A DNA stretch of 64,000 nucleotides from Sedimentisphaerales bacterium (lineage in GTDB: Bacteria > Planctomycetota > Phycisphaerae > Sedimentisphaerales > SM23-30). This document shows, one piece after another, positions 1 through 64,000 of this stretch; the first letter of the stretch is position 1, and every line of letters starts with the position of its first letter. Below the pieces are notes generated by a model. It was not told where the DNA came from and ran no database searches. It saw only the letters and a list, made by a program, of their open reading frames with translations. The stretch is from assembly GCA_963666285.1 (NCBI GenBank), contig OY762711.1; one strand, 5' to 3'. A program made the position numbers and the translations under genes.

Positions 1-1
1 T

Positions 2-613
2 CCTGATAAGGGCTCTTAATGTGCCCATAAGTAATTCCTGCTGGTCTGTGTATAAAGTCTGGTTTTCATGGCAGTTAGAAAGTTTATTGGCTACCGAGAG
101 CACCAGTCTCGATTCGATTGAACAGAAATTATCTCCATGGTATTTTCCACAGGCAGCAATAGCTCCAACAGTGCCATGGTTCGTGACGATAGGGGCGATA
201 ATATAATTGTTTATATTTTGTATCAGTCTTGATGAAGCTTTGGTCGGACTATTTTCGATAATAAATGAAGCTTTATCATTTTTGGCGATATGTTTTGCTT
301 CCTGCCAGATAGCAGATATAGAGTTTCCAGCCAGAAGGTATTTCCCCTCCTGAAATACCTCCGGCTGATTTTGTTTATCTGTTTTTGTGGAGTCATTATT
401 TCTTAAATCATTCCAGATGATTGCAACATAATCACATTCGATAACTTTCCTGAGCTGTTTGCATATAGATCGGATTTGCCTTGGTAAATCTCTGATGTTA
501 ACAGTAAGGTCACCTATTTTATGCAGTAGACTGATTTCCTCGTAGCTTTTGCTTAATGCTTCAGCCAGTTTTTCGTTGTCGCTTGCAACTGTAATATTTT
601 CTAATGTGTTCAT
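2..613 (-). CDS. GAF + probable HD-GYP domain protein (c-di-GMP phosphodiesterase-like), 3' part runs off the window
   Basis: Not in the ORF track because it has no stop in the window. ATG at 613 reads MNTLENITVASDNEKLAEALSKSYEEISLLHKIG...YIIAPIV...GAIAACGK...F...LSVANKLS..HENQTLYTDQQELLMGTLRALIR, a GAF-like segment plus the linker that usually precedes HD-GYP. The HD motif itself lies outside the window. Confidence 0.65.
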   Translation of the reverse strand, partial: MNTLENITVASDNEKLAEALSKSYEEISLLHKIGDLTVNIRDLPRQIRSICKQLRKVIECDYVAIIWNDLRNNDSTKTDKQNQPEVFQEGKYLLAGNSISAIWQEAKHIAKNDKASFIIENSPTKASSRLIQNINNYIIAPIVTNHGTVGAIAACGKYHGDNFCSIESRLVLSVANKLSNCHENQTLYTDQQELLMGTLRALIR

Positions 614-646
614 ATTTTAAATGGCAACCAGCCCAACACTGGCAAT

Positions 647-1033
647 TTATGCAGGTATAGCTGCACTTTCGGTTAATAGTTCAACTTCTTCCAATAGTTC
701 AGCCGGGCTGAAAGGTTTATCCAGGCATTTAACAATACCAGAAGGTAAAATTTGCTCAGATATTTCAAAGCTGTGAGAGGTCAGCATAATAATCGGTATC
801 TCTTTAGTAGCGATATTGTGTTTCAGTTTACTGCATAATTCCAATCCGGACAGATCTGGCATATGGTAATCTGTAATAATGATATCCGGCAGTTCGTTTA
901 TTGCCTGCTGATACGCTTCAATGCCGTTAATTGCTGTTATTATGTCATATCCGGCTCTTTTCAACTTTAAGCCGATAACATGTAAAATAGCTATTTCGTC
1001 ATCTGCAATCAAAACTTTTTGTTTAATGTCCAT
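647..1033 (-). CDS. Single-domain response regulator receiver (CheY-like)
   Basis: VLIADDE, IITDYHMP (phospho-Asp), IIMLT, KPFS motifs. Confidence 0.93.
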   Translation of the reverse strand: MDIKQKVLIADDEIAILHVIGLKLKRAGYDIITAINGIEAYQQAINELPDIIITDYHMPDLSGLELCSKLKHNIATKEIPIIMLTSHSFEISEQILPSGIVKCLDKPFSPAELLEEVELLTESAAIPA

Positions 1034-1109
1034 TTTAATGATCCTTATTCTCTTTTCAGCTTTAACGGCTGTTGATGTTTACTGTTTTCAAACACAGATT
1101 ATGAATGAG

Positions 1110-2579
1110 TTAATAGTATTTATTTTTATTAACTGTGCAGCCTGCCAATACCTCTTTACCGAGTTCCAGTTGCGGCAGACATATTGTAAAATTACTGCCG
1201 CGGCCCGGAATACTTTTAACAGAAATAAAACCACTGTGAATTTCTTCAACCACTCTTTTGGTAAGATTAAGTCCCAGGCCGGTACCTTTAATGTTTTTAG
1301 CTCCCGGAACCCTGTAAAACTTATCGAATATTTTCTTTTGATGTTCTTCTGATATTCCTATTCCATTGTCAATAATATGTATGTAGATAACACTCTTATC
1401 AGATTTTGCTGATATTGTTACTTTGCCATTGGGATTGGTGTATTTAATTGCGTTTGTAAGCAGATTCATTATTGCATGATAAAGCAGGTCATAATCGCCA
1501 TAACATTCAAGCTCATTATCATCGATTTTCTTAACAATATTGATATTACTTTCATTGGCAATAGGAGCGGCGGTCATGATAGTTTCATCAATAAGTTTGA
1601 CCAGGTTGAATGCCTGTGGTATCATGTTGACCGCACCATTTTCCACTCTTGACAGGTAGAGTATGTCGTCGATCATTCCAGCCAGTCTTTTAGCCTGGTT
1701 TTCGATTGTGACAGCCATTTCGCGGGCATCATTAGTATTGTCGAATTCGCCCTGGGATATCATTTCAGCATACGCCTTGATGGCAGCTAGCGGAGTTTTT
1801 AGCTCGTGAGATATACTATTGATGATATCGTCTTTCATCATCATAATTTCATTTTCTGTCGTAATATCATAACTTATGATAACCTGTCCGATTCTTCTGT
1901 CTTCACTGTCAAATACGGGCCAGCAGATTAACTTTAAAGTTCTGGTCACGTTGGTTTCAGGGTCATTAACATCAAATTGCCGGCAAAGTTCAATGTATGT
2001 GTTATCTTTGAAATTACTTTCAGTAACAAGTGAAATAATTTCAGGACACATGATAACATCTTCGATAGGCTCCGGTCCGTTATTGTCAAAGACAAAATCA
2101 AATCTTTCCTGGGCTTTGCGATTTGCCAATATAATGTTGCTTTTCTGGTCTGTTATTATCACACCTTCAGCAATGCTATAAATCACTGACTTTAGATGGC
2201 TAAGTTCGAATTCTGCGTTATCTCTGCTTATTTTAAGCTCTCGCAGCTGTTTAGTATGTTCCAGTGAGTTTTCATTTTCCAGGGTAAGGTGGTTATTGAT
2301 CGCACTGACAAGCCCGGCAAGTTCATTTATGGTGTCAACCATGATCATGCCTTTATGGTGGCTTTCGTCCAGTTCTTTAATCTGTTCGGATATCTTAATA
2401 TGTGTATTGGTATAGTATGAATGGATTTTGTTTATGGATCTGAAGAATACAAGGGTGATTACACCGGCAGATATTATGACAGCGGCAATATTAGCACCGA
2501 TTCCAAATATGGAAAAGATTCCAATGATGGAACATGTGAAAATAAGTGTTATAGCCAGTATTTTGTATTTAGTATTCAT
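1110..2579 (-). CDS. Membrane PAS-domain sensor histidine kinase
   Basis: Two N-terminal TM helices, PAS-like segment (SIAEGVIITD...ANRKA), H-box SHELKTPL, N-box NLLTNAIKY, G boxes DNGIGI and GTGLGL. Confidence 0.93.
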   Translation of the reverse strand: MNTKYKILAITLIFTCSIIGIFSIFGIGANIAAVIISAGVITLVFFRSINKIHSYYTNTHIKISEQIKELDESHHKGMIMVDTINELAGLVSAINNHLTLENENSLEHTKQLRELKISRDNAEFELSHLKSVIYSIAEGVIITDQKSNIILANRKAQERFDFVFDNNGPEPIEDVIMCPEIISLVTESNFKDNTYIELCRQFDVNDPETNVTRTLKLICWPVFDSEDRRIGQVIISYDITTENEIMMMKDDIINSISHELKTPLAAIKAYAEMISQGEFDNTNDAREMAVTIENQAKRLAGMIDDILYLSRVENGAVNMIPQAFNLVKLIDETIMTAAPIANESNINIVKKIDDNELECYGDYDLLYHAIMNLLTNAIKYTNPNGKVTISAKSDKSVIYIHIIDNGIGISEEHQKKIFDKFYRVPGAKNIKGTGLGLNLTKRVVEEIHSGFISVKSIPGRGSNFTICLPQLELGKEVLAGCTVNKNKYY

Positions 2580-2613
2580 ATATAAGCCTCCAAAGGCTTT
2601 ATTAAATTAGGCG

Positions 2614-3846
2614 TTACTTAGTTACAGTGTTATTTTCGATATTGCTGAGTCTTAACTGTTGAATTTCATTAAGCAGCTGTTCTGTAAGTGTGTTGCCGGG
2701 ATTAAGCTTTTCCGCCTGTTGATAACATTCTTCGGCTTTGAGGATTTCTCCCTGTCCGGAATAAGCTCTTCCAAGGATGCACCAGGCCAGAGGGTCGTCC
2801 TGATCTCTATTTATTACATTTTGAGCCAGGTTCTGGCTGATGTCATATTGTCTTTGTTTCAAATTGATTACAGCTAAAAGCAGAGTAGCTTCGTTGTTTT
2901 CCGGTTCCAGGGCAAGTATTTTACTGCATGTGTCAGTAGCTCGTTCGAGATCGTTTCTGGCTAAAGTAACTTGAGCCATTCTGCACAAGTATTCTTTTTG
3001 AACTCCATGTTTGCGTATCAGGGTTTCATAAGCTCTCTGGGCATTGACATATTGCCCTGTGTACAGATAACAGTCAGCAAGAGCCAACTGCAGGTTTTTA
3101 TCATTTTCCCGGTTCATTTCAGCCATGACGGATTTAATCTGTTTTGCGGCATCTTCATATTGCCCGGTTTTCATTAGTGAGAAGATCAGTTTATCAGCAA
3201 TAACAACATTGTTTGGGTTAAGCTTTCGTGCAAACATGTACATTGCAGTTGCTTTTTGATACTGGTCGTTATTGAAATACAGATTCCCGGTAATCAGGTA
3301 TAATTCCGGGCTGTTTCTTCCGAGTTTGATCTGTTTTTCTGCAATATCGATTGCCTCTGATATTTTATTCATTGATGCCAGAAGTTCTACTTCAGCCAGG
3401 ATGTAATCGATATTGTCCGGACTGCCGGTCTGAGCTTTTTGATAATATTCAATAGCGGTGATATTATTTCCCATCATTTCCTGCAGCAAACCCATCTGGT
3501 AGTTGCCTTCAGGGTGGTCAGGTGCTTGTTCCAGGCATTTTTTCAGGCAGTTTCTAGACATTTCAGGCATATCCTGATATATATACAATTGAGATAGGAG
3601 CAGCCAGCCATCTGGAAAATCAGGTGATTTTTTCAGGGTTTCCTGTACAGTAGATACGGCTTTATCGATTTGCCCATTTGTCATTTGTTTCCTGGCAAGA
3701 TCTAGAGCAATATCGTTGCGAGCCTTATTCCACTGTTCAAACACGGTTTGTTTGTTTTTGTCCTGGGTGCCGCAGCCTCCGGACAGGATAAGGGTCAGGA
3801 AAGCCAGAATGACAATAGTTCTGGAATAAAATTTGTAAATTCTCAT
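2614..3846 (-). CDS. Tetratricopeptide-repeat lipoprotein
   Basis: Start placed at 3846 (MRIYK, GGAG SD upstream); lipobox-like LSGGC; multiple TPR helices. Confidence 0.85.
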   Translation of the reverse strand: MRIYKFYSRTIVILAFLTLILSGGCGTQDKNKQTVFEQWNKARNDIALDLARKQMTNGQIDKAVSTVQETLKKSPDFPDGWLLLSQLYIYQDMPEMSRNCLKKCLEQAPDHPEGNYQMGLLQEMMGNNITAIEYYQKAQTGSPDNIDYILAEVELLASMNKISEAIDIAEKQIKLGRNSPELYLITGNLYFNNDQYQKATAMYMFARKLNPNNVVIADKLIFSLMKTGQYEDAAKQIKSVMAEMNRENDKNLQLALADCYLYTGQYVNAQRAYETLIRKHGVQKEYLCRMAQVTLARNDLERATDTCSKILALEPENNEATLLLAVINLKQRQYDISQNLAQNVINRDQDDPLAWCILGRAYSGQGEILKAEECYQQAEKLNPGNTLTEQLLNEIQQLRLSNIENNTVTK

Positions 3847-4073
3847 GTTTTCTCCGCCTGCATAATACAATTAAGTATGCATAAGGAATCAGGTCAGGCT
3901 ACATTGATGCCGCTGAAATACTATTATGCATTATTTTTTTCGTATATAATTAGAGATGACTTAATATATCAATTAAAACTTTATTTCGTAAATGGCAGGT
4001 CCTGTCGGCGAGAAAAAAACATTAAATGATAAAAACTGAAGACAGAGTTAGGATTAAGTAGTTAAGTATATGT

Positions 4074-4120
4074 AAAAAAAAAAGTTATAGCAGCCAATTG
4101 AGTTTAGCTGCCATAACTTT
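4074..4120 (-). terminator. Rho-independent terminator after secretin gene
   Basis: aaagttatagcagc...gctgccataacttt stem with an A-tract on + (U-tract on -). Confidence 0.75.
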
Positions 4121-4161
4121 GATTAACGATTATTTCGGTTATTATACTGGTAACAGTATTT

Positions 4162-5811
4162 CTAGTTGTTAAACAGGGTATCCTGCTGCAGTATTTTATA
4201 GACAAAGTTTCTAATTGAATGTTTATCGGACTCAATGAGTTCTGTGCCGCTTATTTCCTGTTGCAGGGCAACAGCGTCTTTATGCAGCGGCATTACATAT
4301 GCCGAACGATCAATATATTTTTTAGCATCTTCGGCTTCACCCATCTCTATCGCCTGGCGTGCCTGACGATAATAATGTTCTGCCAGCCTGGTGCGACCAA
4401 TAGGCATAAGTTTGTTACTCATACTTGACATTGTTCGGCCAATATCACCTTTAACTCTCTCAGCCATAGCATAATCCATGTCTTCATTGATGATATGAGG
4501 AGTGATCAGGAAGATAACCTCTTCTTTGTTAACGGTGTCGCTTTGGCTGCGGAATAATGCGCCAACTCCCGGAACTTCACCCAGCAGAGGGACCTGACTG
4601 CGTGTGACAGTTGTTTTGTCACGGAAAAGTCCGCCAATTACGATAGTATGACCATCTTTTACCAGAACATTAGAAGTGACTTCGGCTGTCTGTTCGGAAG
4701 GCAGAACAAATGTGCCTTTTGTTTCTACACCACCATCACTATCCTTGGTCATAAGTTCCATACGGATATAGCCGTCATTCATAACAAAAGGTCTGAATAT
4801 CAACTGGGTACCGGTTTCCAGAAATTCAACAGTCTGGGTTGCAGTAGTCTGCGATACTTCGGTAGTAACATAACCATCTTTGTTACCAACAATTACACGA
4901 CCTTGCTGACGGTTGAGAGTAAGTACTTTTGGATTGCCCAGGGTAACTACATCGGTGATACTTTCCAATGCTTTAATCATTACACTGATATTATTTTTCA
5001 CAATGTTAAGTGAGAAGCCGCCATCACTGACTTTAGAGGTAAAACCTGTTCCAATTGTGGCAGCGCCGTTTTTGATTGTGCTCTGACTGTCCGGGATAGC
5101 AAAGCCGCCGTTCTGATTAACAAAATCTACGCCGCTGAGAACATTGAAATCAATACCAAATTCATTAGTATCGTTAAGAGAAGCGACAAGAATAGTTGCC
5201 TCGATAAGTACCTGGGGAGGGCGGACATCGATTTCATCAATAATTTGACCAATCATTCCAAGGTTTTCAGGATAATCAATAACAACTATGCAGTTTTTAG
5301 CTGCCCAGTTTTCACCAGATTCATCGGTAGGGCCGGAAAGTTCCGGTGAGATAGATATGGAACCGGCTTCGCTGACTACCGGTTTGATCAGGTCGTTTAC
5401 TGAGACAGCCGGCACATAATTAAGTGAAAATACTCTTGTTTCCAGCTTGCGATTTGCTGACTGGATAGCGTTAAATTCATCCTGAGTGTAGACAAAAATA
5501 AATGCCCCTTTTTCTTCGTAGGTGTAACCATTGGCCGGTAAAACAGCGTCCAGAGCTTCCTTGCAGCTTACATCAAAAAGGTTGACTTTCACCTCGCCGG
5601 CGACAGCTTTTGTAGGGATAATATTCCTGTTGCACTTTAAGCTCAGCATTTGCAGAAATTCTACAATATCGCCATTATGAACCAGTGATTCGAGAATATA
5701 CCCCGTATTGGCAGTGTCTGTGTCTGAAGTTTCTTGTGCCGCAGTATTTGCGGTGCACATTGAAATTGCCGCGATTGATAATAGAGCTGTAACTAAAATT
5801 CTGGTTTTCAT
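4162..5811 (-). CDS. Type II secretion / type IV pilus secretin (GspD/PilQ family)
   Basis: Signal peptide, STN/N domains, secretin motifs QVLIEATI, PKVLTLN, VKDGHTIVIGGL, VPLLGEVPGVGALFRS, FLITPHII. Confidence 0.92.
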   Translation of the reverse strand: MKTRILVTALLSIAAISMCTANTAAQETSDTDTANTGYILESLVHNGDIVEFLQMLSLKCNRNIIPTKAVAGEVKVNLFDVSCKEALDAVLPANGYTYEEKGAFIFVYTQDEFNAIQSANRKLETRVFSLNYVPAVSVNDLIKPVVSEAGSISISPELSGPTDESGENWAAKNCIVVIDYPENLGMIGQIIDEIDVRPPQVLIEATILVASLNDTNEFGIDFNVLSGVDFVNQNGGFAIPDSQSTIKNGAATIGTGFTSKVSDGGFSLNIVKNNISVMIKALESITDVVTLGNPKVLTLNRQQGRVIVGNKDGYVTTEVSQTTATQTVEFLETGTQLIFRPFVMNDGYIRMELMTKDSDGGVETKGTFVLPSEQTAEVTSNVLVKDGHTIVIGGLFRDKTTVTRSQVPLLGEVPGVGALFRSQSDTVNKEEVIFLITPHIINEDMDYAMAERVKGDIGRTMSSMSNKLMPIGRTRLAEHYYRQARQAIEMGEAEDAKKYIDRSAYVMPLHKDAVALQQEISGTELIESDKHSIRNFVYKILQQDTLFNN

Positions 5812-5869
5812 TGTTCTACCTCTGGCTCACTGTTGGAGCTGCCAAAAAAAGTAATAAAAGTCCCTAGTT

Positions 5870-6409
5870 TTAATTGAAAGTGATTTTTCCAGAAACAGGT
5901 TCGATATTCAAGGTTGTAGTTTCGGTTTTTGCAGTTAATATAATTTGTCCACTGGTAAGTGAAGTCTTATTTGTAATTGGTCCGCTATAAGGCATTCCGA
6001 GCCTGTCAAACCACAGGATATTTGTTCCGTCAAAATCAGCCTGTGTGATAACAACCCTGTTGAAATTCTGGTCCAGGCTGAATTGCCGTTTAAGTTTATA
6101 CTTATCCGGTTCAGTTGTGCCGCTTGGGGCCGTTTTGCTAGGGTCGTCAATCAGGTTGCCATTTTCATCAGATACCTCAAATTTATTGTTAACAGTGTCG
6201 AATGTAATCTGATATCCCTGCTGGCTGGATATCGCCAGGTTTTGAGTATACATGATTATGGAGTTAAGTTCTCTGGCAGCAGCAGTTAATTGAAAAGTAC
6301 TGCTATTGCCTAATGTAGGTAAAATAATACCTGCAAGAATACTCATGATAGTGATTACCATTAGTAACTCAATCAGGGTGAAAGCAGATTGTTTCCGGCA
6401 ATAGTTCAT
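5870..6409 (-). CDS. Minor (pseudo)pilin, GspH/FimT-like
   Basis: Prepilin motif AFTLIELLMVITIM; FDRLG and EPVSGKI C-terminal pattern. Confidence 0.85.
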   Translation of the reverse strand: MNYCRKQSAFTLIELLMVITIMSILAGIILPTLGNSSTFQLTAAARELNSIIMYTQNLAISSQQGYQITFDTVNNKFEVSDENGNLIDDPSKTAPSGTTEPDKYKLKRQFSLDQNFNRVVITQADFDGTNILWFDRLGMPYSGPITNKTSLTSGQIILTAKTETTTLNIEPVSGKITFN

Positions 6410-6437
6410 ATATTTACATACTTAAAAAAGAAATTAT

Positions 6438-6758
6438 TTATTTACGTCTGAAAGTTACTTTGCTATCAGGATCTAATGCTGGTTTAGACTTTGCTTCCTT
6501 GTCTTTTTCAATGATTTCTACTTTTAGTGTTTTGCTGCTGAGTATCTCGGCTATTAATTCAAGCGATGCTTTGTTGTCAGCCGTTAAATTAATTAACTCA
6601 TTGAATTGCTGACCGGAGTCAGGTATGCCCTGGTTAGCTGCCATAGCGGAATTACTCATGTCAGGAGACTGGGTCCAAAGCGGGATTGCGATAAAGGTTA
6701 GTAATACCGCAATAACAGTCAGAAGTATTCGTGTATAATTGTCCATTACAACAACCAT
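6438..6758 (-). CDS. Hypothetical single-TM protein in pilin cluster
   Basis: Likely start 6758 (GGAG SD); DNYTRILLTVIAVLL hydrophobic helix. Confidence 0.65.
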   Translation of the reverse strand: MVVVMDNYTRILLTVIAVLLTFIAIPLWTQSPDMSNSAMAANQGIPDSGQQFNELINLTADNKASLELIAEILSSKTLKVEIIEKDKEAKSKPALDPDSKVTFRRK

Positions 6759-6771
6759 AATTATTCTCCGT

Positions 6772-7317
6772 TTAATATTTTGAATATGGTTTACCTTCAA
6801 AGCCGTTACCTTGCAGGTCTGCGATAAATGTCAGGGTGGATGGTATATATATCCAGCCGCTGGTGCCTGGGCACTGGTTAGGAACCGCATTCATTATGGT
6901 AACGGACGACATGTTATTGATCGGGTTTTCCGGAATCCTACTTAAATAGGGGCCAAAACAAAATTGATTCGTCCTGGTATTATTGGTATTTCCGTTAATA
7001 TCGGAAAAACCGGTAAGATGTTCCGCGAATAAAGTGGAATCAGCAGTATTTGAAGAGTCAACGCCGGGGGGGGTATCAAGATGCTGTAAAGCATAAATGC
7101 TGATTTGAGTTCTTATATTTCTCAAATCTTCTTTCAGCATACTGTCTCTCGTTTCTTCTGTAGCAGAGCTGAAACGCGGTACGATAATTGAAGCAAGGGT
7201 TCCAAGGATAATAACTACTATTAAAATTTCAACAAGAGTAAATCCTTTTAGACATCTGTAATTATTCTGTCTGAATATGATCGAATGATTGCTTGAGTTT
7301 TGTCTAAAGATTTGCAT
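6772..7317 (-). CDS. Type IV pilin / GspG-like pseudopilin
   Basis: KGFTLVEILIVVIILG, LR.QI..Y..QH and GPYLSRIPENP motifs; start uncertain (7317 or 7353). Confidence 0.88.
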   Translation of the reverse strand: MQIFRQNSSNHSIIFRQNNYRCLKGFTLVEILIVVIILGTLASIIVPRFSSATEETRDSMLKEDLRNIRTQISIYALQHLDTPPGVDSSNTADSTLFAEHLTGFSDINGNTNNTRTNQFCFGPYLSRIPENPINNMSSVTIMNAVPNQCPGTSGWIYIPSTLTFIADLQGNGFEGKPYSKY

Positions 7318-7383
7318 GTTTTCCCCACTGTCTGCCCCTGTGATTGATAACATGTTGATTTAAGAGTTTACTTAGTTTACATT

Positions 7384-7414
7384 AAAGAACCCGGCAGGTA
7401 TTGCACTGCCGGGC
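7384..7414 (-). terminator. Stem-loop / terminator after major pilin
   Basis: cccggcag(7390-97)...ctgccggg(7406-13) with a short U-rich tail on -. Confidence 0.65.
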
Positions 7415-7461
7415 TCCATATTGCATTTTGACTGTATCGTTATAGTCAGTAAGTGTTTATG

Positions 7462-7905
7462 TTATTCAACCAATGCACCTGAAACAATAGCACCAGTATC
7501 TGTATCGATAATCCAGTGGCATGTTGCCGGAGATTCAGGTGTGCCTGAATTTGAAAAGATTGTTTCAACACTAGCAGCACGAGGATTTGTCGGGACGTTC
7601 TGCATATATGGTCCAAGAGTACCGCTAGCAGCACCTTCTGCTGTAGTTTTAGTAGTCAGCTGAGTTATAATGTCAGCACTGGAAAAGGTTGTTGCAATTT
7701 CCCAAGGATACTGGTCATTATGTTGTGCTTTATAAAGTTCGAACTGTGCTCTCATTGCCTGCAAGTTACTTTCAATTGCTGAGTCGCGAGCACCTTCGGA
7801 AGCGTCTGTGAATTGTGGTATGATAATAGCTGCCAAAATACCAAGAATAATTACTACGATAAGAATTTCAACCAGTGTAAAACCTTTTGTTCTTTTTGTC
7901 ATCAT
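7462..7905 (-). CDS. Probable major type IV pilin / GspG-like
   Basis: Short basic leader + KGFTLVEILIVVIILGILAAIIIPQF; GPYMQNVPTNP; first gene of the cluster. Confidence 0.9.
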   Translation of the reverse strand: MMTKRTKGFTLVEILIVVIILGILAAIIIPQFTDASEGARDSAIESNLQAMRAQFELYKAQHNDQYPWEIATTFSSADIITQLTTKTTAEGAASGTLGPYMQNVPTNPRAASVETIFSNSGTPESPATCHWIIDTDTGAIVSGALVE

Positions 7906-8402
7906 TTTAATGATCTCCAGAAAATAAAATATTAATTAATTTACTACTAAAAATGTTTAACATTAAATGAACTGAAAAGGCTTACTCTTTAATAGCCGCG
8001 AGCATAAAAAATAGGTTTCCCCCTTTCTTGATTCGGTCGAAAGTCAGTTCGCTTCGTACCTGTTTGCTCATAATCCTGAAATGCTATTTTTTTGTTAAAA
8101 CAACTTAATTTACTTATTTACTTGTAGGCTGTTCGATAACAACCATCAATTTCAATGTATAATTTATTGAGGTAACAGGCAATTCATTTTAGCTGTTTTT
8201 CTTAGTTTTTTTATTTTACCAGCGCAGTGTAACTTGAATAACCGTTACAGGTATAATAGAAATGGTAAATAGTAACGGGAGGCTGTTAAAATATACTGAT
8301 TATTCAGGTATATCAGCGGAATTGACGCGGAAAGAAGGCGTATATAAAGAAATGGTCCTTAGAGTATAGACATACATTATATACAGGTCAAAATGCAGTT
8401 TT

Positions 8403-9560
8403 TTACAGGCAGAGGGTTAGGATTTCGCCAACCTCTTTATGGCCGATGTTCTGATGTTCGCCAACAATAGTGTTTCTTTGTTTAAAGCGATCAGAAACTT
8501 TTGCAATATCATCTTTACAGATATTATAGTCAGCCAGGGATGTCGGCATTCCAACAGAGTGGAAAAATTCTACCGTTCTTTCGATTGCCAGAACGGCGTT
8601 TTCATCATTGGTGTCATGGTTCAGATTCCATACTCTCTCGCCGAATTTTGCCAGTTTTTCCTTTTTGTTTTCAAACTGATGTTTCCATACACCGGGAAGA
8701 ACCACCGCGAGAGATTCTGCATGGGCAAGTCCCCAAAATGCAGTTAGTTCGTGACCTATCATATGAGTTGACCAGTCACCAACAGCACCGCATGCAATTG
8801 TGCCGTTTAAGGCCTGGGTGGTGCACCACATGTAACCGGCCAAAGCATTGTAGTCTTTATTTTGTGCCAGCACGCGATCGGCCAGCTCAACCAGAGTATT
8901 TAATATCGCTTCTGCCTGGCGATCCTGCAGCGGGGTTTCAATATCATATGTGATATATTGCTCTACGACATGTACAAAAGCATCTACAATACCATTCCGC
9001 AATTGATTTTTAGGAATTGAATATGTAGTTTCCGGATCAAGTATTGAAAATGTCGGGTAAACTGCAGAGCTGGCAAAAGCCAGCTTCTCATCAGAGCTTT
9101 TTCGGGATATTACCGAGTTTGCGTTCATTTCAGTTCCAGTTGCAGGCATTGTTAATACGCAGCCGAAAGGCATAGCCTCGCTTACATTCGTCCCATGGTT
9201 TACGAGAATTTCCCATGGGGCTGAACCTTCGCATTTGGAGGCCGCAGCGATAAATTTAACAGCATCTATTACAGAACCGCCGCCGACACCTAGAAGAAAC
9301 CCTATATTCTCTTCTTTAATAATATCAACGGCTTGCATACATGTTTCGAAAAGAGGATTTGGTTCTATTCCACTGAATTCGATATGTTCTTTGCCTGAAA
9401 GAGCAGATATAACCTGGTCATAGACACCATTTTTCCTGATTGAACCGCCGCCATAGCAGAGCATGACTTTGGTATCTGAAGGGATCAGGTTGGCTAATTG
9501 AGAGATAGTGTTTTTGCCGAAAACGATATTGACAGGATTGCAGAAATTAAAATTATTCAT
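8403..9560 (-). CDS. Iron-containing alcohol dehydrogenase (YqhD/BdhA-like)
   Basis: YGGGSI, GGGSVID, DAFVHVVEQY, HMIGHELTA...HAESL metal-binding motifs. Confidence 0.93.
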   Translation of the reverse strand: MNNFNFCNPVNIVFGKNTISQLANLIPSDTKVMLCYGGGSIRKNGVYDQVISALSGKEHIEFSGIEPNPLFETCMQAVDIIKEENIGFLLGVGGGSVIDAVKFIAAASKCEGSAPWEILVNHGTNVSEAMPFGCVLTMPATGTEMNANSVISRKSSDEKLAFASSAVYPTFSILDPETTYSIPKNQLRNGIVDAFVHVVEQYITYDIETPLQDRQAEAILNTLVELADRVLAQNKDYNALAGYMWCTTQALNGTIACGAVGDWSTHMIGHELTAFWGLAHAESLAVVLPGVWKHQFENKKEKLAKFGERVWNLNHDTNDENAVLAIERTVEFFHSVGMPTSLADYNICKDDIAKVSDRFKQRNTIVGEHQNIGHKEVGEILTLCL

Positions 9561-9642
9561 AATAGACTTCCTTTCGATTGTTTATCAACAACTGAATTTT
9601 TGACAATAGTACAGGCAGTCTGAGTCAGGCAGGAATAATTAT

Positions 9643-10467
9643 TTATTTACCGCAGTAGTCGATAAGCCGGGCAAGTTCAGAACGCATTTCCTTGCGATGG
9701 ACAATCATGTCAACAAAACCATGGTCCATGAGGAATTCTGCCCTCTGAAAACCTTCCGGTAGCTTAACTTTGATTGTCTGCCATATTGTCCTTGGCCCGG
9801 CAAAGCAAATAAGAGCCTTGGGTTCAGCTATAATAATATCAGCCAGCATAGCAAAACTTGCTGTGACGCCGCCTGATGTTGGATCTGCCATAACAGAGAT
9901 ATATAGTCCGCCTGATTCATGCAGTTTTGCAACAGCAGCACTGGTTTTTGCCATTTGCATCAGGCTCAAGGCTCCTTCCTGCATACGGGCACCACCAGAA
10001 CAGGTTACAGTGATAACCGGCAGTTGTTGTTCCGTGGCAAATTCAATTGCCTTAGCAATTTTTTCACCTACAACAGAACCCATTGACCCCATCATGAAAT
10101 CAGGATCAAGGACACCTAATACAACCGGTCGACCTTTTATGAATCCTTTACCAATGACAGCGGCGTCGTTGATGCCTGTTTTCTTTCTCATGCCGGCGAT
10201 GCGATCTTTGTAGCTTTTACTATCTACAAAACTAAGTGGGTCAACGGCAACCATATCAGCAAACATTTCTTCGAAGGTACCTTCATCGCAAAGCTGGTTG
10301 ATTCTGGCATGAGCCGGCACGCGAAAGTGATGGTCGCATTCTGGACATATGCAGCTGTTTTCCTGCATACTTCGGGTGAAGATAGTTTTTTTACAGCCCG
10401 GGCATTTAGTCCATAAGCCTTCGGGCATGTCTCTTTTCAGTGTTTGTTTAGATTGGTCTTGATTCAT
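9643..10467 (-). CDS. accD: Acetyl-CoA carboxylase carboxyltransferase beta subunit
   Basis: GLWTKCPGC...CPEC zinc finger, GSMGSVVGEK, SGGARMQEG, LPEGFQRAEFL. Confidence 0.97.
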   Translation of the reverse strand: MNQDQSKQTLKRDMPEGLWTKCPGCKKTIFTRSMQENSCICPECDHHFRVPAHARINQLCDEGTFEEMFADMVAVDPLSFVDSKSYKDRIAGMRKKTGINDAAVIGKGFIKGRPVVLGVLDPDFMMGSMGSVVGEKIAKAIEFATEQQLPVITVTCSGGARMQEGALSLMQMAKTSAAVAKLHESGGLYISVMADPTSGGVTASFAMLADIIIAEPKALICFAGPRTIWQTIKVKLPEGFQRAEFLMDHGFVDMIVHRKEMRSELARLIDYCGK

Positions 10468-10473
10468 ATTATA

Positions 10474-11175
10474 TTAATTCAAGGCATTAACTGGGGTAGC
10501 CTTCGGCAGAGAGCCTTTTTCTGCCTCGCCTAGTTCAAATATCCTTACTTGTGAACTATTGTCTGCGATTTCCCAGAAATCTGTTGATAATTTATCTGTT
10601 AAAAGGCATTCAATTATTGCTGCTGCTATTTCAGCAACTACAATAACAATTGTCTGGCTTTTGCTTTTCTTTATTATGGAAAGAAGTGCGGTCTCTATTC
10701 TTTCTCGGCATGCGGCAAATAACTCTCCATCTGGCGGACAGATACTTTCCGGGTCGTTTCGCCATTGTTTATAGGCATTTGAGTATCTCTTCTCAATATC
10801 TCTATACCTTAAGCCTTGCCATAGACCACAGTTCAATTCTTTTAAGTCAGTGTTTTTTTTGCTTTTCAGATCGCAGAGCTCGGCCAGGTGTTCAGCAGTA
10901 GGGCCTGAAGACTCATTTCCGCTGCTGTAAATGGTTTGAGCATCGTATTGCTTTAATACAGCTGCAACTGAAACCAACGCATTTCTTCCCTGGTCGCTTA
11001 AAGGCAGGGGAAGCGTTCCCTGCAGTCTGCGTTCCGAGGCAGCGTCAGAAGAATCAGGTTTAGATATCTCGTTCTGATTATCAGTAGAATCAATATCTTC
11101 CTGACGCTCGCTTTCTGCATGGTCAGCTTCTGCCCATGCTGTGCTGCCGGATATTATCAGTATCAATTTCTTCAT
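10474..11175 (-). CDS. Histidine phosphatase superfamily protein (catalytic His apparently missing)
   Basis: RLQG..PLPLS..G, ELNCGLWQG, PPDGE motifs; RHG replaced by ISG. Confidence 0.75.
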   Translation of the reverse strand: MKKLILIISGSTAWAEADHAESERQEDIDSTDNQNEISKPDSSDAASERRLQGTLPLPLSDQGRNALVSVAAVLKQYDAQTIYSSGNESSGPTAEHLAELCDLKSKKNTDLKELNCGLWQGLRYRDIEKRYSNAYKQWRNDPESICPPDGELFAACRERIETALLSIIKKSKSQTIVIVVAEIAAAIIECLLTDKLSTDFWEIADNSSQVRIFELGEAEKGSLPKATPVNALN

Positions 11176-11323
11176 ACTATTAACAATAAATTAAACTACC
11201 CGAATTAGAGATACAATATGAGCTCTTTCTTATAAAACAAAAGGCTGTAAAGTTAATGATCTTGATTAAATGTATAACTTCACGGCCTGTTGTATTTGAT
11301 AGTTTATAAAGTTTGTATCTTCG

Positions 11324-11722
11324 CTATTTTTCGCCTTCTTCAGGAGAAAGCAAAGATTTAACCGCATCTATAAACCTTTCCATACGGAATGGTTTGTTAA
11401 GGTAAATATCAACGCCAAGAGTTTCAGCGTAAACTTTGTGCCTGGAACCCGGGTTAGCTGTGATCATAATAATCGGTGGTTTCCCGCTTTCCTTGCGTAA
11501 ACTGCGAATATTTTCCAGGATGATAAAACCACTTCTGCCTGGCAGCATCTGGTCAAGAACTAATAAGTCAGGTATTTTTTCCTGTACCATTCTTACTGCT
11601 TCGTTACCGTTACCAGTGCATCGAATGTTGACATTTAGTTCTTCTAAAGCGGCTTCCAGAGTTTCAATGATATCATCATCATCGTCTACGAGTAATACGT
11701 CTTTGCCTTCAAATTCGCTCAT
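11324..11722 (-). CDS. Single-domain response regulator receiver
   Basis: LLVDDD, LVLDQMLP, IMITA, KPF. Confidence 0.92.
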   Translation of the reverse strand: MSEFEGKDVLLVDDDDDIIETLEAALEELNVNIRCTGNGNEAVRMVQEKIPDLLVLDQMLPGRSGFIILENIRSLRKESGKPPIIMITANPGSRHKVYAETLGVDIYLNKPFRMERFIDAVKSLLSPEEGEK

Positions 11723-11965
11723 TATAATTCCTTATCTAGTCTTTTAATAAATGATTAAGGGTTAATATTAATAATATATGGCTAATTTGTCAATATTTGC
11801 CAGTTAAAGTTTTTGTGGATAAAAAAATCAAAAAAATTGTTTTTGAAATATAAATGTTCCGATAACATATTTAGTATAGTGTTATTTGAAAGCTATTATA
11901 AGATAGTGATCAAATTAAATAGTTGTAAGTACTTTATAGTTTAGTGTTTACGGAAAAGTTTCTGT

Positions 11966-12394
11966 ATGCCGGAAGAAAATGTAGACATATCAGATCAGGC
12001 CCAGGCTGAAAATGCTGACGCTGAGATCGAACAAGAGCCGGAACTGTCGGATGAATATTCGGCAATGAAGGATATGCTGGATGGTAATACCAGTGAAGCA
12101 GCCGGTGGTGAATCACAGACGGCTCCCGAGAAGAAAATTAAAAGTATTCTTTCCATGAGAGTGCCATTAATCGTAAAGGTTGCAGAGAAAAAGATGACAA
12201 TGGAGAACGTTCTTAAGTTGTCTTTGGGAAGCATAATTCAGTTTGACAAAGACGTTTATGAAAATATTGAGCTTATGGTAAACAACCAGACTATCGGTCT
12301 GGGCCAACCAGTTAAGATAGGGGAAAATTTTGGGTTGAGATTGTTGCAGGTTGGTGATCTGGAGCATACCATAAAGAGTCTGGGTGGAAGATAG
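11966..12394 (+). CDS. FliN/FliM C-terminal (SpoA) family switch protein
   Basis: Acidic N-terminus; LSLGSIIQFDK...IELMVNNQTIGLGQPVKIGENFGLR matches the SpoA/FliN domain. Confidence 0.85.
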   Translation: MPEENVDISDQAQAENADAEIEQEPELSDEYSAMKDMLDGNTSEAAGGESQTAPEKKIKSILSMRVPLIVKVAEKKMTMENVLKLSLGSIIQFDKDVYENIELMVNNQTIGLGQPVKIGENFGLRLLQVGDLEHTIKSLGGR

Positions 12395-12451
12395 CGATTT
12401 TAATGCTGATTTTTGCTATTTATTTAATATTTTCTCAAATATATCCTAAAA

Positions 12452-13252
12452 TCAGTTAATTTTATCGCTAATACCATTCCATAAATCACTGAAGCCTGTC
12501 AATAGCTTAATTGCAGCTGCAGTTGCAAGAACCAGGGCGAGAATATTAAATAATCTTTGTGGGATCCTTTTGAAAAGCCATATGCCGGCATATGCACCGC
12601 AAACAACAGCTGGAAATACGCAAAGATTTATTTTCAGGGTGGAAACAGTAATCATATCTTCACTTGCCATTAGCGGCACTTTGATCCAGTTAACGATAAA
12701 GAAGAACCATGCAGCAGTTCCTATAAATTTTTGTTTGGGCATTTTCATACTGAGCAGGTACAAGGTCATTACCGGCCCGGCGGCATTGGCCATCATAGTG
12801 GTTGCACCGGCTAGCAGCCCCATTATGTTTGCATATGTTTTGCTATGTTCAATATTCTGTTTGGAATCATTTGATAATAGTGATTTTGCCCTGATAGCAA
12901 GCATGGCAAGTACAATTAATCCAATAATCGGTTTGAGCTGATAGCTTTCAATTTTAATCAAAACCAGGTATCCGGCAATAATTCCTAAAATAGCCCAGGG
13001 CAGCAGCTTTTTGAGATGGTCCCATTTGCCGTGGTGGCGGTGATGGAAGACCGCAAAAATGTCAGCCATAATTAAAATTGGTAGCAGCATTCCGACTGAC
13101 GGTTTGGCGTCAAAAGCCAAAGCCATAAGCGGAACAGCCAGAATTCCAATGCCTGGGAGGCCGGTTTTGGCGATACCGGTCATAAAAGCGCTAAGAATTA
13201 TAGCTGCCCATTGCAGATTTGAAAGTGAGTCAATAGTATAGGCAAGTATCAT
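12452..13252 (-). CDS. Sulfite exporter TauE/SafE family membrane protein
   Basis: Start 13252 overlaps the addB stop (ATGA); GIAKTGLPG, ANAAGPV, FIGTAAWFF motifs; about 8 TM helices. Confidence 0.88.
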   Translation of the reverse strand: MILAYTIDSLSNLQWAAIILSAFMTGIAKTGLPGIGILAVPLMALAFDAKPSVGMLLPILIMADIFAVFHHRHHGKWDHLKKLLPWAILGIIAGYLVLIKIESYQLKPIIGLIVLAMLAIRAKSLLSNDSKQNIEHSKTYANIMGLLAGATTMMANAAGPVMTLYLLSMKMPKQKFIGTAAWFFFIVNWIKVPLMASEDMITVSTLKINLCVFPAVVCGAYAGIWLFKRIPQRLFNILALVLATAAAIKLLTGFSDLWNGISDKIN

Positions 13253-16200
13253 CAATTCTCCAGTTTTTCTAATATTTCTTCTTTTGAATAGTCGCAAATT
13301 TCATTGTACTGGTTAAAACATCGGTCGAAACGGCAGACAGGGAAGAAATCACAATAGCTGCATGGAGTTTCGTTCTTTATCCTGTAAGGAGTTATGTCAA
13401 TTTTACCGTTTGTTAGTGCCAGGACAAGTTCCTTAATAATAAGTTTTGTGTGCTGAAGGACGGTTTGCAGCTCTTGTGGATTGACAGATGCGGTGCTGGA
13501 TTTACCGTAATAACTGCCATTTTTATATTTATAAACGCCACCCAGATGTTTGGCATGTCCGGTTTCCATACCCAGTTCCATATCATCAACCATATCACCG
13601 TTGGCAAGTCCGTGTGCTTTTGCCCCGCTTGGCGGTATAGTTGTGTCATTTGAAAGGCTATTATCCAGGATATAATCCGGTGGAGGGCCGTTTTTGCCGG
13701 AAGATGGCGGTTTGTTGATTATGGGCATATAGAACATGCCGGCAGGTGTCAGGTCCTGGCTGTTATATCCGTCGGTGACGGCGATCAGGTAGCAGGCGAG
13801 CTGCAGTTCCAGGCCATGGTAAAACTTATTCCAGTCGAAAGACCGTTCATTTGTTTTATAATCAAAGACAGCGACTGCCTTGTCAGGACCGTCCATAATG
13901 TCTATACGATCAATTATTCCCTGCAGAACCAATTTAAGATTGTCTGCAATATCAAGTTCAATGCCCTTTATTTTGCTATTTTTCATTCCAAACGTCACTT
14001 CTGCTTTAACTTGTCTGAAATTGCTTTTACGGGCAGCTGTGGCGAGTGTAACAGCAAGTTTTTTGAGATTGTGGTCTGCCTGGCTGAAAATGAATCTGTA
14101 GCGATGAGATTTTTCCAGCAGGTTGCTGATTTCACTATTAGATTGTACTTCGCCAGCTGCTTTTTCAACCAGCGAGTGTATTTCTTCATTTTCCACCATA
14201 TGCCAGTTTCTGCTGTCAGCCTTGAGATCGTTAAACATCTGGCATAGCATAGCATGGTAATATTTACCCAGATCGATAGCTTCCAGGCCGAATGGTTTGC
14301 GTTTTTCCAGTTTAAGCAAATACCTGGCAAAGAACCGGAACGGGCACTTGGCGTATTCTTCCAGTTTGGAAATACTAGATTCTATAATTTCTTTGCCGAT
14401 AAGCTTTTGAGCTGCTTCAGGTGATATAGTTGCTTTGTTTTCAGCGTTTACGCCTGATAGTACAATATCCATAAGTCCGAACTCATCAGCTTTTTTATAC
14501 AGGGCGGACCATACCGGGGGCAATTCACCGGTTATTTTGGCTTCTGATAATGCAGCTGCCAGTTCCCTGGCAAGCTGTTCGTGGTTGGTGATACGGTTTA
14601 TGTCGGGTTCGTTTCGACTGTCAGCGAGGGTTTTGACAGGGCAGGATCCAATAGCTTTTTGCAGATATTTAATAAAAGGAGACCGGTTTAGTACCTGGTC
14701 TTCGCCACCGTTTGAGGGGTAGCTAATCCAAAGATATTCGCTGGCCCTGGTAAAGGCGATATAAGCAAGGTATCGTTCGTGCAGCAGTTTAACATTGGCT
14801 GAAGGTGCGAGTTCGAACCCGTCGTCGGCAAGCAGGTCACGCTGGTTATCGGTGATAATTGCCGTTGAAGCGGTATATTTAGGGAATTTACCGTCATTCA
14901 TGCCTAAAATGAAGGCAGCTTTGATCTGCGGCTGGCGTGAACGCTCGATAGTACCTACAAGTACCTGGTCGATTGAAGGTGGGACCAGTCTAAGCGACAT
15001 TTGCGAAATTGCAGAGAAAAGCAGGTCGGTATAGTCGTGCAGAGATATTTTCATTCCTTCCAATGCGGCAACCAGTTCGTCGAGCATATCGAAAAAGTCG
15101 TTGTATATCTGGCTGTGAATCTGCTGAGTATCTAAATCACCATTTCTGGAGGCTTTTTGCTGCCATTGGTGCAGCGTTTTTCCAACTTCCAGGTCTTCTA
15201 TCAATTCAACGAGCAATTGAGTTATGGTTTCAGCAGTAAGGGTGTCGCCCTTGACATTAAGGATATTACGCATTTTAGCGATAGGTGCTATTGCCTTTCT
15301 ACGCAGTTTGTCGATATCGCTAACAGAGAAAATAATACCTTCAATTGTGGTACATTTTTTCGTAAATTCCCTGGTTTCAGTAGTCCAGTCGCTATCGATA
15401 AGCCATTGACTGCCAAACATGCCGGTGGTAATGCAATAGTTTTCGAGTGCGTCGGCTTCGCTGCGGGTAACCGGGCTCAGGTCGGTTTTCAAATAGTTGT
15501 AAATATAATCAATGCGGAAATTTTCGGTGAGCATTTCAAATACAGACCGAACAAGTTCTATCATTGGGTGATGTCGAACTTCACGTCGAATGTCCATAAA
15601 GTATGGTATTTTATGTTCTTCCAGAGCGGCGGCGAGCAGTTCGTGATACTGGTCGAGGTCGCGGAAGATTATAGCTATATCCCTGAAACGATAGTTATAT
15701 TCCCGGCATAGTTCCAGTATTTTTCTGGCTGCGGCCTCAACCTCATCTCTTAAGTTTGATGTTGAGATAATATCCATAGATATGTCGATGTCGGCCGGAT
15801 GACCTTTGGGAGTATGTTGGGAAAAAACGTTTTTTTCGATCATCTGGAGCGTCTCACTGGCGGCAAAACGCGGCATAGTCGGCTGTATCGGCAGCAAAAC
15901 CGGGGGCGTAGTTTCAATAGCATTATCCAGGCAGATGCCATTGAGTCGCTGATAAGTTTCGAGGGTAGGGTGGAACATGTGTTCAATGTCCAGTTCACTA
16001 TCCGGATCAGCAGCAAGTTTGAACTGAGGGTTGGTATGGTCCAGGTTCAGGCTTATATTGCATTGGTCGGCATGCTGCATGATAAGCCGCATTATTTTAT
16101 ACTGCTGAGGAGTGAACCCGGCGAATCCGTCGATCCAGAATTCGATGTCAGAAAAGAGATTATTCGATTTGTAAAAATTTTCAAGATGATCAAGATATTC

Positions 16201-16749
16201 GTCCGGATCGAGGTATTTGTCTGCGATATTACTTTTCCATGCTTTCTGGATAACAGCAAGATCATGCAGTTTATCAGCGAGCGGTTTTTGAGACAATCCG
16301 GCAGTTTCCCTGATCCTGTCGCTTTCGCTGAGCAGTTCAGAGGGTGTTTTGTTATACCTGCAAAGCTCTGATAGCATCTGGCTGACCTGGTCGCAGAACC
16401 CGGAGTGGATATTGCCGCGGAATATTGACAGGTCGTCTTTGACTTCTCTTAAAACTCTCTGCATAAGCAGGAATCGTCCGGTCTGGGAAAGTGGTTTCAG
16501 GCATCCAACGGGCATATTTCTGGCAGCTTTGCGTGCGAGTCGTAGGAAACTGGTAATTTCCAGGTTGTGGTAACCTTTTATCCGACCGTCACTTAGTACT
16601 GCCTGTTCGACCTGGAAGGTGGATTGTTCGGGAGTAAGAAAAATAATTCTGGCGGAAGTGCTGTTTTGTGCCAGTTTAGCACAGATATTATCGACACAGA
16701 AATGAGTTTTGCCGCAGCCGGAGCGTCCAATTATAAATCTTACAGCCAT
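13252..16749 (-). CDS. addB: ATP-dependent helicase/nuclease subunit B
   Basis: Walker A GRSGCGKT, PEQ.TF, C-terminal PD-(D/E)XK (GIIDRID...DYK) and Fe-S cysteines (CPF; PCSYC..VCRFD). Confidence 0.93.
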   Translation of the reverse strand: MAVRFIIGRSGCGKTHFCVDNICAKLAQNSTSARIIFLTPEQSTFQVEQAVLSDGRIKGYHNLEITSFLRLARKAARNMPVGCLKPLSQTGRFLLMQRVLREVKDDLSIFRGNIHSGFCDQVSQMLSELCRYNKTPSELLSESDRIRETAGLSQKPLADKLHDLAVIQKAWKSNIADKYLDPDEYLDHLENFYKSNNLFSDIEFWIDGFAGFTPQQYKIMRLIMQHADQCNISLNLDHTNPQFKLAADPDSELDIEHMFHPTLETYQRLNGICLDNAIETTPPVLLPIQPTMPRFAASETLQMIEKNVFSQHTPKGHPADIDISMDIISTSNLRDEVEAAARKILELCREYNYRFRDIAIIFRDLDQYHELLAAALEEHKIPYFMDIRREVRHHPMIELVRSVFEMLTENFRIDYIYNYLKTDLSPVTRSEADALENYCITTGMFGSQWLIDSDWTTETREFTKKCTTIEGIIFSVSDIDKLRRKAIAPIAKMRNILNVKGDTLTAETITQLLVELIEDLEVGKTLHQWQQKASRNGDLDTQQIHSQIYNDFFDMLDELVAALEGMKISLHDYTDLLFSAISQMSLRLVPPSIDQVLVGTIERSRQPQIKAAFILGMNDGKFPKYTASTAIITDNQRDLLADDGFELAPSANVKLLHERYLAYIAFTRASEYLWISYPSNGGEDQVLNRSPFIKYLQKAIGSCPVKTLADSRNEPDINRITNHEQLARELAAALSEAKITGELPPVWSALYKKADEFGLMDIVLSGVNAENKATISPEAAQKLIGKEIIESSISKLEEYAKCPFRFFARYLLKLEKRKPFGLEAIDLGKYYHAMLCQMFNDLKADSRNWHMVENEEIHSLVEKAAGEVQSNSEISNLLEKSHRYRFIFSQADHNLKKLAVTLATAARKSNFRQVKAEVTFGMKNSKIKGIELDIADNLKLVLQGIIDRIDIMDGPDKAVAVFDYKTNERSFDWNKFYHGLELQLACYLIAVTDGYNSQDLTPAGMFYMPIINKPPSSGKNGPPPDYILDNSLSNDTTIPPSGAKAHGLANGDMVDDMELGMETGHAKHLGGVYKYKNGSYYGKSSTASVNPQELQTVLQHTKLIIKELVLALTNGKIDITPYRIKNETPCSYCDFFPVCRFDRCFNQYNEICDYSKEEILEKLEN

Positions 16750-16837
16750 TTATTACCTTTTGCTTATCCAATAAACTAAAAGCCATATTCTACTTAAAAT
16801 AAAAGGATTGTTAAGTAAATTGTGTGTTGGCGGAGCT

Positions 16838-17650
16838 TTATGTAGTACAGATATCTCTTTGGCTGAAGGTTCTGAACGCGATGATGTAGAGTATCGTACC
16901 CAGAGTCAATAGAACCAGGCAATCCCGCCAGGGAGTGCCGGAACCGTCCATAATCAGTAACGGCTGGTAATAATGCCATAAGGTAAAGGAAGAAAGGCAT
17001 TCAGCCGGTTCCCAGAATTCAGAGATATAATCGATAAGGTCGTTAAAAGCCTGGAAGCCAAATGCTATCCCGGCAGCTTTAATTCTACTGGAGCAGAAAG
17101 AAGTAACGATAGTGACGATTCCTGATATAACGTAATATAAGCAAGCCAGATTTATAGCGGTAATAACCAGTTTGTTAAAGGGGATACGGAAATCTTCAGG
17201 TGCGAACCTGGCGGTAATAAAGTTACTGGTAAAACCTAAAATAATGATGAGTGTGCCGCAAAGCAGGCAAATAATTTTATCGGTGAGAAACAGTTTATTT
17301 CGGGAGACAGGCCAGCTAAGCAAAATATCGACAGTACCGCTTCCGGTTTCTCCTGCGGGAAGCCTGGTAAATAAGACCAGAATATGGCCATAAATCAGTA
17401 TCATTACTAAAGGGTGTATACACATCAGAGCTTTAGGCAGTTCAGGGCCGAATTTTTCAGTTTGTTTGGTTCCCAATAATGCTCTGAAAACATTTTTCAT
17501 GAAATCCGATTTGAATAGAGTTTGAAATTCGGCGAATACCTGCGGGTAAATTTTGACCAGCAGAACTTCGATGCCGGCGACAGCGAGTACGATAATTAAG
17601 GTTACCAGCCATACTTCGCGCCAAGTTTTTTGGATCAGTCCGTAGTTCAT
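16838..17650 (-). CDS. ABC-2 type transporter permease
   Basis: About 6 TM helices; AGE...GT.DILLS.PVSR motif; overlaps the ATPase stop. Confidence 0.88.
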   Translation of the reverse strand: MNYGLIQKTWREVWLVTLIIVLAVAGIEVLLVKIYPQVFAEFQTLFKSDFMKNVFRALLGTKQTEKFGPELPKALMCIHPLVMILIYGHILVLFTRLPAGETGSGTVDILLSWPVSRNKLFLTDKIICLLCGTLIIILGFTSNFITARFAPEDFRIPFNKLVITAINLACLYYVISGIVTIVTSFCSSRIKAAGIAFGFQAFNDLIDYISEFWEPAECLSSFTLWHYYQPLLIMDGSGTPWRDCLVLLTLGTILYIIAFRTFSQRDICTT

Positions 17651-18543
17651 GCTTCCAGTTCCCCTTTATTGTAATATTTCATAAATACGGTGTTGAGATC
17701 AGGGGGGCTGATAACCAGATCGTCGATTGGTTTGTCGGAACACCATTGGGTAAGGTGGTTTATCGACCCGTTAAGGAAGCATTCCCAACGATTTTGGATA
17801 AACCGTACGGAGTCCAGGAATGGAGGGATGCTGATATTATTTGAGTTTGCAGTAGGCGACCATAGGATAGAAACGTGTTTTTTGGCCTGTTTACGCAGTT
17901 CGTCCAGGGTTTTGTTCTCGACGAGCTGACCTTTTCGAAGAATTGCAACTCTATCGCAAAGTCTTTCGACCTCGCTGAGAGTGTGGCTGGAGAAGAATAT
18001 GGTATGACCATTGGACGCCTTTTTGCGGATGATCTCGAAAAGTATCTCCTGTATAAGCGGGTCTAGTCCGGAAGTAGGTTCGTCGAATATGAGCAGTTTT
18101 GGGTTGTGGGCAAGAGCCAGTACGAGCCCAAGCTTTTGCCTGGTGCCGCGTGACATTTTCCTGGCGGGCAGGTCCGGTTCCAGTTTAAGCTGTTCGGCCA
18201 GATCAAGGCCGAGGCTAGTAATATCTTTGCCGCGAACTTTTCCGGTAATTTTGAGCCCGTTTCGACATGTCATCCAACCGTAAATCCTAAGATCGCCCGG
18301 CATATATCCAATTTCGTGCCTGATGGCAGGTCCGGAAATTTTGCAGTCTTTGCCGAAGATTTGTGCCGAGCCTCCGTCTGCTTTTAGCAGTCCCATCAGA
18401 ACGCGGATTGTACTGGTTTTACCGGCACCGTTTGGTCCAAGAAAACCGAACAGTTCACCTTCAGCGACTTCGAGTGACAGGTTGTCGACGCCAATTCTTG
18501 TGCCGTAGCGTTTGGTCAGGCTGTCTATCTGGATAACATTCAT
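17647..18543 (-). CDS. ABC transporter ATP-binding protein
   Basis: GPNGAGKT, MSRGTRQK, IFDEPTSGLDP, SSH. Confidence 0.95.
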   Translation of the reverse strand: MNVIQIDSLTKRYGTRIGVDNLSLEVAEGELFGFLGPNGAGKTSTIRVLMGLLKADGGSAQIFGKDCKISGPAIRHEIGYMPGDLRIYGWMTCRNGLKITGKVRGKDITSLGLDLAEQLKLEPDLPARKMSRGTRQKLGLVLALAHNPKLLIFDEPTSGLDPLIQEILFEIIRKKASNGHTIFFSSHTLSEVERLCDRVAILRKGQLVENKTLDELRKQAKKHVSILWSPTANSNNISIPPFLDSVRFIQNRWECFLNGSINHLTQWCSDKPIDDLVISPPDLNTVFMKYYNKGELEA

Positions 18544-19026
18544 AGGTTATGGTAATTAAGTGTACGGTATTTAACGTTGTTAATCTAAGTGCTTATAAAT
18601 TAAGGGCTTTTCTTGTGTGGCAAAGCTGTAATAATGTTTAATTTTAATGAGTAAAGTATGGTTGGCAAGCTAATTATTTGTTATTGTGCTAATTCTGTGC
18701 GTTTAGGGTATGATACTGCAGAATGCCGGGGTTGGTTACAGTCATAGTTTTTTTATTTCAAATATTTAGTTTTTATTGAGCGTTGTTTATATTTAAGACG
18801 AAGTTTTCGTCGTTGTTATGTTTTATCGAGAGCTGATTTTTGCTGGTACTCATTTTTTGTCGGCTCTCTACTGTTGGACGGTATGTCGAAAGTGCGTTGA
18901 TTTTTTTGATGGGATGGTTGGCCCGGAAGATTGTAAGGTGTTGGGGGTAAAGTGGATAAAAATTTTGAAGATTATAGATTTTCGCGATTTGGTGGTTGTA
19001 AAAACGCGGTGATTTTTTCGAGAAAA

Positions 19027-19980
19027 TCAGGGGCCAGGGATCAGGTTACATGTGCCAGGGAAGGTTGCTCGCTACCGCTCGCGGCTAATTGATGGGTAAC
19101 GGGAGGTGTGCGGCATGAATACGGCGGCAGAGGGCGGTGGGACGGCGGTGAAAAGGCAAATGGATTTGAACGAAGGGGAATTGCGGGCTGCGGGTAGTAT
19201 ACGGCGGAACGTTGAATGGGTGCGGCGGTATACGGATGGGAACGGAGCGGAGACGCGACGAGCTACGCTAAATGAAAAATGAATAATTAAAAGTGAAAAA
19301 TTAAGGTGTTCGCCTGGCGGCTCACGGCTTGTTTAAAATTAGAGCAGGTGAGCAGTGGAACAGAAGAACAGGAGGAAGATAAATACGTGCTACGCGAACG
19401 ACCAAAGGTCGTTAGAGATAGAGCAGATGAGCAGAAGAACAGGAGAAAGATAAATACGTGCTTCGCACTCTGGCACATCATTGGACAAGTCCAATGATGT
19501 GGAGGTGTCGCTTACGCGACCTATTTTAAACGGGTTCTGCGAGGCTAATTGATTTATAAGTGAGAGTAGTTGGGTGAAGGAGGGTTTTAAAAACGGAATG
19601 AAATTGAAGAGTGCGGGGATATAAGGAAGAGTGCATGGTGGGTTCAGAGAAGAGTTGCGGTGGGAAGGGGATTTTGCGGATATTATCGTAAGTTGTTTGT
19701 TTTGGATTGTGGGCGGACCAGACAGGTGCCGTGAAACGGCATCTGAAGTTTGAAGTCTGAATTCTGAAAAGATGGTGTTCGCCTGGCGGCGAGCGATGCT
19801 AAGTGAAAAATGAATATTGAAAAATGAAGAATTGAGGTGTCCTGATGTACGTTGACATCAGGAATAATTCGCTGTTGCTTACAATTTATTTTAAAGCCAA
19901 AGCGTAAGAAAGTTTAAATCAAAATTATGGCACCTGAAGGATGAGAAGAGTTAGAAGAAAGAAGCGAGAAGAGAGAGTTT
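19027..19980. repeat. Mosaic non-coding tract of 7/8-mer microrepeats, short direct repeats and GC hairpins
   Basis: Exact 17-mer ggtgttcgcctggcggc at 19305 and 19774; ~53-nt repeat 19259-19311 vs 19790-19842; repeat 19341-19395 vs 19420-19466; five or more hairpins. Confidence 0.8.
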
Positions 19981-20132
19981 AAAACCGGTTTTGTTCAGGA
20001 TATGGGTAATGGTTGAGTTTTATAGGGGGAAGTTTAAGTATGATGTGGCTAGAAATGGTTTCGGGAACGTTAAATAATCAAATTGTTTCCAAATTGGTAT
20101 AAATTGATAAAAAATCCGATTCTGGTTCGATA

Positions 20133-20205
20133 AATATACCTCTAAAAAATCATTTTTAGCGAAAGATGGATCTTTTGCAACATAAGCAATTTCTAGAAGT
20201 ACCCA
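20133..20205 (+). mobile_element. Internally deleted copy of the ~163-bp MITE-like repeat
   Basis: cctctaaaaaatcatttttagcgaaagatggatcttttgc joined directly to aacataagcaatttctagaagtaccc. Confidence 0.8.
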
Positions 20206-20343
20206 TAATATTGGGCTGAAAATAGCAAAAAACACTCATTTTTGGCAGAAAATAAATATTTTATATTTTTTTAGGCAGATTTTATAAATTCAGCTGATTG
20301 TATATAATGAAGCGAATGGTTTTTTTCAGGAATTCTTAAAATA

Positions 20344-20886
20344 ATGGCTAAACAGTTTGAAGACAACCGAGATGACAGGTACAAGCTATTTCTAAGGCTG
20401 TATCGTCAAAATGAAAACGGCATATACAGTTTCACCCTTAAGCTTCTGCCTAACTATTCGATTGCCGAAGAGATAATGCAGGAATCGCTGATGACAATGT
20501 GGGACAAGTTCGACAGTTTCCAGCAAGGCACAAATTTCTCAGCATGGGCAAAACAAATAGTAAAGTATAAAGTGATTCAATATCTCAGCAATAAGAACAA
20601 TAAATCTATAATATATCTGACAGCAGAGATGATAGAACAACTGGGACAGGATGAGCGGACAAGTTCATCATATGATACTTATTTTGAAGCATTACATAAT
20701 TGTGTAGATAAGCTTCAGGGTCGAAATAAGGAAATCATTCGTTTGCGTTATTATAAGAATTTTAAGGTAAAAGATATGGCTTCGATGTTAAACACGACAA
20801 GTAATGCCGTTTCAAAGCATATTGCAAGAATTCATGGTGCATTAAAAAAATGTATTAATCAGACGATTAATGCTTGTAGATTATAA
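20344..20886 (+). CDS. ECF sigma-70 factor (Rhodopirellula/Verrucomicrobium-type)
   Basis: AEEIMQE...MWDKFDSFQQGTNFSAWA, L..CVDKL...RY, RIHGALKKCI. Confidence 0.9.
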   Translation: MAKQFEDNRDDRYKLFLRLYRQNENGIYSFTLKLLPNYSIAEEIMQESLMTMWDKFDSFQQGTNFSAWAKQIVKYKVIQYLSNKNNKSIIYLTAEMIEQLGQDERTSSSYDTYFEALHNCVDKLQGRNKEIIRLRYYKNFKVKDMASMLNTTSNAVSKHIARIHGALKKCINQTINACRL

Positions 20887-20889
20887 AAT

Positions 20890-22551
20890 ATGGATAAACA
20901 CCTGGAAAATCAAATAGATGAATATGTATTTAAATCTCTGGAAGGGATAATAACAGAGAGTGAATGCCGAGAGTTGGAAGATATCCTGATATCTTCTCCG
21001 GAAGCGTTTTCATATTATTGTGATAGTATTGAGCTGAATCATGGATTATGTAAAATAAAGAATATGATAGAGGCAAAGCATGACACTTCTTCTCTGCTAG
21101 ATATGCTGGCCAGATTTGAAGAAAATGCACCTGAGGTAATACTGGAAAAGCCAGTTGAACCAGAAGTGCTAAAGAATGCAATAAATGAATCCGGATCGAC
21201 CAAGTTCACTAAAATAGTAAATCGGTTGATTACAGCAGCAGCATGCCTATTAATATTGTTTGTAGTTTATGCGAATGTATTTCCTCCCCGGTTGACAGAA
21301 GAAGTAGCTACTGTGGATGATCAATTAGGGGTTGAGTGGAGTGCATCATCTGCAAGGTTAAACAATGGGCAAAGAATATTAACTAATCAGTTGCCTTTCA
21401 GATTGGAAACAGGAATAATTCAACTCAGTTATGATGAAGGTGTCGATATTGTTATTGAAGGGCCTGCTGAATTTATAATTGAGAAAAAGGGAGTGGATTT
21501 ATCTTATGGCAGGTTGTATTCATATGTATCAGATATTGGTCACGGCTTTACCGTAGATACTCCCAACAATAGATTCATTGACCTTGGCACAGAGTTTGGT
21601 GTTTTTGTTGATCAAAGTGCAACTTCCGAACTTCATGTATTCACAGGTGAGGTACAGTATTATTCCGGTCAAAAAGGAGCAGCGAAAGCAAGTAAGACTA
21701 TCAAGGCTAATAATGCCAGAAGATTTGATGCTTTTTCCGGGCAAATAGAAAGCATTCCAGTTGCAAACCAATCATTTGTACGGCAGCTTAATTCGGCAGC
21801 CGGTATGGTATGGCGTGGCCAGAAATATCTTGATGTTACAAGTATTCTAGGCGGATTAGATGGATTTGAAATGGTTCAAGATGCTGTTGGTATAAACCCC
21901 TTAACAGGGATACTAGAAACGCGATTGTCCTATGAAAAGAAAACCATTGAAGGTAATAGGAAATATAATTTAGTATCAGCTTCTGCATTTGTTGATGGTG
22001 TTTTTGTGCCTGATGGCGGCAACGGAAAGATTACTGTTACTTCAACAGGTATTACATTCTTATGTCCAAATACAACAGGTAAATTTACCAATAATATTTG
22101 TGTATTCAAAGGAGATATTAACGAGATTGATAATACGATTTTGCCACCAGCATTAAATGGTAAGTCGAATAATAATACCACAGGGTCAGCAATGCTTATG
22201 CACAGTAATTGTGGGATTACTATTGATTTGCAGGCTATAAGAAAAACTATTCCAAAGTTAAAACTGGAAAGTTTTTCTGCCTTTGGAGGTATTTCTAAAG
22301 CCCCCGAGCAAGATGAAGGTGATATACGTGATGCAGGTTTTTGGGTGTTGGTTGATGGAGATATTCGTTATGAACAAAAAGAACTCAATTATGATAACAA
22401 CACAGTATCTTTCAATGTGAAATTGTCGGAGAAAGATCGATTTTTGACGTTAATAGTAACAGATGGACTAAGAGAGGATGATAAGAGAGATTATCCAACC
22501 GCAAATGATTTCTTCTACCTGATAAGTCCACAAATTAAGCTATATCCTTAA
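20890..22551 (+). CDS. FecR-like anti-sigma factor with C-terminal NPCBM-like domain
   Basis: N-terminal anti-sigma helix, TM (AAACLLILF), FecR motifs IEGPAEF, DLGTEFGV, HVFTGEV; MHSNCGITIDL...FLTLIVTDG. Confidence 0.85.
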   Translation: MDKHLENQIDEYVFKSLEGIITESECRELEDILISSPEAFSYYCDSIELNHGLCKIKNMIEAKHDTSSLLDMLARFEENAPEVILEKPVEPEVLKNAINESGSTKFTKIVNRLITAAACLLILFVVYANVFPPRLTEEVATVDDQLGVEWSASSARLNNGQRILTNQLPFRLETGIIQLSYDEGVDIVIEGPAEFIIEKKGVDLSYGRLYSYVSDIGHGFTVDTPNNRFIDLGTEFGVFVDQSATSELHVFTGEVQYYSGQKGAAKASKTIKANNARRFDAFSGQIESIPVANQSFVRQLNSAAGMVWRGQKYLDVTSILGGLDGFEMVQDAVGINPLTGILETRLSYEKKTIEGNRKYNLVSASAFVDGVFVPDGGNGKITVTSTGITFLCPNTTGKFTNNICVFKGDINEIDNTILPPALNGKSNNNTTGSAMLMHSNCGITIDLQAIRKTIPKLKLESFSAFGGISKAPEQDEGDIRDAGFWVLVDGDIRYEQKELNYDNNTVSFNVKLSEKDRFLTLIVTDGLREDDKRDYPTANDFFYLISPQIKLYP

Positions 22552-22677
22552 ATTCAGTAGTTAATGCATTAATATTTATCAGGGCTATTCATAATAAAGA
22601 ATTGTCTATGTGGGATGTGCGTATTCACATTTGTTAGTTTTTAATAATTTTAACTTTTTGATTATGGAGATTTGATT

Positions 22678-24810
22678 ATGAGAAAATTATTTTTGTTAGT
22701 GTTTATGTTGGCTGGTATCTGCTCCGCAAGCTGTTATGGAGCAACAGTATTGATAGATAGTTCAAAGGCTCAAAGTGGCAATCAGAGCGTTATAGACTTC
22801 TTTACTAATAACTTTGATGACGTGACAGTAATTTATGGCAATTATAATAACTGGGCAGATTCAGCAGTAGTAGATGCGATAGAAGCAGCAGATGTGCTGG
22901 TGATCGCTCGAGACAATAGCAGTAATAATTACGATGATACTGGGGATCAGGAATTTTACAGTGGCCTGGAAACACCTGTGATATCGCTAAGTTCCTATTT
23001 TTCGCGTGTCAGCAGACTTGGCTGGGGTGATGGCGATGTGACAAATTTCTCTACGGATGGTGACGAAGCAGTTGTGACCATCGAAGGTGCTGCAGTTTTT
23101 GGAGCAGCTGGCAGTTTTGACTGGTGGAACGCAAGTATAGATTTCTGGGGTGCAGGTACTGATACCAGTGTTGGAGATGGTTCTATTTTAGTTACAGATT
23201 CAGCCGGGAATAATATTGTTGTTGGCTGGAAAGCCGGAGATGAAATTGCAGTCGGTTTAGTTCAGAGCGGAAATCGTCTATTATTTAACCTGCCTACAGG
23301 AAATGGATTGCCCGATACAGATGCGGGATTACAAGCAATGATTAATGCAATAAAGCATTATACATTTCTTGGTAATATAGCATCTCCGGTACCAGGTAAT
23401 GATGATACTGGTGTTGCTCTTGATATTACTTTGCAGTGGGAAGGAGCTGAGGATAAGGATAATGCAGGGCAGCTAGATCCGGCAGTATTAAAGCATTATG
23501 TATATATAGACCTTGATAATACAGATGATGATCCTAACCTGTATCTGGCTGGAGAGATTGTTGTAAGCGACTGGGCTACTCGTAATGCTGCTTATGGTCC
23601 ATTGTCGTTAAGTTACGATCAAGGTGTAAGCTGGCGGATAGAAGAAGGTTTAGATGATGGACAAGGAAGTGCATATGCAGCTGGTGATTCACATAATTTA
23701 ATGGGGCCAGTCTGGTCATTTACTGCTATTGCCAGCGTGCCTGAATTTGAACTTCAGCCACAGAATACCTACTTCAATACTGGTGATTCGGAAGTATCTT
23801 TAAATCTGATAGCAACAACCCCGTTTACCCCATTGTCTTATCAATGGAATAAAGATGGTTCGGTTATTTCAGATGGCGCTGACTACTCAGGGACACAGAG
23901 TGATACATTAGTAGTTCTGAATCCTGAACTTGCCGATGAAGGAGGATATTATTGCACTGTTACAGGTAATAATGGCGGAATTGCAGATTCAGCTACTGTT
24001 AGCATAAAACTGCGTCGAGTATTAGCCTGGTATCAGTTTGAGCAGGATGTGAATGATTCTGTCGGTACAAATGACGGTACTTTTGTTGGTGGAGACTTTG
24101 TGTACAGTGAAGGTATGTCAGAAATAAGCGATCAGAACTATGCAGTCGATCCAAACACATCTAATTATGCCTTGCTGTCGGTTGACGCTTATCCTAAAGC
24201 AGGTTTTGGAAATGCTATCGAAGAAGGTTCAATTGCCTTTTGGGTTAAAACTGATTCTACATCCGAACAAATGCTTTTAGGGTCATTTAACGATGATTCT
24301 ACTACAGGTTTCCAGATTATTTCATCATCAGGAAATATTAGTATATATCTTCGTGATAGTGATGCTGTGAGTATATCTGTCGCAGGTGATACTATTGTGA
24401 ATGATGGTGAGTGGCATTATGCCGTAGTTGTTTATCAGGGAGATAGTGGTTCAGGAAACAGTTTTGCATCTATATATATTGATGGCGAGTTAAGTGGTTC
24501 GATAACTGGTGCTGTAATGGACAACTTTGAAGCCTGGCAGTATCCTATGGTACTACTTGCTCGTAACAATAGAGGTACTGTCGACAAACAATTTGGCGGA
24601 ATGCTTGATGATTTGAAAATCTACAACTATCTGTTAAGTTCCGAAGATGTTGCAGAATTGTTCTATAATGTAACAGGTCAGCAAAGCTGTATAGTGGCAA
24701 ACTATGTTTCTGATCTAGACTTCAATAATGATTGTAATGTTGATTTAGAAGATTTTGCAAATATTGCATCTGCATGGCTGAGCAGTGGTTTATATCCAGT
24801 TTTACCATAG
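22678..24810 (+). CDS. Secreted multidomain protein: Ig-like + LamG/concanavalin-like + dockerin-like C-terminus
   Basis: Signal peptide; YQWNKDG...DEGGYYCTV (Ig); SIAFWVK, DGEWHY, YIDGE, LDDLKIYN (LamG); DFNNDCNVDLEDFA...WL. Confidence 0.85.
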   Translation: MRKLFLLVFMLAGICSASCYGATVLIDSSKAQSGNQSVIDFFTNNFDDVTVIYGNYNNWADSAVVDAIEAADVLVIARDNSSNNYDDTGDQEFYSGLETPVISLSSYFSRVSRLGWGDGDVTNFSTDGDEAVVTIEGAAVFGAAGSFDWWNASIDFWGAGTDTSVGDGSILVTDSAGNNIVVGWKAGDEIAVGLVQSGNRLLFNLPTGNGLPDTDAGLQAMINAIKHYTFLGNIASPVPGNDDTGVALDITLQWEGAEDKDNAGQLDPAVLKHYVYIDLDNTDDDPNLYLAGEIVVSDWATRNAAYGPLSLSYDQGVSWRIEEGLDDGQGSAYAAGDSHNLMGPVWSFTAIASVPEFELQPQNTYFNTGDSEVSLNLIATTPFTPLSYQWNKDGSVISDGADYSGTQSDTLVVLNPELADEGGYYCTVTGNNGGIADSATVSIKLRRVLAWYQFEQDVNDSVGTNDGTFVGGDFVYSEGMSEISDQNYAVDPNTSNYALLSVDAYPKAGFGNAIEEGSIAFWVKTDSTSEQMLLGSFNDDSTTGFQIISSSGNISIYLRDSDAVSISVAGDTIVNDGEWHYAVVVYQGDSGSGNSFASIYIDGELSGSITGAVMDNFEAWQYPMVLLARNNRGTVDKQFGGMLDDLKIYNYLLSSEDVAELFYNVTGQQSCIVANYVSDLDFNNDCNVDLEDFANIASAWLSSGLYPVLP

Positions 24811-24836
24811 CAGCATAAATAATATGTTAAACCTTG

Positions 24837-24870
24837 AACCTGGGGGAGATTATCTCCTTCAGGTTTTTTT
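24837..24870 (+). terminator. Rho-independent terminator
   Basis: aacctgggggagat/atctccttcaggtt stem + T7. Confidence 0.8.
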
Positions 24871-25361
24871 CTAGATGAAGTGAATATGAAACTTATTAGT
24901 AATAAGAATAGATATGTTTTAGAATTGGTAATGACCTTCATTATGAAGGGGGGGAGGGAAAGTAATTGTTGCTTCCCCCTTTCATATTTTTTGTATTGCT
25001 CCAAAATCTTCATTATTGATTGGCAGATGTGCTAATTGATAATGACTTCCTTTAAGAAACGGGGGGAGGAAATATTATGTTTTCTTCCCCCTTTTTAGTA
25101 TTTGTTTATTATTCTAATAGAGTTTAGCACTCTTATTCAATGTAAGATATATATTTAAGGAAAGTGATAGTGCGGTTTCGCACTTTTGACTGTTCAACAT
25201 TACACGCAAAGGCCAGAACAGGGCCTTGTGAATGAGAAACTTTATATTTAAATGTATTTCCGAGCTAATTCTCGAAAGTATATTTAACTCAAAGCGTTGC
25301 AGGAAGGCCCTTTTAGGCGATTTTTGCAACTTGAAAACTGCGAAAGGAAAATGATATAGAA

Positions 25362-26793
25362 ATGATGAATATTGTAAGGTTATTGTATGTTATAATAGTA
25401 TGTTGTTTGTCATTAAATGCATATGCCGAGGGAAACAGTAAGTCTATCAACAGCGGAGTTTCCTGGTTTGATCAGAACAACAATGAAGTAAACGCTCATG
25501 GTGGATGCATTGTTAAAGAGGGCGATAAATATTATCTTTTTGGCGAATATAAATCTGATACAGCTAATCTGTTTTCAGGATTTAGCTGTTATTCTTCGTT
25601 GGATCTGGTTAACTGGAAATTTGAAAATATTGTACTTCCGATGCAAAAGGAAGGTTTATTAGGGCCGAACCGTATTGGTGAGCGTGTAAAAGTGATGAAA
25701 TGTCCGCAAACCGGTGAGTTTGTGATGTATATGCATACAGATGACAGCAAGTATAAAGATCCTCATGTTGGTTACGCTACCAGTGATACAATTGATGGCG
25801 ACTATGTGTTTCATGGACCTGTTTTATATGAAGGTAAGCCAATTCGCAAATGGGATATAGGGACATTTCAGGACACTGACGGCAAAGGATATTTATTGAT
25901 TCATCATGGTATTATTTACGAGCTGGCTTCGGATTATAAAACTATAAAGCGTCTTGTTGTTTCCAGGCAAAAATCAGGCGAATCACCTGCGATGTTTAAG
26001 AGTAATGGGGTATATTTCTGGTTGAGTTCAAACCTTACCAGTTGGGAACGAAACGATAATTATTACTTGACGGCAACATCGTTGGAAGGTCCTTGGACAA
26101 GAAAAGGGTTCTTTGCACCAGAAGGAACATTGACGTGGAATTCTCAATGTTCATTTGTTTTTCCAGTATCAAATGGACAAGATACCATATTTATGTATAT
26201 GGGAGATCGCTGGTCATATCCCAAGCAGGGTTCGGCGGCAACGTATGTCTGGCAGCCTATATCTGTTGATGGCCCTAATATGAGTATTCCTGATTATGTA
26301 GAGAGCTGGCAGATAGATTTTTCTAATTTCAAATGGAATGCTGTTCACTCTGAAAAGAAGATAATAAAGCCAGCCTCAATACAAGGAAATTGGCATAGGA
26401 GAACCGGAGCAATAGCTTCAAATGAAAGAGGAGCGATAGCTGCTTATATTTAATGGCGGCCGTATTGGGTTTAATGCTTTGTCAAATACTACTAGTGGAT
26501 ATGCCAAGGTAATTATTACTAATAGTGAAAATGAAGAGTTTGTTAATACAATTGTTGATTTTTATAGTAAATATGAATGTATATCACAGAAATTCATTAG
26601 TCCAAAAATGGAAAAAGATGTTTATAAAATGACTATTGAAGTACAAGGAGAGCACGGTCAATGGAGTGATAAAAAGAAAAATCAATACGGCAGTGTTGAT
26701 GATTATGTTTATATTGTAGATGTATTTGTTGTTGATGAGATGCTTTCAGACGTTTCAGGAGATAATAATAATCCTGTTCTTAAAGGTTATTAG
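25362..26793 (+). pseudogene. GH43 glycoside hydrolase with C-terminal carbohydrate-binding-like domain, split by a frameshift near 26448
   Basis: NAHGG, YYLFGE, ERVKV, ESPAMFK, YMGDRW in ORF 25362-26453; the +1 frame continues FNGGRIGFNALSNTTSGYAKV...VDFYS to 26793. Confidence 0.75.
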
Positions 26794-27035
26794 AGGCTGT
26801 TGAATGCAAGTGTTGGGTGTGGGGCAGGGGAGTGTTTTGTCGCCTGTAAGGTATTGGTAGTAAAATAGTTACGTTTGCAGAGGGTTGGGGGAGTGCAGAA
26901 ATCGTAATTTTTTAATGATAGAATGGGTAAAAACTGGTATACTGGCTGGCTTATTAAACTTATGCCTAGGGTAAAGTTATATGCCATGGGTTTGTTGAAA
27001 TAACTATTTTTTTCCATACTGGAGGTAAATATAGT

Positions 27036-28118
27036 ATGAGTAGAAGCTATAACATAGCGGTGATTCCCGGTGATGGTACCGGTCCTGAGGTAACGGCCGA
27101 GGCTGTAAAGGTAATGGATGCGGCGGCGGCGAAGTTCGGTTTCAAAACAGAAAAGACTGAGTTTGATTTTGGCGGCGAACGTTATATGAGAACCGGCGAG
27201 ACTTTGACCGATAGTGCGATCGAAGATCTACGTAAATTCGATAATATTCTGCTGGGTGCGATTGGTCATCCTGATGTTAAGCCTGGTATCCTGGAGAAGG
27301 GTATTTTGCTGAAGGCTCGTTTTGAGCTGGATCAGTATATCAACCTTCGTCCGATCAAGCTGTTTCCGGGTGTTGAGTGTCCGCTGAAGGATAAAGGCCC
27401 GGAACATATCGACTATGTTGTAGTTCGTGAGAATACCGGTGACCAGTATACAGGTGCCGGCGGATTTACGCTGAAGGGTACGCCAAACGAAGTTGCGGTG
27501 CAGACCGCGGTGTATAACCGATTCCAGTGTGACCGGGCGTTGAAGTTTGCATTTGAATATGCCCGCAAGTATGGTAAAAAGGCTCGCGGTGTGGGTGAAG
27601 AAAACACACTTGGCCTGGTCGGTAAGACCAATGTTTTGACCTATGTTTACGATCTGTGGGAAAGGGCGTTCCATGAGATGGGTGACGCGGAATATCCTGA
27701 TATTCGTCGTGACTATTATCATGTAGACGCGGCATGTATGTGGATGGTGAAGAGCCCTGAATGGTTTGATATACTAGTTACCGGCAATATGTTCGGTGAT
27801 ATTATTACCGACCTGGGTGCGATTACACAGGGTGGTATGGGTATTGCCGCCGGTGGTAATATTAATCCAGAAGGTGTGAGCATGTTCGAGCCGATCGGTG
27901 GTTCTGCTCCTAAATATACCGGACAGAATGTTATTAACCCGCTGGCCGCTATTGGTGCCGCGGCGATGATGCTGCGTGACCTGGGCGAAGAAGAAGCTGC
28001 TGATAAGATTGAAGATGCTATTAAGGTAGTAACCTCTACCAAGCTGAAATCGCTGGCAGCCGGTCGTATGGGCTATACAACATCAGAGGTTGGCGATCTG
28101 GTTGCTAGCCTGCTGTAA
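27036..28118 (+). CDS. leuB: 3-isopropylmalate dehydrogenase
   Basis: IPGDGTGPEV, NLRP, RENT, NMFGDIITD, FEPIGGSAP; GGAGG SD. Confidence 0.9.
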   Translation: MSRSYNIAVIPGDGTGPEVTAEAVKVMDAAAAKFGFKTEKTEFDFGGERYMRTGETLTDSAIEDLRKFDNILLGAIGHPDVKPGILEKGILLKARFELDQYINLRPIKLFPGVECPLKDKGPEHIDYVVVRENTGDQYTGAGGFTLKGTPNEVAVQTAVYNRFQCDRALKFAFEYARKYGKKARGVGEENTLGLVGKTNVLTYVYDLWERAFHEMGDAEYPDIRRDYYHVDAACMWMVKSPEWFDILVTGNMFGDIITDLGAITQGGMGIAAGGNINPEGVSMFEPIGGSAPKYTGQNVINPLAAIGAAAMMLRDLGEEEAADKIEDAIKVVTSTKLKSLAAGRMGYTTSEVGDLVASLL

Positions 28119-28240
28119 CAGGCCTCGCCTGCACCAGACCGGACTTGGGCAAGCTGAGCCCGGCGACGAATAGAGATAGGCTTGACAAAGGAACAAACCA
28201 TACTGGTTTGTCGAAAGTCTTGACATATTGAATATATAAT

Positions 28241-28272
28241 AAGGCTCGTTCAGAAATGGACGGGCCTTTTTT
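28241..28272 (+). terminator. Rho-independent terminator between convergent genes
   Basis: aaggctcgttc/ggacgggcctt + T-tract. Confidence 0.7.
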
Positions 28273-28370
28273 GCAAGGCAGAGCCTGCCTTTGATATGTC
28301 TCAGGGAAGCTGCTTTGGAGATGAGTTTAGAAAAGAATGATCGGGTACACGTTTTTTATAAAACATCATT

Positions 28371-29585
28371 TTACTCAGTAGTTTGTATTTCTCCGATGTC
28401 TTGTTTCTTGAGTTTTTCTATCTCTTTTTTTATTTGCTCTTTTGTAAATTTCATTTCAGACAACAATTTTGTAAAATCCCTTATCGTTGGTTCATATTGA
28501 GGGTGTTGAATATTATTAGATCTGGAATAGTTTTCAAGGATTGAAAGTGTCTTTTCAAAATATTCTTTAGCTTGAGTTAGTTTGTTTGTTTTCCAGTACA
28601 ATAATGCTAAATTGTTGCAATCCCTGGCAATATTAGTGTGAAATTTGTCAAAGTATTTATAGTCGATATCAAGAGCTTTTAGATGCATTTGTTCGGCTTT
28701 GCTATAATTGCCTTTTAAATTGTATATTAAGCCAAGATTGTTATATGTTGATGCCATATCAGGGTGACCATCTTTGTAAGATTCTTTGAAGATTTCAAGA
28801 GCCTGTATGTAATTAGTTTCAGCTTCTTCTATTCTGTATGTTTCCCTATATAGTTCGCCAAGATTGTTATAGGTTACAGCTGTTTGAAGTGTTGAATTGT
28901 TTTCTAGTATTGCCAATGCTTTAATGTAATATTCTTCAGCTATTTTCGGACGATTAGTTTGTCTGTGTAGCTCAGCCATATTTGTATAAGTTGTTGCAAC
29001 CCATGGATGGTTTTCGCTAAGATTTTTAATGTAAATATCAAGGGCTTGTCTATATAGCGGTTCGGCTTTAATAGGTCTATTGGTTTTTCTATACAATTCA
29101 GCTAGATTATTGCATGTGGTAGCATAGTCCTGGTGCTGTTTACCTATTGTTTTTTCTCTAATTTCCTTTGCCCGTATGAAATTTTGTTCGGCCTTATCCA
29201 TATTGTCAGTAGTCATGTATAGTTGGCCGAGATTGTCAAGTATGCAAGCTACATCTTGATGTTCGTTACCGAGTTTAGCTGTTTTTAAGTTTAAAACTTT
29301 TGTCATAGCGGGCTCGGCTTTATCATATCTGCCGATTTTAAAATAGGCACAACTAAGGTGCTCAAGGTATGTGACTTCATGTTCTTTATCATCTTTAGAA
29401 ATATTATCGATTGCGGATTCGAAGATTTTTATGACTGTTTCGATGTCATTGTTATTTTCTGCTATAGCGGCTTTGTCCATTATTTGTTTAAATTTAACAT
29501 TTTCTTCAGTACAACCTGTTAAATTCAGTGCTGATACAATGAGAAAAGACAGAGTGAACAGCCTTATATTACAATATTTAACCAT
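28371..29585 (-). CDS. TPR lipoprotein (kinesin-light-chain-type 42-aa repeats)
   Basis: Lipobox LTGC; repeated HP.VA...NNLA.LY...G.Y..AE. Confidence 0.9.
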   Translation of the reverse strand: MVKYCNIRLFTLSFLIVSALNLTGCTEENVKFKQIMDKAAIAENNNDIETVIKIFESAIDNISKDDKEHEVTYLEHLSCAYFKIGRYDKAEPAMTKVLNLKTAKLGNEHQDVACILDNLGQLYMTTDNMDKAEQNFIRAKEIREKTIGKQHQDYATTCNNLAELYRKTNRPIKAEPLYRQALDIYIKNLSENHPWVATTYTNMAELHRQTNRPKIAEEYYIKALAILENNSTLQTAVTYNNLGELYRETYRIEEAETNYIQALEIFKESYKDGHPDMASTYNNLGLIYNLKGNYSKAEQMHLKALDIDYKYFDKFHTNIARDCNNLALLYWKTNKLTQAKEYFEKTLSILENYSRSNNIQHPQYEPTIRDFTKLLSEMKFTKEQIKKEIEKLKKQDIGEIQTTE

Positions 29586-29847
29586 ATTATACCCTTAATA
29601 TGTAATTACATGATTGCATTGTGCAGGCAATCTCGGAAGATTTCATTATAAAATGGATTTCTTTGCTTGCAGGTTACAAGTGTGAAGAAAAGACATCTCC
29701 CTTTGTATCGCCGATAATTTGACATACGGGTATTTTATTGATAATGGAAGTGAAATCAAGGATTGATTTATAAAATACCATTCCTTAAATGTGTGGTACA
29801 GCGTAAAGAAACAGCAGATATCATTATATCGTATCCAACAAAATTTG

Positions 29848-29942
29848 AAGATTTTCCATTAAAAATCCTGTTTTGATAAGATTCAAACCAAAACCAGCCT
29901 GTATTGTAATATCTATGTGCTTATAGTCAAGATGTATGTAAA
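29848..29942. repeat. 95-bp direct repeat, copy 1
   Basis: Identical to 31926-32021 except one A in a homopolymer. Confidence 0.95.
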
Positions 29943-30038
29943 GCTTTCTTGACATATTACCAATCATTTATTATAAGTAATACAACAGATTTTTAACCGA
30001 AAAACATATTTTCATCAAGCCTGAAGGGAGCAGAAGGT

Positions 30039-31622
30039 ATGGATAATCGTATCTGCCTGTATTATCGTGTTTTAGCTTTTATGTTGACATTTCTTGCATT
30101 TTATTCAGATTTACAAGCTGCAATTTGGGATGATGCGCCGCCGTCGACAGATGTTCTTGCAATACTTGAAAGTTTGCCACCTAAATACAGTGATCAGGCA
30201 AAGCCTGATTTCTATGTTGAAGAACAAATTCTTAATCCTTTGCTTATAAAGATAGAATATCTGGCAGAAAATGAACGTAGTAGCTTTTTGTGGTTTGGCA
30301 ATGATTCATTCCGGAGTCTTGGACTTGAGATGAAATGTCTGAATAGTTTGGGCTATCATGACGAGGTATTATGCCTTGGCGATAAGTTGTTTGATATATT
30401 TTATACCACTTTAAATAGTTATGAATTTTTGGAATGCATGCCTGAGATTGTAGATGCAGTTAAGATGTCGTCTCTGGAACCGCACGAAAAACTGGTATGG
30501 GTTATGGAAAGGTACAGGGGGAGTGTTGCGGTGGATGAAGATGTGATGCGGTTTATGCTGCCATCTGAAAGAGAATGTTTTTCCCAATGGTCTGAATTTT
30601 TGAAGCAGGACAGGCCGCAAATAATATGGAGTGAAACAGCTGATTTGCTTTTGGCTAAGTTGAATAATATATATGAGGATAATTCAACGCTGAAGCATAC
30701 AGAATTTTTGAAAAAAGAAAATTTATATAATTGGCATATAGATAATGTTGTGTTTTGCCTGAGAAAAGCCGGCAGGTATAAAGATATTGAAGGATTGCTA
30801 GTTAAGGAAGCAGAGGAAAATCATAATTTCATAGATTTAGTTGATTATTATATCGAAGCAAAACAATACCAAGAAGCAGAAAACTGGATAGAAAAAGGGA
30901 TTTACGCTTCATGCGGTGAAGATTATTATGTTTATTCTGAACTCTTATTTATGCAAAACCAGATCTTATTTGAAATGAGTCGATGGGAGGAAATGCTGGT
31001 CTTAGATGTTGTAAACATAATCTATGGAGATTTGGATGATTATTATGATCCTGATTTTAACTATGCCAGAGCAAGCGGTTTAAACGATAAGGTAGATTGG
31101 GTGGAGAAAAGTCTTATTGACTATTGTCAGTCTGGTAATATACCATGGCAGCAGCCTGGCTGGCCATTGCTTAAACCGCGGAAATGTTGGTTAGTTCGCG
31201 ATAAAAAATTGGAATCCAGGAGTTTTCCAAAGTACGATCATATACTTAGTTATTATGGTATGAAAGGCGATAGAGAAAAAAGTTTATACTGGTATCATTT
31301 TGCAATTGAAGATAATTATAAAGTACAAACTGAAATACTTGAAGACATAGTGTGGTTGATAGAAGAAATTTCACCTGATGATGCGTTTTTTATATGGGCC
31401 AGAAGAGCAGAAGAAGATATTAACAGTGGAGTTAATTATTGGAATGCTATGATTAATGTTCGTATGGGGCAGGCTGTTTGTGTTGATGCCGGACTTGAGA
31501 GCCGCTGGCAGGAATATGTTAGCCAATTTTGTGCTAAATACTCAGATAATAAACCTTTGATAGAAGAGTTTGAAAGAGCTCTCGAATTTGGTCCGCTCAA
31601 TTATAGAAGGCAGCTGAAATGA
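30039..31622 (+). CDS. Secreted alpha-helical hypothetical protein
   Basis: 527-aa ORF, signal-peptide-like N-terminus (…SDLQA), TPR-like helices. Confidence 0.75.
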   Translation: MDNRICLYYRVLAFMLTFLAFYSDLQAAIWDDAPPSTDVLAILESLPPKYSDQAKPDFYVEEQILNPLLIKIEYLAENERSSFLWFGNDSFRSLGLEMKCLNSLGYHDEVLCLGDKLFDIFYTTLNSYEFLECMPEIVDAVKMSSLEPHEKLVWVMERYRGSVAVDEDVMRFMLPSERECFSQWSEFLKQDRPQIIWSETADLLLAKLNNIYEDNSTLKHTEFLKKENLYNWHIDNVVFCLRKAGRYKDIEGLLVKEAEENHNFIDLVDYYIEAKQYQEAENWIEKGIYASCGEDYYVYSELLFMQNQILFEMSRWEEMLVLDVVNIIYGDLDDYYDPDFNYARASGLNDKVDWVEKSLIDYCQSGNIPWQQPGWPLLKPRKCWLVRDKKLESRSFPKYDHILSYYGMKGDREKSLYWYHFAIEDNYKVQTEILEDIVWLIEEISPDDAFFIWARRAEEDINSGVNYWNAMINVRMGQAVCVDAGLESRWQEYVSQFCAKYSDNKPLIEEFERALEFGPLNYRRQLK

Positions 31623-31718
31623 AAGTGTGATACTATTTAGCCGTAGCTTGCCGGAGGTTTGAACTGGTTGATAGGAATACAACGTGGGCAGTTTTCTAAT
31701 CAAAATGGTAGTTTTTTT

Positions 31719-31937
31719 TTACATCATTTCGCCGAAGATAAATAATGAAGTACCTATCCACCATACAGGAAGAAATATCCATCTTTTGGGAATATATAGA
31801 TAGGCGTATATCCATGCTACTGGTAAGATAAAGCAGCCGATCCACCATTTGATGGATTCCTCATATGCCGAGCTTAAAGTAATGTACCAGCAATACCCTG
31901 CAATTGCCCATCCTGTTAATGATATAAGATTTTCCAT
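31719..31937 (-). CDS. Small membrane protein (paralog of 36198-36437)
   Basis: Hydrophobic 72 aa; A(Y/W).ES..W.I.C.I...A.IY pattern shared with the paralog. Confidence 0.7.
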   Translation of the reverse strand: MENLISLTGWAIAGYCWYITLSSAYEESIKWWIGCFILPVAWIYAYLYIPKRWIFLPVWWIGTSLFIFGEMM

Positions 31938-32021
31938 TAAAAAATCCTGTTTTGATAAGATTCAAACCAAAACCAGCCTGTATTGTAATATCTATGTGCT
32001 TATAGTCAAGATGTATGTAAA
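31926..32021. repeat. 96-bp direct repeat, copy 2
   Basis: Contains the upstream region and first four codons of 31719-31937. Confidence 0.95.
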
Positions 32022-32275
32022 TTATATTGCATTTTGTGTAACTTGAAAAATAACAGAGAATTCATTGAAGAAGATTATAAGAGTTTACTAACCGAGCAAC
32101 GTAGTCCATATGACTGGATTTGGAGAAATCCTACAATAATAAAATGATATTTTACAGCGTGGGTTCTTCGACGATAAAACGTCGAAATATACCCACCCTT
32201 GTCATATGGTAGATTTGTGCTAAGATAGGTTTGTTTGGGCTTGTATGGTTGAATATGACAAGAATATTTATCTAG

Positions 32276-32304
32276 TTGAGAAAATGTCGTTTTTATTGTA
32301 ATAT
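32276..32304 (+). promoter_or_regulatory. Sigma70-type promoter for aroF
   Basis: TTGAGA-N17-TAATAT with TG immediately 5' of the -10. Confidence 0.55.
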
Positions 32305-32415
32305 GCAGACAGTAGCCCCGGTTTAGGCGATGCCGACGGGGTAGTTTTGATAAAATAGCTAAAATTTACCGGCCTGTCGGCATAAACCGGCCTGTAGACG
32401 ATAAAGGAAATAAAA

Positions 32416-33438
32416 ATGATAGTAGTAATGACCCCCGAATCAACCGAGGTGCAGCTGAGCCATGTGGTAGACCTGGTAACTGAGATGGGGCTGACCACCC
32501 ATATTATCAGGGGTACCGATCGTACTGTTGTAGCTGCCGTTGGTGATAAGCGTAATACTGATAAGAGTGCGATAGAGAACTGCGAAGGTGTCGAGAAGAT
32601 CGTGCCGATCCTGGCACCGTTTAAGGTAGCCTCCAAGGAAGTCAAACACGAAAAGACTGTTGTTGAGCTCAAGCCTGGTGGTGGCACTGTCGGTGGTAAG
32701 TCTATAGGCGTGATCGCCGGCCCCTGTGCGGTAGAATCCAGGGAGCAGGTTATGGAAGTAGCCCACGCGATAAAAGCTTCCGGTGCAATCGGCCTTCGTG
32801 GCGGAGCGTATAAGCCTCGTACCTCACCGTATTCGTTCCAGGGCCTGGCGGAAAAGGGGCTGGAATATCTGGCCGAGGCCGGTCAGGAGACAGGGTTGGC
32901 GATTGTTACCGAGGTTTTGAACGAGAATCATTGTGAGATGGTGGGTCAGTATGCCGATGTATTGCAGATAGGTGCCCGTAATATGCAGAATTTTATGCTG
33001 CTGAACGCTGCCGGTCGTCAGAAAAAGCCTGTCCTGCTGAAACGTGGTATGGTTGCAAGTATGGAAGAGTTCCTGCTGGCGGCAGAATATATTATCAATG
33101 CCGGTAACCCAAATGTTATCCTGTGCGAGCGTGGTGTGCGCACCTTTGAGCAATATTGCCGCAATACGCTGAACCTGTCGATAGTCCCGGCGATCCAGCG
33201 AGTAAGCCATCTGCCGATTATTGTTGATCCCAGCCATGGTACAGGTCATGCCTATATGGTTGAGCCTGCCTCAAAAGCTGCTATTGCCAGTGGTGCGGAC
33301 GGCTTGATTATCGAAGTTCATCCCGATCCGGAACATGCGTGCAGCGATGCCGGTCAGCAGCTAACGCCCGCAGCGTTTGATGCTCTTATGAAATCAGTTG
33401 GCCGAGTTGCTCATGCGGTAGATCGGGAGATGCCGTAG
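32416..33438 (+). CDS. aroF: DAHP synthase (type I-beta with N-terminal regulatory domain)
   Basis: IAGPCAVES, GGAYKPRTSPYSFQG, QIGARNMQN, LLKRG, DPSHGTG. Confidence 0.95.
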   Translation: MIVVMTPESTEVQLSHVVDLVTEMGLTTHIIRGTDRTVVAAVGDKRNTDKSAIENCEGVEKIVPILAPFKVASKEVKHEKTVVELKPGGGTVGGKSIGVIAGPCAVESREQVMEVAHAIKASGAIGLRGGAYKPRTSPYSFQGLAEKGLEYLAEAGQETGLAIVTEVLNENHCEMVGQYADVLQIGARNMQNFMLLNAAGRQKKPVLLKRGMVASMEEFLLAAEYIINAGNPNVILCERGVRTFEQYCRNTLNLSIVPAIQRVSHLPIIVDPSHGTGHAYMVEPASKAAIASGADGLIIEVHPDPEHACSDAGQQLTPAAFDALMKSVGRVAHAVDREMP

Positions 33439-33522
33439 AATGCCAGTTGGCATGGCAGTTGACGGCTGATGTTGGGTCGGACAATTATACAAATTACTTG
33501 CTAAATAGAGGATGGTGATGGT

Positions 33523-34557
33523 ATGCGAGTGATAGATCTTCGAAGTGATACGATAACCAAGCCTTGCCAGGCTATGCGTCAGGCGATGGCTAATGCCGAG
33601 GTTGGCGATGATGTGCTCGAAGCTGACCCAACGGTTGCAAAACTGGAAGAGTTTACTGCTGAGATATTAGGGATGGAGGCGTCGATATTTGTGCCTTCAG
33701 GCACGATGTCGAACCAGCTGGCGGTGCGATGTCTGACCGAGCCGGGTGATGAGATAATCATGGAGGAAAACTCGCATTGTTACTTTTATGAGGCAGGGGC
33801 ACCGGCTGCATTGTCCGGGGTAAGCTGCCGGTTGATTGGGGGCAGAAACGGGATATTTTCAGCTTGTGATGTTCAGATGGCATTGCGGCCCGCAAATATA
33901 CACTTTTTGCCGACTAAAGCTGTGCTTCTGGAAAATACTCATAACCGCGGCGGCGGGGCGGTTTGGCCTGTCGATGCGGTAAAGGAGGTGTCGGAATTTG
34001 CTAGGTCACGCGGGCTGAAGATGCATATGGACGGTGCGCGGTTATGGAATGCATCGGCGGCATCCGGGGTAAGCGAAAGTGAATATGCTAAGTATTTCGA
34101 TACGGTGAACGTCTGCTTTTCGAAGGGGCTGGGAGCACCGGTTGGTTCAGCTCTGGCCGGACCAAAAGATATCATAGAACGGGCGAGAAGATTCCGCAAG
34201 CAGTTCGGCGGTGCTATGAGGCAGTCCGGCATTATTGCGGCGGGTGCTTTGTTCGCGTTGGAGAAGAATCGAGAGCGGTTGAGAGAAGACCATGATAATG
34301 CAAGGATGCTGGCGGAAGGTCTGGCCAGGATAGAAGGTTTAGAAATAGACCTTGATACTGTTCAAACCAATATCATTGTAGTAAAAGCAAAAAATATGCT
34401 TGCAGAGCCGCTGGTTAACAGGCTGGCGGAAAAAGGGGTATGGGTGCTGCCTGTAAGCGGCTATGCGATTAGGGCGGTTACAAGCCTGGCAGTGAATGCT
34501 GACGATATTCAGGCAGCTGTCAAAGCGTTTGAACAGGCAGTTTCCGGGAATAGTTAA
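33523..34557 (+). CDS. ltaE: Low-specificity L-threonine aldolase
   Basis: DLRSDT, VGDDV, PSGTMSNQ, HMDGAR, CFSKGLGAPVGS. Confidence 0.95.
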   Translation: MRVIDLRSDTITKPCQAMRQAMANAEVGDDVLEADPTVAKLEEFTAEILGMEASIFVPSGTMSNQLAVRCLTEPGDEIIMEENSHCYFYEAGAPAALSGVSCRLIGGRNGIFSACDVQMALRPANIHFLPTKAVLLENTHNRGGGAVWPVDAVKEVSEFARSRGLKMHMDGARLWNASAASGVSESEYAKYFDTVNVCFSKGLGAPVGSALAGPKDIIERARRFRKQFGGAMRQSGIIAAGALFALEKNRERLREDHDNARMLAEGLARIEGLEIDLDTVQTNIIVVKAKNMLAEPLVNRLAEKGVWVLPVSGYAIRAVTSLAVNADDIQAAVKAFEQAVSGNS

Positions 34558-34611
34558 GGACACGTCTAAAGATCCATCTTTCGCAACAAAAGCAATTTCT
34601 AGAAGTACCCT
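34557..34611 (+). mobile_element. Short, internally deleted MITE-like copy abutting the ltaE stop codon
   Basis: aggacacgtctaaa...tttcgcaacaaaagcaatttctagaagtaccct, flanked by TA on both sides. Confidence 0.75.
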
Positions 34612-34723
34612 TAGGGTTGGTTCCCAATACTTTTAAGAAGGATATGCTTATTATTTGATTTTGGCGGGTTGGGTTTGTATACTTCAGCAAAACAGGTTAA
34701 ATGAAGAATATGATACCTTAAAG

Positions 34724-36061
34724 ATGAAACAGACAAGTTCTAGAGCACTGAAGATAGGGGCGATGAAGTCCGGTTATATTGAAGGCTGTTTCGCTATGCT
34801 TATGCTGGCGATGACTGAAGCCTTTTATATACCGTATTTGAATGCGCTGGGGGCCAGCCCGCTTCAGATAGGTCTGGGAGCATCTCTGCCGGCGTTGGTG
34901 TCGGCACTGGCACAATTATTTGCGCCTTCTGTTTTGTATTATTTTAACAGTCGTAAGAAGATGGTGGTTGTGACTGTCCTGGTTCAGGCGTCAGCGTTTA
35001 TTCCATTCGCGATTGCATGTCAGCTGCAGGAATCCTGGAATGTATGGTCGGCAATATCCGCGTTTCTGATCTCTGCGATTGCCGGAAATACCGGGGCTTC
35101 AGCATGGTCGGACTGGATGGCGAATATAATACCGTCCAGTCGTCGCGGCAGGTACTTTGCAGGTCGTAACCGGCTGCTTGGTGTTATTCAGCTGGTGGTG
35201 TCTATCACTGCCGGGCTGATTCTGGACAAAACTGCCGGAAAGGTGTTGACCGCATTTATGATGATATGGTTCGGCTGCTTTTTTGTGAGGACAATATCCG
35301 GGCTTATCCTTATGACGATGTACGATCCACCGGTGGCAGTATCAAAACCGAGCAGGGAAACCAGTTTTATTGTATTTTTGAGAAATCTGACAAAGAACAA
35401 TTTCGGCAGGTTTACTATCGCAACTTCTTTGATGAGTATCGGTACGAACTTTTCTGCTCCCTTTTTTGCGATCCATATGCTCAATCATCTGCATTTATCA
35501 TATCTTCAGTATGTAACGGTGAATATGACGGCGACAGCGGCAACGATAGTATCTTTGGGATTATGGGGAAAGTTAGTTGACAGGTTCGGCAGTGTGATTT
35601 TGCTGCGTATTTGTGCCGGGAGTATTGTGCTGCTGCCGGCATACTGGATATTTTTTGACCAGTTCAGTGCTTTACTATTAATTCAGGTCCTTGCCGGTTT
35701 TTCCTGGGGTGGGTTTAACCTGGCCGCGGTTATTTTTTATATGGGAGCAATTGATAGAAAACAGCGGGTAAGCAGTATAGCATATTTTAACTCTATCAAC
35801 TTCATCTGTGTAGCGGCCGGAGCGGCATTGGGTGGTGTGATAGGTCCGCTGCTGCCTGCGATAGGTAAATATCCGCTGTTGACGATCTTTATGGTAAGTA
35901 CAATTTTGAGACTTGGCCCTTCATTTCTTTTTGCCGCGGTCAAGGAACCAAAGGATATTATCGGCAGGAAAGGTCTTGATACCGCATTTTCCGATCCTCG
36001 AGTCAATATCCAGACAGGTATTGTTCGATCAATTTCTAAGATATTCAAGCGCAATATCTAA
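34724..36061 (+). CDS. MFS transporter
   Basis: About 12 TM helices; W..W...IIP..RRGRYF; WGKLVDRFG. Confidence 0.9.
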   Translation: MKQTSSRALKIGAMKSGYIEGCFAMLMLAMTEAFYIPYLNALGASPLQIGLGASLPALVSALAQLFAPSVLYYFNSRKKMVVVTVLVQASAFIPFAIACQLQESWNVWSAISAFLISAIAGNTGASAWSDWMANIIPSSRRGRYFAGRNRLLGVIQLVVSITAGLILDKTAGKVLTAFMMIWFGCFFVRTISGLILMTMYDPPVAVSKPSRETSFIVFLRNLTKNNFGRFTIATSLMSIGTNFSAPFFAIHMLNHLHLSYLQYVTVNMTATAATIVSLGLWGKLVDRFGSVILLRICAGSIVLLPAYWIFFDQFSALLLIQVLAGFSWGGFNLAAVIFYMGAIDRKQRVSSIAYFNSINFICVAAGAALGGVIGPLLPAIGKYPLLTIFMVSTILRLGPSFLFAAVKEPKDIIGRKGLDTAFSDPRVNIQTGIVRSISKIFKRNI

Positions 36062-36137
36062 AGAGAATATCGTTTGGGTGGAATTATCGAAGCAGTTGTT
36101 AACTGTATAAGACAGTACATGAATCGGGTAAAGAAAT

Positions 36138-36167
36138 AAAAAGGCTCATCTAGGAAAAGATGAGCCT
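36138..36167 (-). terminator. Rho-independent terminator
   Basis: aggctcatct/agatgagcct 10-bp stem with A-tract on +. Confidence 0.75.
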
Positions 36168-36197
36168 ATGATAATTATAGAAGAAATTATTTTTGTT

Positions 36198-36437
36198 TTA
36201 TGCAGCACCTACGGCCATATACATCCCGGTAAATTGTAAAACAGAACCTATAATACTAATTGCCAGATATTTCCATGTTTCGCCAAAGTTCATGATAACG
36301 TATATCAGGCAAGCAGGTGAAAGAATCAGGCATAAGATTCCCCAAAGTGGCGAAGATTCTTTCCATGCATGAACAACAATAAGAATCCAGCCAATAATAC
36401 CAATAATCAGACCTATTGAAGTTAAAAGACCAGCCAT
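36198..36437 (-). CDS. Small membrane protein
   Basis: 79 aa, three hydrophobic segments, GGAG SD. Confidence 0.8.
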   Translation of the reverse strand: MAGLLTSIGLIIGIIGWILIVVHAWKESSPLWGILCLILSPACLIYVIMNFGETWKYLAISIIGSVLQFTGMYMAVGAA

Positions 36438-36565
36438 AATAAAATCTCCAAATCAAAAAACAAAACATAACATGCCAACCAATTCAGCATAACGGCTGTA
36501 TTATAGAGTATAATATAGCCGTATGTCAAGAGTGTCGGTAGGCATTTGCCTGCTTTTGAATAGAT

Positions 36566-36595
36566 TTGCTTTTGTTAGATGCATCTAACTATAAT
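36566..36595 (+). promoter_or_regulatory. ldhA promoter with a palindromic operator in the spacer
   Basis: TTGCTT-N18-TATAAT; spacer contains the perfect palindrome GTTAGATGCATCTAAC (36574-36589). Confidence 0.6.
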
Positions 36596-36701
36596 CTTAT
36601 GAATAGTGGAAAGAGCCGTTCTGTAACTACCTGCCTGGAATGGGCTTATAATCATAAGAGGAAGCTGCGATAACGCTTTGTTATTGAGAGAGAGGTGTTG
36701 A

Positions 36702-37724
36702 ATGCAAATAGCAGTTTATAATACAAAACCGTATATTGAGAAGTTTTTTACCCATCTAAACCGCAAATTTAATCATGACCTGGAGTTTTTAACAGAAAGG
36801 CTCGATGCCGAGACAGCGCATCTTGCTGCCGGGAAAAAAGCGGTGTGTATATTTGTGAATGATTGTGCTGATGCCGAGACATTGCGAGTGTTGAAGAGTG
36901 TTGGAGTTGAGTTGATAGCGTTACGATGTGCGGGATATAATAATGTTGATTTAGAGCAAGCCAAGCAGCTGGGTCTTTGTGTTGTGCGAGTGCCGGCATA
37001 TTCACCGTATGCGGTCGCGGAGCATACCGTCGCCCTTATGATGGCACTCAATCGGAAGATATACCGGGCACATGGCCGGGTGCGTGAAGGTAATTTTTCA
37101 CTTGAAGGTTTGATGGGATTTGATATGCACGGGACGCCGGCCGGGATAATAGGAGCGGGCAAGATTGGCCGGGTAGTGGCAAAGATTCTAAATGGGTTTG
37201 GCTGTGAATTGTATGTGTATGATCCCAATAAAAATGAAGAGCTAGCTGCTATGGGAGTGAATTTTGTTGACCTGGATGAACTCTATCGAAAATCATATAT
37301 TATATCGCTTCATTGTCCGCTAACTCCGCAAACGAATCATTTAATAGACGCTGAGGCAATTAATAAAATGCGTGATTGCGTTATGCTTATTAACACCAGT
37401 CGGGGAGGTTTAATAGATACCATGGCAGCAATAGATGGATTAAAGAGTGGAAAGATCGGGTACCTGGGATTGGATGTATATGAGGAAGAGGATGGTATGT
37501 TTTTTGAGGATTTGTCAGATCAGATTATCCAGGACGATATTTTTGCGAGGCTGCTGATGTTTCCGAATGTACTTATTACCGGTCATCAGGCGTTTTATAC
37601 ATTTAACGCGGTAAAGGCGATTGCGGAGACAACACTGGAGAATATGGAATGTTTTGAGAAAGAACGACCTCAGAATATACTTACCTGTCGATGTAGAGAG
37701 AGGCAGCAGATAATCAGCAGGTAG
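36702..37724 (+). CDS. ldhA: D-lactate dehydrogenase (D-2-hydroxyacid dehydrogenase)
   Basis: ALRCAGYNNVD, VPAYSPYAVAEH, GAGKIG, INTSRG, GLDVYEEE, TGHQAF. Confidence 0.92.
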   Translation: MQIAVYNTKPYIEKFFTHLNRKFNHDLEFLTERLDAETAHLAAGKKAVCIFVNDCADAETLRVLKSVGVELIALRCAGYNNVDLEQAKQLGLCVVRVPAYSPYAVAEHTVALMMALNRKIYRAHGRVREGNFSLEGLMGFDMHGTPAGIIGAGKIGRVVAKILNGFGCELYVYDPNKNEELAAMGVNFVDLDELYRKSYIISLHCPLTPQTNHLIDAEAINKMRDCVMLINTSRGGLIDTMAAIDGLKSGKIGYLGLDVYEEEDGMFFEDLSDQIIQDDIFARLLMFPNVLITGHQAFYTFNAVKAIAETTLENMECFEKERPQNILTCRCRERQQIISR

Positions 37725-37742
37725 AAATGGGAGTAGATACAG

Positions 37743-37809
37743 AGGGGAAATTCAGGTAATTAAACTGATCTTAAACAATCGCATCAAAAGCAATTTCCAG
37801 AGGTCCCCT
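37743..37809 (+). mobile_element. Degenerate / partial MITE-like copy
   Basis: atcttaaacaatcgcatcaaaagcaatttccagaggtcccct matches the 3' end of the 51758 and 40038 copies. Confidence 0.7.
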
Positions 37810-37988
37810 TAATTAATTAGCTTGTAAGTAAGTGCGATTTATGCTTCGCATCATATACATGGCGTACTTTCGACTGTTCGTCTCTATATGCAAAGTTATT
37901 TTTGGCAATTAATGCGGCTTGAAATGTGCGGAAGTTAACATATAATAGTTCATAAATAAATGAATTTATATGATAGCGAGTGTGCAAA

Positions 37989-39008
37989 ATGAAGCATTTA
38001 GTTGTATGTTGTGATGGTACCTGGCAGGAGTTGGAGTCTTTGTACCCAACAAATGTCATGAAAATGGCACAATCTGTAAAATCCAAAGACGGCAAAGGTA
38101 ATCCGCAGATAATATATTATGATGAAGGTGTAGGAACCGAGAGCAAAAATGTCTTAACCGGCGGAGCGTTTGGCTGGGGGCTGGATAAGAATATTCTGCA
38201 GGCATATGTCTTTTTATGTCTGAATTATGTCGAAGGTGACAAGATCTATTTATTCGGCTTTAGTCGGGGAGCTTATACCGTGCGTTCGCTGGCCGGTTTG
38301 ATATATTGTTCAGGGCTGCTGAGGAGAGAGAAGATACGCTTGACGCCAAGGGCGTTTGAGCTGTATCGTGACCGTGAAATTAAGCCGTCAAGTGCGGAAG
38401 CGGTGAATTTTCGTAAAGCTTATGGTGATCGGGTTCCAATTGAGGTGCTGGGTTGCTGGGATACAGTCGGTTCGCTGGGTGTGCCGGACCAGATCCCGTT
38501 TCTGCCAATAGATAACTGGATAAATGCCAGATATCAATATCATGATACGGTAATAAATCGCATGGTAAAGAATGCTTTTCATGCGAAGGCTATCGATGAG
38601 CAGCGAAAGGTGTTTGATGTGAGTCCGATGACGGCATATAAGGATTGCGGCCATAAAATAGTAGAGAAATGGTTTCCTGGTGACCATGTCTGTGTGGGCG
38701 GCGGCGAAGAAAAAACAGCAAAGTTGTCTAACCGATGCCTGGAATGGATGGTCGAACAGCTTGAGATATGTGGTTGCGGCTTAAATGTAGATTTGTCTCT
38801 TGCTGAGGGTGGTGTCCAGACGGATTGTACAATAGACTTTGAAAATTCTATTAACAGTATGTTCAAGTTTTTAGGCAGGCGTGCCAGGGTAATTGAGGGT
38901 AGTTTTGACAATCTGGATGAGTCGGTAATTCGCAGATGGAGAGTGCTTGACTATTATCGACCGAAGAACCTTGCCGAGCGTTTTGGTAATTTACTGGATT
39001 CGCTATAG
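37989..39008 (+). CDS. DUF2235 (Tle1-like alpha/beta hydrolase) protein
   Basis: CCDGTW, TNV, YDEGVGT, FGFSRGAYTVRSLAG, WDTV, AIDEQR, WFPGDH..VGGG. Confidence 0.9.
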   Translation: MKHLVVCCDGTWQELESLYPTNVMKMAQSVKSKDGKGNPQIIYYDEGVGTESKNVLTGGAFGWGLDKNILQAYVFLCLNYVEGDKIYLFGFSRGAYTVRSLAGLIYCSGLLRREKIRLTPRAFELYRDREIKPSSAEAVNFRKAYGDRVPIEVLGCWDTVGSLGVPDQIPFLPIDNWINARYQYHDTVINRMVKNAFHAKAIDEQRKVFDVSPMTAYKDCGHKIVEKWFPGDHVCVGGGEEKTAKLSNRCLEWMVEQLEICGCGLNVDLSLAEGGVQTDCTIDFENSINSMFKFLGRRARVIEGSFDNLDESVIRRWRVLDYYRPKNLAERFGNLLDSL

Positions 39009-39039
39009 TTTTATGGTGTATCTTTCAGCAGTCTGTTGG

Positions 39040-39951
39040 TTATGGTGTCATTGTTACAGGTTTGATTAACCCATTTGTGTCGTATTCAAGGTTTTCGACC
39101 GCTGTTTTACGAGATCCGCGATACGGTCCATCTCCAGAAACGTTTTCCCAGCGGTGGTAGAAAATGTACCATTTTTTAGCAGCGTTATCATAGACGATTG
39201 AGTGGTGTCCTGGTCCTTTATAGGCGGCATTGGTTTGGAGAATAGGTCCTTTGTAGTCCCATGGTCCGATGGGTGATTTAGCGGTGCAGTAGTGAACGGA
39301 ATATGAGCTGCTATGCCAGGCGCCGTGGCTGTATGACAGGTAGTATAGCCCATTATAGAAATGCATAAAGGCACCTTCAGTGAAGAAGGGTGGATTTTGT
39401 ACTTCAATTTCTCGTGCTAGCTCAGTCATGTTATTATTGAGTTCAAAAACTTTCAGTTTTGAACCTGCACTGCCGCCAAAGTAAAGGTAGCATATGCCGG
39501 AATTTGGGTCTTCAAATGCCATCGGGTCGATAGCTTCAAAATCAGGAGAGTTGTTGTCTGCGATAAGTGCCTTGCCGCTGTCTTTGAACGGTCCCAGAGG
39601 TGAATTGCCGGTAGCGACACCAATATGTGATGGCTTTGGACCGACCGAATAGTAGAAGTAACAGGTGTTATCTTTACTTATTATTGCCGGTGCCCAGGCA
39701 CTTTTATCTTCCGGAATCCAGTCAATTTTCCTGAAATCCAGTATCGGTTTGTGAGTTTGCCAGTTGACAAGGTCGGTGGAACTGTAAACGTAGAAAAAGT
39801 TGCTTCTGCCTGAGGTTGGGTAGACGTAGAATGTATCACCTATTTTAACAGCATGCGGGTCGGCAGCTCTAAAAATGGGATTTTCGGCGATTGCAGAAAA
39901 ATTAACGGCAAACACAAGGAATGCGAAGTTTAACAATACTTTTATCTTCAT
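39040..39951 (-). CDS. Secreted GH43 glycoside hydrolase
   Basis: Signal peptide; ADP, WAP, IDP, EG and GPGHHS motifs. Confidence 0.92.
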   Translation of the reverse strand: MKIKVLLNFAFLVFAVNFSAIAENPIFRAADPHAVKIGDTFYVYPTSGRSNFFYVYSSTDLVNWQTHKPILDFRKIDWIPEDKSAWAPAIISKDNTCYFYYSVGPKPSHIGVATGNSPLGPFKDSGKALIADNNSPDFEAIDPMAFEDPNSGICYLYFGGSAGSKLKVFELNNNMTELAREIEVQNPPFFTEGAFMHFYNGLYYLSYSHGAWHSSSYSVHYCTAKSPIGPWDYKGPILQTNAAYKGPGHHSIVYDNAAKKWYIFYHRWENVSGDGPYRGSRKTAVENLEYDTNGLIKPVTMTP

Positions 39952-40037
39952 AAATGAGTATTTTATGAGAAACGAAATACAATATCTAACAAAAAATATC
40001 CTGGCCTGAATGGCCGGATGTATCGAGTTTCAATTAA

Positions 40038-40200
40038 AGGCCACCACTAAAAAATCATTTTAAGCGAAAGATGGATCTTTTGCTTGCTGATCTGCGTCAG
40101 ATAAAACCGCGAATATAGCCCAATATGCACGATTTTATCTTTCTTGCCAGTAAACAAAATACCTCACCTTCGCAACAAAAGCAATTTCCAGAGGTCCCCT
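40038..40200 (+). mobile_element. Full-length ~163-bp MITE-like element
   Basis: Imperfect terminal inverted repeats (aggccaccactaaaaaat...atttccagaggtcccct) and internal palindrome agataaaaccg...cgattttatct; closely similar to 42103-42265. Confidence 0.85.
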
Positions 40201-40247
40201 AAAAAGAAAAAGCAGAGTTATCGGTTAATGACAACTCTGCTTATTTA
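40201..40247 (-). terminator. Terminator of ECF cassette 1
   Basis: agcagagtt/aactctgct stem with A-tract on +. Confidence 0.7.
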
Positions 40248-40270
40248 TTGTAGATGATTATAAGATTTTG

Positions 40271-41470
40271 TTAGTTATTGAATACTTCCGGCAGGTCCTG
40301 TTCGGAGCATTCTTCTACTGTCAGATCGCCATAAATGACATGCCAGTTATCAGAATTTTGCGGGTGCCACCAGAAGACAGGAGTTTCAGCTTCGCCGAGT
40401 TTTACACCTTTGCCATTGTAGTACCATTGTCCCTGCCCTTTGTACATTCGAATGAATACCAGTCCCTGGCCCCATTTGGTAGCGATTTCGACCTGCTGCT
40501 CATTTGACAGTTTTTTGTCTTTGAAGGCTTTTTCCATCCGGGTTTGAGCAAACTTGACCATATCTTCAAGTCCGACGCTGTCAGGGAAGAATCCGTCATT
40601 CATAATTTCCGAGGTTAGTCTCAGCATTTCGATGAAGTTTTCTTCTGTGTTGGCAGAGAAATCGATAGCCGTTTTCTGCTCGGTATAACCATCCGGTACT
40701 TCCATACTGAAAACAGATTCATCAATATCGACATTGAACTTGATATTATCACATGTAATAGTAGTATTGGCGTTTTGTTCTATGACCTTGACAGGCATTG
40801 ATGTAGCCGGTTCGATCCAGATTGTAATGGCATATTGCGGTCGGTCTTTTACGGTTGCTTTGTAGACATAATATTCAATGTTATTCTCAGTTTTGTAGCC
40901 AATATCTTCAACCTCGAAATAATCGCTATCGAGAAGTTTTTGCATCAGGTTTTGCATATGGACTAAATAATTCTGGATATTCCCAAGTCCGTCAAGTTTT
41001 ACATAAGTAACAGTTTTTTCTTGAGGAGATATGGTCATTAGCTTCATCTCATTCAGGTCAATTACCATCCTGGCACCTTGAATACCACGTACTTCTCTGA
41101 ATATTTTTTGGCCCATAATAGTATCATTGATGACGGTCTGGTTTTCACCTTCACCGAGTATGATTTCCATTACAGCATTTTTAGCGTTGAGCAACGGTTT
41201 AATAGCATCAGCGAGAGCGATAGAACTGCCGCCGTTTGAGAAAGTCAAAAATATTGAAAGAGCAATAAGTATCACAGCAGCAGCTGCAATTTTAGTAAAT
41301 TTATTATTCATGATTTTACTCCAGTTATTCAACTTGCCGGTTGCTTTGTTTTGGCAAGAGTCTAATTCATTTTTAAGGTTTTCCAGTATATCGCGGTCAA
41401 GTTCCGGGTTGGTCTCAACAACGACGTTTTTCAAGATATTTTCTATATTGTTGTTATCTGCAGGTCTCAT
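40271..41470 (-). CDS. Putative anti-sigma factor (cassette 1): short cytoplasmic domain, one TM, LolA-like domain
   Basis: ATGA overlap with sigma; KIAAAAVILIAL TM; IWIEPATSMPVKV and F..EVPDGY motifs. Confidence 0.8.
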   Translation of the reverse strand: MRPADNNNIENILKNVVVETNPELDRDILENLKNELDSCQNKATGKLNNWSKIMNNKFTKIAAAAVILIALSIFLTFSNGGSSIALADAIKPLLNAKNAVMEIILGEGENQTVINDTIMGQKIFREVRGIQGARMVIDLNEMKLMTISPQEKTVTYVKLDGLGNIQNYLVHMQNLMQKLLDSDYFEVEDIGYKTENNIEYYVYKATVKDRPQYAITIWIEPATSMPVKVIEQNANTTITCDNIKFNVDIDESVFSMEVPDGYTEQKTAIDFSANTEENFIEMLRLTSEIMNDGFFPDSVGLEDMVKFAQTRMEKAFKDKKLSNEQQVEIATKWGQGLVFIRMYKGQGQWYYNGKGVKLGEAETPVFWWHPQNSDNWHVIYGDLTVEECSEQDLPEVFNN

Positions 41471-42009
41471 GAAGTCACCTCACTTTCCATTAGCTTGCGT
41501 AACTTTTCCAGGCCATACTGGCATCGGCTCCGTACGGTTTTAGCCGACACCTTTTGCAGTTTGGCAATTTCTTTATATGTCATTTCTGCCTGAATATGTA
41601 GAACAACAGCTTCCCGCTGCTGGTATGGGATTTCAGCCATGGCCTGGCCTATCAGTTTCATTTCTTCGTTGATGATCAGCCATTTGTCAGGACTTTCTGA
41701 TATTTCCGGTTGGATGTCAGAATTATCCAGGTTAACTGTTGTCTTGTTACTGCTGATACGTAACATTGTTTTGGCCCGGTTGGCCGTACAGGTTGCCAGG
41801 AATGCTTTCAGGCTGCCGCCAGGTTTGTACGATTCAGGCTTTCGCACAAGTGTCAGGAAGACATCCTGTACAGTGTCTTCAGCGGCAGCAGTATTATTCA
41901 GCAGGCCGTAAGCTATTTTCAGCAGTAAATTTTTGTACCTGAGATAGATTATCTCCAGAGCCTGTTGGTTACCCATACGAAGCTGCCGGATAAGTACTTT
42001 ATCTTCCAT
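41467..42009 (-). CDS. ECF sigma-70 factor (cassette 1)
   Basis: AEDTVQDVF region 2; QREAVVLH...TYKEIA...TVRSR region 4. Confidence 0.92.
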   Translation of the reverse strand: MEDKVLIRQLRMGNQQALEIIYLRYKNLLLKIAYGLLNNTAAAEDTVQDVFLTLVRKPESYKPGGSLKAFLATCTANRAKTMLRISSNKTTVNLDNSDIQPEISESPDKWLIINEEMKLIGQAMAEIPYQQREAVVLHIQAEMTYKEIAKLQKVSAKTVRSRCQYGLEKLRKLMESEVTS

Positions 42010-42102
42010 TAGTTACCTCATATGATAGTTACTTAATGATCAATCATCATTAATATAACTACTTTAGTGTGTAAAAGGCCTTAAATAAAATATAAAAGTA
42101 AT

Positions 42103-42265
42103 GGGGCACCTATAAAAAATCATTTTTAGCGAAAGATGGATCTTTTGCTTGCTGGTCTGCGTCAGATAAAACCGTGAATATAGCCCAATATGCAAGATTT
42201 TATCTTTCTTGCCGGCAATTATAACTCCTCACTTTCGCAATAAAAGCAATTTCTAGAAGTACCCT
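42103..42265 (+). mobile_element. Full-length ~163-bp MITE-like element
   Basis: ggggcacctataaaaaat...atttctagaagtaccct; taat on both flanks. Confidence 0.85.
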
Positions 42266-42296
42266 AATGTCTTTATCCCGGATGCTCTAAAATATC

Positions 42297-42325
42297 TTGA
42301 CAAATTTGTAATTTTATTCGATACT
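42297..42325 (+). promoter_or_regulatory. Sigma70-type promoter for rex
   Basis: TTGACA-N17-GATACT. Confidence 0.55.
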
Positions 42326-42413
42326 ATGATATCGATATTGATATTGTTTTCGGTTTGAATAAGATTGTAACTGCATTATTTGCAGAATTTTATATAGATC
42401 AAAAGAGGTCACT

Positions 42414-43055
42414 ATGCCAGAAAAGAAACGCCTGACAAAGCTTCCAACAATAAGAAGGATGCCAATGTACCTTCGCATGCTCAATAAAGTTTTGAGTGAT
42501 GGTATGCAGCATGTATCATCAAACTATCTGGCCGAAGAGCTGGACCTGGAAGCGATAGTAGTCCGTAAAGACCTCGCGGTTGTGGGAATTTTGGGCAAGC
42601 CTCGTGTTGGTTTTGAGGTCAAGCCTGCGATCGAAGCAATAGAGCAGTTTATGAATTTTAACAGCCCGACGGATGCGGTTCTGGTAGGTGCCGGTCATCT
42701 GGGTCAGGCGCTGCTGGGCTATAGTGGTTTTGTCAAGTTTGGTCTAAATATTGTGGCCGCATTTGACAGTAACCCTGATGTTATTGGAACGACCCTGTAC
42801 GACAAACCGGTTTATCCGATGTCTGAGTTTACTCAGAGATGTGAAGTGAATAATATCCAGATAGGCATTCTGAGTGTGCCTGGCAAATATGCCCAGGAAG
42901 TTGCTGATATGATGGTTTCAGCCGGTTTGAAAGGTATATGGAACTTTACCCCTCGTAAGCTGAATGTACCGCCGGAAGTAGTCGTTCAGCGAGAGGATCT
43001 TGCAGAGGGTCTGGCTGAGCTCAGTGTGAAGCTTAGCCGTATGGGACAGGAGTAA
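42414..43055 (+). CDS. rex: Redox-sensing transcriptional repressor Rex
   Basis: PTIRR..Y, VSS..LA, VRKDL, VGAGHLGQAL..Y.GF, IWNFTP. Confidence 0.93.
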   Translation: MPEKKRLTKLPTIRRMPMYLRMLNKVLSDGMQHVSSNYLAEELDLEAIVVRKDLAVVGILGKPRVGFEVKPAIEAIEQFMNFNSPTDAVLVGAGHLGQALLGYSGFVKFGLNIVAAFDSNPDVIGTTLYDKPVYPMSEFTQRCEVNNIQIGILSVPGKYAQEVADMMVSAGLKGIWNFTPRKLNVPPEVVVQREDLAEGLAELSVKLSRMGQE

Positions 43056-43157
43056 GATAAAGCAGCAGAATAGGGTGATTTGCGTGTTTCCTCTAAGATA
43101 GAGTTTTCATAGCGACGCCTCATTAAGCCCTAAAGCAAATGCCAGTACCTATTATTT

Positions 43158-43916
43158 ATGATAAGACTTAACGATACAGAATGGTATTACAACCAGGGAA
43201 TTCAGCGTATTAGTGAAAAGAATTATTCAGGTGCTGTTGAATTGCTTGGAAAACTGATAGAACTTATGCCTGACAATTCTGAAGCTTATTACAGCCTTGG
43301 GGTGGCGTTGTCTAACCTGGGAGAGCATGAGCTGGCATATGAGAACTATCTAAAGGTTGTCGAACTTGACCCTGAATGCAGCGATGCATTATTTAACTGT
43401 GGTCGAACCCTGATAGACCTGGAGAAATTCTGGCAGGCGTGTAAGATGTTCGAAAAGTTTACCATGACCGAACCGGACTCGCCGGAAGGATTTTATTTAT
43501 GGGGCGATTGTTTATGTCGTCTTGGACTGTATCGGCAGGCTTGTGAGAAATATGAGTATTCAGTCGAGTTGGATTCCAGTTTGTTTTTTGTGTATGTCAA
43601 CTGGGGGCTGGCCTTGTTCAACCTGGCATTGGAAACGGAAGAAGGGCCGGAGCGTGCAGAGCTTTTGTACCAGGAGAAGCATAAGTATCAAATGGCTGAG
43701 GACATTGAGCCTGGAGCAGGGAGCTATAACCTGGCATGTGTATATTGCCTGGAGGGCGATCTGGTTTCATGCAGAAGCTGGTTGGAGAAGGCAAGCTTTA
43801 CCGGTCATCTGCCAAGCTGGGAGCATGCCATAAATGATGATGATCTTACACCGGTTAAGCATAAAAAGTGGTTTGTCAAATTAAACTGGCATGCAGAAAT
43901 GAATGAAAAGGAATAA
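43158..43916 (+). CDS. TPR protein
   Basis: Canonical TPR repeats; terminal SYNLACVY...WLEKA...DDDL motif. Confidence 0.85.
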   Translation: MIRLNDTEWYYNQGIQRISEKNYSGAVELLGKLIELMPDNSEAYYSLGVALSNLGEHELAYENYLKVVELDPECSDALFNCGRTLIDLEKFWQACKMFEKFTMTEPDSPEGFYLWGDCLCRLGLYRQACEKYEYSVELDSSLFFVYVNWGLALFNLALETEEGPERAELLYQEKHKYQMAEDIEPGAGSYNLACVYCLEGDLVSCRSWLEKASFTGHLPSWEHAINDDDLTPVKHKKWFVKLNWHAEMNEKE

Positions 43917-43918
43917 AT

Positions 43919-43945
43919 GAAAAAGCCCGCAGCGGATGCGGGCTT
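43919..43945 (-). terminator. Terminator (aaaagcccgc family), possibly bidirectional
   Basis: aagcccgca/tgcgggctt stem between convergent genes. Confidence 0.75.
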
Positions 43946-43952
43946 GAATGAG

Positions 43953-44993
43953 TTAATTAAGCATTTTAATTGTTGTCCGTGCGTTTCCTTTAAATGTTTT
44001 CTGTTTTTGCTGCTGCCACAATCTATCGTCAATATCAGCATCATAGGTGACAGAAGCTTTGATATCATAATTTTTGAAGAGCCCGGTTTTTAGATCCACT
44101 TCAATTTCGCCTTGGCCGGAAATGTTGTAATTATCGCTTACCCGTGCAATAGCATTACCATCGGTCGGGTCGTCACCAGCTCTAACAGACACCTTGGCAT
44201 TGAAGAAAGCCGAGTTGTTATTGATTTTAGCTAATTCCATTTCGGTTACTACGTAGCCATCCCTGGAGGTGCTGGCTCTTTCGGTAGTAATCCAGGTATT
44301 ACCGATTTTGAGCGGTTTGTCCGGATAGCGTCTGGGCAGAGAAGGAAACATGTTTTCCTTGCTTTCCCAGACGTCATCAAGCATGTTTTCCAGTTTACTT
44401 TCATAGTAGTCCATATCATCATCGGTATAGTCTTTTTTATCTACGCCTTTTTCATAGAGGATCGCATCAGCAAGGACATTACCATTCCATATCTCCCCGA
44501 TTTCACCGTCCGGCATGATCGCCAGCTTAATATAGTTATTGATCAGCCTGCGCCATCTTTTGAGATAATCCGGTGCTCTTTGATTCTGAGTTGAGTCCCA
44601 TTTGTATGTGCCATCGGCACCTTTACCTTTGATCCAATCCTGGGAGATTATACAAGCTCCGTCAGAAGGGTCTATTTCCAGACATTCGATTGCAAATTCA
44701 ATTTCATACCAGTAGCGAATACGGTTACTGGTAATCCTGCTTTTATTCTGCTCGGTCATATCCATTTCTTCGCGAATAGAAAATGTGTGACGTTCACCTG
44801 GCTCCATTTTGAATTTTATCACAGCAGTCGTCGGTCTGGCCGGAGCCGGTTTAACGACAGGCGGGGTGTTGGCTGCGGGATTGTCTGTTTGATTTTCGGT
44901 TGCGGAAGGTTCATCTTTACTGCATGACGGTATAGCGCAGAGAAATATAACGGCAAAAAACAGGAAGGTAACTTTGATAAGGTAATTTTTCAT
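43953..44993 (-). CDS. Lipoprotein, beta-rich (DUF6263-like, tentative)
   Basis: Likely start MKNYLIK at 44993; lipobox IPSC; Pro-rich linker; YPDKPLKIGNTW, VDLKTGL. Confidence 0.7.
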   Translation of the reverse strand: MKNYLIKVTFLFFAVIFLCAIPSCSKDEPSATENQTDNPAANTPPVVKPAPARPTTAVIKFKMEPGERHTFSIREEMDMTEQNKSRITSNRIRYWYEIEFAIECLEIDPSDGACIISQDWIKGKGADGTYKWDSTQNQRAPDYLKRWRRLINNYIKLAIMPDGEIGEIWNGNVLADAILYEKGVDKKDYTDDDMDYYESKLENMLDDVWESKENMFPSLPRRYPDKPLKIGNTWITTERASTSRDGYVVTEMELAKINNNSAFFNAKVSVRAGDDPTDGNAIARVSDNYNISGQGEIEVDLKTGLFKNYDIKASVTYDADIDDRLWQQQKQKTFKGNARTTIKMLN

Positions 44994-45196
44994 ATTTTTC
45001 CCTTTCATAAATTAACGGGTGAAATTGCATAACAGATTATTATTTTATGCTTTTAGAAAAGAGTTTCAATATGAAAATGAGTGAAAAGTCAATGCGTGTA
45101 CGTAAGTTTTTGTATTTGTGTAGTTTACGGCAGATTGTTGGTAAAAGAAAAGCCCGCAGGAGGTTACGGGCTTAAAAGAATTTAATTTGCAGATAG

Positions 45197-46498
45197 TTAT
45201 TTAGGTAAGTCTTCAAGAGCTATATCTTTGATGGTCAAATCTCCGAAAATAACCCGATATAATTTTGAATTATCTAATTTCCACCAATAGAGAGGTTTTT
45301 CGGCATCACCTAACATGACTTGTCCGGTGGAAACGTTCCAATTTTCTTGTAGAACAATTTTTTCTTCAACAAATGCAGCTGCCCACCTTGCCGTTTCTAA
45401 AAAATTAGTAGCATCATAGTATTCCTGTTTAGGATCTTTTCCCTTATAAAATTTCTTCATAATCATTTGCTTTATTATATTGGGATCCATTAGTTTGGTT
45501 ATATCTACCGGGAGAATTCCATCAGACATCTCAGCCCATAATTGTAACATATCAATTAATTCAGTTTCATTTGGCTCAGATGTAGAAAATGTCTGTTCAT
45601 GCAGCTCGTATCCGTCAGGAATAGATGTTGAAAATAACTCAGGTTCCAAATCAATATTCCATTCGAAGTCAGTCATAACTTGTTTGGTATATTCTGGAGT
45701 ACAGCTTCCAGATAACCTTCCGCTTACAGACTTAGATTCATTATAGCCAAAGTCTTTAGAATTAATACTTATGTTTTTGATTGGAAAATATTTTTTATTT
45801 GTAGGCGGTATTCGTTCTGATACTACTTTTATAGGCAGTTTAGTTTCCACGTTTATCCAGATTTTTGTATTAGAATACTGCAGCGGCTGTGTATCTTGAT
45901 AAATTTCTACTTCGATTTCATCTATTATCTCATAACCAATAAAGCTTATGTTTCCTTTTTCATGTCGTGAAGCAAGAAAATCTAATGAATTAAAAAGTTT
46001 AATGAAGGGTTGTGGGGCTCTTTTTGATCGATATGCAGTTTTACTATTAGTATTTAATTGGAGTTGGATTCCATTTTTAAAATCAAATATTTGAACATCA
46101 CCAGTATTAGAAAAAGCGTGTCGCTCCACTCCACCGGCATTTATCATGACTTCATTGGACCAGGTAAAATCATTAACTACAGTCTTGCAATGATAATGAA
46201 CGCTTTTTGCCTTTTTTATTTGCTCAACTACATCTGCCCAGGCGATAGTAGCACCATCGGGCGATACGCCGGAGCGATTGAAGGTAATCAGCAGGGCGAT
46301 GAGTATCACTGCCGCTGCGGCAAGTTTGGTTAATTTGTGTTTCATGATTGTTATTCCAATATTTACAGGCTGTTTGGCAGCCGTTTTAGTTTTGTTTGAT
46401 TGCTCCTGAGCCTGTAAAATAGCTTTTAAGCCATCTTCATGTTTGCGGCTGTCAGGAGTGACGTTTATATTTGATAATATTTTTTCTACATTATTCAT
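45197..46498 (-). CDS. Putative anti-sigma factor (cassette 2)
   Basis: TKLAAAAVILIAL...SPDGATIAWADV; IWINVETKLP; LFSTSIPDGY; C-terminal domain shared with cassette 1. Confidence 0.8.
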   Translation of the reverse strand: MNNVEKILSNINVTPDSRKHEDGLKAILQAQEQSNKTKTAAKQPVNIGITIMKHKLTKLAAAAVILIALLITFNRSGVSPDGATIAWADVVEQIKKAKSVHYHCKTVVNDFTWSNEVMINAGGVERHAFSNTGDVQIFDFKNGIQLQLNTNSKTAYRSKRAPQPFIKLFNSLDFLASRHEKGNISFIGYEIIDEIEVEIYQDTQPLQYSNTKIWINVETKLPIKVVSERIPPTNKKYFPIKNISINSKDFGYNESKSVSGRLSGSCTPEYTKQVMTDFEWNIDLEPELFSTSIPDGYELHEQTFSTSEPNETELIDMLQLWAEMSDGILPVDITKLMDPNIIKQMIMKKFYKGKDPKQEYYDATNFLETARWAAAFVEEKIVLQENWNVSTGQVMLGDAEKPLYWWKLDNSKLYRVIFGDLTIKDIALEDLPK

Positions 46499-46499
46499 A

Positions 46500-47036
46500 T
46501 TACACCTGCCTTTCTAACAGACAGCGAAGTTTGTCCAGTCCATAGCGGTACCTGCTTTGAACGGTTTTAATAGATACGTTTTGCTGTTTGGCGATCGCTT
46601 TGAATTTCATCTGGCCCCTGGTATGAAGAATAACCACTTCACGCTGCTCGAAAGGCAGCTTGTTCAGGGCCTTGTTAACCAGCTGCATTTCTTCGTTACA
46701 GATAGCTGAAGCTGACGGCGTTTCTGAGCAGCACGATATGTTTTCAGCACATTCCAGCCCAACTGCCTGCCGTTTATTCATTCTCAGGCGATCTTTGGCA
46801 CGGTTTGCGACGCATGTTGCCAGGTACCATTTCAAACTGCCTTCAAGCTTAAGTTTGTCAGCAGACTGGGCAAAAGAGACAAAGAAATCATGCACCATAT
46901 CTTCAGCGGTGTTAATATCATTAACCAGCCCCATAGCCAGGGTGAGCAGGTAGGCATGATATTTTTCGTATATCCGCTGCAAAGCGGCACTGTCGCCTCG
47001 CCTGAACTTGTATATCAGTAACCTGTCTTCGAGCAT
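46500..47036 (-). CDS. ECF sigma-70 factor (cassette 2)
   Basis: AEDMVHDFF; LPFEQREVV; TVQSRYRYGLDKL. Confidence 0.92.
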   Translation of the reverse strand: MLEDRLLIYKFRRGDSAALQRIYEKYHAYLLTLAMGLVNDINTAEDMVHDFFVSFAQSADKLKLEGSLKWYLATCVANRAKDRLRMNKRQAVGLECAENISCCSETPSASAICNEEMQLVNKALNKLPFEQREVVILHTRGQMKFKAIAKQQNVSIKTVQSRYRYGLDKLRCLLERQV

Positions 47037-47214
47037 CTAAAACCGTTCTTTATAAAGAGTTAGATTTTTTATCCAATTGGACCAACTATTGTCATAATAT
47101 ATCACGATTCGGCCTGGCTTTTTACTCTAAAAAAAAGAAATATTTATAAAAAAACCTGCAAGTGTGTAGCTTGCAGGCTTAGTGAACTAAAAATTATATG
47201 TCAGTATGCCGATT

Positions 47215-48516
47215 CTATTCCGATTGAACCGGGGCTAATGAGTTAACCAGGTCTTTCAGCATTTCGTCTGAGACCGGACGGTTAGCTGCCATTCCGATAA
47301 CCACCTCATCTGGCATAGTGATCATACGAGTCTGCCGTTGGTCGCTAAGCTCAAATTCAGCAAAATCCGGCATATCTTTGGAAAAACCTTCAAGGAAATA
47401 CTTAGCGTATTCTTTGCCGTTTGGATGAGTATAGACTTTTATTTCAGGGCCGGATTCCAATACCAGCTGCTGATTGAAAATCCAGATCATTCTGCCGGTA
47501 TCATAATAGTTTCCCTGGATAAGTAATATATTATTGTCATCAATTGTATTTAATGCCGTGATATAGCTTATAGCCCGGCTACCCAGGGGATCTATGGTCT
47601 GTACGGTCATGATATCGGTTACCCAGGGTAAGTTGCCAATCGTGTATGCTGTGTGATTTAAACCGGCCTGGATTTCATTAGCTGATATTTGTTTTGGCTC
47701 CACAGGTCGATAGTCATTTATTATTGTCTCTACCACATAGCCTTCAGGAACTTTGGTGCTGAAATCTTCCGGGTCGTATTCAAAATCAAATTCGAAATTA
47801 TCCATATAGATCATATTTTTCATTTTTGGATGTCTAAGTTCTATTTCGACAGGTAATTTAGTACCGGTATCTACCCAGACGGTGAAGTCATTATGTTCGT
47901 TTGGCTTGTGTCTGAAGCCGTAGAGATTTTTTCCGTCAACTTCTTTGGTTCCAAGCCTTTCGGTAGATTCCTGATCAAAGCGCTTAACCATATCTATAAT
48001 GTCTGGGTCTTTTTTGGGGCCGTAGCCGAGCATTTTGGTAACAACAGCTTTCTGTTCGTCCGGTTTCAACTCGACAAGTATGGCGTCTTCATTTTGCATG
48101 TCGATGATATGGATAGTACCGTCTTCGACTTCCTGGCGTCTAAGTGACAGATTGACATGGATCACCTCCATAGTTGGCAGATCCGTTCCGTTATCAACGA
48201 TAACTCTCTGTCTACATTTGTATTTTTCATAGTTATTCAGCTGCTTGACGACATCGGCCCAGGCGATAGTAGCACCATCGGGCGATACACCGTTATGGTT
48301 AAAGGTAATGATCAGAGCTATAAGAATTACCGCGGCGGCAGCTAGTTTTGTTATATTATTTTTCATGATATGTTTCCATTTATTTTCGGCCAAAAGCTCT
48401 TTGTTTCTTTTTTTCTGCAGTTGAATTGCATCGGAAAGGATCTCATCTTGCTTTTGGGCTCTAGGGTTTACATTAAAATTTGTTATTAAATCTGATATGT
48501 TATTAAAAGGCTTCAT
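47215..48516 (-). CDS. Putative anti-sigma factor (cassette 3)
   Basis: Same TM hinge; VWVDTGTKLP; FSTKVPEGY; distinct distal domain. Confidence 0.8.
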   Translation of the reverse strand: MKPFNNISDLITNFNVNPRAQKQDEILSDAIQLQKKRNKELLAENKWKHIMKNNITKLAAAAVILIALIITFNHNGVSPDGATIAWADVVKQLNNYEKYKCRQRVIVDNGTDLPTMEVIHVNLSLRRQEVEDGTIHIIDMQNEDAILVELKPDEQKAVVTKMLGYGPKKDPDIIDMVKRFDQESTERLGTKEVDGKNLYGFRHKPNEHNDFTVWVDTGTKLPVEIELRHPKMKNMIYMDNFEFDFEYDPEDFSTKVPEGYVVETIINDYRPVEPKQISANEIQAGLNHTAYTIGNLPWVTDIMTVQTIDPLGSRAISYITALNTIDDNNILLIQGNYYDTGRMIWIFNQQLVLESGPEIKVYTHPNGKEYAKYFLEGFSKDMPDFAEFELSDQRQTRMITMPDEVVIGMAANRPVSDEMLKDLVNSLAPVQSE

Positions 48517-49055
48517 TTGATCACCTCATTATTTAGTAGTGTTTTGAGCTTGTCGAGTCCGTATCGATATCGACTCTGGATAGTATTGATAGAGGTATCG
48601 GTAGATTTTGCTATCTGGGCGAAAGTCATACCTGCCAGCAGGTGCAGCGTTACCGCTTCTCTCTGCTCATAGGGCAGTTTAGCCAGTGCTTTATTGATAG
48701 CTATAGTCTGTTCCTGCTGCTGGGCCAGAAGTACCGGCTCCGGATATTCGGTTTCTATCGCACAGCTGCCTTCGAGAGCAGCCGGTTCCAGCTTTCTGCG
48801 TTTAAGCTTGTTTTTGGCGATATTTGCCACACAAACAGCAGAATATGCCTTAAAACTGCGGTTCAACTTGATTGAGTCAGCCGACTGGACCAGCAAGACA
48901 AAGAAATCATGCAGAGCATCTTCCGCCGCATGGGTATCATTGAGCAACGCTGTCGCCACCGAGGTCAGGTACACCTTATGTTTGGTGTAAATCCTTTCCA
49001 GGGCGATAGTTGAACCTCGCTTGAATCTCCATAACAATATTTTATCTTCCAGCAT
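48513..49055 (-). CDS. ECF sigma-70 factor (cassette 3)
   Basis: AEDALHDFF; LPYEQREAV; TIQSRYRYGLDKL. Confidence 0.92.
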   Translation of the reverse strand: MLEDKILLWRFKRGSTIALERIYTKHKVYLTSVATALLNDTHAAEDALHDFFVLLVQSADSIKLNRSFKAYSAVCVANIAKNKLKRRKLEPAALEGSCAIETEYPEPVLLAQQQEQTIAINKALAKLPYEQREAVTLHLLAGMTFAQIAKSTDTSINTIQSRYRYGLDKLKTLLNNEVIK

Positions 49056-49158
49056 TATTACCTCTATTTTTAACGTAAAGAATGATCATCCATCATTATA
49101 CATACAACTGAGCAGCTGGAATTAGTCTAAAATATTCTGATTTTCCCAATATTAATAG

Positions 49159-49190
49159 AAAAAGCCCGCAAGAGAGGAGTGCTGCGGGCT
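49159..49190 (-). terminator. Terminator of cassette 4 (near-identical to 51705-51734)
   Basis: aaaaagcccgcaagagaggagtgctgcgggc. Confidence 0.8.
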
Positions 49191-49266
49191 GGATAATTTA
49201 ACCGATTGTCAGTTCTAAATGGTACTTCGCATTTTGTTCCTGATTCATACGGTTAGTTTGAGTAAT

Positions 49267-51051
49267 TTAGTTCAACTTGTATTTAGGATATCGCCCTCGC
49301 CAGCTTGGCCCCTTAAATGATTTAATAGTTCTGAGATATCTAAAATCTTCTGTATCCATTTGATTATACGATTTGTAAATGCTGCTGTTAAACCCCTTAT
49401 GATTCAGCAATTGTGTTTGTGTTTTTTTAATGTCCGGCAGGAAGTTATTCCATCCGCCCGCATCGGCATTTTCTATTATCCAATCTACAGTTGATAACGC
49501 AGATTCGTAGTTGTCCAAATTCTGGTATAATTGAACCAAGTCATTTGCACATGCAAAATGCTGCCAGCATGGCGGGGTTTCATTATTGATTTTACCGACT
49601 AGTATATTAAACTGTTTGGTTTTTAGCTCTAACAGTTCTTTATTAAGCATAATGTTTTTCGTTCTTATGAAGTTCCCTTTATCATCAAGAGAGGTATACA
49701 CTGTTGGTTCCAGGGTTTGTATTGATTCTACTAATTCATCAATAATGTCAGCATTGTGTTGGTCTCTTTCGTATGCTATTTCACATAAGACTCTTGCCAT
49801 ATATCCATATTGATACGATTCATGTGACAATAAACCGCCAACCATCCAAAACTTATCTCTTAGCAGCTGCGCTATATATAACAGTTCAGTTTCAGGCAGA
49901 CTTTCATAGTCAATAGCTAACTGGATTTGTTCTAGAATATCTTGCCTGACAGTATGGTATTTTGGCCATTGTTGTTGTATTCTGTCTTGATCCAATAATA
50001 ACTCTTCTAATTTGTCTGTATTATTACTCGGCATAAATTCACGGATGTCGGTATTTGCGAGTGTTTCAATTTTTTCGCTGGCACTATTATCATAAATTAA
50101 ATATGTAAGTCCGATTTCGTCAAGATATGACAAATCTAATGGTTCAACTTTTTGGGGTTTTGCCAGATTTTTCTTGACCGAAGACTTTTTAATCAAATGG
50201 TAATTATCAGGAATTACCGGCGTAAAATCTTTTGCTGTAAATACTGGATTCCATTGAAATTCACACATAACGTAATTGACAACTGGACCATTATTAATCT
50301 TGTAGTTTGTTTCTACTAAAAAAGGCAATTCTGTTTTAACGTCAATCCATAGAGTTGATTCATAGTAATCATACCTGTTTTTTGAATTATTATTTGCCGA
50401 CGATGATAAATGTATGCCTTCAACTACATTTCCATCAATAACCTTTCGGCCAATATTCAAATGTTCACTTTTGCTGTAATTGTCAATTATGTATCTTGGA
50501 GCAAACCAGTCCATACTATCACTATCCCAATCCTCCTGCCGATAATGATTCATTAAGTGACTGATAACATAGAATTTATTTGTTTGCCTAAGAAAATATG
50601 ACTGTCCTGATAGATTATCATCATGATAACTTTCAGTCTTCTTTCCAAACTCTTTGCTATAATACTTTTCTTTTATGTATTTCAGTTTAATTTCTGCACT
50701 TTCCGGCTTTAGTCTTTCATGTGTTTCTGTGCGATACTCTTTGTAAGAATAAGATTCAATATTACCTATTTTTGTAAAGACATCTGCCCAGGCGATAGTA
50801 GCACCATCCGGTGATACGCCATTATGGTTAAAGGTAATGATCAGGGCGATAAGAATAACCGCGGCGGCGGCCATTTTGGTAAGGTTTAGTTTCATGAGCT
50901 TACTCCATTTTTTGTCGCCGGTCGACTGGATGGGAGTATTTAGTATAGCCTGTTTTGCGTTTTCGATATTAGCCCTGGCTTTTTGGTCGCTGATCTCAAA
51001 ATTACCGATCTCATTTAAACAATCTATGATATATTTTTCATCTTTATGCAC
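49267..51051 (-). CDS. Putative anti-sigma factor (cassette 4)
   Basis: Same TM hinge; LWIDVKTELP; FTPVIPDNY; extra helical C-terminal domain; likely GTG start overlapping the sigma end. Confidence 0.8.
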   Translation of the reverse strand: MHKDEKYIIDCLNEIGNFEISDQKARANIENAKQAILNTPIQSTGDKKWSKLMKLNLTKMAAAAVILIALIITFNHNGVSPDGATIAWADVFTKIGNIESYSYKEYRTETHERLKPESAEIKLKYIKEKYYSKEFGKKTESYHDDNLSGQSYFLRQTNKFYVISHLMNHYRQEDWDSDSMDWFAPRYIIDNYSKSEHLNIGRKVIDGNVVEGIHLSSSANNNSKNRYDYYESTLWIDVKTELPFLVETNYKINNGPVVNYVMCEFQWNPVFTAKDFTPVIPDNYHLIKKSSVKKNLAKPQKVEPLDLSYLDEIGLTYLIYDNSASEKIETLANTDIREFMPSNNTDKLEELLLDQDRIQQQWPKYHTVRQDILEQIQLAIDYESLPETELLYIAQLLRDKFWMVGGLLSHESYQYGYMARVLCEIAYERDQHNADIIDELVESIQTLEPTVYTSLDDKGNFIRTKNIMLNKELLELKTKQFNILVGKINNETPPCWQHFACANDLVQLYQNLDNYESALSTVDWIIENADAGGWNNFLPDIKKTQTQLLNHKGFNSSIYKSYNQMDTEDFRYLRTIKSFKGPSWRGRYPKYKLN

Positions 51052-51580
51052 TTTTGCTACCCTCCTTTTTTATTGGGGTAGAGTTTATTTTTGATACGAT
51101 ATCACGCAGTTTTGCGATAGCTTTTGAACATGTCGAGCGCAAATGGCTTGCTTTTTTGTCCAGTCGAACAGCGATCTGGTCATAGGTTAACTGTTCTACA
51201 TAATGTAAGTAAATAACGTTTCGGTCCAACTCTTTCAAACCAGATATTGAGTCAAGAACATGTTCGAGCTGCTCATTTTTGATTATTTTGTCAATAACCG
51301 ATGAGCTTTGGTCGCATATTTCAGCGGCATTATCCAAAGTCACAGTCTGGATTTTTCGTTTTCTACGCCAGTCAAACGCGAGGTTTGCTGCCGAACGCCA
51401 GGCATAGGCATACGGGTTATCCGCTTTTTCTATGCCTTTGGTACTTACCAGTTTGACAAATAAATCCTGCAGCAGATCGCCCGCGGTATGTTCGCAGCGA
51501 GTAATCCGCCCGAGCATACGGTGCAGGGATGAGCCATGCTCATCTAACAGGTTCATAACTAATTGCCGGCGTTTTTCCAA
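51044..51580 (-). CDS. ECF sigma-70 factor (cassette 4)
   Basis: TTG start with AAGGA SD; AGDLLQDLF, NLAFDWRR, LTYDQIA. Confidence 0.9.
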   Translation of the reverse strand: MEKRRQLVMNLLDEHGSSLHRMLGRITRCEHTAGDLLQDLFVKLVSTKGIEKADNPYAYAWRSAANLAFDWRRKRKIQTVTLDNAAEICDQSSSVIDKIIKNEQLEHVLDSISGLKELDRNVIYLHYVEQLTYDQIAVRLDKKASHLRSTCSKAIAKLRDIVSKINSTPIKKEGSKSA

Positions 51581-51704
51581 GAAATTTCCTTCTTATTCGA
51601 GGTTTGTATCCTCATATGTCTGTTTTCGTTGGCCTTCATATAGACTGACGCATCTAATATACATTGCGCACCTGAAATTTACACTTATTTATTCGTTTAA
51701 ATAT

Positions 51705-51736
51705 AAAAAGCCCGCAAGAGGGAGTGCTGCGGGCCT
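51705..51736 (-). terminator. Terminator of cassette 5
   Basis: aaaaagcccgcaagagggagtgctgcgggc. Confidence 0.8.
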
Positions 51737-51757
51737 AAAAATTGGTTCTATTATATC

Positions 51758-51920
51758 AGGCAACTTCTGAAAATTCATTTTGAGCGACAAGTTTTTCTTT
51801 TGCCTGCTGACATGCGTCACATAAAACAGTGAATATAGCACAATATGCACGGTTTCACGTTCCTTGGCAGCAAATAAAATCTTAAACTATCGAATCAGGA
51901 GCAATTTCCAGAGGTCTCCT
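51758..51920 (+). mobile_element. Diverged full-length MITE-like element between the anti-sigma stop codon and its terminator
   Basis: aggcaacttctgaaaattcattttgagcga...gaatatagcacaatatgcac...gcaatttccagaggtctcct; same length as the other full copies. Confidence 0.8.
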
Positions 51921-53725
51921 TATTGTTTATTTTGAATAATATATTGCGGGTCGAACAGAGTATCGTCAATCTCTGGATTTTCGATTATGGTTATGAACTT
52001 GTCCGGTTTGAGATCATAGTTATAATCACAGTCGTAAATCATATCGTTAAATTGTTTTTCGGCTATTATAGTTGCATACCATTGGCCAGTGCTGGTATTT
52101 TTATATTTTTTCATTTCAGTAATGATAAAATATTGATCACTGTAACCATTATTATCCGTAACATCTTTAAGCCAGTCTTTATCCTGCTGCCATTGTCCAT
52201 CTTTTTTGTATTCTAGTACTTTTCGATGGCAAATATAATCTTTTGATGGATCAAGGTAGTATTTACTTCGTAATGGATGGTATATTATTTTTCCTTTGTA
52301 GCTATTTCCATTTTCAAGGCTTTGTATGCAAATGAAGTTATTATTAAGGCTATAACTATCTTCTATAACAGACAATTTTATTCTATGATCGCTGTCTTCT
52401 AATATTTGGTCTGGCCAGTATTGCATAACAATGTCAATCCATGGTTCGTGTTTATAGCCCGGTAGTTTAGAAAGTTCTTTTTTATGACTTAATATCCAGT
52501 TATTGTTTGTAAGGTCTTGTAAGTTTGATTTATTTTCCAGTTCGTAACTATATACTTCATCGAATATTTCTATGTTATCAGTGTAATATCTAAATTTACC
52601 GATTTCTTTAGCTGTTTTGACAATATAATTGTAATCATACAGTGTGTTTTCTCTAAAAAGAATGTCGTCAATATTTTCAGGAGTCGGTTCTGGTGTATAA
52701 ATATCATCTATACGAACTTTTTTACCGGAATGGTAGATCATGTAATATCTATATGTCTTTTCTTTTATTATTGTTACTCTTTTATCTGGGAATGCATCTC
52801 TGGCATTACGATATTTATCTAGTTTTTCCAGTAGCTGATCGTTAGTGTTATCTATAATATTTGCATCAATGGGAACTCCGAGGTTGTATATGTCATTTGG
52901 CCCGTTTGAGGGATAGTCAAATGCTATTGTGATATCGGTTACTGAGTCTGAGTTGTCTGCATATATTGCCAGTTCGCTAAGAAGATTTATGGTTTGATTT
53001 ATCTTAATTTTTATAATAGCTTTTTTGCATATTGTTGCTGCGTTTTCTTTGCGGATGGCAGTATGTGTTATTTCGACAAATTTCTGCCCGTTAATTGTTG
53101 ATTCAGTGTTTTTAGTTTCTATGTCGAAATTAATAGGTTCCAGCATTGCAACAATCATTTCTACAAAAGTCTCGGTAAATTCTGCTGGATTTCCCGGCAT
53201 TGCTGCAAAGGCGTTACTGGTAGAGATATAATTGCTAACTGTTATAGTATTGCTGTCAGGAGCGTATTGGTATTTGATGTGATCTTTTTTGAATGAGACG
53301 CTATTGTCATATTTTGTTTCTGATTCAATATTTAGTGGCTTGGAATACCAGAATTCTTTATTTTCGTTTATGTCTGGTGATGAAGTGCGGCAGTGAATCC
53401 ACATGGCATTAGACATGTTGTCAATGGATTTCATTACATCGGCCCAGGCAATCGTCGCGCCATCGGGTGATGCTCCATTATAGCTGAAAGTCAGTATAAG
53501 TGCGATTAGTATTACCGCCGCGGCAGCGAGTTTGAAAAGGTTATTCTTCATGATAAATCTCCATTTGGCCGCAGGGATGCTGCGGTTTTTGGTTTTCGAT
53601 TGAAACCGGCAAACAGAATCCGGGTGGGCCTGCTGCCATTTGTCAAAATCGAACTTCAGCTCGTTACGGCCGAATGTACTGGAGATGAGTTCGTCAAAAT
53701 TGTCATGTCTATCGGAAGGATTCAT
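51920..53725 (-). CDS. Putative anti-sigma factor (cassette 5)
   Basis: FDFDKWQQAHP cytoplasmic domain; KLAAAAVILIAL...SPDGATIAWADV; AT-rich large extracytoplasmic region. Confidence 0.8.
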   Translation of the reverse strand: MNPSDRHDNFDELISSTFGRNELKFDFDKWQQAHPDSVCRFQSKTKNRSIPAAKWRFIMKNNLFKLAAAAVILIALILTFSYNGASPDGATIAWADVMKSIDNMSNAMWIHCRTSSPDINENKEFWYSKPLNIESETKYDNSVSFKKDHIKYQYAPDSNTITVSNYISTSNAFAAMPGNPAEFTETFVEMIVAMLEPINFDIETKNTESTINGQKFVEITHTAIRKENAATICKKAIIKIKINQTINLLSELAIYADNSDSVTDITIAFDYPSNGPNDIYNLGVPIDANIIDNTNDQLLEKLDKYRNARDAFPDKRVTIIKEKTYRYYMIYHSGKKVRIDDIYTPEPTPENIDDILFRENTLYDYNYIVKTAKEIGKFRYYTDNIEIFDEVYSYELENKSNLQDLTNNNWILSHKKELSKLPGYKHEPWIDIVMQYWPDQILEDSDHRIKLSVIEDSYSLNNNFICIQSLENGNSYKGKIIYHPLRSKYYLDPSKDYICHRKVLEYKKDGQWQQDKDWLKDVTDNNGYSDQYFIITEMKKYKNTSTGQWYATIIAEKQFNDMIYDCDYNYDLKPDKFITIIENPEIDDTLFDPQYIIQNKQ

Positions 53726-54258
53726 TTTTCACCCTCCTTATCTATGGTTTTCTTCAGTGTGTTTTCGAGTTTCTTTCGAATTCTGCATAATTTTGCATTT
53801 ACAGCAGCCGGTGTCATTCCGGCGATTTCAGCGATCTGGTCGTGAGATAGATTCGCAAAGTATCTGAGCATAACCAGTTCGCGAGATTTCTCCGGCAGTT
53901 TCAATATTGCCTTGTGCAGATCGTCATGCAGGGCAGTATCTTTGCTTTCTGGTGCTGCTAACTGCCCGGCATCTTCGATTGCTGCTGTTCGTTTTTGCTG
54001 CCGGGCTATGTTTATCGCGGTATTGCGGCATATAGTCTTGAGCCAGCCGGTGAATTTCTCCGGTTTTCGCAGGTCGGGCAGCTTCTCCAGGGCACGGGCG
54101 TACGCTTCCTGCACGGTATCTTCTGCCAGATGCCGGTCATGCAAGATGCAGTAAGCAATTGCCGCCATTGCCGGGTAATAACGCTCACACAGCATGCCGA
54201 AGCTTGCCAGATCACCTTTTATCGCCGATTCTACTTGTTTTACCTGTTCGAGCTCTAT
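53722..54258 (-). CDS. ECF sigma-70 factor (cassette 5), probable non-canonical ATA start
   Basis: Frame is open upstream of ATG 54195: IELEQVKQVESAIKGDLASFGMLCERY; ATA at 54258 with GGAG 7 nt upstream gives 178 aa, like its neighbours. Confidence 0.85.
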   Translation of the reverse strand: MELEQVKQVESAIKGDLASFGMLCERYYPAMAAIAYCILHDRHLAEDTVQEAYARALEKLPDLRKPEKFTGWLKTICRNTAINIARQQKRTAAIEDAGQLAAPESKDTALHDDLHKAILKLPEKSRELVMLRYFANLSHDQIAEIAGMTPAAVNAKLCRIRKKLENTLKKTIDKEGEK

Positions 54259-54412
54259 TCGATTGCTCCGTTTGTCAATATTATTGTTTCTACCATATAG
54301 ACAAGTGATGCTGTAAATATGATCGCAAAAAATATATATAAATCACGAAAAAGCAATTTTAGTTATAAGTGTCTTAGTTTCAAGTATTAATAGTAGAAGG
54401 TTTCATGTGTAT

Positions 54413-54442
54413 TTGACATATTGGTTTAAATGTACTTAGAAT
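54413..54442 (+). promoter_or_regulatory. Sigma70-type promoter
   Basis: TTGACA-N18-TAGAAT about 50 nt upstream of 54492. Confidence 0.55.
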
Positions 54443-54491
54443 AACTAATGTAGTCTGTATTTGCATACTATTATTTGAAAGTGGGGCTATT

Positions 54492-55562
54492 ATGAAGTGT
54501 GTTTGTAGATTATTTGTCGGTCTTATACTGGTATTTGGGAACCTGGATGCAGGTCAGGTCTTTTTGAATGACGGTGATCACCACTTGGTTGATGATGATC
54601 GGTATGATGGTGATGATGTATTTCTGGATGACGGTGTTTCTGTATATCCAGGTACTCATCTTGAACTGGAATCTCCAGGTGTAATAGGCGGGTTTGTTGT
54701 TGGTTATAATAACAGCAGGATAACTATTACAAGTGGCGGGCTAAGCGGAGTTTCAGCAAAAGGAAATTGTAAGGCGGTTATTAATGATGGGATAGTTGCA
54801 TTGGCAGCTCACGTTGATGATTCTGCAGAATTAAGGATTAACGGTGGAACAATTGGTGGAATGAGTGGAGAAGGTGTTGAAGCCTGGAATAATGGCTATG
54901 CCGACATTCATGGTGGATCACTTCATGGTCTGTTGCGAACATGGGGTGATGGATTTATCGAACTGCATGGAGCTTTTAGTGTTGATGGAAATGTTCTTTC
55001 GAATTACGAAAGTTTACGAAATTACGGTACATTAGTGGCAACTGCTGATGGGGAGTGGCAAACCGGCATTGTTACCGGCAGGCTTGCAGATGGTACGATA
55101 ATTGAAAGCGAATACTTTATAATGGTGTTCAATTATTGGGGGCCAACGTCAAATGGTGATATTGTTGTATATATAGAGCCGCTAATAAGCAGTGTTGTTC
55201 CCGATGGAGGAGAGGTATTTGTTGCCGGAGATCAGGCTGAGATCAAGTGGTACTGTAAGGCTGGAATTGAGACGGTCAAATTGGAATATTCTGCAGACTT
55301 TGGCCAAACGTGGTTTGATATTGCATCAGTTCCAGCGTCAGATATGTCATATTTCTGGACAATTCCTCAAATTAACTCTCAATTTTGTCTCATAAGAATA
55401 TCTGATTTTGAAGTTCCATTTATAAGCTCAGTAAGTGGCGATTCTTTTACAATATATATATGTCCGCTGGATTCTGATTTGACAGGTGATTGTAAGGTAA
55501 ATATGCAGGATCTGGCAGTATTTGTTAGTGAATGGCTAATTGATGCCAATCCGTTTCAATAG
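54492..55562 (+). CDS. Secreted protein: Gly-rich beta-repeat region, Ig-like domain, dockerin-like C-terminus
   Basis: Signal peptide; repeated I.GG.I/L units; PDGGEVF..G....IKW...LEYS.D.G.TW; DLTGDCKVNMQDLA...WL. Confidence 0.75.
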   Translation: MKCVCRLFVGLILVFGNLDAGQVFLNDGDHHLVDDDRYDGDDVFLDDGVSVYPGTHLELESPGVIGGFVVGYNNSRITITSGGLSGVSAKGNCKAVINDGIVALAAHVDDSAELRINGGTIGGMSGEGVEAWNNGYADIHGGSLHGLLRTWGDGFIELHGAFSVDGNVLSNYESLRNYGTLVATADGEWQTGIVTGRLADGTIIESEYFIMVFNYWGPTSNGDIVVYIEPLISSVVPDGGEVFVAGDQAEIKWYCKAGIETVKLEYSADFGQTWFDIASVPASDMSYFWTIPQINSQFCLIRISDFEVPFISSVSGDSFTIYICPLDSDLTGDCKVNMQDLAVFVSEWLIDANPFQ

Positions 55563-55576
55563 CGGATTTTGCACAT

Positions 55577-55610
55577 AAAAAAAGCCCGGCAGAGTTACCT
55601 ACCGGGCTTT
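55577..55610. terminator. Bidirectional terminator
   Basis: aaagcccgg/ccgggcttt stem between convergent genes. Confidence 0.8.
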
Positions 55611-55633
55611 GAGATTATGTTATATGATGGCTG

Positions 55634-58864
<3,231 letters not shown>

Positions 58865-59164
58865 TCATTTTGCATTTCAACGATAATTCTTGATATCCAG
58901 CAGTGGTAGTACCACCACTGCTGTTTGAACTCTATATTATTGTCAAGATAGCGATAGTTTCAAGTGGAAAAGCGGTTTGAATGGATTATGGATGTATTAT
59001 TTTGATTTTACCAGGTACAATTATTATTATGAAGAGCAGTGCATAAAATTGTCCATTTTTTTATAGACATTCATATGGTTTGAGTTATTATTAATCTTTT
59101 AATAATATATGTTTATGACTTTGTAAGTGTAAAAAGGCACTTTTGTAGAAAGATTGTTAGAAAT

Positions 59165-59725
59165 ATGGCAAAATATATTATCTCAATAACGGCAGCAGAC
59201 CGATCAGGTATAATTGCAGGTGTCAGTACCGCATTAGTACAGATGCAGGGTAGTATTACCGCAGCCAGTCAGACAGTGCATCAGGGATATTTTGCGATGA
59301 TTATCCTCTGTGAAATAGAAGGTGATTTTGGCAAAGATATTATTTCTGACAAGATTATGAAGCAATTTAACTTCGAGGTTCATGTTTATGTGACCGAATA
59401 TGCACCGGTTAAATCTGCCCAGAAAAATTCTGCTGATAATTATATTGTTACAGTTCTTGGCCCTGATAAGCCGGGCATTTTGAATAAAGTAGCTACTCTT
59501 ATGGCAGAACGAAAGATTAATGTAGAGGATTTATACTGCTACACTAACGAGAATAAAGAATTTGTAGTTATTTTCCAGGTTTCTATTCCAGATCCAAGGA
59601 CATTTGGCGTGGTTCAGGAACAGTTAAATGACATGAAACGTCAGATAAATGTGAATATTAACATCCAGCATGAAGATATCTTTATTGCAACAAGCGAAGT
59701 CAGCTTAAGAAAACAGTTTAGTTAG
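59165..59725 (+). CDS. Tandem ACT-domain protein (GcvR-like)
   Basis: DRSGIIAGVS and GPDKPGIL ACT motifs; QHEDIF tail. Confidence 0.85.
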   Translation: MAKYIISITAADRSGIIAGVSTALVQMQGSITAASQTVHQGYFAMIILCEIEGDFGKDIISDKIMKQFNFEVHVYVTEYAPVKSAQKNSADNYIVTVLGPDKPGILNKVATLMAERKINVEDLYCYTNENKEFVVIFQVSIPDPRTFGVVQEQLNDMKRQINVNINIQHEDIFIATSEVSLRKQFS

Positions 59726-59749
59726 CAATATAAAAGAAGAGGATTAATA

Positions 59750-61120
59750 ATGTTACGAACAGAAGATATACTGTCAACTATCCGGATGCTTCAGAGCGAA
59801 AACCTTGATGTCCGTGCTGTAACTATGGGTATAGACTTGAATGACTGCTGCGGTCCGGATATCGATCAGGTTTGTGATAAAGTCAAAGCCAAGATAGCGT
59901 CACGCGGACGATCGCTGGTTAAGGTGTGTAACGAAGTTGGTTCAAAATACCAGATTCCTATAGTAAATAAACGACTGGCGATTTCCCCGGTAAGTATATT
60001 GCTGGAAGGTCATGACAATTCAGCACCATTGAAAATTGCCAGGGCCCTGGATGAAGTGGTAGAGCAAATAGGTGTTGATCTTGTTGGCGGGTTCAGTGCC
60101 CTGGTAGAACGCGGTAAGACGCCGGGCCAGAATTTACTGATTAAGTCGCTTCCCCAGGTATTGAGTGAGACCAAAAGGGTATGTTCTTCTATAAATGTTG
60201 CAACAAGTAAAGCCGGCATAAATATGGATGTTGTTGCAGAGCTTGGTCATGTGATTAAAGATATTGCCGCTTCCAGTGCAGACCAGAGAGGTTTCGGTTG
60301 TGCCAAGCTGGTGGTATTTGCCAATATACCTTCTGATAACCCGTTTATGGCTGGTGCATATCTTGGCAGCGGCCAGGGCGATTGTGTGTTAAATATAGGC
60401 GTAAGCGGTCCCGGGGTAGTTAAGTCTGCATTAGAGCGGGCCAAGGCTGACCCGAATATTACACTAGATAAGCTGGCAGAGCAAATTAAGCTGACAGCTT
60501 TCAGAGTGACACGTGTTGGTGAGCTTATAGGCCGTGAGGTTGCCGATATTCTAGGTGTGCGTTTTGGAATTGTGGATCTGTCCCTGGCACCGACACCACA
60601 GGTGGGTGATAGTATCGGCGAAATTTTCAATGTACTAGGCATAAAGTCTGTTGGTGCCCCCGGCAGTACAGCGGCATTGGCGATGCTTAATGATGCAGTT
60701 AAGAAGGGCGGTTTATTTGCCAGCAGTTCCGTCGGTGGGCTAAGCGGTGCGTTTATACCAGTGCTTGAAGATTCAAACCTGGCCCAGGCTGCTCGAGACG
60801 GAAGCCTTTCGCTGGCGAAACTTGAAGCAATGACTTGTGTTTGTTCGGTTGGCCTGGATATGGTTGTGCTGCCGGGCGATATTGCCCCGGAAACGATTAG
60901 TGCTATTATTGCTGACGAGATGGCAATTGGGATGATTAATAATAAGACGACCGCTGCCAGGCTGATTCCTGTTCCGGGCATGAAAGCAGGTGAAGAGGTA
61001 GAGTTTGGCGGGTTGTTTGGAGCCGGTCCAGCTATCGAAGTGCCCGGTGACGGCATGGCCAAGGAATTTATCCGTTCAGGAGGTTACATACCTGCGCCGG
61101 TGCATAGCCTGAGGAACTAG
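59750..61120 (+). CDS. PFL-like DUF711 (UPF0210) family protein
   Basis: LDVRAVTMGI, PIVNKR, DNPFMAGA, GVSGPGVV, KLEAMTCVCSVGLDM, IPAPVHSLRN. Confidence 0.92.
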   Translation: MLRTEDILSTIRMLQSENLDVRAVTMGIDLNDCCGPDIDQVCDKVKAKIASRGRSLVKVCNEVGSKYQIPIVNKRLAISPVSILLEGHDNSAPLKIARALDEVVEQIGVDLVGGFSALVERGKTPGQNLLIKSLPQVLSETKRVCSSINVATSKAGINMDVVAELGHVIKDIAASSADQRGFGCAKLVVFANIPSDNPFMAGAYLGSGQGDCVLNIGVSGPGVVKSALERAKADPNITLDKLAEQIKLTAFRVTRVGELIGREVADILGVRFGIVDLSLAPTPQVGDSIGEIFNVLGIKSVGAPGSTAALAMLNDAVKKGGLFASSSVGGLSGAFIPVLEDSNLAQAARDGSLSLAKLEAMTCVCSVGLDMVVLPGDIAPETISAIIADEMAIGMINNKTTAARLIPVPGMKAGEEVEFGGLFGAGPAIEVPGDGMAKEFIRSGGYIPAPVHSLRN

Positions 61121-61316
61121 AGCATTTTAATCTGATGCAAATATTGGAATGATTTATTTAACTAATTAAGTGGCAGTATTTTAACGTTCTGTGAGATGCA
61201 ATCGTTTTGCTGACATTATTTTATTTTTTGTCTAATATCATGTTTTTGTTATAATTATAAAGATAGTTTGTAATTATTAACAAATAAAGATTCAAACATT
61301 TAATGTGAGGTGAAAG

Positions 61317-61934
61317 ATGAAGAAGTTAATTGTGGTTTTAATTGTTATGGCTTTTGCAGCAACTTTTGCAGTAGCCGGAGTTCAGTTTACAGAGGTAATG
61401 CCGGCAAGTTCCCATGCCTCAGATGTTACAAACGATAATGGTGACTGGTTTGAAATCACCAATACCGGTGCTTTTGATGTTTCTCTTGACGGCTGGTCGT
61501 GGGTTGATGATAAATCCAGCCATGAAAAGCTTGTTTTTCCAGATGTTACATTGTCTGCGGGGCAGAGTTTGATTTGTCTGGAAGAAAATGACAGTGCAGA
61601 CTGGTTAAGTACCTGGGGTTTATCTTCCAGTAATATTATAGTGGTTACCGAGGCAGATTTTACAGCTTTTCATGGTTTGGGTGCAGGTGGTGATAGTTTG
61701 AACCTGTATGACAGTGATGACAACCTGGTAGATTCTTTTACCTGGACATCTTCGAATGAAGGAATTTCTTTTGATATCCTTAATGGCGGTGAAAGTCAGG
61801 TTGGAGTAAATGGAGCCTGGGCTTCTAATGATGTTGACGGTGCCAGCGATGTGGCATCTCCGGGGGTAGTACCTGAACCAACGACATTTGCATTACTTAC
61901 AGTTGGTGTGTTTGCTTTTACCCGGCGAAAATAA
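61317..61934 (+). CDS. Lamin-tail-domain PEP-CTERM protein
   Basis: FTEVM...DWFEITNTG...LDGW; C-terminal VPEPTTFALLTVGVFAFTRRK. Confidence 0.9.
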   Translation: MKKLIVVLIVMAFAATFAVAGVQFTEVMPASSHASDVTNDNGDWFEITNTGAFDVSLDGWSWVDDKSSHEKLVFPDVTLSAGQSLICLEENDSADWLSTWGLSSSNIIVVTEADFTAFHGLGAGGDSLNLYDSDDNLVDSFTWTSSNEGISFDILNGGESQVGVNGAWASNDVDGASDVASPGVVPEPTTFALLTVGVFAFTRRK

Positions 61935-61968
61935 TCATCCTATCTGAATATCATATAAAGAATAACAA

Positions 61969-62004
61969 TAAAGCATGGCGTTTAATATGGCGTCATGCTT
62001 TTTT
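61969..62004 (+). terminator. Rho-independent terminator
   Basis: aaagcatggcg/cgtcatgcttt + T-tract. Confidence 0.75.
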
Positions 62005-62110
62005 ATTTTTTTGTTGCATTTTTTGGTGTTTCTATTGATAATTACAGTCAGTGTCATTGCACCCGAATTCAGGCTGGTGTACGTTTAACATTTTATTAGG
62101 AGAGTTTGTC

Positions 62111-62998
62111 ATGAAAAAAATGATGGTGGTATTATCAAGTTTTCTTATTTTGGCTCTTGTTTTTGGCAATGCAGCAAAGGCAGAGACAAATATTCTGGAA
62201 GCGGCAGCTCCCAATGGCTGGGTTTTCCAATATTTCTACATTAATCAGAGTGCCAGTAGTTTTGCCGCAGACGAAATGGCGTTGGATGATATGGATCTTG
62301 ATGTAAATATGAACTTATTTCGATTAGCTTATTGGGATACAGATTATGTTATTCATACAATTGTGCCATATGGTTTTGTAGATCAGACCGTAACAGCCGG
62401 TGGAGCAGATATTGTTGATGGTGATACCGATGGACTGGGTGATATGTTTATTGGTGGTGCCAAAAGATGGAATCTCGATCCGGAAAGCTGCTGGCTGTTA
62501 GGTGGTATGGATTTCAGACTGCCAACAGGTCGTTATGACAGTAAAAATGACTCCAGCTGCACAGATTTTACTCCTTTTGGCAATCCCAATGTTGGTAGTG
62601 GTTCAACTTCATTCCAACCGTTTGTCATTCTTTCAAAGCTGTATAATGAAGGTATGTGGGGTCATGATACTGAAATTCGTTATTGTTTTAATACCGATAT
62701 GGGGCCTACTCCATATGATCCTGATGACAAGCTGGAGATCTGGCAGACTTTGCATATGGGGCTAAATCCTAATTTGCGTGCCGGTATTGCCTTTAAGGGC
62801 GAATTTGAAAATGCGGACGACGATGGCAGTAGAGATGCAGATGATATAAGTTCCAGATATATGGGTCTTGGACCTGAAATTATGTGGAATAATGGTAAAG
62901 GTGTTGTAGTTTGGGCTAAGCTTCTGTTTGATATTGACGCAGAAGACCATCCTGAAGATATGACAGCATTTACCTTGCGTGTATCGCTTCCATTCTAA
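62111..62998 (+). CDS. Outer-membrane beta-barrel protein (SphA / phenol MetA-like transporter family)
   Basis: Start 62111 (AGGAG SD); signal peptide; GLGD and LPTGRYD...N.GSG motifs; C-terminal Phe. Confidence 0.75.
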   Translation: MKKMMVVLSSFLILALVFGNAAKAETNILEAAAPNGWVFQYFYINQSASSFAADEMALDDMDLDVNMNLFRLAYWDTDYVIHTIVPYGFVDQTVTAGGADIVDGDTDGLGDMFIGGAKRWNLDPESCWLLGGMDFRLPTGRYDSKNDSSCTDFTPFGNPNVGSGSTSFQPFVILSKLYNEGMWGHDTEIRYCFNTDMGPTPYDPDDKLEIWQTLHMGLNPNLRAGIAFKGEFENADDDGSRDADDISSRYMGLGPEIMWNNGKGVVVWAKLLFDIDAEDHPEDMTAFTLRVSLPF

Positions 62999-63026
62999 TC
63001 ATAAAAGAATATTTTACAGGTAATTA

Positions 63027-63061
63027 GGGCTTGGGTAATTCATTTTACCCAGGCTTTTTTT
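63027..63061 (+). terminator. Rho-independent terminator
   Basis: ggcttgggtaa/ttacccaggct + T7. Confidence 0.7.
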
Positions 63062-63403
63062 ATTTTAAATTTTCCATAAACAACGGAGGGCAGTATATCA
63101 TAAATGAATATTTGCGACAATAATCTATTTTGTCTGGGTATGTATAAAGTTATGCAAATAATTTAAACTTTCCTGCGTTTTTGGTGATATACCTTATTGT
63201 TTTACGTGATTATCCATATATGAATATAGTTTGGAGGGCAATAGAGTGGTCCAATCAGGAAACAATTCAGTTTTAATGGTGTGAAAGTTGGCTAAAAATA
63301 AGAAAAATTAAATTATTTTAATTTTGTTGGTCAGGATATAGATATTTCCGCTTTATAATATTGTACTTCGCATAATATATACCTGATATGTGAATTTCCT
63401 TGT

Positions 63404-63958
63404 ATGAAAAATTATTCTAAAAAAGATAGCAATTGTGGAAATAGAGAAACTTTTGTAAGTTTATACACTAGAGAATATTTAAAGATTCATAACTTTATTT
63501 TCACATTAATCCCCAATCATGCTGATGCTGAAGATGTCCTGCAGGCTGCGGCATCATATATGTGGGAAAATTTCCATGACTTCGATATAAATAGTAATTT
63601 TCTGGCTTGGGCAATTACAATGGCCAAGTATCAGGTTATGGCTTTCAGGAAAAAGCAATCACGTTCCAGGGTAATATTTTTCGATGAGACAATTGAATTA
63701 ATAGCCGAGCAAAACCAGAAAATACATAATGAAATTGACTTGAAAAATGATGCGCTGCGGGTATGTTTGAGCAAGCTTCCAGCTAAAGAAATGACCTTAA
63801 TTAATTTGCGTTTCAGAGAAGGCAGGAAAATATCTGAGATAGCAGATTTAATAAATTTGTCACTTGATGCCACTTATAAGCGTTTTTCTCGCATCAAAGG
63901 TATGCTGCTGAAATGTGTTGAAAGCACAACCTCCATTATATTGAAGGAGGAACTATGA
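63404..63958 (+). CDS. ECF sigma-70 factor (Rhodopirellula/Verrucomicrobium-type)
   Basis: DAEDVLQ...MWENFHDFD..SNFLAWA; L..CLSKLP; RIKGMLLKCV. Confidence 0.9.
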   Translation: MKNYSKKDSNCGNRETFVSLYTREYLKIHNFIFTLIPNHADAEDVLQAAASYMWENFHDFDINSNFLAWAITMAKYQVMAFRKKQSRSRVIFFDETIELIAEQNQKIHNEIDLKNDALRVCLSKLPAKEMTLINLRFREGRKISEIADLINLSLDATYKRFSRIKGMLLKCVESTTSIILKEEL

Positions 63959-64000
63959 GTTATAGTGAGCAGCTGTTTCAATTTCGCTATATGATAGAGC
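63955..64000 (+). CDS. 5' end of probable anti-sigma (FecR-like) gene
   Basis: ATGA overlap with the sigma stop, AAGGAGG SD, MSYSEQLFQFRYMIE; the call rests on context only. Confidence 0.5.
   Translation, partial: MSYSEQLFQFRYMIE

Follow-up and report, generated by a model that had tools for sequence, protein, structure and literature searches.

In Bacillus subtilis, the anti-sigma factor of the sigma-V/RsiV pair (ECF30, DUF4179) combines a short cytoplasmic segment, one transmembrane (TM) helix and a signal-peptidase-type site in an amphipathic helix after the TM helix, according to the accessible portions of PMC6066255 and PMC8844934. In the sigma-E/RseA/RseB and AlgU/MucA/MucB systems (ECF02), RseB and MucB protect RseA and MucA and are displaced by LPS (PMC7593790, available part). 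For planctomycetes, a putative one-TM anti-sigma factor at position +1 is given for ECF213 subgroups s4 and s7 and for other groups (Casas-Pastor 2021, PMC7826278); in the available text of that survey no partner domain is named for ECF213, and the term LolA was not found, supplement included. Among bacterial N-terminal proteoforms, one frame may give two products via an internal ribosome-binding site (review PMC13515050), and the accessible sections of the review contained no anti-sigma factor or membrane/secreted sensor pair.

The locus described here belongs to a Sedimentisphaerales bacterium (SM23-30; GCA_963666285.1, contig OY762711.1). The window, i.e. the whole stretch of 64,000 nt that was analysed, carries an array of five sigma genes (S1 to S5), each paired with a partner gene (AS1 to AS5), at 40271..54258. 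As in the RseA/RseB and MucA/MucB systems, an ECF sigma factor and a single-pass protein, here a putative anti-sigma factor, are combined with a periplasmic part of predicted LolA fold. RseB, however, is encoded by a separate gene, whereas in the cassettes one frame covers the cytoplasmic segment (ASD) and the RseB-like domain; this domain would occur in a tethered and in a free form and has a sequence identity of 10-12% to RseB. The cassettes differ from RsiV in the predicted LolA/RseB fold of the outer domain and in a joint common to at least 11 multi-member sigma types; neither a nested start nor shuffling was found in the accessible RsiV literature. The likeness to ECF213 s4/s7, planctomycete ECFs with a 1-TM partner, was drawn from text only, and since the cassettes span 15 sigma clusters, no single ECF group can cover the family. 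Unlike the start sites of the reviewed proteoforms, the candidate start of the cassettes is family-wide and coincides with the recombination joint. A published description of this architecture was not found, and planctomycete ECF surveys beyond the literature covered may already group the sigmas.

The five cassettes and their outer domains

The earlier note had described five sigma/partner pairs in which the sigma gene abuts or overlaps its partner, and all were present on the minus strand (Table 1). The five sigmas are ECF (group 4) sigma-70 factors, having only the sigma2 and sigma4 domains in about 180 aa; each matched PF04542 and PF08281/PF04545 (sigma70 r2, r4), with TIGR02937 above cut-off. 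The reported length of 178-180 aa held for S1-S4, while S5 reaches 178 aa only if translation begins at an ATA codon (54258, GGAG 7 nt upstream), its first ATG giving 157 aa. Pairwise identity was 40-50% among S1-S3 and 23-29% for S4 and S5 against S1-S3 and one another. Together with their separate clusters, this gives three sigma subtypes (type 0, S1-S3; type 4, S4; type 2, S5), where "at least two or three" had been suggested. Each cassette also had its own terminator as proposed, a U-tailed hairpin with a fold of -14 to -18.5 kcal/mol; three of the five were picked up by the scan and all five by folding.

An upstream promoter-like motif, specific to the sigma type, formed part of the output module. 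With a matrix trained on relatives only, the motif upstream of S2 was the top-scoring site of the chromosome; the other type-0 own sites scored 4.6 (S1), 5.9 (S3) and -2.8 (a sixth type-0 cassette). The type-2 and type-4 own sites were outranked by 24 other genomic matches in a raw ranking without shuffled control. The regulon search of the chromosome gave no clear target except the S2 promoter, the one site pointing to possible self-targeting by a sigma. A sigma-70 promoter scan remained at chance level (42 vs 42.5), and there were no Rfam matches in 39900-54600. A 164-bp repeat flanking cassette 1 was rejected as a cassette-specific recombination site, 58 near-full copies being present chromosome-wide.

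The partners fit the layout of membrane anti-sigma factors, with a gene at +1, an N-terminal cytoplasmic segment and one TM helix. The motifs W-x-x-x-x-T-x-(L/M)P and F...P..Y of the LolA/RseB-like segment were present in four of the five partners, as had been noted; AS5 lacks them, yet its predicted model matches LolA (mean pLDDT 67). The proposed resemblance to LolA/RseB extended to the predicted fold, the modelled periplasmic domain (pLDDT 92) matching LolA (E 2e-9), RseB (E 6e-9), VIA (Z 13.7, rmsd 4.6, 169 aligned) and also MucB. This placement comes from fold search only, since the periplasm profile gave no matches at E 1 when run against PDB sequences, and the MucB_RseB Pfam family was not matched in the partners. 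The FecR domain that marks the partner in FecI/FecR cell-surface signalling was not matched in the five partners either. The distal domain of AS2 is of the same class as that of AS1, the class of AS5 recurs in a frame of 1491 residues at G000:C1:5536448, and the distal part of AS4 gave a TPR match (0.87) that is a weak lead only. For the commonest distal domain, the fold-search matches span residues 1-183, so that the distal part is barely covered, and the Atlas returned only unnamed Planctomycetota clusters, under 0.9.

Table 1. Features of the array in window coordinates.
Feature	Position	Strand	Description	Basis
S1	41467..42009	-	ECF sigma, 180 aa, type 0	Pfam/TIGR, clustering
S2	46500..47036	-	ECF sigma, 178 aa, type 0	Pfam/TIGR, clustering
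S3	48513..49055	-	ECF sigma, 180 aa, type 0	Pfam/TIGR, clustering
S4	51044..51580	-	ECF sigma, 178 aa, type 4	Pfam/TIGR, clustering
S5	53722..54258	-	ECF sigma, type 2, probable ATA start	Pfam/TIGR, clustering
AS1	40271..41470	-	399 aa; 53-aa cytoplasmic segment, hinge, predicted LolA-fold domain (40676-41209), distal domain without known family
AS2	45197..46498	-	433 aa; cytoplasmic segment, hinge, LolA-like domain (45599-46234)
AS3	47215..48516	-	433 aa; LolA-like domain (47728-48255)
AS4	49267..51051	-	594 aa; LolA-like domain (50191-50784), helical distal part
AS5	51920..53725	-	601 aa; predicted LolA-fold periplasmic part
Candidate nested start, AS1	41210..41323	-	GGAG (within 41318-41323), ATG 41309-41311, segment ends A-L-A (41210)
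Candidate nested start, AS2	46235..46357	-	weak GGAA, ATG 46343-46345, segment ends A-W-A
Candidate nested start, AS3	48256..48378	-	weak GGAA, ATG 48364-48366, segment ends A-W-A
Candidate nested start, AS4	50785..50907	-	GGAG, ATG 50893-50895, segment ends A-W-A
Candidate nested start, AS5	53441..53563	-	GGAG, ATG 53549-53551, segment ends A-W-A
Shared tract	46236..46267	-	32 nt in AS2, the same as 48257-48288 in AS3 even at synonymous sites
Promoter-like motif, S2	47099..47131	-	type 0, bipartite, upstream of S2
Promoter-like motif, S3	49099..49131	-	type-0-like, upstream of S3, weak matrix score
Promoter-like motif, S4	51639..51673	-	type 4, upstream of S4
Promoter-like motif, S5	54296..54329	-	type 2, upstream of S5
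Terminator-like hairpin, cassette 1	40210..40242	-		scan/folding
Terminator-like hairpin, cassette 2	45150..45173	-		scan/folding
Terminator-like hairpin, cassette 3	47152..47180	-		scan/folding
Terminator-like hairpin, cassette 4	49155..49190	-		folding
Terminator-like hairpin, cassette 5	51700..51745	-		folding

Inheritance of the cassette halves

A sigma gene lay directly upstream in 218 of 221 hinge matches. Removal of 16 matches (duplicate or without upstream sigma) left 205, in 103 of which sigma and partner overlapped by 4 nt, and a gap at the Met column in one reduced the set to 204 cassettes, mainly from Sedimentisphaerales-type Phycisphaerae. The array is not unique, as 106 of the 204 had a co-oriented neighbour within 3.5 kb in the fetched loci. 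Congruence was tested on the 112 cassettes whose sigma was complete and whose proximal domain was delimited by the profile. When the modules were compared separately, the ASD, one type of which is a zinc-finger ZAS, followed the sigma type and the periplasm did not: the nearest neighbour was of the same sigma type in 108/112 and 33/112 cases, respectively, with rho values of 0.45 (sigma-ASD) and -0.09 (sigma-periplasm). Periplasmic domains up to 86% identical were found behind sigmas 19% identical, and the AS3 periplasmic family occurred behind five sigma types. One congener cassette joins an S4-type sigma (66%) and ASD (49%) to an AS5-type periplasm (40% to AS5 over 78 aa, no match to AS4). 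Some sigma/periplasm co-inheritance remained, with 80/192 best matches against 24% by chance and, on a quick tree, 55 label changes against 61.6 when shuffled.

In 48 pairs with the same periplasm and different sigmas, DNA identity rose from 0.23-0.33 upstream of -18 to 0.71-0.82 beyond the A-x-A site; the pattern was reversed in 68 pairs with the same sigma and different periplasms. The longest identical run fell within the joint in 72/98 co-located pairs. Identical tracts between paralogues reached 53 nt, their positions differing across the joint, and the tract shared by AS2 and AS3 is likely to be a conversion or crossover tract. The incongruent modules and the mapped crossover zone refute simple whole-cassette duplication and support the earlier proposal of exchangeable output and input parts.

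A candidate start and export signal in the hinge

The hinge proved common to the partners as the earlier note had it, but its view of a plain membrane anchor overlooked a candidate nested translation start and a signal-peptide-like segment. An in-frame hinge ATG was present in 187/204 cassettes. Counting cassettes as the non-independent samples they are, an SD tetramer preceded 179 of these 187 codons and 76 of 1859 other Met codons; after de-replication, it was found in 54/61 (<70%) and 23/25 (<60%). The bases G/G/A/G occupied -11 to -8 in 96/91/87/84%, and the spacing to the ATG was 7 nt in 155 of the 172 cassettes with GGAG. AS2 and AS3 have GGAA only (-3.3 kcal/mol). At synonymous positions, Arg at -4 was encoded by AGG 33 times and by CGG once, and Arg at -3 by AGA in 147 of about 150 cases, compared to 23% AGA elsewhere. 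The SD was retained in 72/80 non-consensus copies; it was lost in 6/7 cassettes without any start codon and stayed in 7/10 with a near-cognate or shifted start. Joint codons were homogenized throughout (top Ala codons 47-73%), so the SD may owe some of its conservation to hitch-hiking. The nested start recurred, in unrelated DNA, in 6/19 distant sigma-paired homologues; the other 13 lack it, so the architecture can do without it. Of 46 further sigma partners in the genome, only one had such a start.

The segment after the hinge ATG comprises a positive charge (net +1 to +4 in 187/187), a hydrophobic stretch, an A-x-A site with small -3/-1 residues (191/204) and an amphipathic helix. The placing of this signal-peptidase-type site inside a post-TM amphipathic helix (hydrophobic moment 0.52 vs 0.26 shuffled) is shared with RsiV, as are weak DUF4179 matches in 7/59 family members (best E 0.0026). 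None of the 59 was above the curated cut-off; the genome search for DUF4179 gave no matches, control genomes being likewise under the cut-off. The segment measured 33-37 aa in 178/204 and a long polar stretch precedes A-x-A, so cleavage there may be slow or absent. By eye, A-x-A was retained in 10/13 distant homologues without the nested start. S26 and M50 peptidases are encoded in the genome. Based on the SD, the ATG and the signal-peptide-like stretch, each partner gene likely gives a membrane anti-sigma factor and a shorter exported outer domain.

A puzzle for the two-product reading is that the long form would be left uncut at A-x-A while the short form is cut freely.

A two-product model and its alternatives

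From the sequence comparisons, it appears rather probable that each partner gene yields these two products and that the cassette halves are exchanged by homologous recombination in a joint of 60-130 nt. Each sigma gene adjoins or overlaps its partner gene, and both the cytoplasmic segment and the promoter-like motif follow the sigma type. The N-terminal segment would bind its cognate sigma, the long form keeping the sigma at the membrane, and the cassettes would sense the envelope. By analogy with RsiV, the amphipathic helix may hide A-x-A as long as the LolA/RseB-fold domain is free of its ligand, which is probably hydrophobic; once the ligand is bound, a cut by signal peptidase I would be followed by an M50 cut in the Ala-rich helix that frees the sigma. 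The freed sigma would mainly re-transcribe its own cassette and so raise the short form, which could act on this ligand as a carrier, a sink or a decoy, setting a threshold or ending the response. The exchange pattern is seen directly, and crossovers in the joint, the probable process behind it, would rewire which input drives which sigma. A wider proposal is put forward only tentatively: the cassettes may be self-contained sense-and-sequester devices drawn from a combinatorial library, one frame supplying two proteins for the same ligand, a tethered receptor and a free effector, and each sigma type mainly driving its own cassette via a private promoter. Four roles would then meet in the joint, those of a start for translation, a signal for export, a protease switch and a zone of crossover, and it would link at least 11 sigma/promoter outputs to at least a thousand LolA-fold inputs.

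Provided that cells produce the short form, single genes across the family would encode a transmembrane signalling receptor together with its own soluble ectodomain, a design not found for anti-sigma factors in the literature searched. The model, if true, would carry the gating of anti-sigmas by signal peptidase beyond Firmicutes into a diderm phylum, and recombination at one defined joint would rewire ECF circuits, as opposed to the usual one-group-one-regulator picture. Candidate orthogonal parts (sigma, ASD and promoter) can be drawn from the cassette set, which also offers a natural point for fusions.

An RseA-RseB pair in one gene is considered unlikely; here both forms would be cut constitutively at A-x-A, the free LolA-fold domain, its pool supplemented by the short form, would bind and shield the ASD-TM stub, and ligand would strip the domain off. 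The fold matches RseB and MucB, whose protection of RseA and MucA and displacement by LPS (PMC7593790, available part) offer a precedent, and the puzzle of a site cut in just one of the two forms would vanish; yet the stub offers only about 15 polar periplasmic residues for binding, periplasms swap freely against stubs, and the amphipathic helix of the site is conserved as in gated RsiV. The homogenized joint codons, the long identical tracts (up to 53 nt) among paralogues and the A-x-A of distant homologues lacking the start (10/13, by eye) would also suit a single product, a shuffled RsiV-like anti-sigma whose internal SD/ATG is an unused relic of an ASD/secreted-protein gene fusion kept by gene conversion. 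This is improbable in our estimate, as the SD is retained in diverged copies through different codons, with AGG favoured over CGG, disappears with the start codon and also occurs in unrelated distant DNA.

That the joint is a site-specific recombination site, with a dedicated recombinase actively shuffling the arrays, is barely credible: the crossover zone is sharp and the arrays are tandem, but no such enzyme was among the 36 largest recurring neighbour families (of 484 clusters; seven without match at 1e-15), the identical tract varies in position across the joint, and no hinge joint is among the joints listed for the runs holding the array (contigs). Dual starts also occur in holin/antiholin systems, to which a very unlikely alternative can be likened: both starts are used without cleavage, the short form is a membrane-anchored, ASD-less decoy that pairs with the long form or competes against it, and the signal is passed on by a conformational change or through another protease. 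The long segment, the distant A-x-A and the identical anchor of both forms are consistent with such a decoy; the small-residue rule at -3/-1, kept in 191/204, would be needless for an uncleaved anchor.

Cassettes of the array and their relatives

The five minus-strand sigma/partner cassettes that the earlier note had claimed were present as described, and each ended in a U-tailed hairpin, in line with the individual terminators assigned to them. All five sigmas (S1–S5) were found by domain profile searches to be minimal ECFs. Where at least two or three subtypes had been proposed, identity and clustering gave three: S1–S3 (type 0) are 40–50% identical to one another, while S4 (type 4) and S5 (type 2) are 23–29% identical to them. 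Cassette 1 is set apart from the other four by three short genes, encoding a regulator, a TPR protein and a DUF6263 protein; the regulator is probably Rex-like, judging from PF06971 and PF02629. Two near-complete congeners keep the Rex-like and TPR genes and gave no match to the hinge, the conserved short segment between the cytoplasmic and periplasmic parts of each membrane partner (AS1–AS5); the array is therefore accessory. A MITE-like 164-bp intergenic repeat flanks cassette 1 as two direct copies; it has no Rfam match, and 58 near-full-length copies lie on the chromosome, with many more in one congener.

In the search among relatives, the hinge profile had matches in 28 of 41 genomes, with the own genome counted. 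It also picked up 76 loci, most of them with titles that name Sedimentisphaerales, Phycisphaerae or assembly-labelled Pirellulales MAGs. Of 201 genomes from across the phylum, 15 had matches to a hinge-plus-domain profile, which also hit 1160 protein clusters (50% identity) at E values up to 1e-30, or 4999 at 1e-10. The cassette set was drawn from 136 loci and six regions of the own genome, where a sigma lay directly upstream of the hinge in 218 of 221 matches; unique cassettes numbered 205, with the Met column filled in 204. The own genome had 7 matches to the hinge profile, among 61 sigma-profile matches. The cassette family is real, widespread in one lineage and a variant of membrane anti-sigma signalling; the hinge-type partners very probably act as anti-sigmas.

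Several other arrangements were seen. The chromosome carries approximately 35 further ECF sigmas with 540–620-aa single-TM partners of uniform look, FecR-like by eye and without the nested start, a second large expansion. The commonest neighbour of arrays in relatives was an Obg GTPase gene (18 loci), which suggests a fixed array site within one clade. Members such as P0001, P0029, P0058 and P0063 are longer (575–596 aa), and several of these matched the search profile over two stretches, which suggests tandem LolA-like domains.

Coordinates of the array and of further features (window positions unless a contig or locus is named)
Feature	Location	Observation
Cassettes 1–5	40271–54258	Minus strand
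Sigma 5 start	54256–54269	Probably a non-canonical ATA; GGAG 7 nt upstream
164-bp repeat	40039–40202; 42104–42267; 51759–51922	
ORF	37980–39008	Strong PF09994 match (T6SS Tle1-like phospholipase catalytic domain); convergent with the GH43 gene adjoining the array; separate from the cassette finding
Sigma with single-TM partner	20311–22551 (C1:852311–854551)	Example of the second expansion
Two further hinge-type cassettes	G000:C1:5533886–5541348	One partner a multi-domain 1491-residue frame; C-terminal distal class as in AS5
Hinge and LolA-like domain	L062:46–1470	Short cytoplasmic segment replaced by a 240-residue multi-TM N-terminus; upstream gene lost at contig end
Obg GTPase gene	L090:11125–12117	In a relative

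Probable exchange of modules at the hinge

The suggestion that sigma plus cytoplasmic segment and periplasmic domain are exchangeable parts agreed with the module comparison of 112 cassettes, in which the cytoplasmic segment (ASD) followed the sigma (rho 0.45 between distances) and the periplasm did not (rho −0.09). The sigmas formed 15 clusters at 40%, 11 of them with at least three members. Each sigma type shown had its own cytoplasmic segment, one being of zinc-finger type, and types 0–6 each gave a separate upstream consensus motif. Ten sigma types share the commonest distal domain (65 cassettes), and sigmas of only 19% identity precede periplasms that agree at 86% over 315 aa. When the sigma labels were mapped on a quick tree of the periplasms, 55 changes were needed (minimum 11; shuffled mean 61.6), which indicates slight co-inheritance of sigma and periplasm.

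The likely crossover zone is the hinge. For 48 pairs with the same periplasm and different sigma types, DNA identity was at background upstream of −18 (counted from the internal ATG of the hinge) and 0.71–0.82 past the A-x-A site; for 68 pairs with the same sigma and different periplasms, it was 0.65–0.87 up to +45 and at background past the A-x-A site. Among 98 co-located pairs, 72 had their longest identical run inside the hinge, and in this array identical tracts of 32 nt (AS2/AS3), 29 nt (AS2/AS4) and 23 nt (AS3/AS4) were present. In one congener, an AS5-type periplasm follows a sigma and ASD of the S4 type; the contig ends after 81 residues. A contig from one other sample matches S5 and its ASD to 53549, the internal ATG, followed by 1753 unmatched letters and then S4; this is a hint only, because divergence below 85% would give the same picture. 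Shuffling of modules at the hinge is considered highly likely.

A putative gene start and signal peptide within the hinge

The hinge consensus is W-R-x-I-M-K-S-x-I-T-K-L-AAAA-VIIIAV...V-A-W-A, followed by D/Q/E. Its Met is encoded by ATG in 187 of 204 cassettes, and G-G-A-G at −11 to −8 is conserved at the base level, encoded through Trp, Arg or Gly codons. At the hinge ATG, the median energy of pairing to the 16S tail was −6.4 kcal/mol, versus −1.9 at 2025 other internal Met codons; the SD tetramer accompanied 179/187 hinge ATGs versus 76/1859 other Met codons, and the start region folds weakly (−1.6 versus −4.8). As the joint is homogenised, independence of the SD conservation was tested in four ways. 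The SD was kept in 72/80 non-consensus copies and in 23/25 de-replicated copies, AGG was chosen over CGG for the same residue (33 versus 1), and the SD was gone in 6/7 cases of a lost start codon. With a near-cognate or shifted start it mostly stayed (7/10). The Fisher test for Arg at −3 used 147:2; at least one further CGG exists, leaving the picture unchanged. ATG plus SD was found in 6/19 distant sigma-paired homologues, in unrelated DNA, and in 1/46 other sigma partners of the own genome, whose hinge-type partners had the ATG in 8/8 and the SD tetramer in 5/8. Approximately 12 of 120 database homologues are annotated from the hinge start region. These patterns argue for a nested gene start that is likely to be productive.

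After the internal ATG, an n-region of charge +1 to +4 (187/187) is followed by a hydrophobic core, small residues at −3/−1 (191/204) and then an amphipathic helix. By eye, A-x-A is kept in 10/13 distant homologues without the internal start, and the site therefore probably serves the long form too. Other anti-sigmas carry cryptic ClpXP tags, which the Ala run opening the hinge helix resembles. The abstract of 10.1101/491043 refers to an ssrA-like degron. According to PMC6066255 and PMC8844934, RsiV has the same arrangement of TM-proximal cleavage site and amphipathic helix; unlike in the RsiV family, the DUF4179 match of hinge-type partners is below cut-off. By this analogy, gated signal-peptidase cleavage at A-x-A is somewhat favoured.

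No description of this architecture was found in the literature searched, including the accessible parts of PMC7826278 (with some of its supplement), PMC7593790, PMC7671368 and PMC13515050, and nothing was found on Phycisphaerae ECFs with anti-sigmas; Wiegand 2020 and Jogler 2012 may classify these sigmas. For two features, both at the hinge, no description was found: the putative family-wide nested start of a secreted protein and the likely recombination joint.

Periplasmic fold, proposed mechanism and predicted promoters

The LolA/RseB-like segment of the earlier note found fold matches in predicted structures. For the AS1 periplasm (mean pLDDT 91.7), a fold search matched residues 1–183 to LolA (E 2e-9) and RseB (E 6e-9), and the Z scores from VIA were 13.7 (a LolA-family protein of Bacteroides), 12.8 (LprG) and 8.6 (RseB); the AS5 model also matched the fold, at lower confidence. 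Folds of the LolA/RseB type bind hydrophobic cargo, as is established, in part from the titles of the matched entries.

Most likely, the long form would sequester the sigma until ligand binding exposes the A-x-A site to signal peptidase, and site-2 proteolysis would then release the sigma. The activated cassette would make more of the short exported copy, which would bind the same ligand; that the short form provides self-contained feedback is tentative and rather doubtful.

For type 0, a promoter matrix was built from 84 upstream regions, all of them from relatives; it ranked the S2 promoter top on the 6.15-Mb contig (26.1; next 20.7) and missed the S1 and S3 promoters. The type-2 and type-4 matrices placed their own sites first among the nine own cassettes and not first genome-wide. 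From these scores, cassette autoregulation appears likely, and they hint weakly that each sigma activates its own cassette only. In 73/88 type-0 and 14/16 type-2 cassettes (e.g. at loci L068, L046 and L101), the 80 nt upstream of the sigma start contain a perfect 8-bp palindrome, compared to ~30% in shuffles; this could possibly be an operator or a 5' hairpin.

Follow-up and report, generated by a model that had tools for sequence, protein, structure and literature searches.

Exchange of C-terminal domains at a conserved hinge of tandem ECF anti-sigma genes in a Sedimentisphaerales bacterium, and a probable internal start for a second, exported protein

The window analysed here is a 64,000-nucleotide stretch of contig OY762711.1 from a Sedimentisphaerales bacterium. 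It contains five cassettes (c1–c5), each consisting of an ECF sigma gene and a coupled anti-sigma gene (Table 1). All five sigma factors have sigma-70 regions 2 and 4 only, in approximately 180 aa. The RpoE equivalog TIGR02939 scored about 50 bits against a cut-off of 236 where it was listed (c1 and c3). Across the wider set of hinge cassettes the sigmas formed 13 clusters at 40% identity and represent many groups; in the window, the c4 sigma is approximately 24% identical to those of c3 and c5. The coupled gene at +1 encodes a cytoplasmic domain, small and helical, and a single membrane helix. The five anti-sigma proteins share one order of parts: a putative sigma-binding domain of approximately 50 aa, a hinge with the membrane segment, and predicted periplasmic domains of the LolA/RseB fold. 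This was one continuous frame in all five genes, and a separate RseB gene at +2 was absent. All eight hinge genes in the source genome stand after a sigma gene. The N-terminal part is coding: in 67 of 69 genes its in-frame start codon is coupled to the stop of the sigma gene, and third codon positions vary most in this upstream part (403/301/230). No Pfam anti-sigma domain matched the five window proteins, and zf-HC2 was found in 2 of 96 relatives.

Table 1. Positions of the cassettes, hinge elements and hairpins in the window
Feature	Position	Strand	Details
c1 ECF sigma factor	41467..42009	-	Sigma70_r2 + r4_2; TIGR02937 above cut-off
c1 anti-sigma, 399 aa	40271..41470	-	C-terminus LolA/RseB-like, profile E 3e-28
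c1 putative internal start	GGAG 41319-41322, ATG 41309-41311	-	sequence
c2 ECF sigma factor	46500..47036	-	Sigma70_r2 + r4_2; TIGR02937
c2 anti-sigma, 433 aa	45197..46498	-	orthologue P0024, 93.8%
c2 anti-sigma parts	sigma-binding 46346-46498, hinge 46229-46345, C-terminus 45197-46228	-	
c2 putative internal start region	46343..46357	-	GGAA 46354-46357 (-12..-9), ATG 46343-46345
c2/c3 conversion tract, 32 nt	46236..46267	.	exactly equal to 48257-48288
c3 ECF sigma factor	48513..49055	-	Sigma70_r2 + r4_2; TIGR02937
c3 anti-sigma, 433 aa	47215..48516	-	AlphaFold model pLDDT 88.7
c3 hinge	48250..48377	-	GGAA 48374-48377, ATG 48364-48366; putative function
c4 ECF sigma factor	51044..51580	-	Sigma70_r2 + r4_2; TIGR02937; ORF from first TTG
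c4 anti-sigma, 594 aa	49267..51051	-	hinge + C-terminus recently common to sister genome
c4 hinge	50779..50906	-	GGAG 50903-50906, ATG 50893-50895, predicted cut after 50785
c5 ECF sigma factor	53722..54195	-	ORF from first ATG; true start may be further upstream
c5 anti-sigma, 601 aa, chimera	51920..53725	-	segment identities to P0003/P0002/P0018
c5 hinge	53435..53562	-	GGAG 53559-53562, ATG 53549-53551, predicted cut after 53441
Terminator-like hairpin 3′ of c2	45150..45173	-	consensus match only
Terminator-like hairpin 3′ of c3	47152..47180	-	consensus match only
Hairpin 3′ of c4	49160..49191	-	sequence
Hairpin 3′ of c5	51705..51736	-	sequence

The modelled complex of the c3 sigma factor with residues 1–58 of its anti-sigma protein scored 0.78 (best of three controls 0.00), with contacts agreeing in at least 83% and a partner pLDDT of at least 72. 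The mark for this score was reached by 116 of 157 solved pairs and 2 of 215 mismatched pairs; the pass of c3 may mirror its likeness to complexes that are already solved. The model supports binding of the N-terminal domain to its sigma in c3 only. Judged by modelled architecture and folds, the full-length proteins are putative anti-sigma factors. The c3 model comprised helices at residues 7–50, a membrane helix at 54–74, a linker, a LolA fold at 82–266 and a second domain to residue 432. All Foldseek hits at ranks 1–10 were RseB (best E 4.8e-13), and the periplasmic part matched RseB/MucB. The structural comparison with VIA RseB gave Z 8.1 and rmsd 13.7 (254 residues aligned across 81–431), and that with LolA 4mxt gave Z 12.7 and rmsd 4.8 (175 aligned). 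The RseB/LolA match starts at the residues right after A-W-A. The modelled c5 C-terminus consists of two LolA/LolB-type domains and is 42% identical to P0018. Among 96 relatives, MucB_RseB was found in 6 and DUF2092 in 30; 54 of 69 C-termini matched the C-terminal profile, and those of c5–c8 did not.

An earlier note on this DNA had described a block of near-identical nucleotides in the hinge, and recomputation returned the same values: 38/40 for 46231–46270 against both 48252–48291 and 50781–50820, and 80/88 for 48252–48339 against 50781–50868. The copy at 53437 matched at 61–67/88. These repeats exceed chance in the genome (BLASTN E 2e-31 to 3e-17). The drop in similarity past WADV was also reproduced, with 9–15/15 in the hinge of c2, c3 and c4 and 4–7/15 from the second 15-nt window after it. 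The genes had been called otherwise unalignable, which proved wrong for c1–c4: they align at 26–28% over 273–449 aa (E 1e-19 to 8e-35 for c1/c2, c1/c3, c2/c3, c2/c4 and c3/c4). Only in c5 does the alignment to the other copies end at the hinge. The DNA 3′ of the hinge in c2, c4 and c5 is AT-rich, as had been noticed, with GC contents of 0.336, 0.341 and 0.329 against 0.471, 0.436 and 0.496 in their sigma genes. These C-terminal values are among the lowest 2–3% of 2059 long ORFs.

A GGAG/GGAA-N7-ATG element, some 35 nt ahead of the AAAAVI block, opens the conserved unit, and the hinge reads as a translation-start region followed by a signal peptide and processing sites. In a set of 77 hinge genes drawn from 38 genomes, 76 had the ATG. 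A GGAG, GAGG or AGGA at −15 to −5 was found in 69 of the 77, giving a Shine-Dalgarno sequence 7 nt before the in-frame ATG; 300 synonymous recodings gave 23.0 ± 3.9 (maximum 39). The 77 genes were the best scorers or array members from 804 profile matches, and the conservation of the internal start is overstated because the profile contains the Met. All counts include kin, so relatives are not independent; with one gene per genome the signal was found in 36 of 38, against 11.6 expected. Such a Shine-Dalgarno sequence preceded 5.6% of 726 other Met codons. Arg at −4/−3 was encoded by AGA/AGG in 62 of 64 cases versus 36% elsewhere. Genes without Trp at −4 carried the signal in 21 of 24 cases (4.6 expected, maximum 12 in 2000 recodings). 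Outside the order it was found at 6 of 7 loci, in six different amino-acid contexts. In controls from the source genome it occurred in 0 of 37 FecR-like genes and 0 of 10 other anti-sigma genes. At the internal ATG the mRNA is A/T-rich and unstructured, folding energy dropping to −1.7 kcal/mol and GC to 27%, and the second codon is AAA in 56 of 77 genes. Two relatives have stand-alone genes (G280 and G145) that start at the element as their sole start, preceded neither by an open N-terminal domain nor by a sigma gene; such genes are rare, with no clear case at 31 sites. These data indicate that the in-frame start and its ribosome-binding site are conserved more strongly than coding alone requires. 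The hinge is probably the 5′ end of a second, exported protein inside the gene, as judged from sequence signals.

In c3 the hinge order is a basic n-region, AAAA plus a hydrophobic helix, a c-region and A-W-A, with a predicted cut after 48256. The A-x-A site immediately precedes the first LolA-fold helix, where the mature protein would begin. A-x-A sites were counted by regular expression; A-W-A was present in 27 of 77 genes only, and 9 of 77 lacked a match to the relaxed pattern. The c-region is long, the commonest predicted cut lying 37 residues past the Met. The c1 hinge is shorter than the other copies and ends ALA|DA. The source genome carries genes for signal peptidase I and for M50. Together, these motifs suggest translation from the internal ATG and cleavage of the signal peptide.

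It is also conceivable, though we think it unlikely, that only the long form is made, the family having arisen once when a small anti-sigma domain was fused in frame with an rseB-like gene. The internal start would then be an unused relic kept through recombination, or GGAG would slow the ribosome ahead of the membrane helix; swapping and conversion would be unchanged. Consistent with this, at least six hinge genes (G208, G098, L062, L083, L092 and L104) lack the ATG or have it in another place, and some hinge genes without the ATG still keep GGAG. Weak GGAA sites stand in c2, c3 and c6; those of c2 and c3 were not counted, so 2 of 5 window copies fail the motif test, and the c2 GGAA lies one base further out in another codon frame (G-I in place of W-R/K). 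No internal Met was found in c9 and c10, two related LolA-type anti-sigma genes of the source genome, and homogenisation can carry neutral sequence. However, the signal is kept across codon frames, spacings and amino-acid contexts, and it also occurs in other orders and classes with different hinge DNA. The initiation distance of the ATG, the AAA second codon and the structure minimum fit initiation, and the two stand-alone genes have no other start.

Part of the hinge identity arose by gene conversion. Identical synonymous codons numbered 23/34 in c3/c4 (p 2e-4 to 5e-4), 19/31 in c2/c4 (p 0.002–0.003) and 15/31 in c2/c3 (p 0.07–0.10). They were at expectation for c5 against c2–c4 (10/28, 11/31 and 11/30) and for every c1 pair. 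With 27 own-genome pairs tested, c3/c4 alone clearly survives correction. Part of its value of 0.68 may be a family-wide bias, because hinge codons also exceed expectation between genomes (0.43 versus 0.31–0.35; 95th percentile 0.63, 99th 0.71). The sister genome has a 35-nt tract (50801–50835 in the window) exactly common to its c3 and c4, which differs from the 32-nt tract found here; the 32-nt tract predicts the contig ends observed in run X1. The proposed DNA-level conservation and homogenisation of the hinge therefore hold for c2–c4, whose hinges are being homogenised and are not conserved purely at protein level. In c1 and c5 the match is at protein level only, and gene conversion is not the main reason that the hinge is kept.

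C-terminal domains are exchanged at the hinge. The c5 N-terminus is 79–81% identical to those of P0003 and P0002, whose hinges are 27–32% and C-termini 23–24% identical to c5; close relatives thus combine this N-terminus with another C-terminus. The replacement joint (51674→53549) ends on the internal ATG, and the similarity of c5 to the sister genome stops at 53549. P0012 differs from c4 at 7/52 N-terminal, 0/39 hinge and 5/503 C-terminal residues, and the DNA of the c4 hinge and C-terminus is at least 96% identical to the sister genome, versus 82–91% in the flanks. Both the N-terminal and the C-terminal side are exchanged, and orthologous cassettes do not always keep their C-terminus. C-termini of the c5 and c3 types were found behind other N-termini; on a quick sigma tree the 9 genes with the c3 type required 8 changes. 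In a set of 64 genes (32 genomes), C-terminal identity was below 30% in 25 of the 32 pairs whose sigmas were at least 60% identical, and sigma identity was below 32% in 26 of the 43 pairs whose C-termini were at least 60% identical. The Mantel test showed independent assortment of sigma and C-terminus (r 0.03, p 0.22) and gave r 0.56 (p 0.001) for sigma and N-terminus. In 43 pairs, C-termini were 70–92% identical behind sigmas under 35%.

We regard it as very improbable that the cassettes are old duplicates that diverged, with no exchange, everywhere except in a membrane segment fitting shared proteases (signal peptidase, RseP and ClpXP), the DNA identity being a consequence of amino-acid identity and codon bias. 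The c1 and c5 hinges do lack a synonymous excess, the motif is order-wide (215 of 301 genomes), and RseP/ClpXP are known to use AA motifs in the helix as signals (PMC10328401). Nevertheless, this is contradicted by the chimeras in close relatives, the 43 pairs with C-termini 70–92% identical and the differing exact tracts; orthologous hinges also change as fast as their C-termini (5/39 versus 17/343; 4/39 versus 28/344). There is equally little chance that GGAG...ATGAAAAG...ATAACAAAA is a recombinase target for programmed, shufflon- or integron-like exchange: a 32-nt version of the element is strikingly conserved in 80 of 301 genomes, rare codons included (reversed control 0), and one junction lies exactly on the ATG, but the window's own copies do not match that pattern, every copy lies within an intact gene and in direct orientation, 71 neighbouring ORFs gave no match to a recombinase or integrase family (at least 150 aa, 22 loci, E 1e-5; an unlinked enzyme is possible), and crossovers map to differing places in and around the hinge. 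None of the 15 joints listed, out of 22, was hinge-to-hinge, in contigs that drop rare variants; the DNA of relatives B and C was seen only via the comparison that gave these joints. The hinge is thus a graft point where C-termini are exchanged, but not a dedicated crossover site as had been supposed.

We consider it fairly probable that one gene encodes both a membrane anti-sigma factor and an exported RseB-like form, and that a conserved socket permits homologous domain exchange. The upstream start would give the long form, with a cytoplasmic sigma-binding domain, one AAAA-motif membrane helix and LolA/RseB-fold periplasmic domains. Translation from the internal start would yield a short form that lacks the sigma-binding domain; after export and cleavage it would be a free lipid-binding protein of the RseB type. 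This protein could act as a partner or shield of the long form, in the way of RseB/MucB towards RseA/MucA, or soak up the inducing ligand. By analogy with RsiV, RsiP and RsgI, the long form would free the sigma through a cut at or near the same site, followed by RseP and ClpXP. Homologous recombination in the socket of approximately 130 bp could join any sigma and N-terminus to any periplasmic module, as seen in the chimeras, since the socket is the only DNA common to unrelated cassettes; it would leave short conversion tracts between neighbours, as observed for c2–c4. Once detached, a module would form a full gene, start codon included.

More tentatively, we speculate that such two-in-one genes occur planctomycete-wide, combining an RseA-like sensor with an RseB-like partner or effector in a ratio that depends on how strong the internal site is, with a universal socket and combinatorial arrays. 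If so, an exported domain behind the socket (LolA-type, discoidin or FecR-like) would be both a sensor for the upstream sigma and a secreted protein, and a captured domain could later return to life as a stand-alone gene. Arrays in tandem would then act as combinatorial input-output libraries, rewired by recombination at the socket: a plug-and-play ECF toolkit made by nature.

A sigma factor and its anti-sigma are commonly viewed as a pair that co-evolves and whose input is fixed. The cassettes resemble E. coli sigmaE-RseA-RseB and P. aeruginosa AlgU-MucA-MucB (ECF02) in the ECF sigma and the single-helix anti-sigma, and the c3 model matches both periplasmic domains of RseB/MucB, the LolA fold and the small second domain. 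MucB senses lipids in its cavity (PMC7400510). In ECF02, RseB is a separate gene at +2 (PMC7826278), whereas in the cassettes the RseB-like part follows the anti-sigma domain in the same reading frame and has its own ribosome site, ATG and predicted signal peptide; the cassette sigmas belong to many groups and the modules are exchanged. In the Firmicutes proteins RsiV (DUF4179) and RsiP, signal peptidase cuts at site 1, and an A-x-A-like site and then an amphipathic helix come after the membrane helix, as in the cassettes; the portions of these reports consulted describe no internal start (PMC6066255, PMC8844934). DUF4179 was below the cut-off in c4 (14.7 bits versus 30.1, E 0.042) and matched 1 of 96 relatives at E 0.0047. 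The SigI/RsgI pairs of Clostridium thermocellum are likewise paralogous, with a conserved N-terminal part, variable sensors and an AA motif for RseP/ClpXP (PMC10328401). RsgI conserves its whole N-terminal half and self-cleaves at Asn-Pro, whereas the cassettes vary on either side of a 40-residue socket that is common to unrelated sigma groups.

In-frame internal starts that give a shorter form with another location or role are described for CheA-L/S, CcmM58/35 and SpaO-L/S, and no anti-sigma example appears in the accessible text of that source (PMC13515050). Unlike these, the second start here would make a signal peptide of what is otherwise a membrane anchor, family-wide; no description of such a start was found in the literature searched, where most subscription papers fell outside scope. 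If used, it would let a single gene encode an RseA/RseB-like pair in a new manner, one that annotation misses. The analogy to polymorphic toxins applies in part: in CdiA/Rhs, variable C-termini are also swapped by homologous recombination at a conserved motif (PMC7662968), and orphan modules usually lack a start site, whereas the hinge reads as one. It fails in that the cassettes have no toxin/immunity genes, the source genome has no downstream orphans or other hinge fragments, and the N-terminal side varies too. The movement of input modules between unrelated sigma groups at a defined socket explains signalling diversification in these bacteria, and the socket is a natural junction for building ECF sensors.

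The hairpins 3′ of c4 and c5 are near-identical to each other.

The anti-sigma genes of the five ECF sigma/anti-sigma cassettes in the window (c1–c5) share a hinge of approximately 130 bp (40 residues), which comprises a GGAG/GGAA-N7-ATG element, a signal peptide-like helix, and an A-x-A site. It separates a predicted sigma-binding N-terminus of approximately 50 aa from a periplasmic C-terminus. We conclude that the hinge is a real feature. The identities quoted for the hinge copies in an earlier note were exact on recheck, and the similarity is lost straight past WADV, as stated there. In c2, c4, and c5, the C-terminal portions described as AT-rich fall within the most A+T-rich 2–3% of long ORFs. 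The genes are not otherwise unalignable, as had been claimed: c1–c4 align at 26–28% over 273–449 residues. Conservation of the hinge at the DNA level was borne out for c2–c4 only, and the synonymous codons of c5 and c1 are at expectation. The identical synonymous hinge codons were 23 of 34 for c3/c4, 19 of 31 for c2/c4, and 15 of 31 for c2/c3. The c3/c4 value stands out, given that the sigma factors of these two cassettes share only 24.6% identity.

Coordinates of the sigma/anti-sigma cassettes
Feature	Position	Strand
c1 sigma/anti-sigma cassette	40271-42009	minus
c2–c5, run of four sigma/anti-sigma cassettes	45197-54195	minus

Of the 301 genomes of the order Sedimentisphaerales, 215 had matches to the hinge profile, the matches often lying in tandem arrays. 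One relative carries the label Planctomycetota. The own genome (G000) has three further hinge genes outside the window (c6–c8), each behind a sigma gene; orphan hinge fragments, which the earlier note proposed to look for, were absent from it. Genes c6 and c8 form a second tandem pair (C1:5533886-5541348, L016). The former has a c3-like sigma (59%), a mixed membrane segment, and the SPDGA half of the hinge. The latter encodes 1458 aa, with blocks like the C-termini of c6 and c5 and with carboxypeptidase-regulatory and thioredoxin-like domains.

A statistical start signal is buried in the hinge. The count covered 77 hinge genes from 38 genomes, a biased set made up of the best scorers and array members among 804 matches; in 76 of them, the Met position of the 'IMK' motif is an ATG. 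GGAG, GAGG, or AGGA was found at −15 to −5 in 69 of the 77 genes, mostly as GGAG at −11 to −8, versus 23.0 ± 3.9 expected under synonymous recoding. At the 726 other Met codons of the same genes, a Shine-Dalgarno motif occurred at 5.6%. The Arg near the start uses AGA/AGG in 62 of 64 cases. The residues over the site vary (W-R, W-S, R-R, G-R, G-D, R-S, G-G) and the purines are kept; genes without Trp kept the site in 21 of 24 cases, versus 4.6 expected. Outside the order, the site was present at six of seven loci, in a different context each time. The weakest folding and lowest G+C were at the internal ATG. None of the 37 FecR-like and none of the 10 other anti-sigma genes in the own genome carry the start signal, and the exact SPDGATIAWADV coding pattern had no match in JGI metagenomes. 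The sequence after the internal ATG has a net charge of +1 to +3, followed by a hydrophobic helix starting with AAAA. An A-x-A-like site is commonest 37 residues downstream (A-W-A in 27/77, no match in 9/77).

Stand-alone genes starting at the hinge element, without an N-terminal domain or sigma, were found in two genomes; 31 further sites gave no clear case. These genes (L055:6469-7197 in G280 and L082 in G145) resemble each other in their upstream non-coding DNA and encode a discoidin-like domain; tandem anti-sigma-like versions occur at loci L083 and L092. Elsewhere, the discoidin-like passenger is a lipoprotein in 18 of 25 loci (by eye) or stands behind a full N-terminus and hinge. At locus L062:13490-13957 (G038), inside an array, a sigma gene is followed by a short 156-aa anti-sigma with ACG in place of the hinge ATG and next by an exported protein encoded on its own, an arrangement split like RseA/RseB. 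At L126 (G297:C40), the hinge is followed by a domain that looks by eye like the FecR type and not the LolA fold.

We consider it probable that the hinge is kept for start and export functions and that recombination exploits it as the only DNA in common. Against an internal start, c2 and c3 have GGAA only, and the ATG is lost or displaced in at least six hinge genes. A buried site that is a relic and does not initiate would fit these exceptions, and we regard this as unlikely. If the internal start is used, a single gene would give two products, a long form (the membrane anti-sigma) and a short form from the internal ATG. The short form would be exported and cleaved. The long form may free the sigma via site-1 cleavage, RseP, and ClpXP; the models for this are RsiV and RsiP (PMC6066255; PMC8844934), together with the AA degron of RsgI (PMC10328401). 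The ligand may be lipid-like, as the analogy with MucB suggests (PMC7400510). The own genome encodes signal peptidase I and M50 proteases. The best match to signal peptidase I is preceded, at a distance of approximately 650 nt, by an ECF sigma gene (C1:3971731-3973475).

The c3 model (pLDDT 88.7) has helices at residues 7–50, a membrane helix at 54–74, a flexible linker, a LolA fold at 82–266, and a second domain. In Foldseek, E. coli RseB took all ranks 1–10 (best E 4.8e-13). VIA-align gave Z 12.7 and rmsd 4.8 with LolA (175 aligned), and Z 8.1 and rmsd 13.7 with RseB (254 aligned, residues 81–431). A PDB sequence search with the family profile reached RseB at E 0.27 only. The model of the c5 C-terminus, built from 8 sequences only (pLDDT 70.7), has two LolA/LolB-type domains, the first beginning at the Asp after A-W-A. 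Of 69 C-termini with 150 aa or more, 54 match the c3 LolA-domain profile; those of c5–c8 do not. In 67 of 69 genes, the N-terminus is a coding segment with its start coupled to the stop codon of the sigma gene. Sigma c3 modelled together with residues 1–58 scored 0.78, and the best of three controls 0.00. Of the solved pairs, 116 of 157 pass the mark used, as do 2 of the 215 mismatched pairs, and likeness to solved complexes can yield a pass. In the c3 complex, at least 83% of the contacts agree, with a partner pLDDT of at least 72; they involve residues 7–41 and not Met51.

Chimeras in close relatives show that C-termini are exchanged at the hinge, as the earlier note had proposed. The relatives' proteins P0003 and P0002 keep the N-terminus of c5 (79–81%) and differ from it in the membrane segment (27–32%) and the C-terminus (23–24%). 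In the contigs of sequencing runs X4/X5, the c5 similarity ends at 53549, the last base of the internal ATG, and a stretch of 1874 bases gives way to 1753 different ones. Both runs are from one sample, and their listed substitutions agree with P0016. The depth holes of X4/X5 over the c2 and c3 C-termini were read as domain loss; this was rejected, the domains being kept in P0016 and P0024. In P0018, an N-terminus of the c3 type (57%) precedes a C-terminus of the c5 type (42%), and in P0019, the c3 C-terminus (72%) follows a different N-terminus (28%). Genome G002 has a c4-type sigma and N-terminus with a c5-type C-terminus (79 residues available only). Relative C has a c2-type sigma, for which the c2 N-terminus as query retrieved no partner within 238–758 aa.

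The sister genome differs from c4 at 0 of 39 hinge and 5 of 503 C-terminal residues, with DNA identity of at least 96% versus 82–91% in the flanks. Judged from these identities, the c4 hinge and C-terminus are evidently a recent transfer, with a tract beginning approximately 18 codons upstream of the hinge. The cassettes c2, c3, and c4 retain their C-termini in the sister genome; therefore, one of four positions was swapped there.

In a set of 64 full-length genes drawn from 32 genomes, sigma distances followed the N-terminus (Mantel r 0.56, p 0.001) and not the C-terminus (r 0.03, p 0.22). The C-termini were <30% identical in 25 of 32 sigma pairs of at least 60% identity, and the sigmas <32% identical in 26 of 43 C-terminus pairs of at least 60%, the pairs being non-independent. 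On a quick sigma tree, the nine c3-type C-termini required 8 changes, of which starred branches force 6; this is no better than shuffled (7.6). C-termini 70–92% identical stand behind unrelated sigmas in 43 pairs, so faster C-terminus evolution is not the explanation. Such pairs also make protein constraint alone a very improbable account of the hinge. A site-specific recombination system is equally improbable, since the swap junctions lie at varied positions within and near the hinge and none of 71 neighbouring ORFs match recombinase families.

Homogenisation of the hinge by gene conversion, also proposed earlier, is local: it holds among c2–c4, and c5 and c1 show the expected values. The longest exact hinge tracts were 32 nt for c2/c3, 29 nt for c2/c4, and 23 nt for c3/c4, and at most 14 nt with c5 and 9 nt with c1. 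The c2/c3 tract predicts all four contig ends of run X1 exactly, assuming words of 31. The same arithmetic for X4/X5 gives a 35-nt tract common to c3 and c4, at which the own genome differs at 4 positions; it predicts the contig start seen at 48277. Conversion tracts thus appear to differ between sister genomes, judging from contig ends rather than read sequence, which matches the prediction of conversion. Of the synonymous hinge codons, a fraction of 0.505 is shared within genomes between genes that have unrelated flanks (58 pairs, own genome excluded) and 0.429 between different genomes; the expectation for both is 0.31–0.35. As different-genome sharing is also above expectation, a family-wide bias or between-genome exchange adds to the signal.

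The hinge genes would work like sigmaE-RseA-RseB, as if folded into one gene. In ECF02, unlike in the hinge genes, RseB is a separate +2 gene (PMC7826278). The hinge genes are not of the DUF4179 anti-sigma type, nor are they a toxin system (PMC7662968). Internal-start proteoforms are known, and the parts of a review covered contain no anti-sigma example (PMC13515050). The portions of PMC7406223 and PMC7826278 covered hold nothing on such shuffling. The supplement of the latter, as far as covered, has no DUF2092, LolA, MucB, Phycisphaer, or Sedimentisphaer; its remaining parts may cover these ECF groups. We found no description of two-start swapping anti-sigma genes in the literature searched, and the ECF groups themselves may be described.

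An intergenic, hairpin-forming, MITE-like repeat of 164 nt occurs at 40039-40202, 42104-42267, and 51759-51922, and in part at 37768. The main contig has 58 copies of at least 120 nt (73–94% identical) and the three small contigs none. The repeat flanks c1 and follows c5; its dispersal rules it out as a cassette boundary. The hairpin after each gene is a candidate second homology arm; three of the five matches to its pattern are located in the window. Rfam had no match in 39000-56000, and sigma-70 promoter matches were at chance level (45 vs 47.7). The small contigs C2–C4 are nearly equal in size (65.6, 65.6, and 66.6 kb), and no match to other contigs exceeded 2 kb at 90% among those listed. 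The genome has 63 sigma matches overall; at least 37 ECF sigma genes are followed by FecR-like anti-sigma genes (approximately 550–590 aa) of one design, spread over the genome, for example from 63955 onward (C1:895955-897616). Directly downstream of the array, a DUF6263 lipoprotein-like gene (43953-45008) is a possible target of a sigma factor. The sister-genome contig skips the gene at 54492-55562 (joint 54258->55577), indicating that this neighbour of the array was recently gained or lost.
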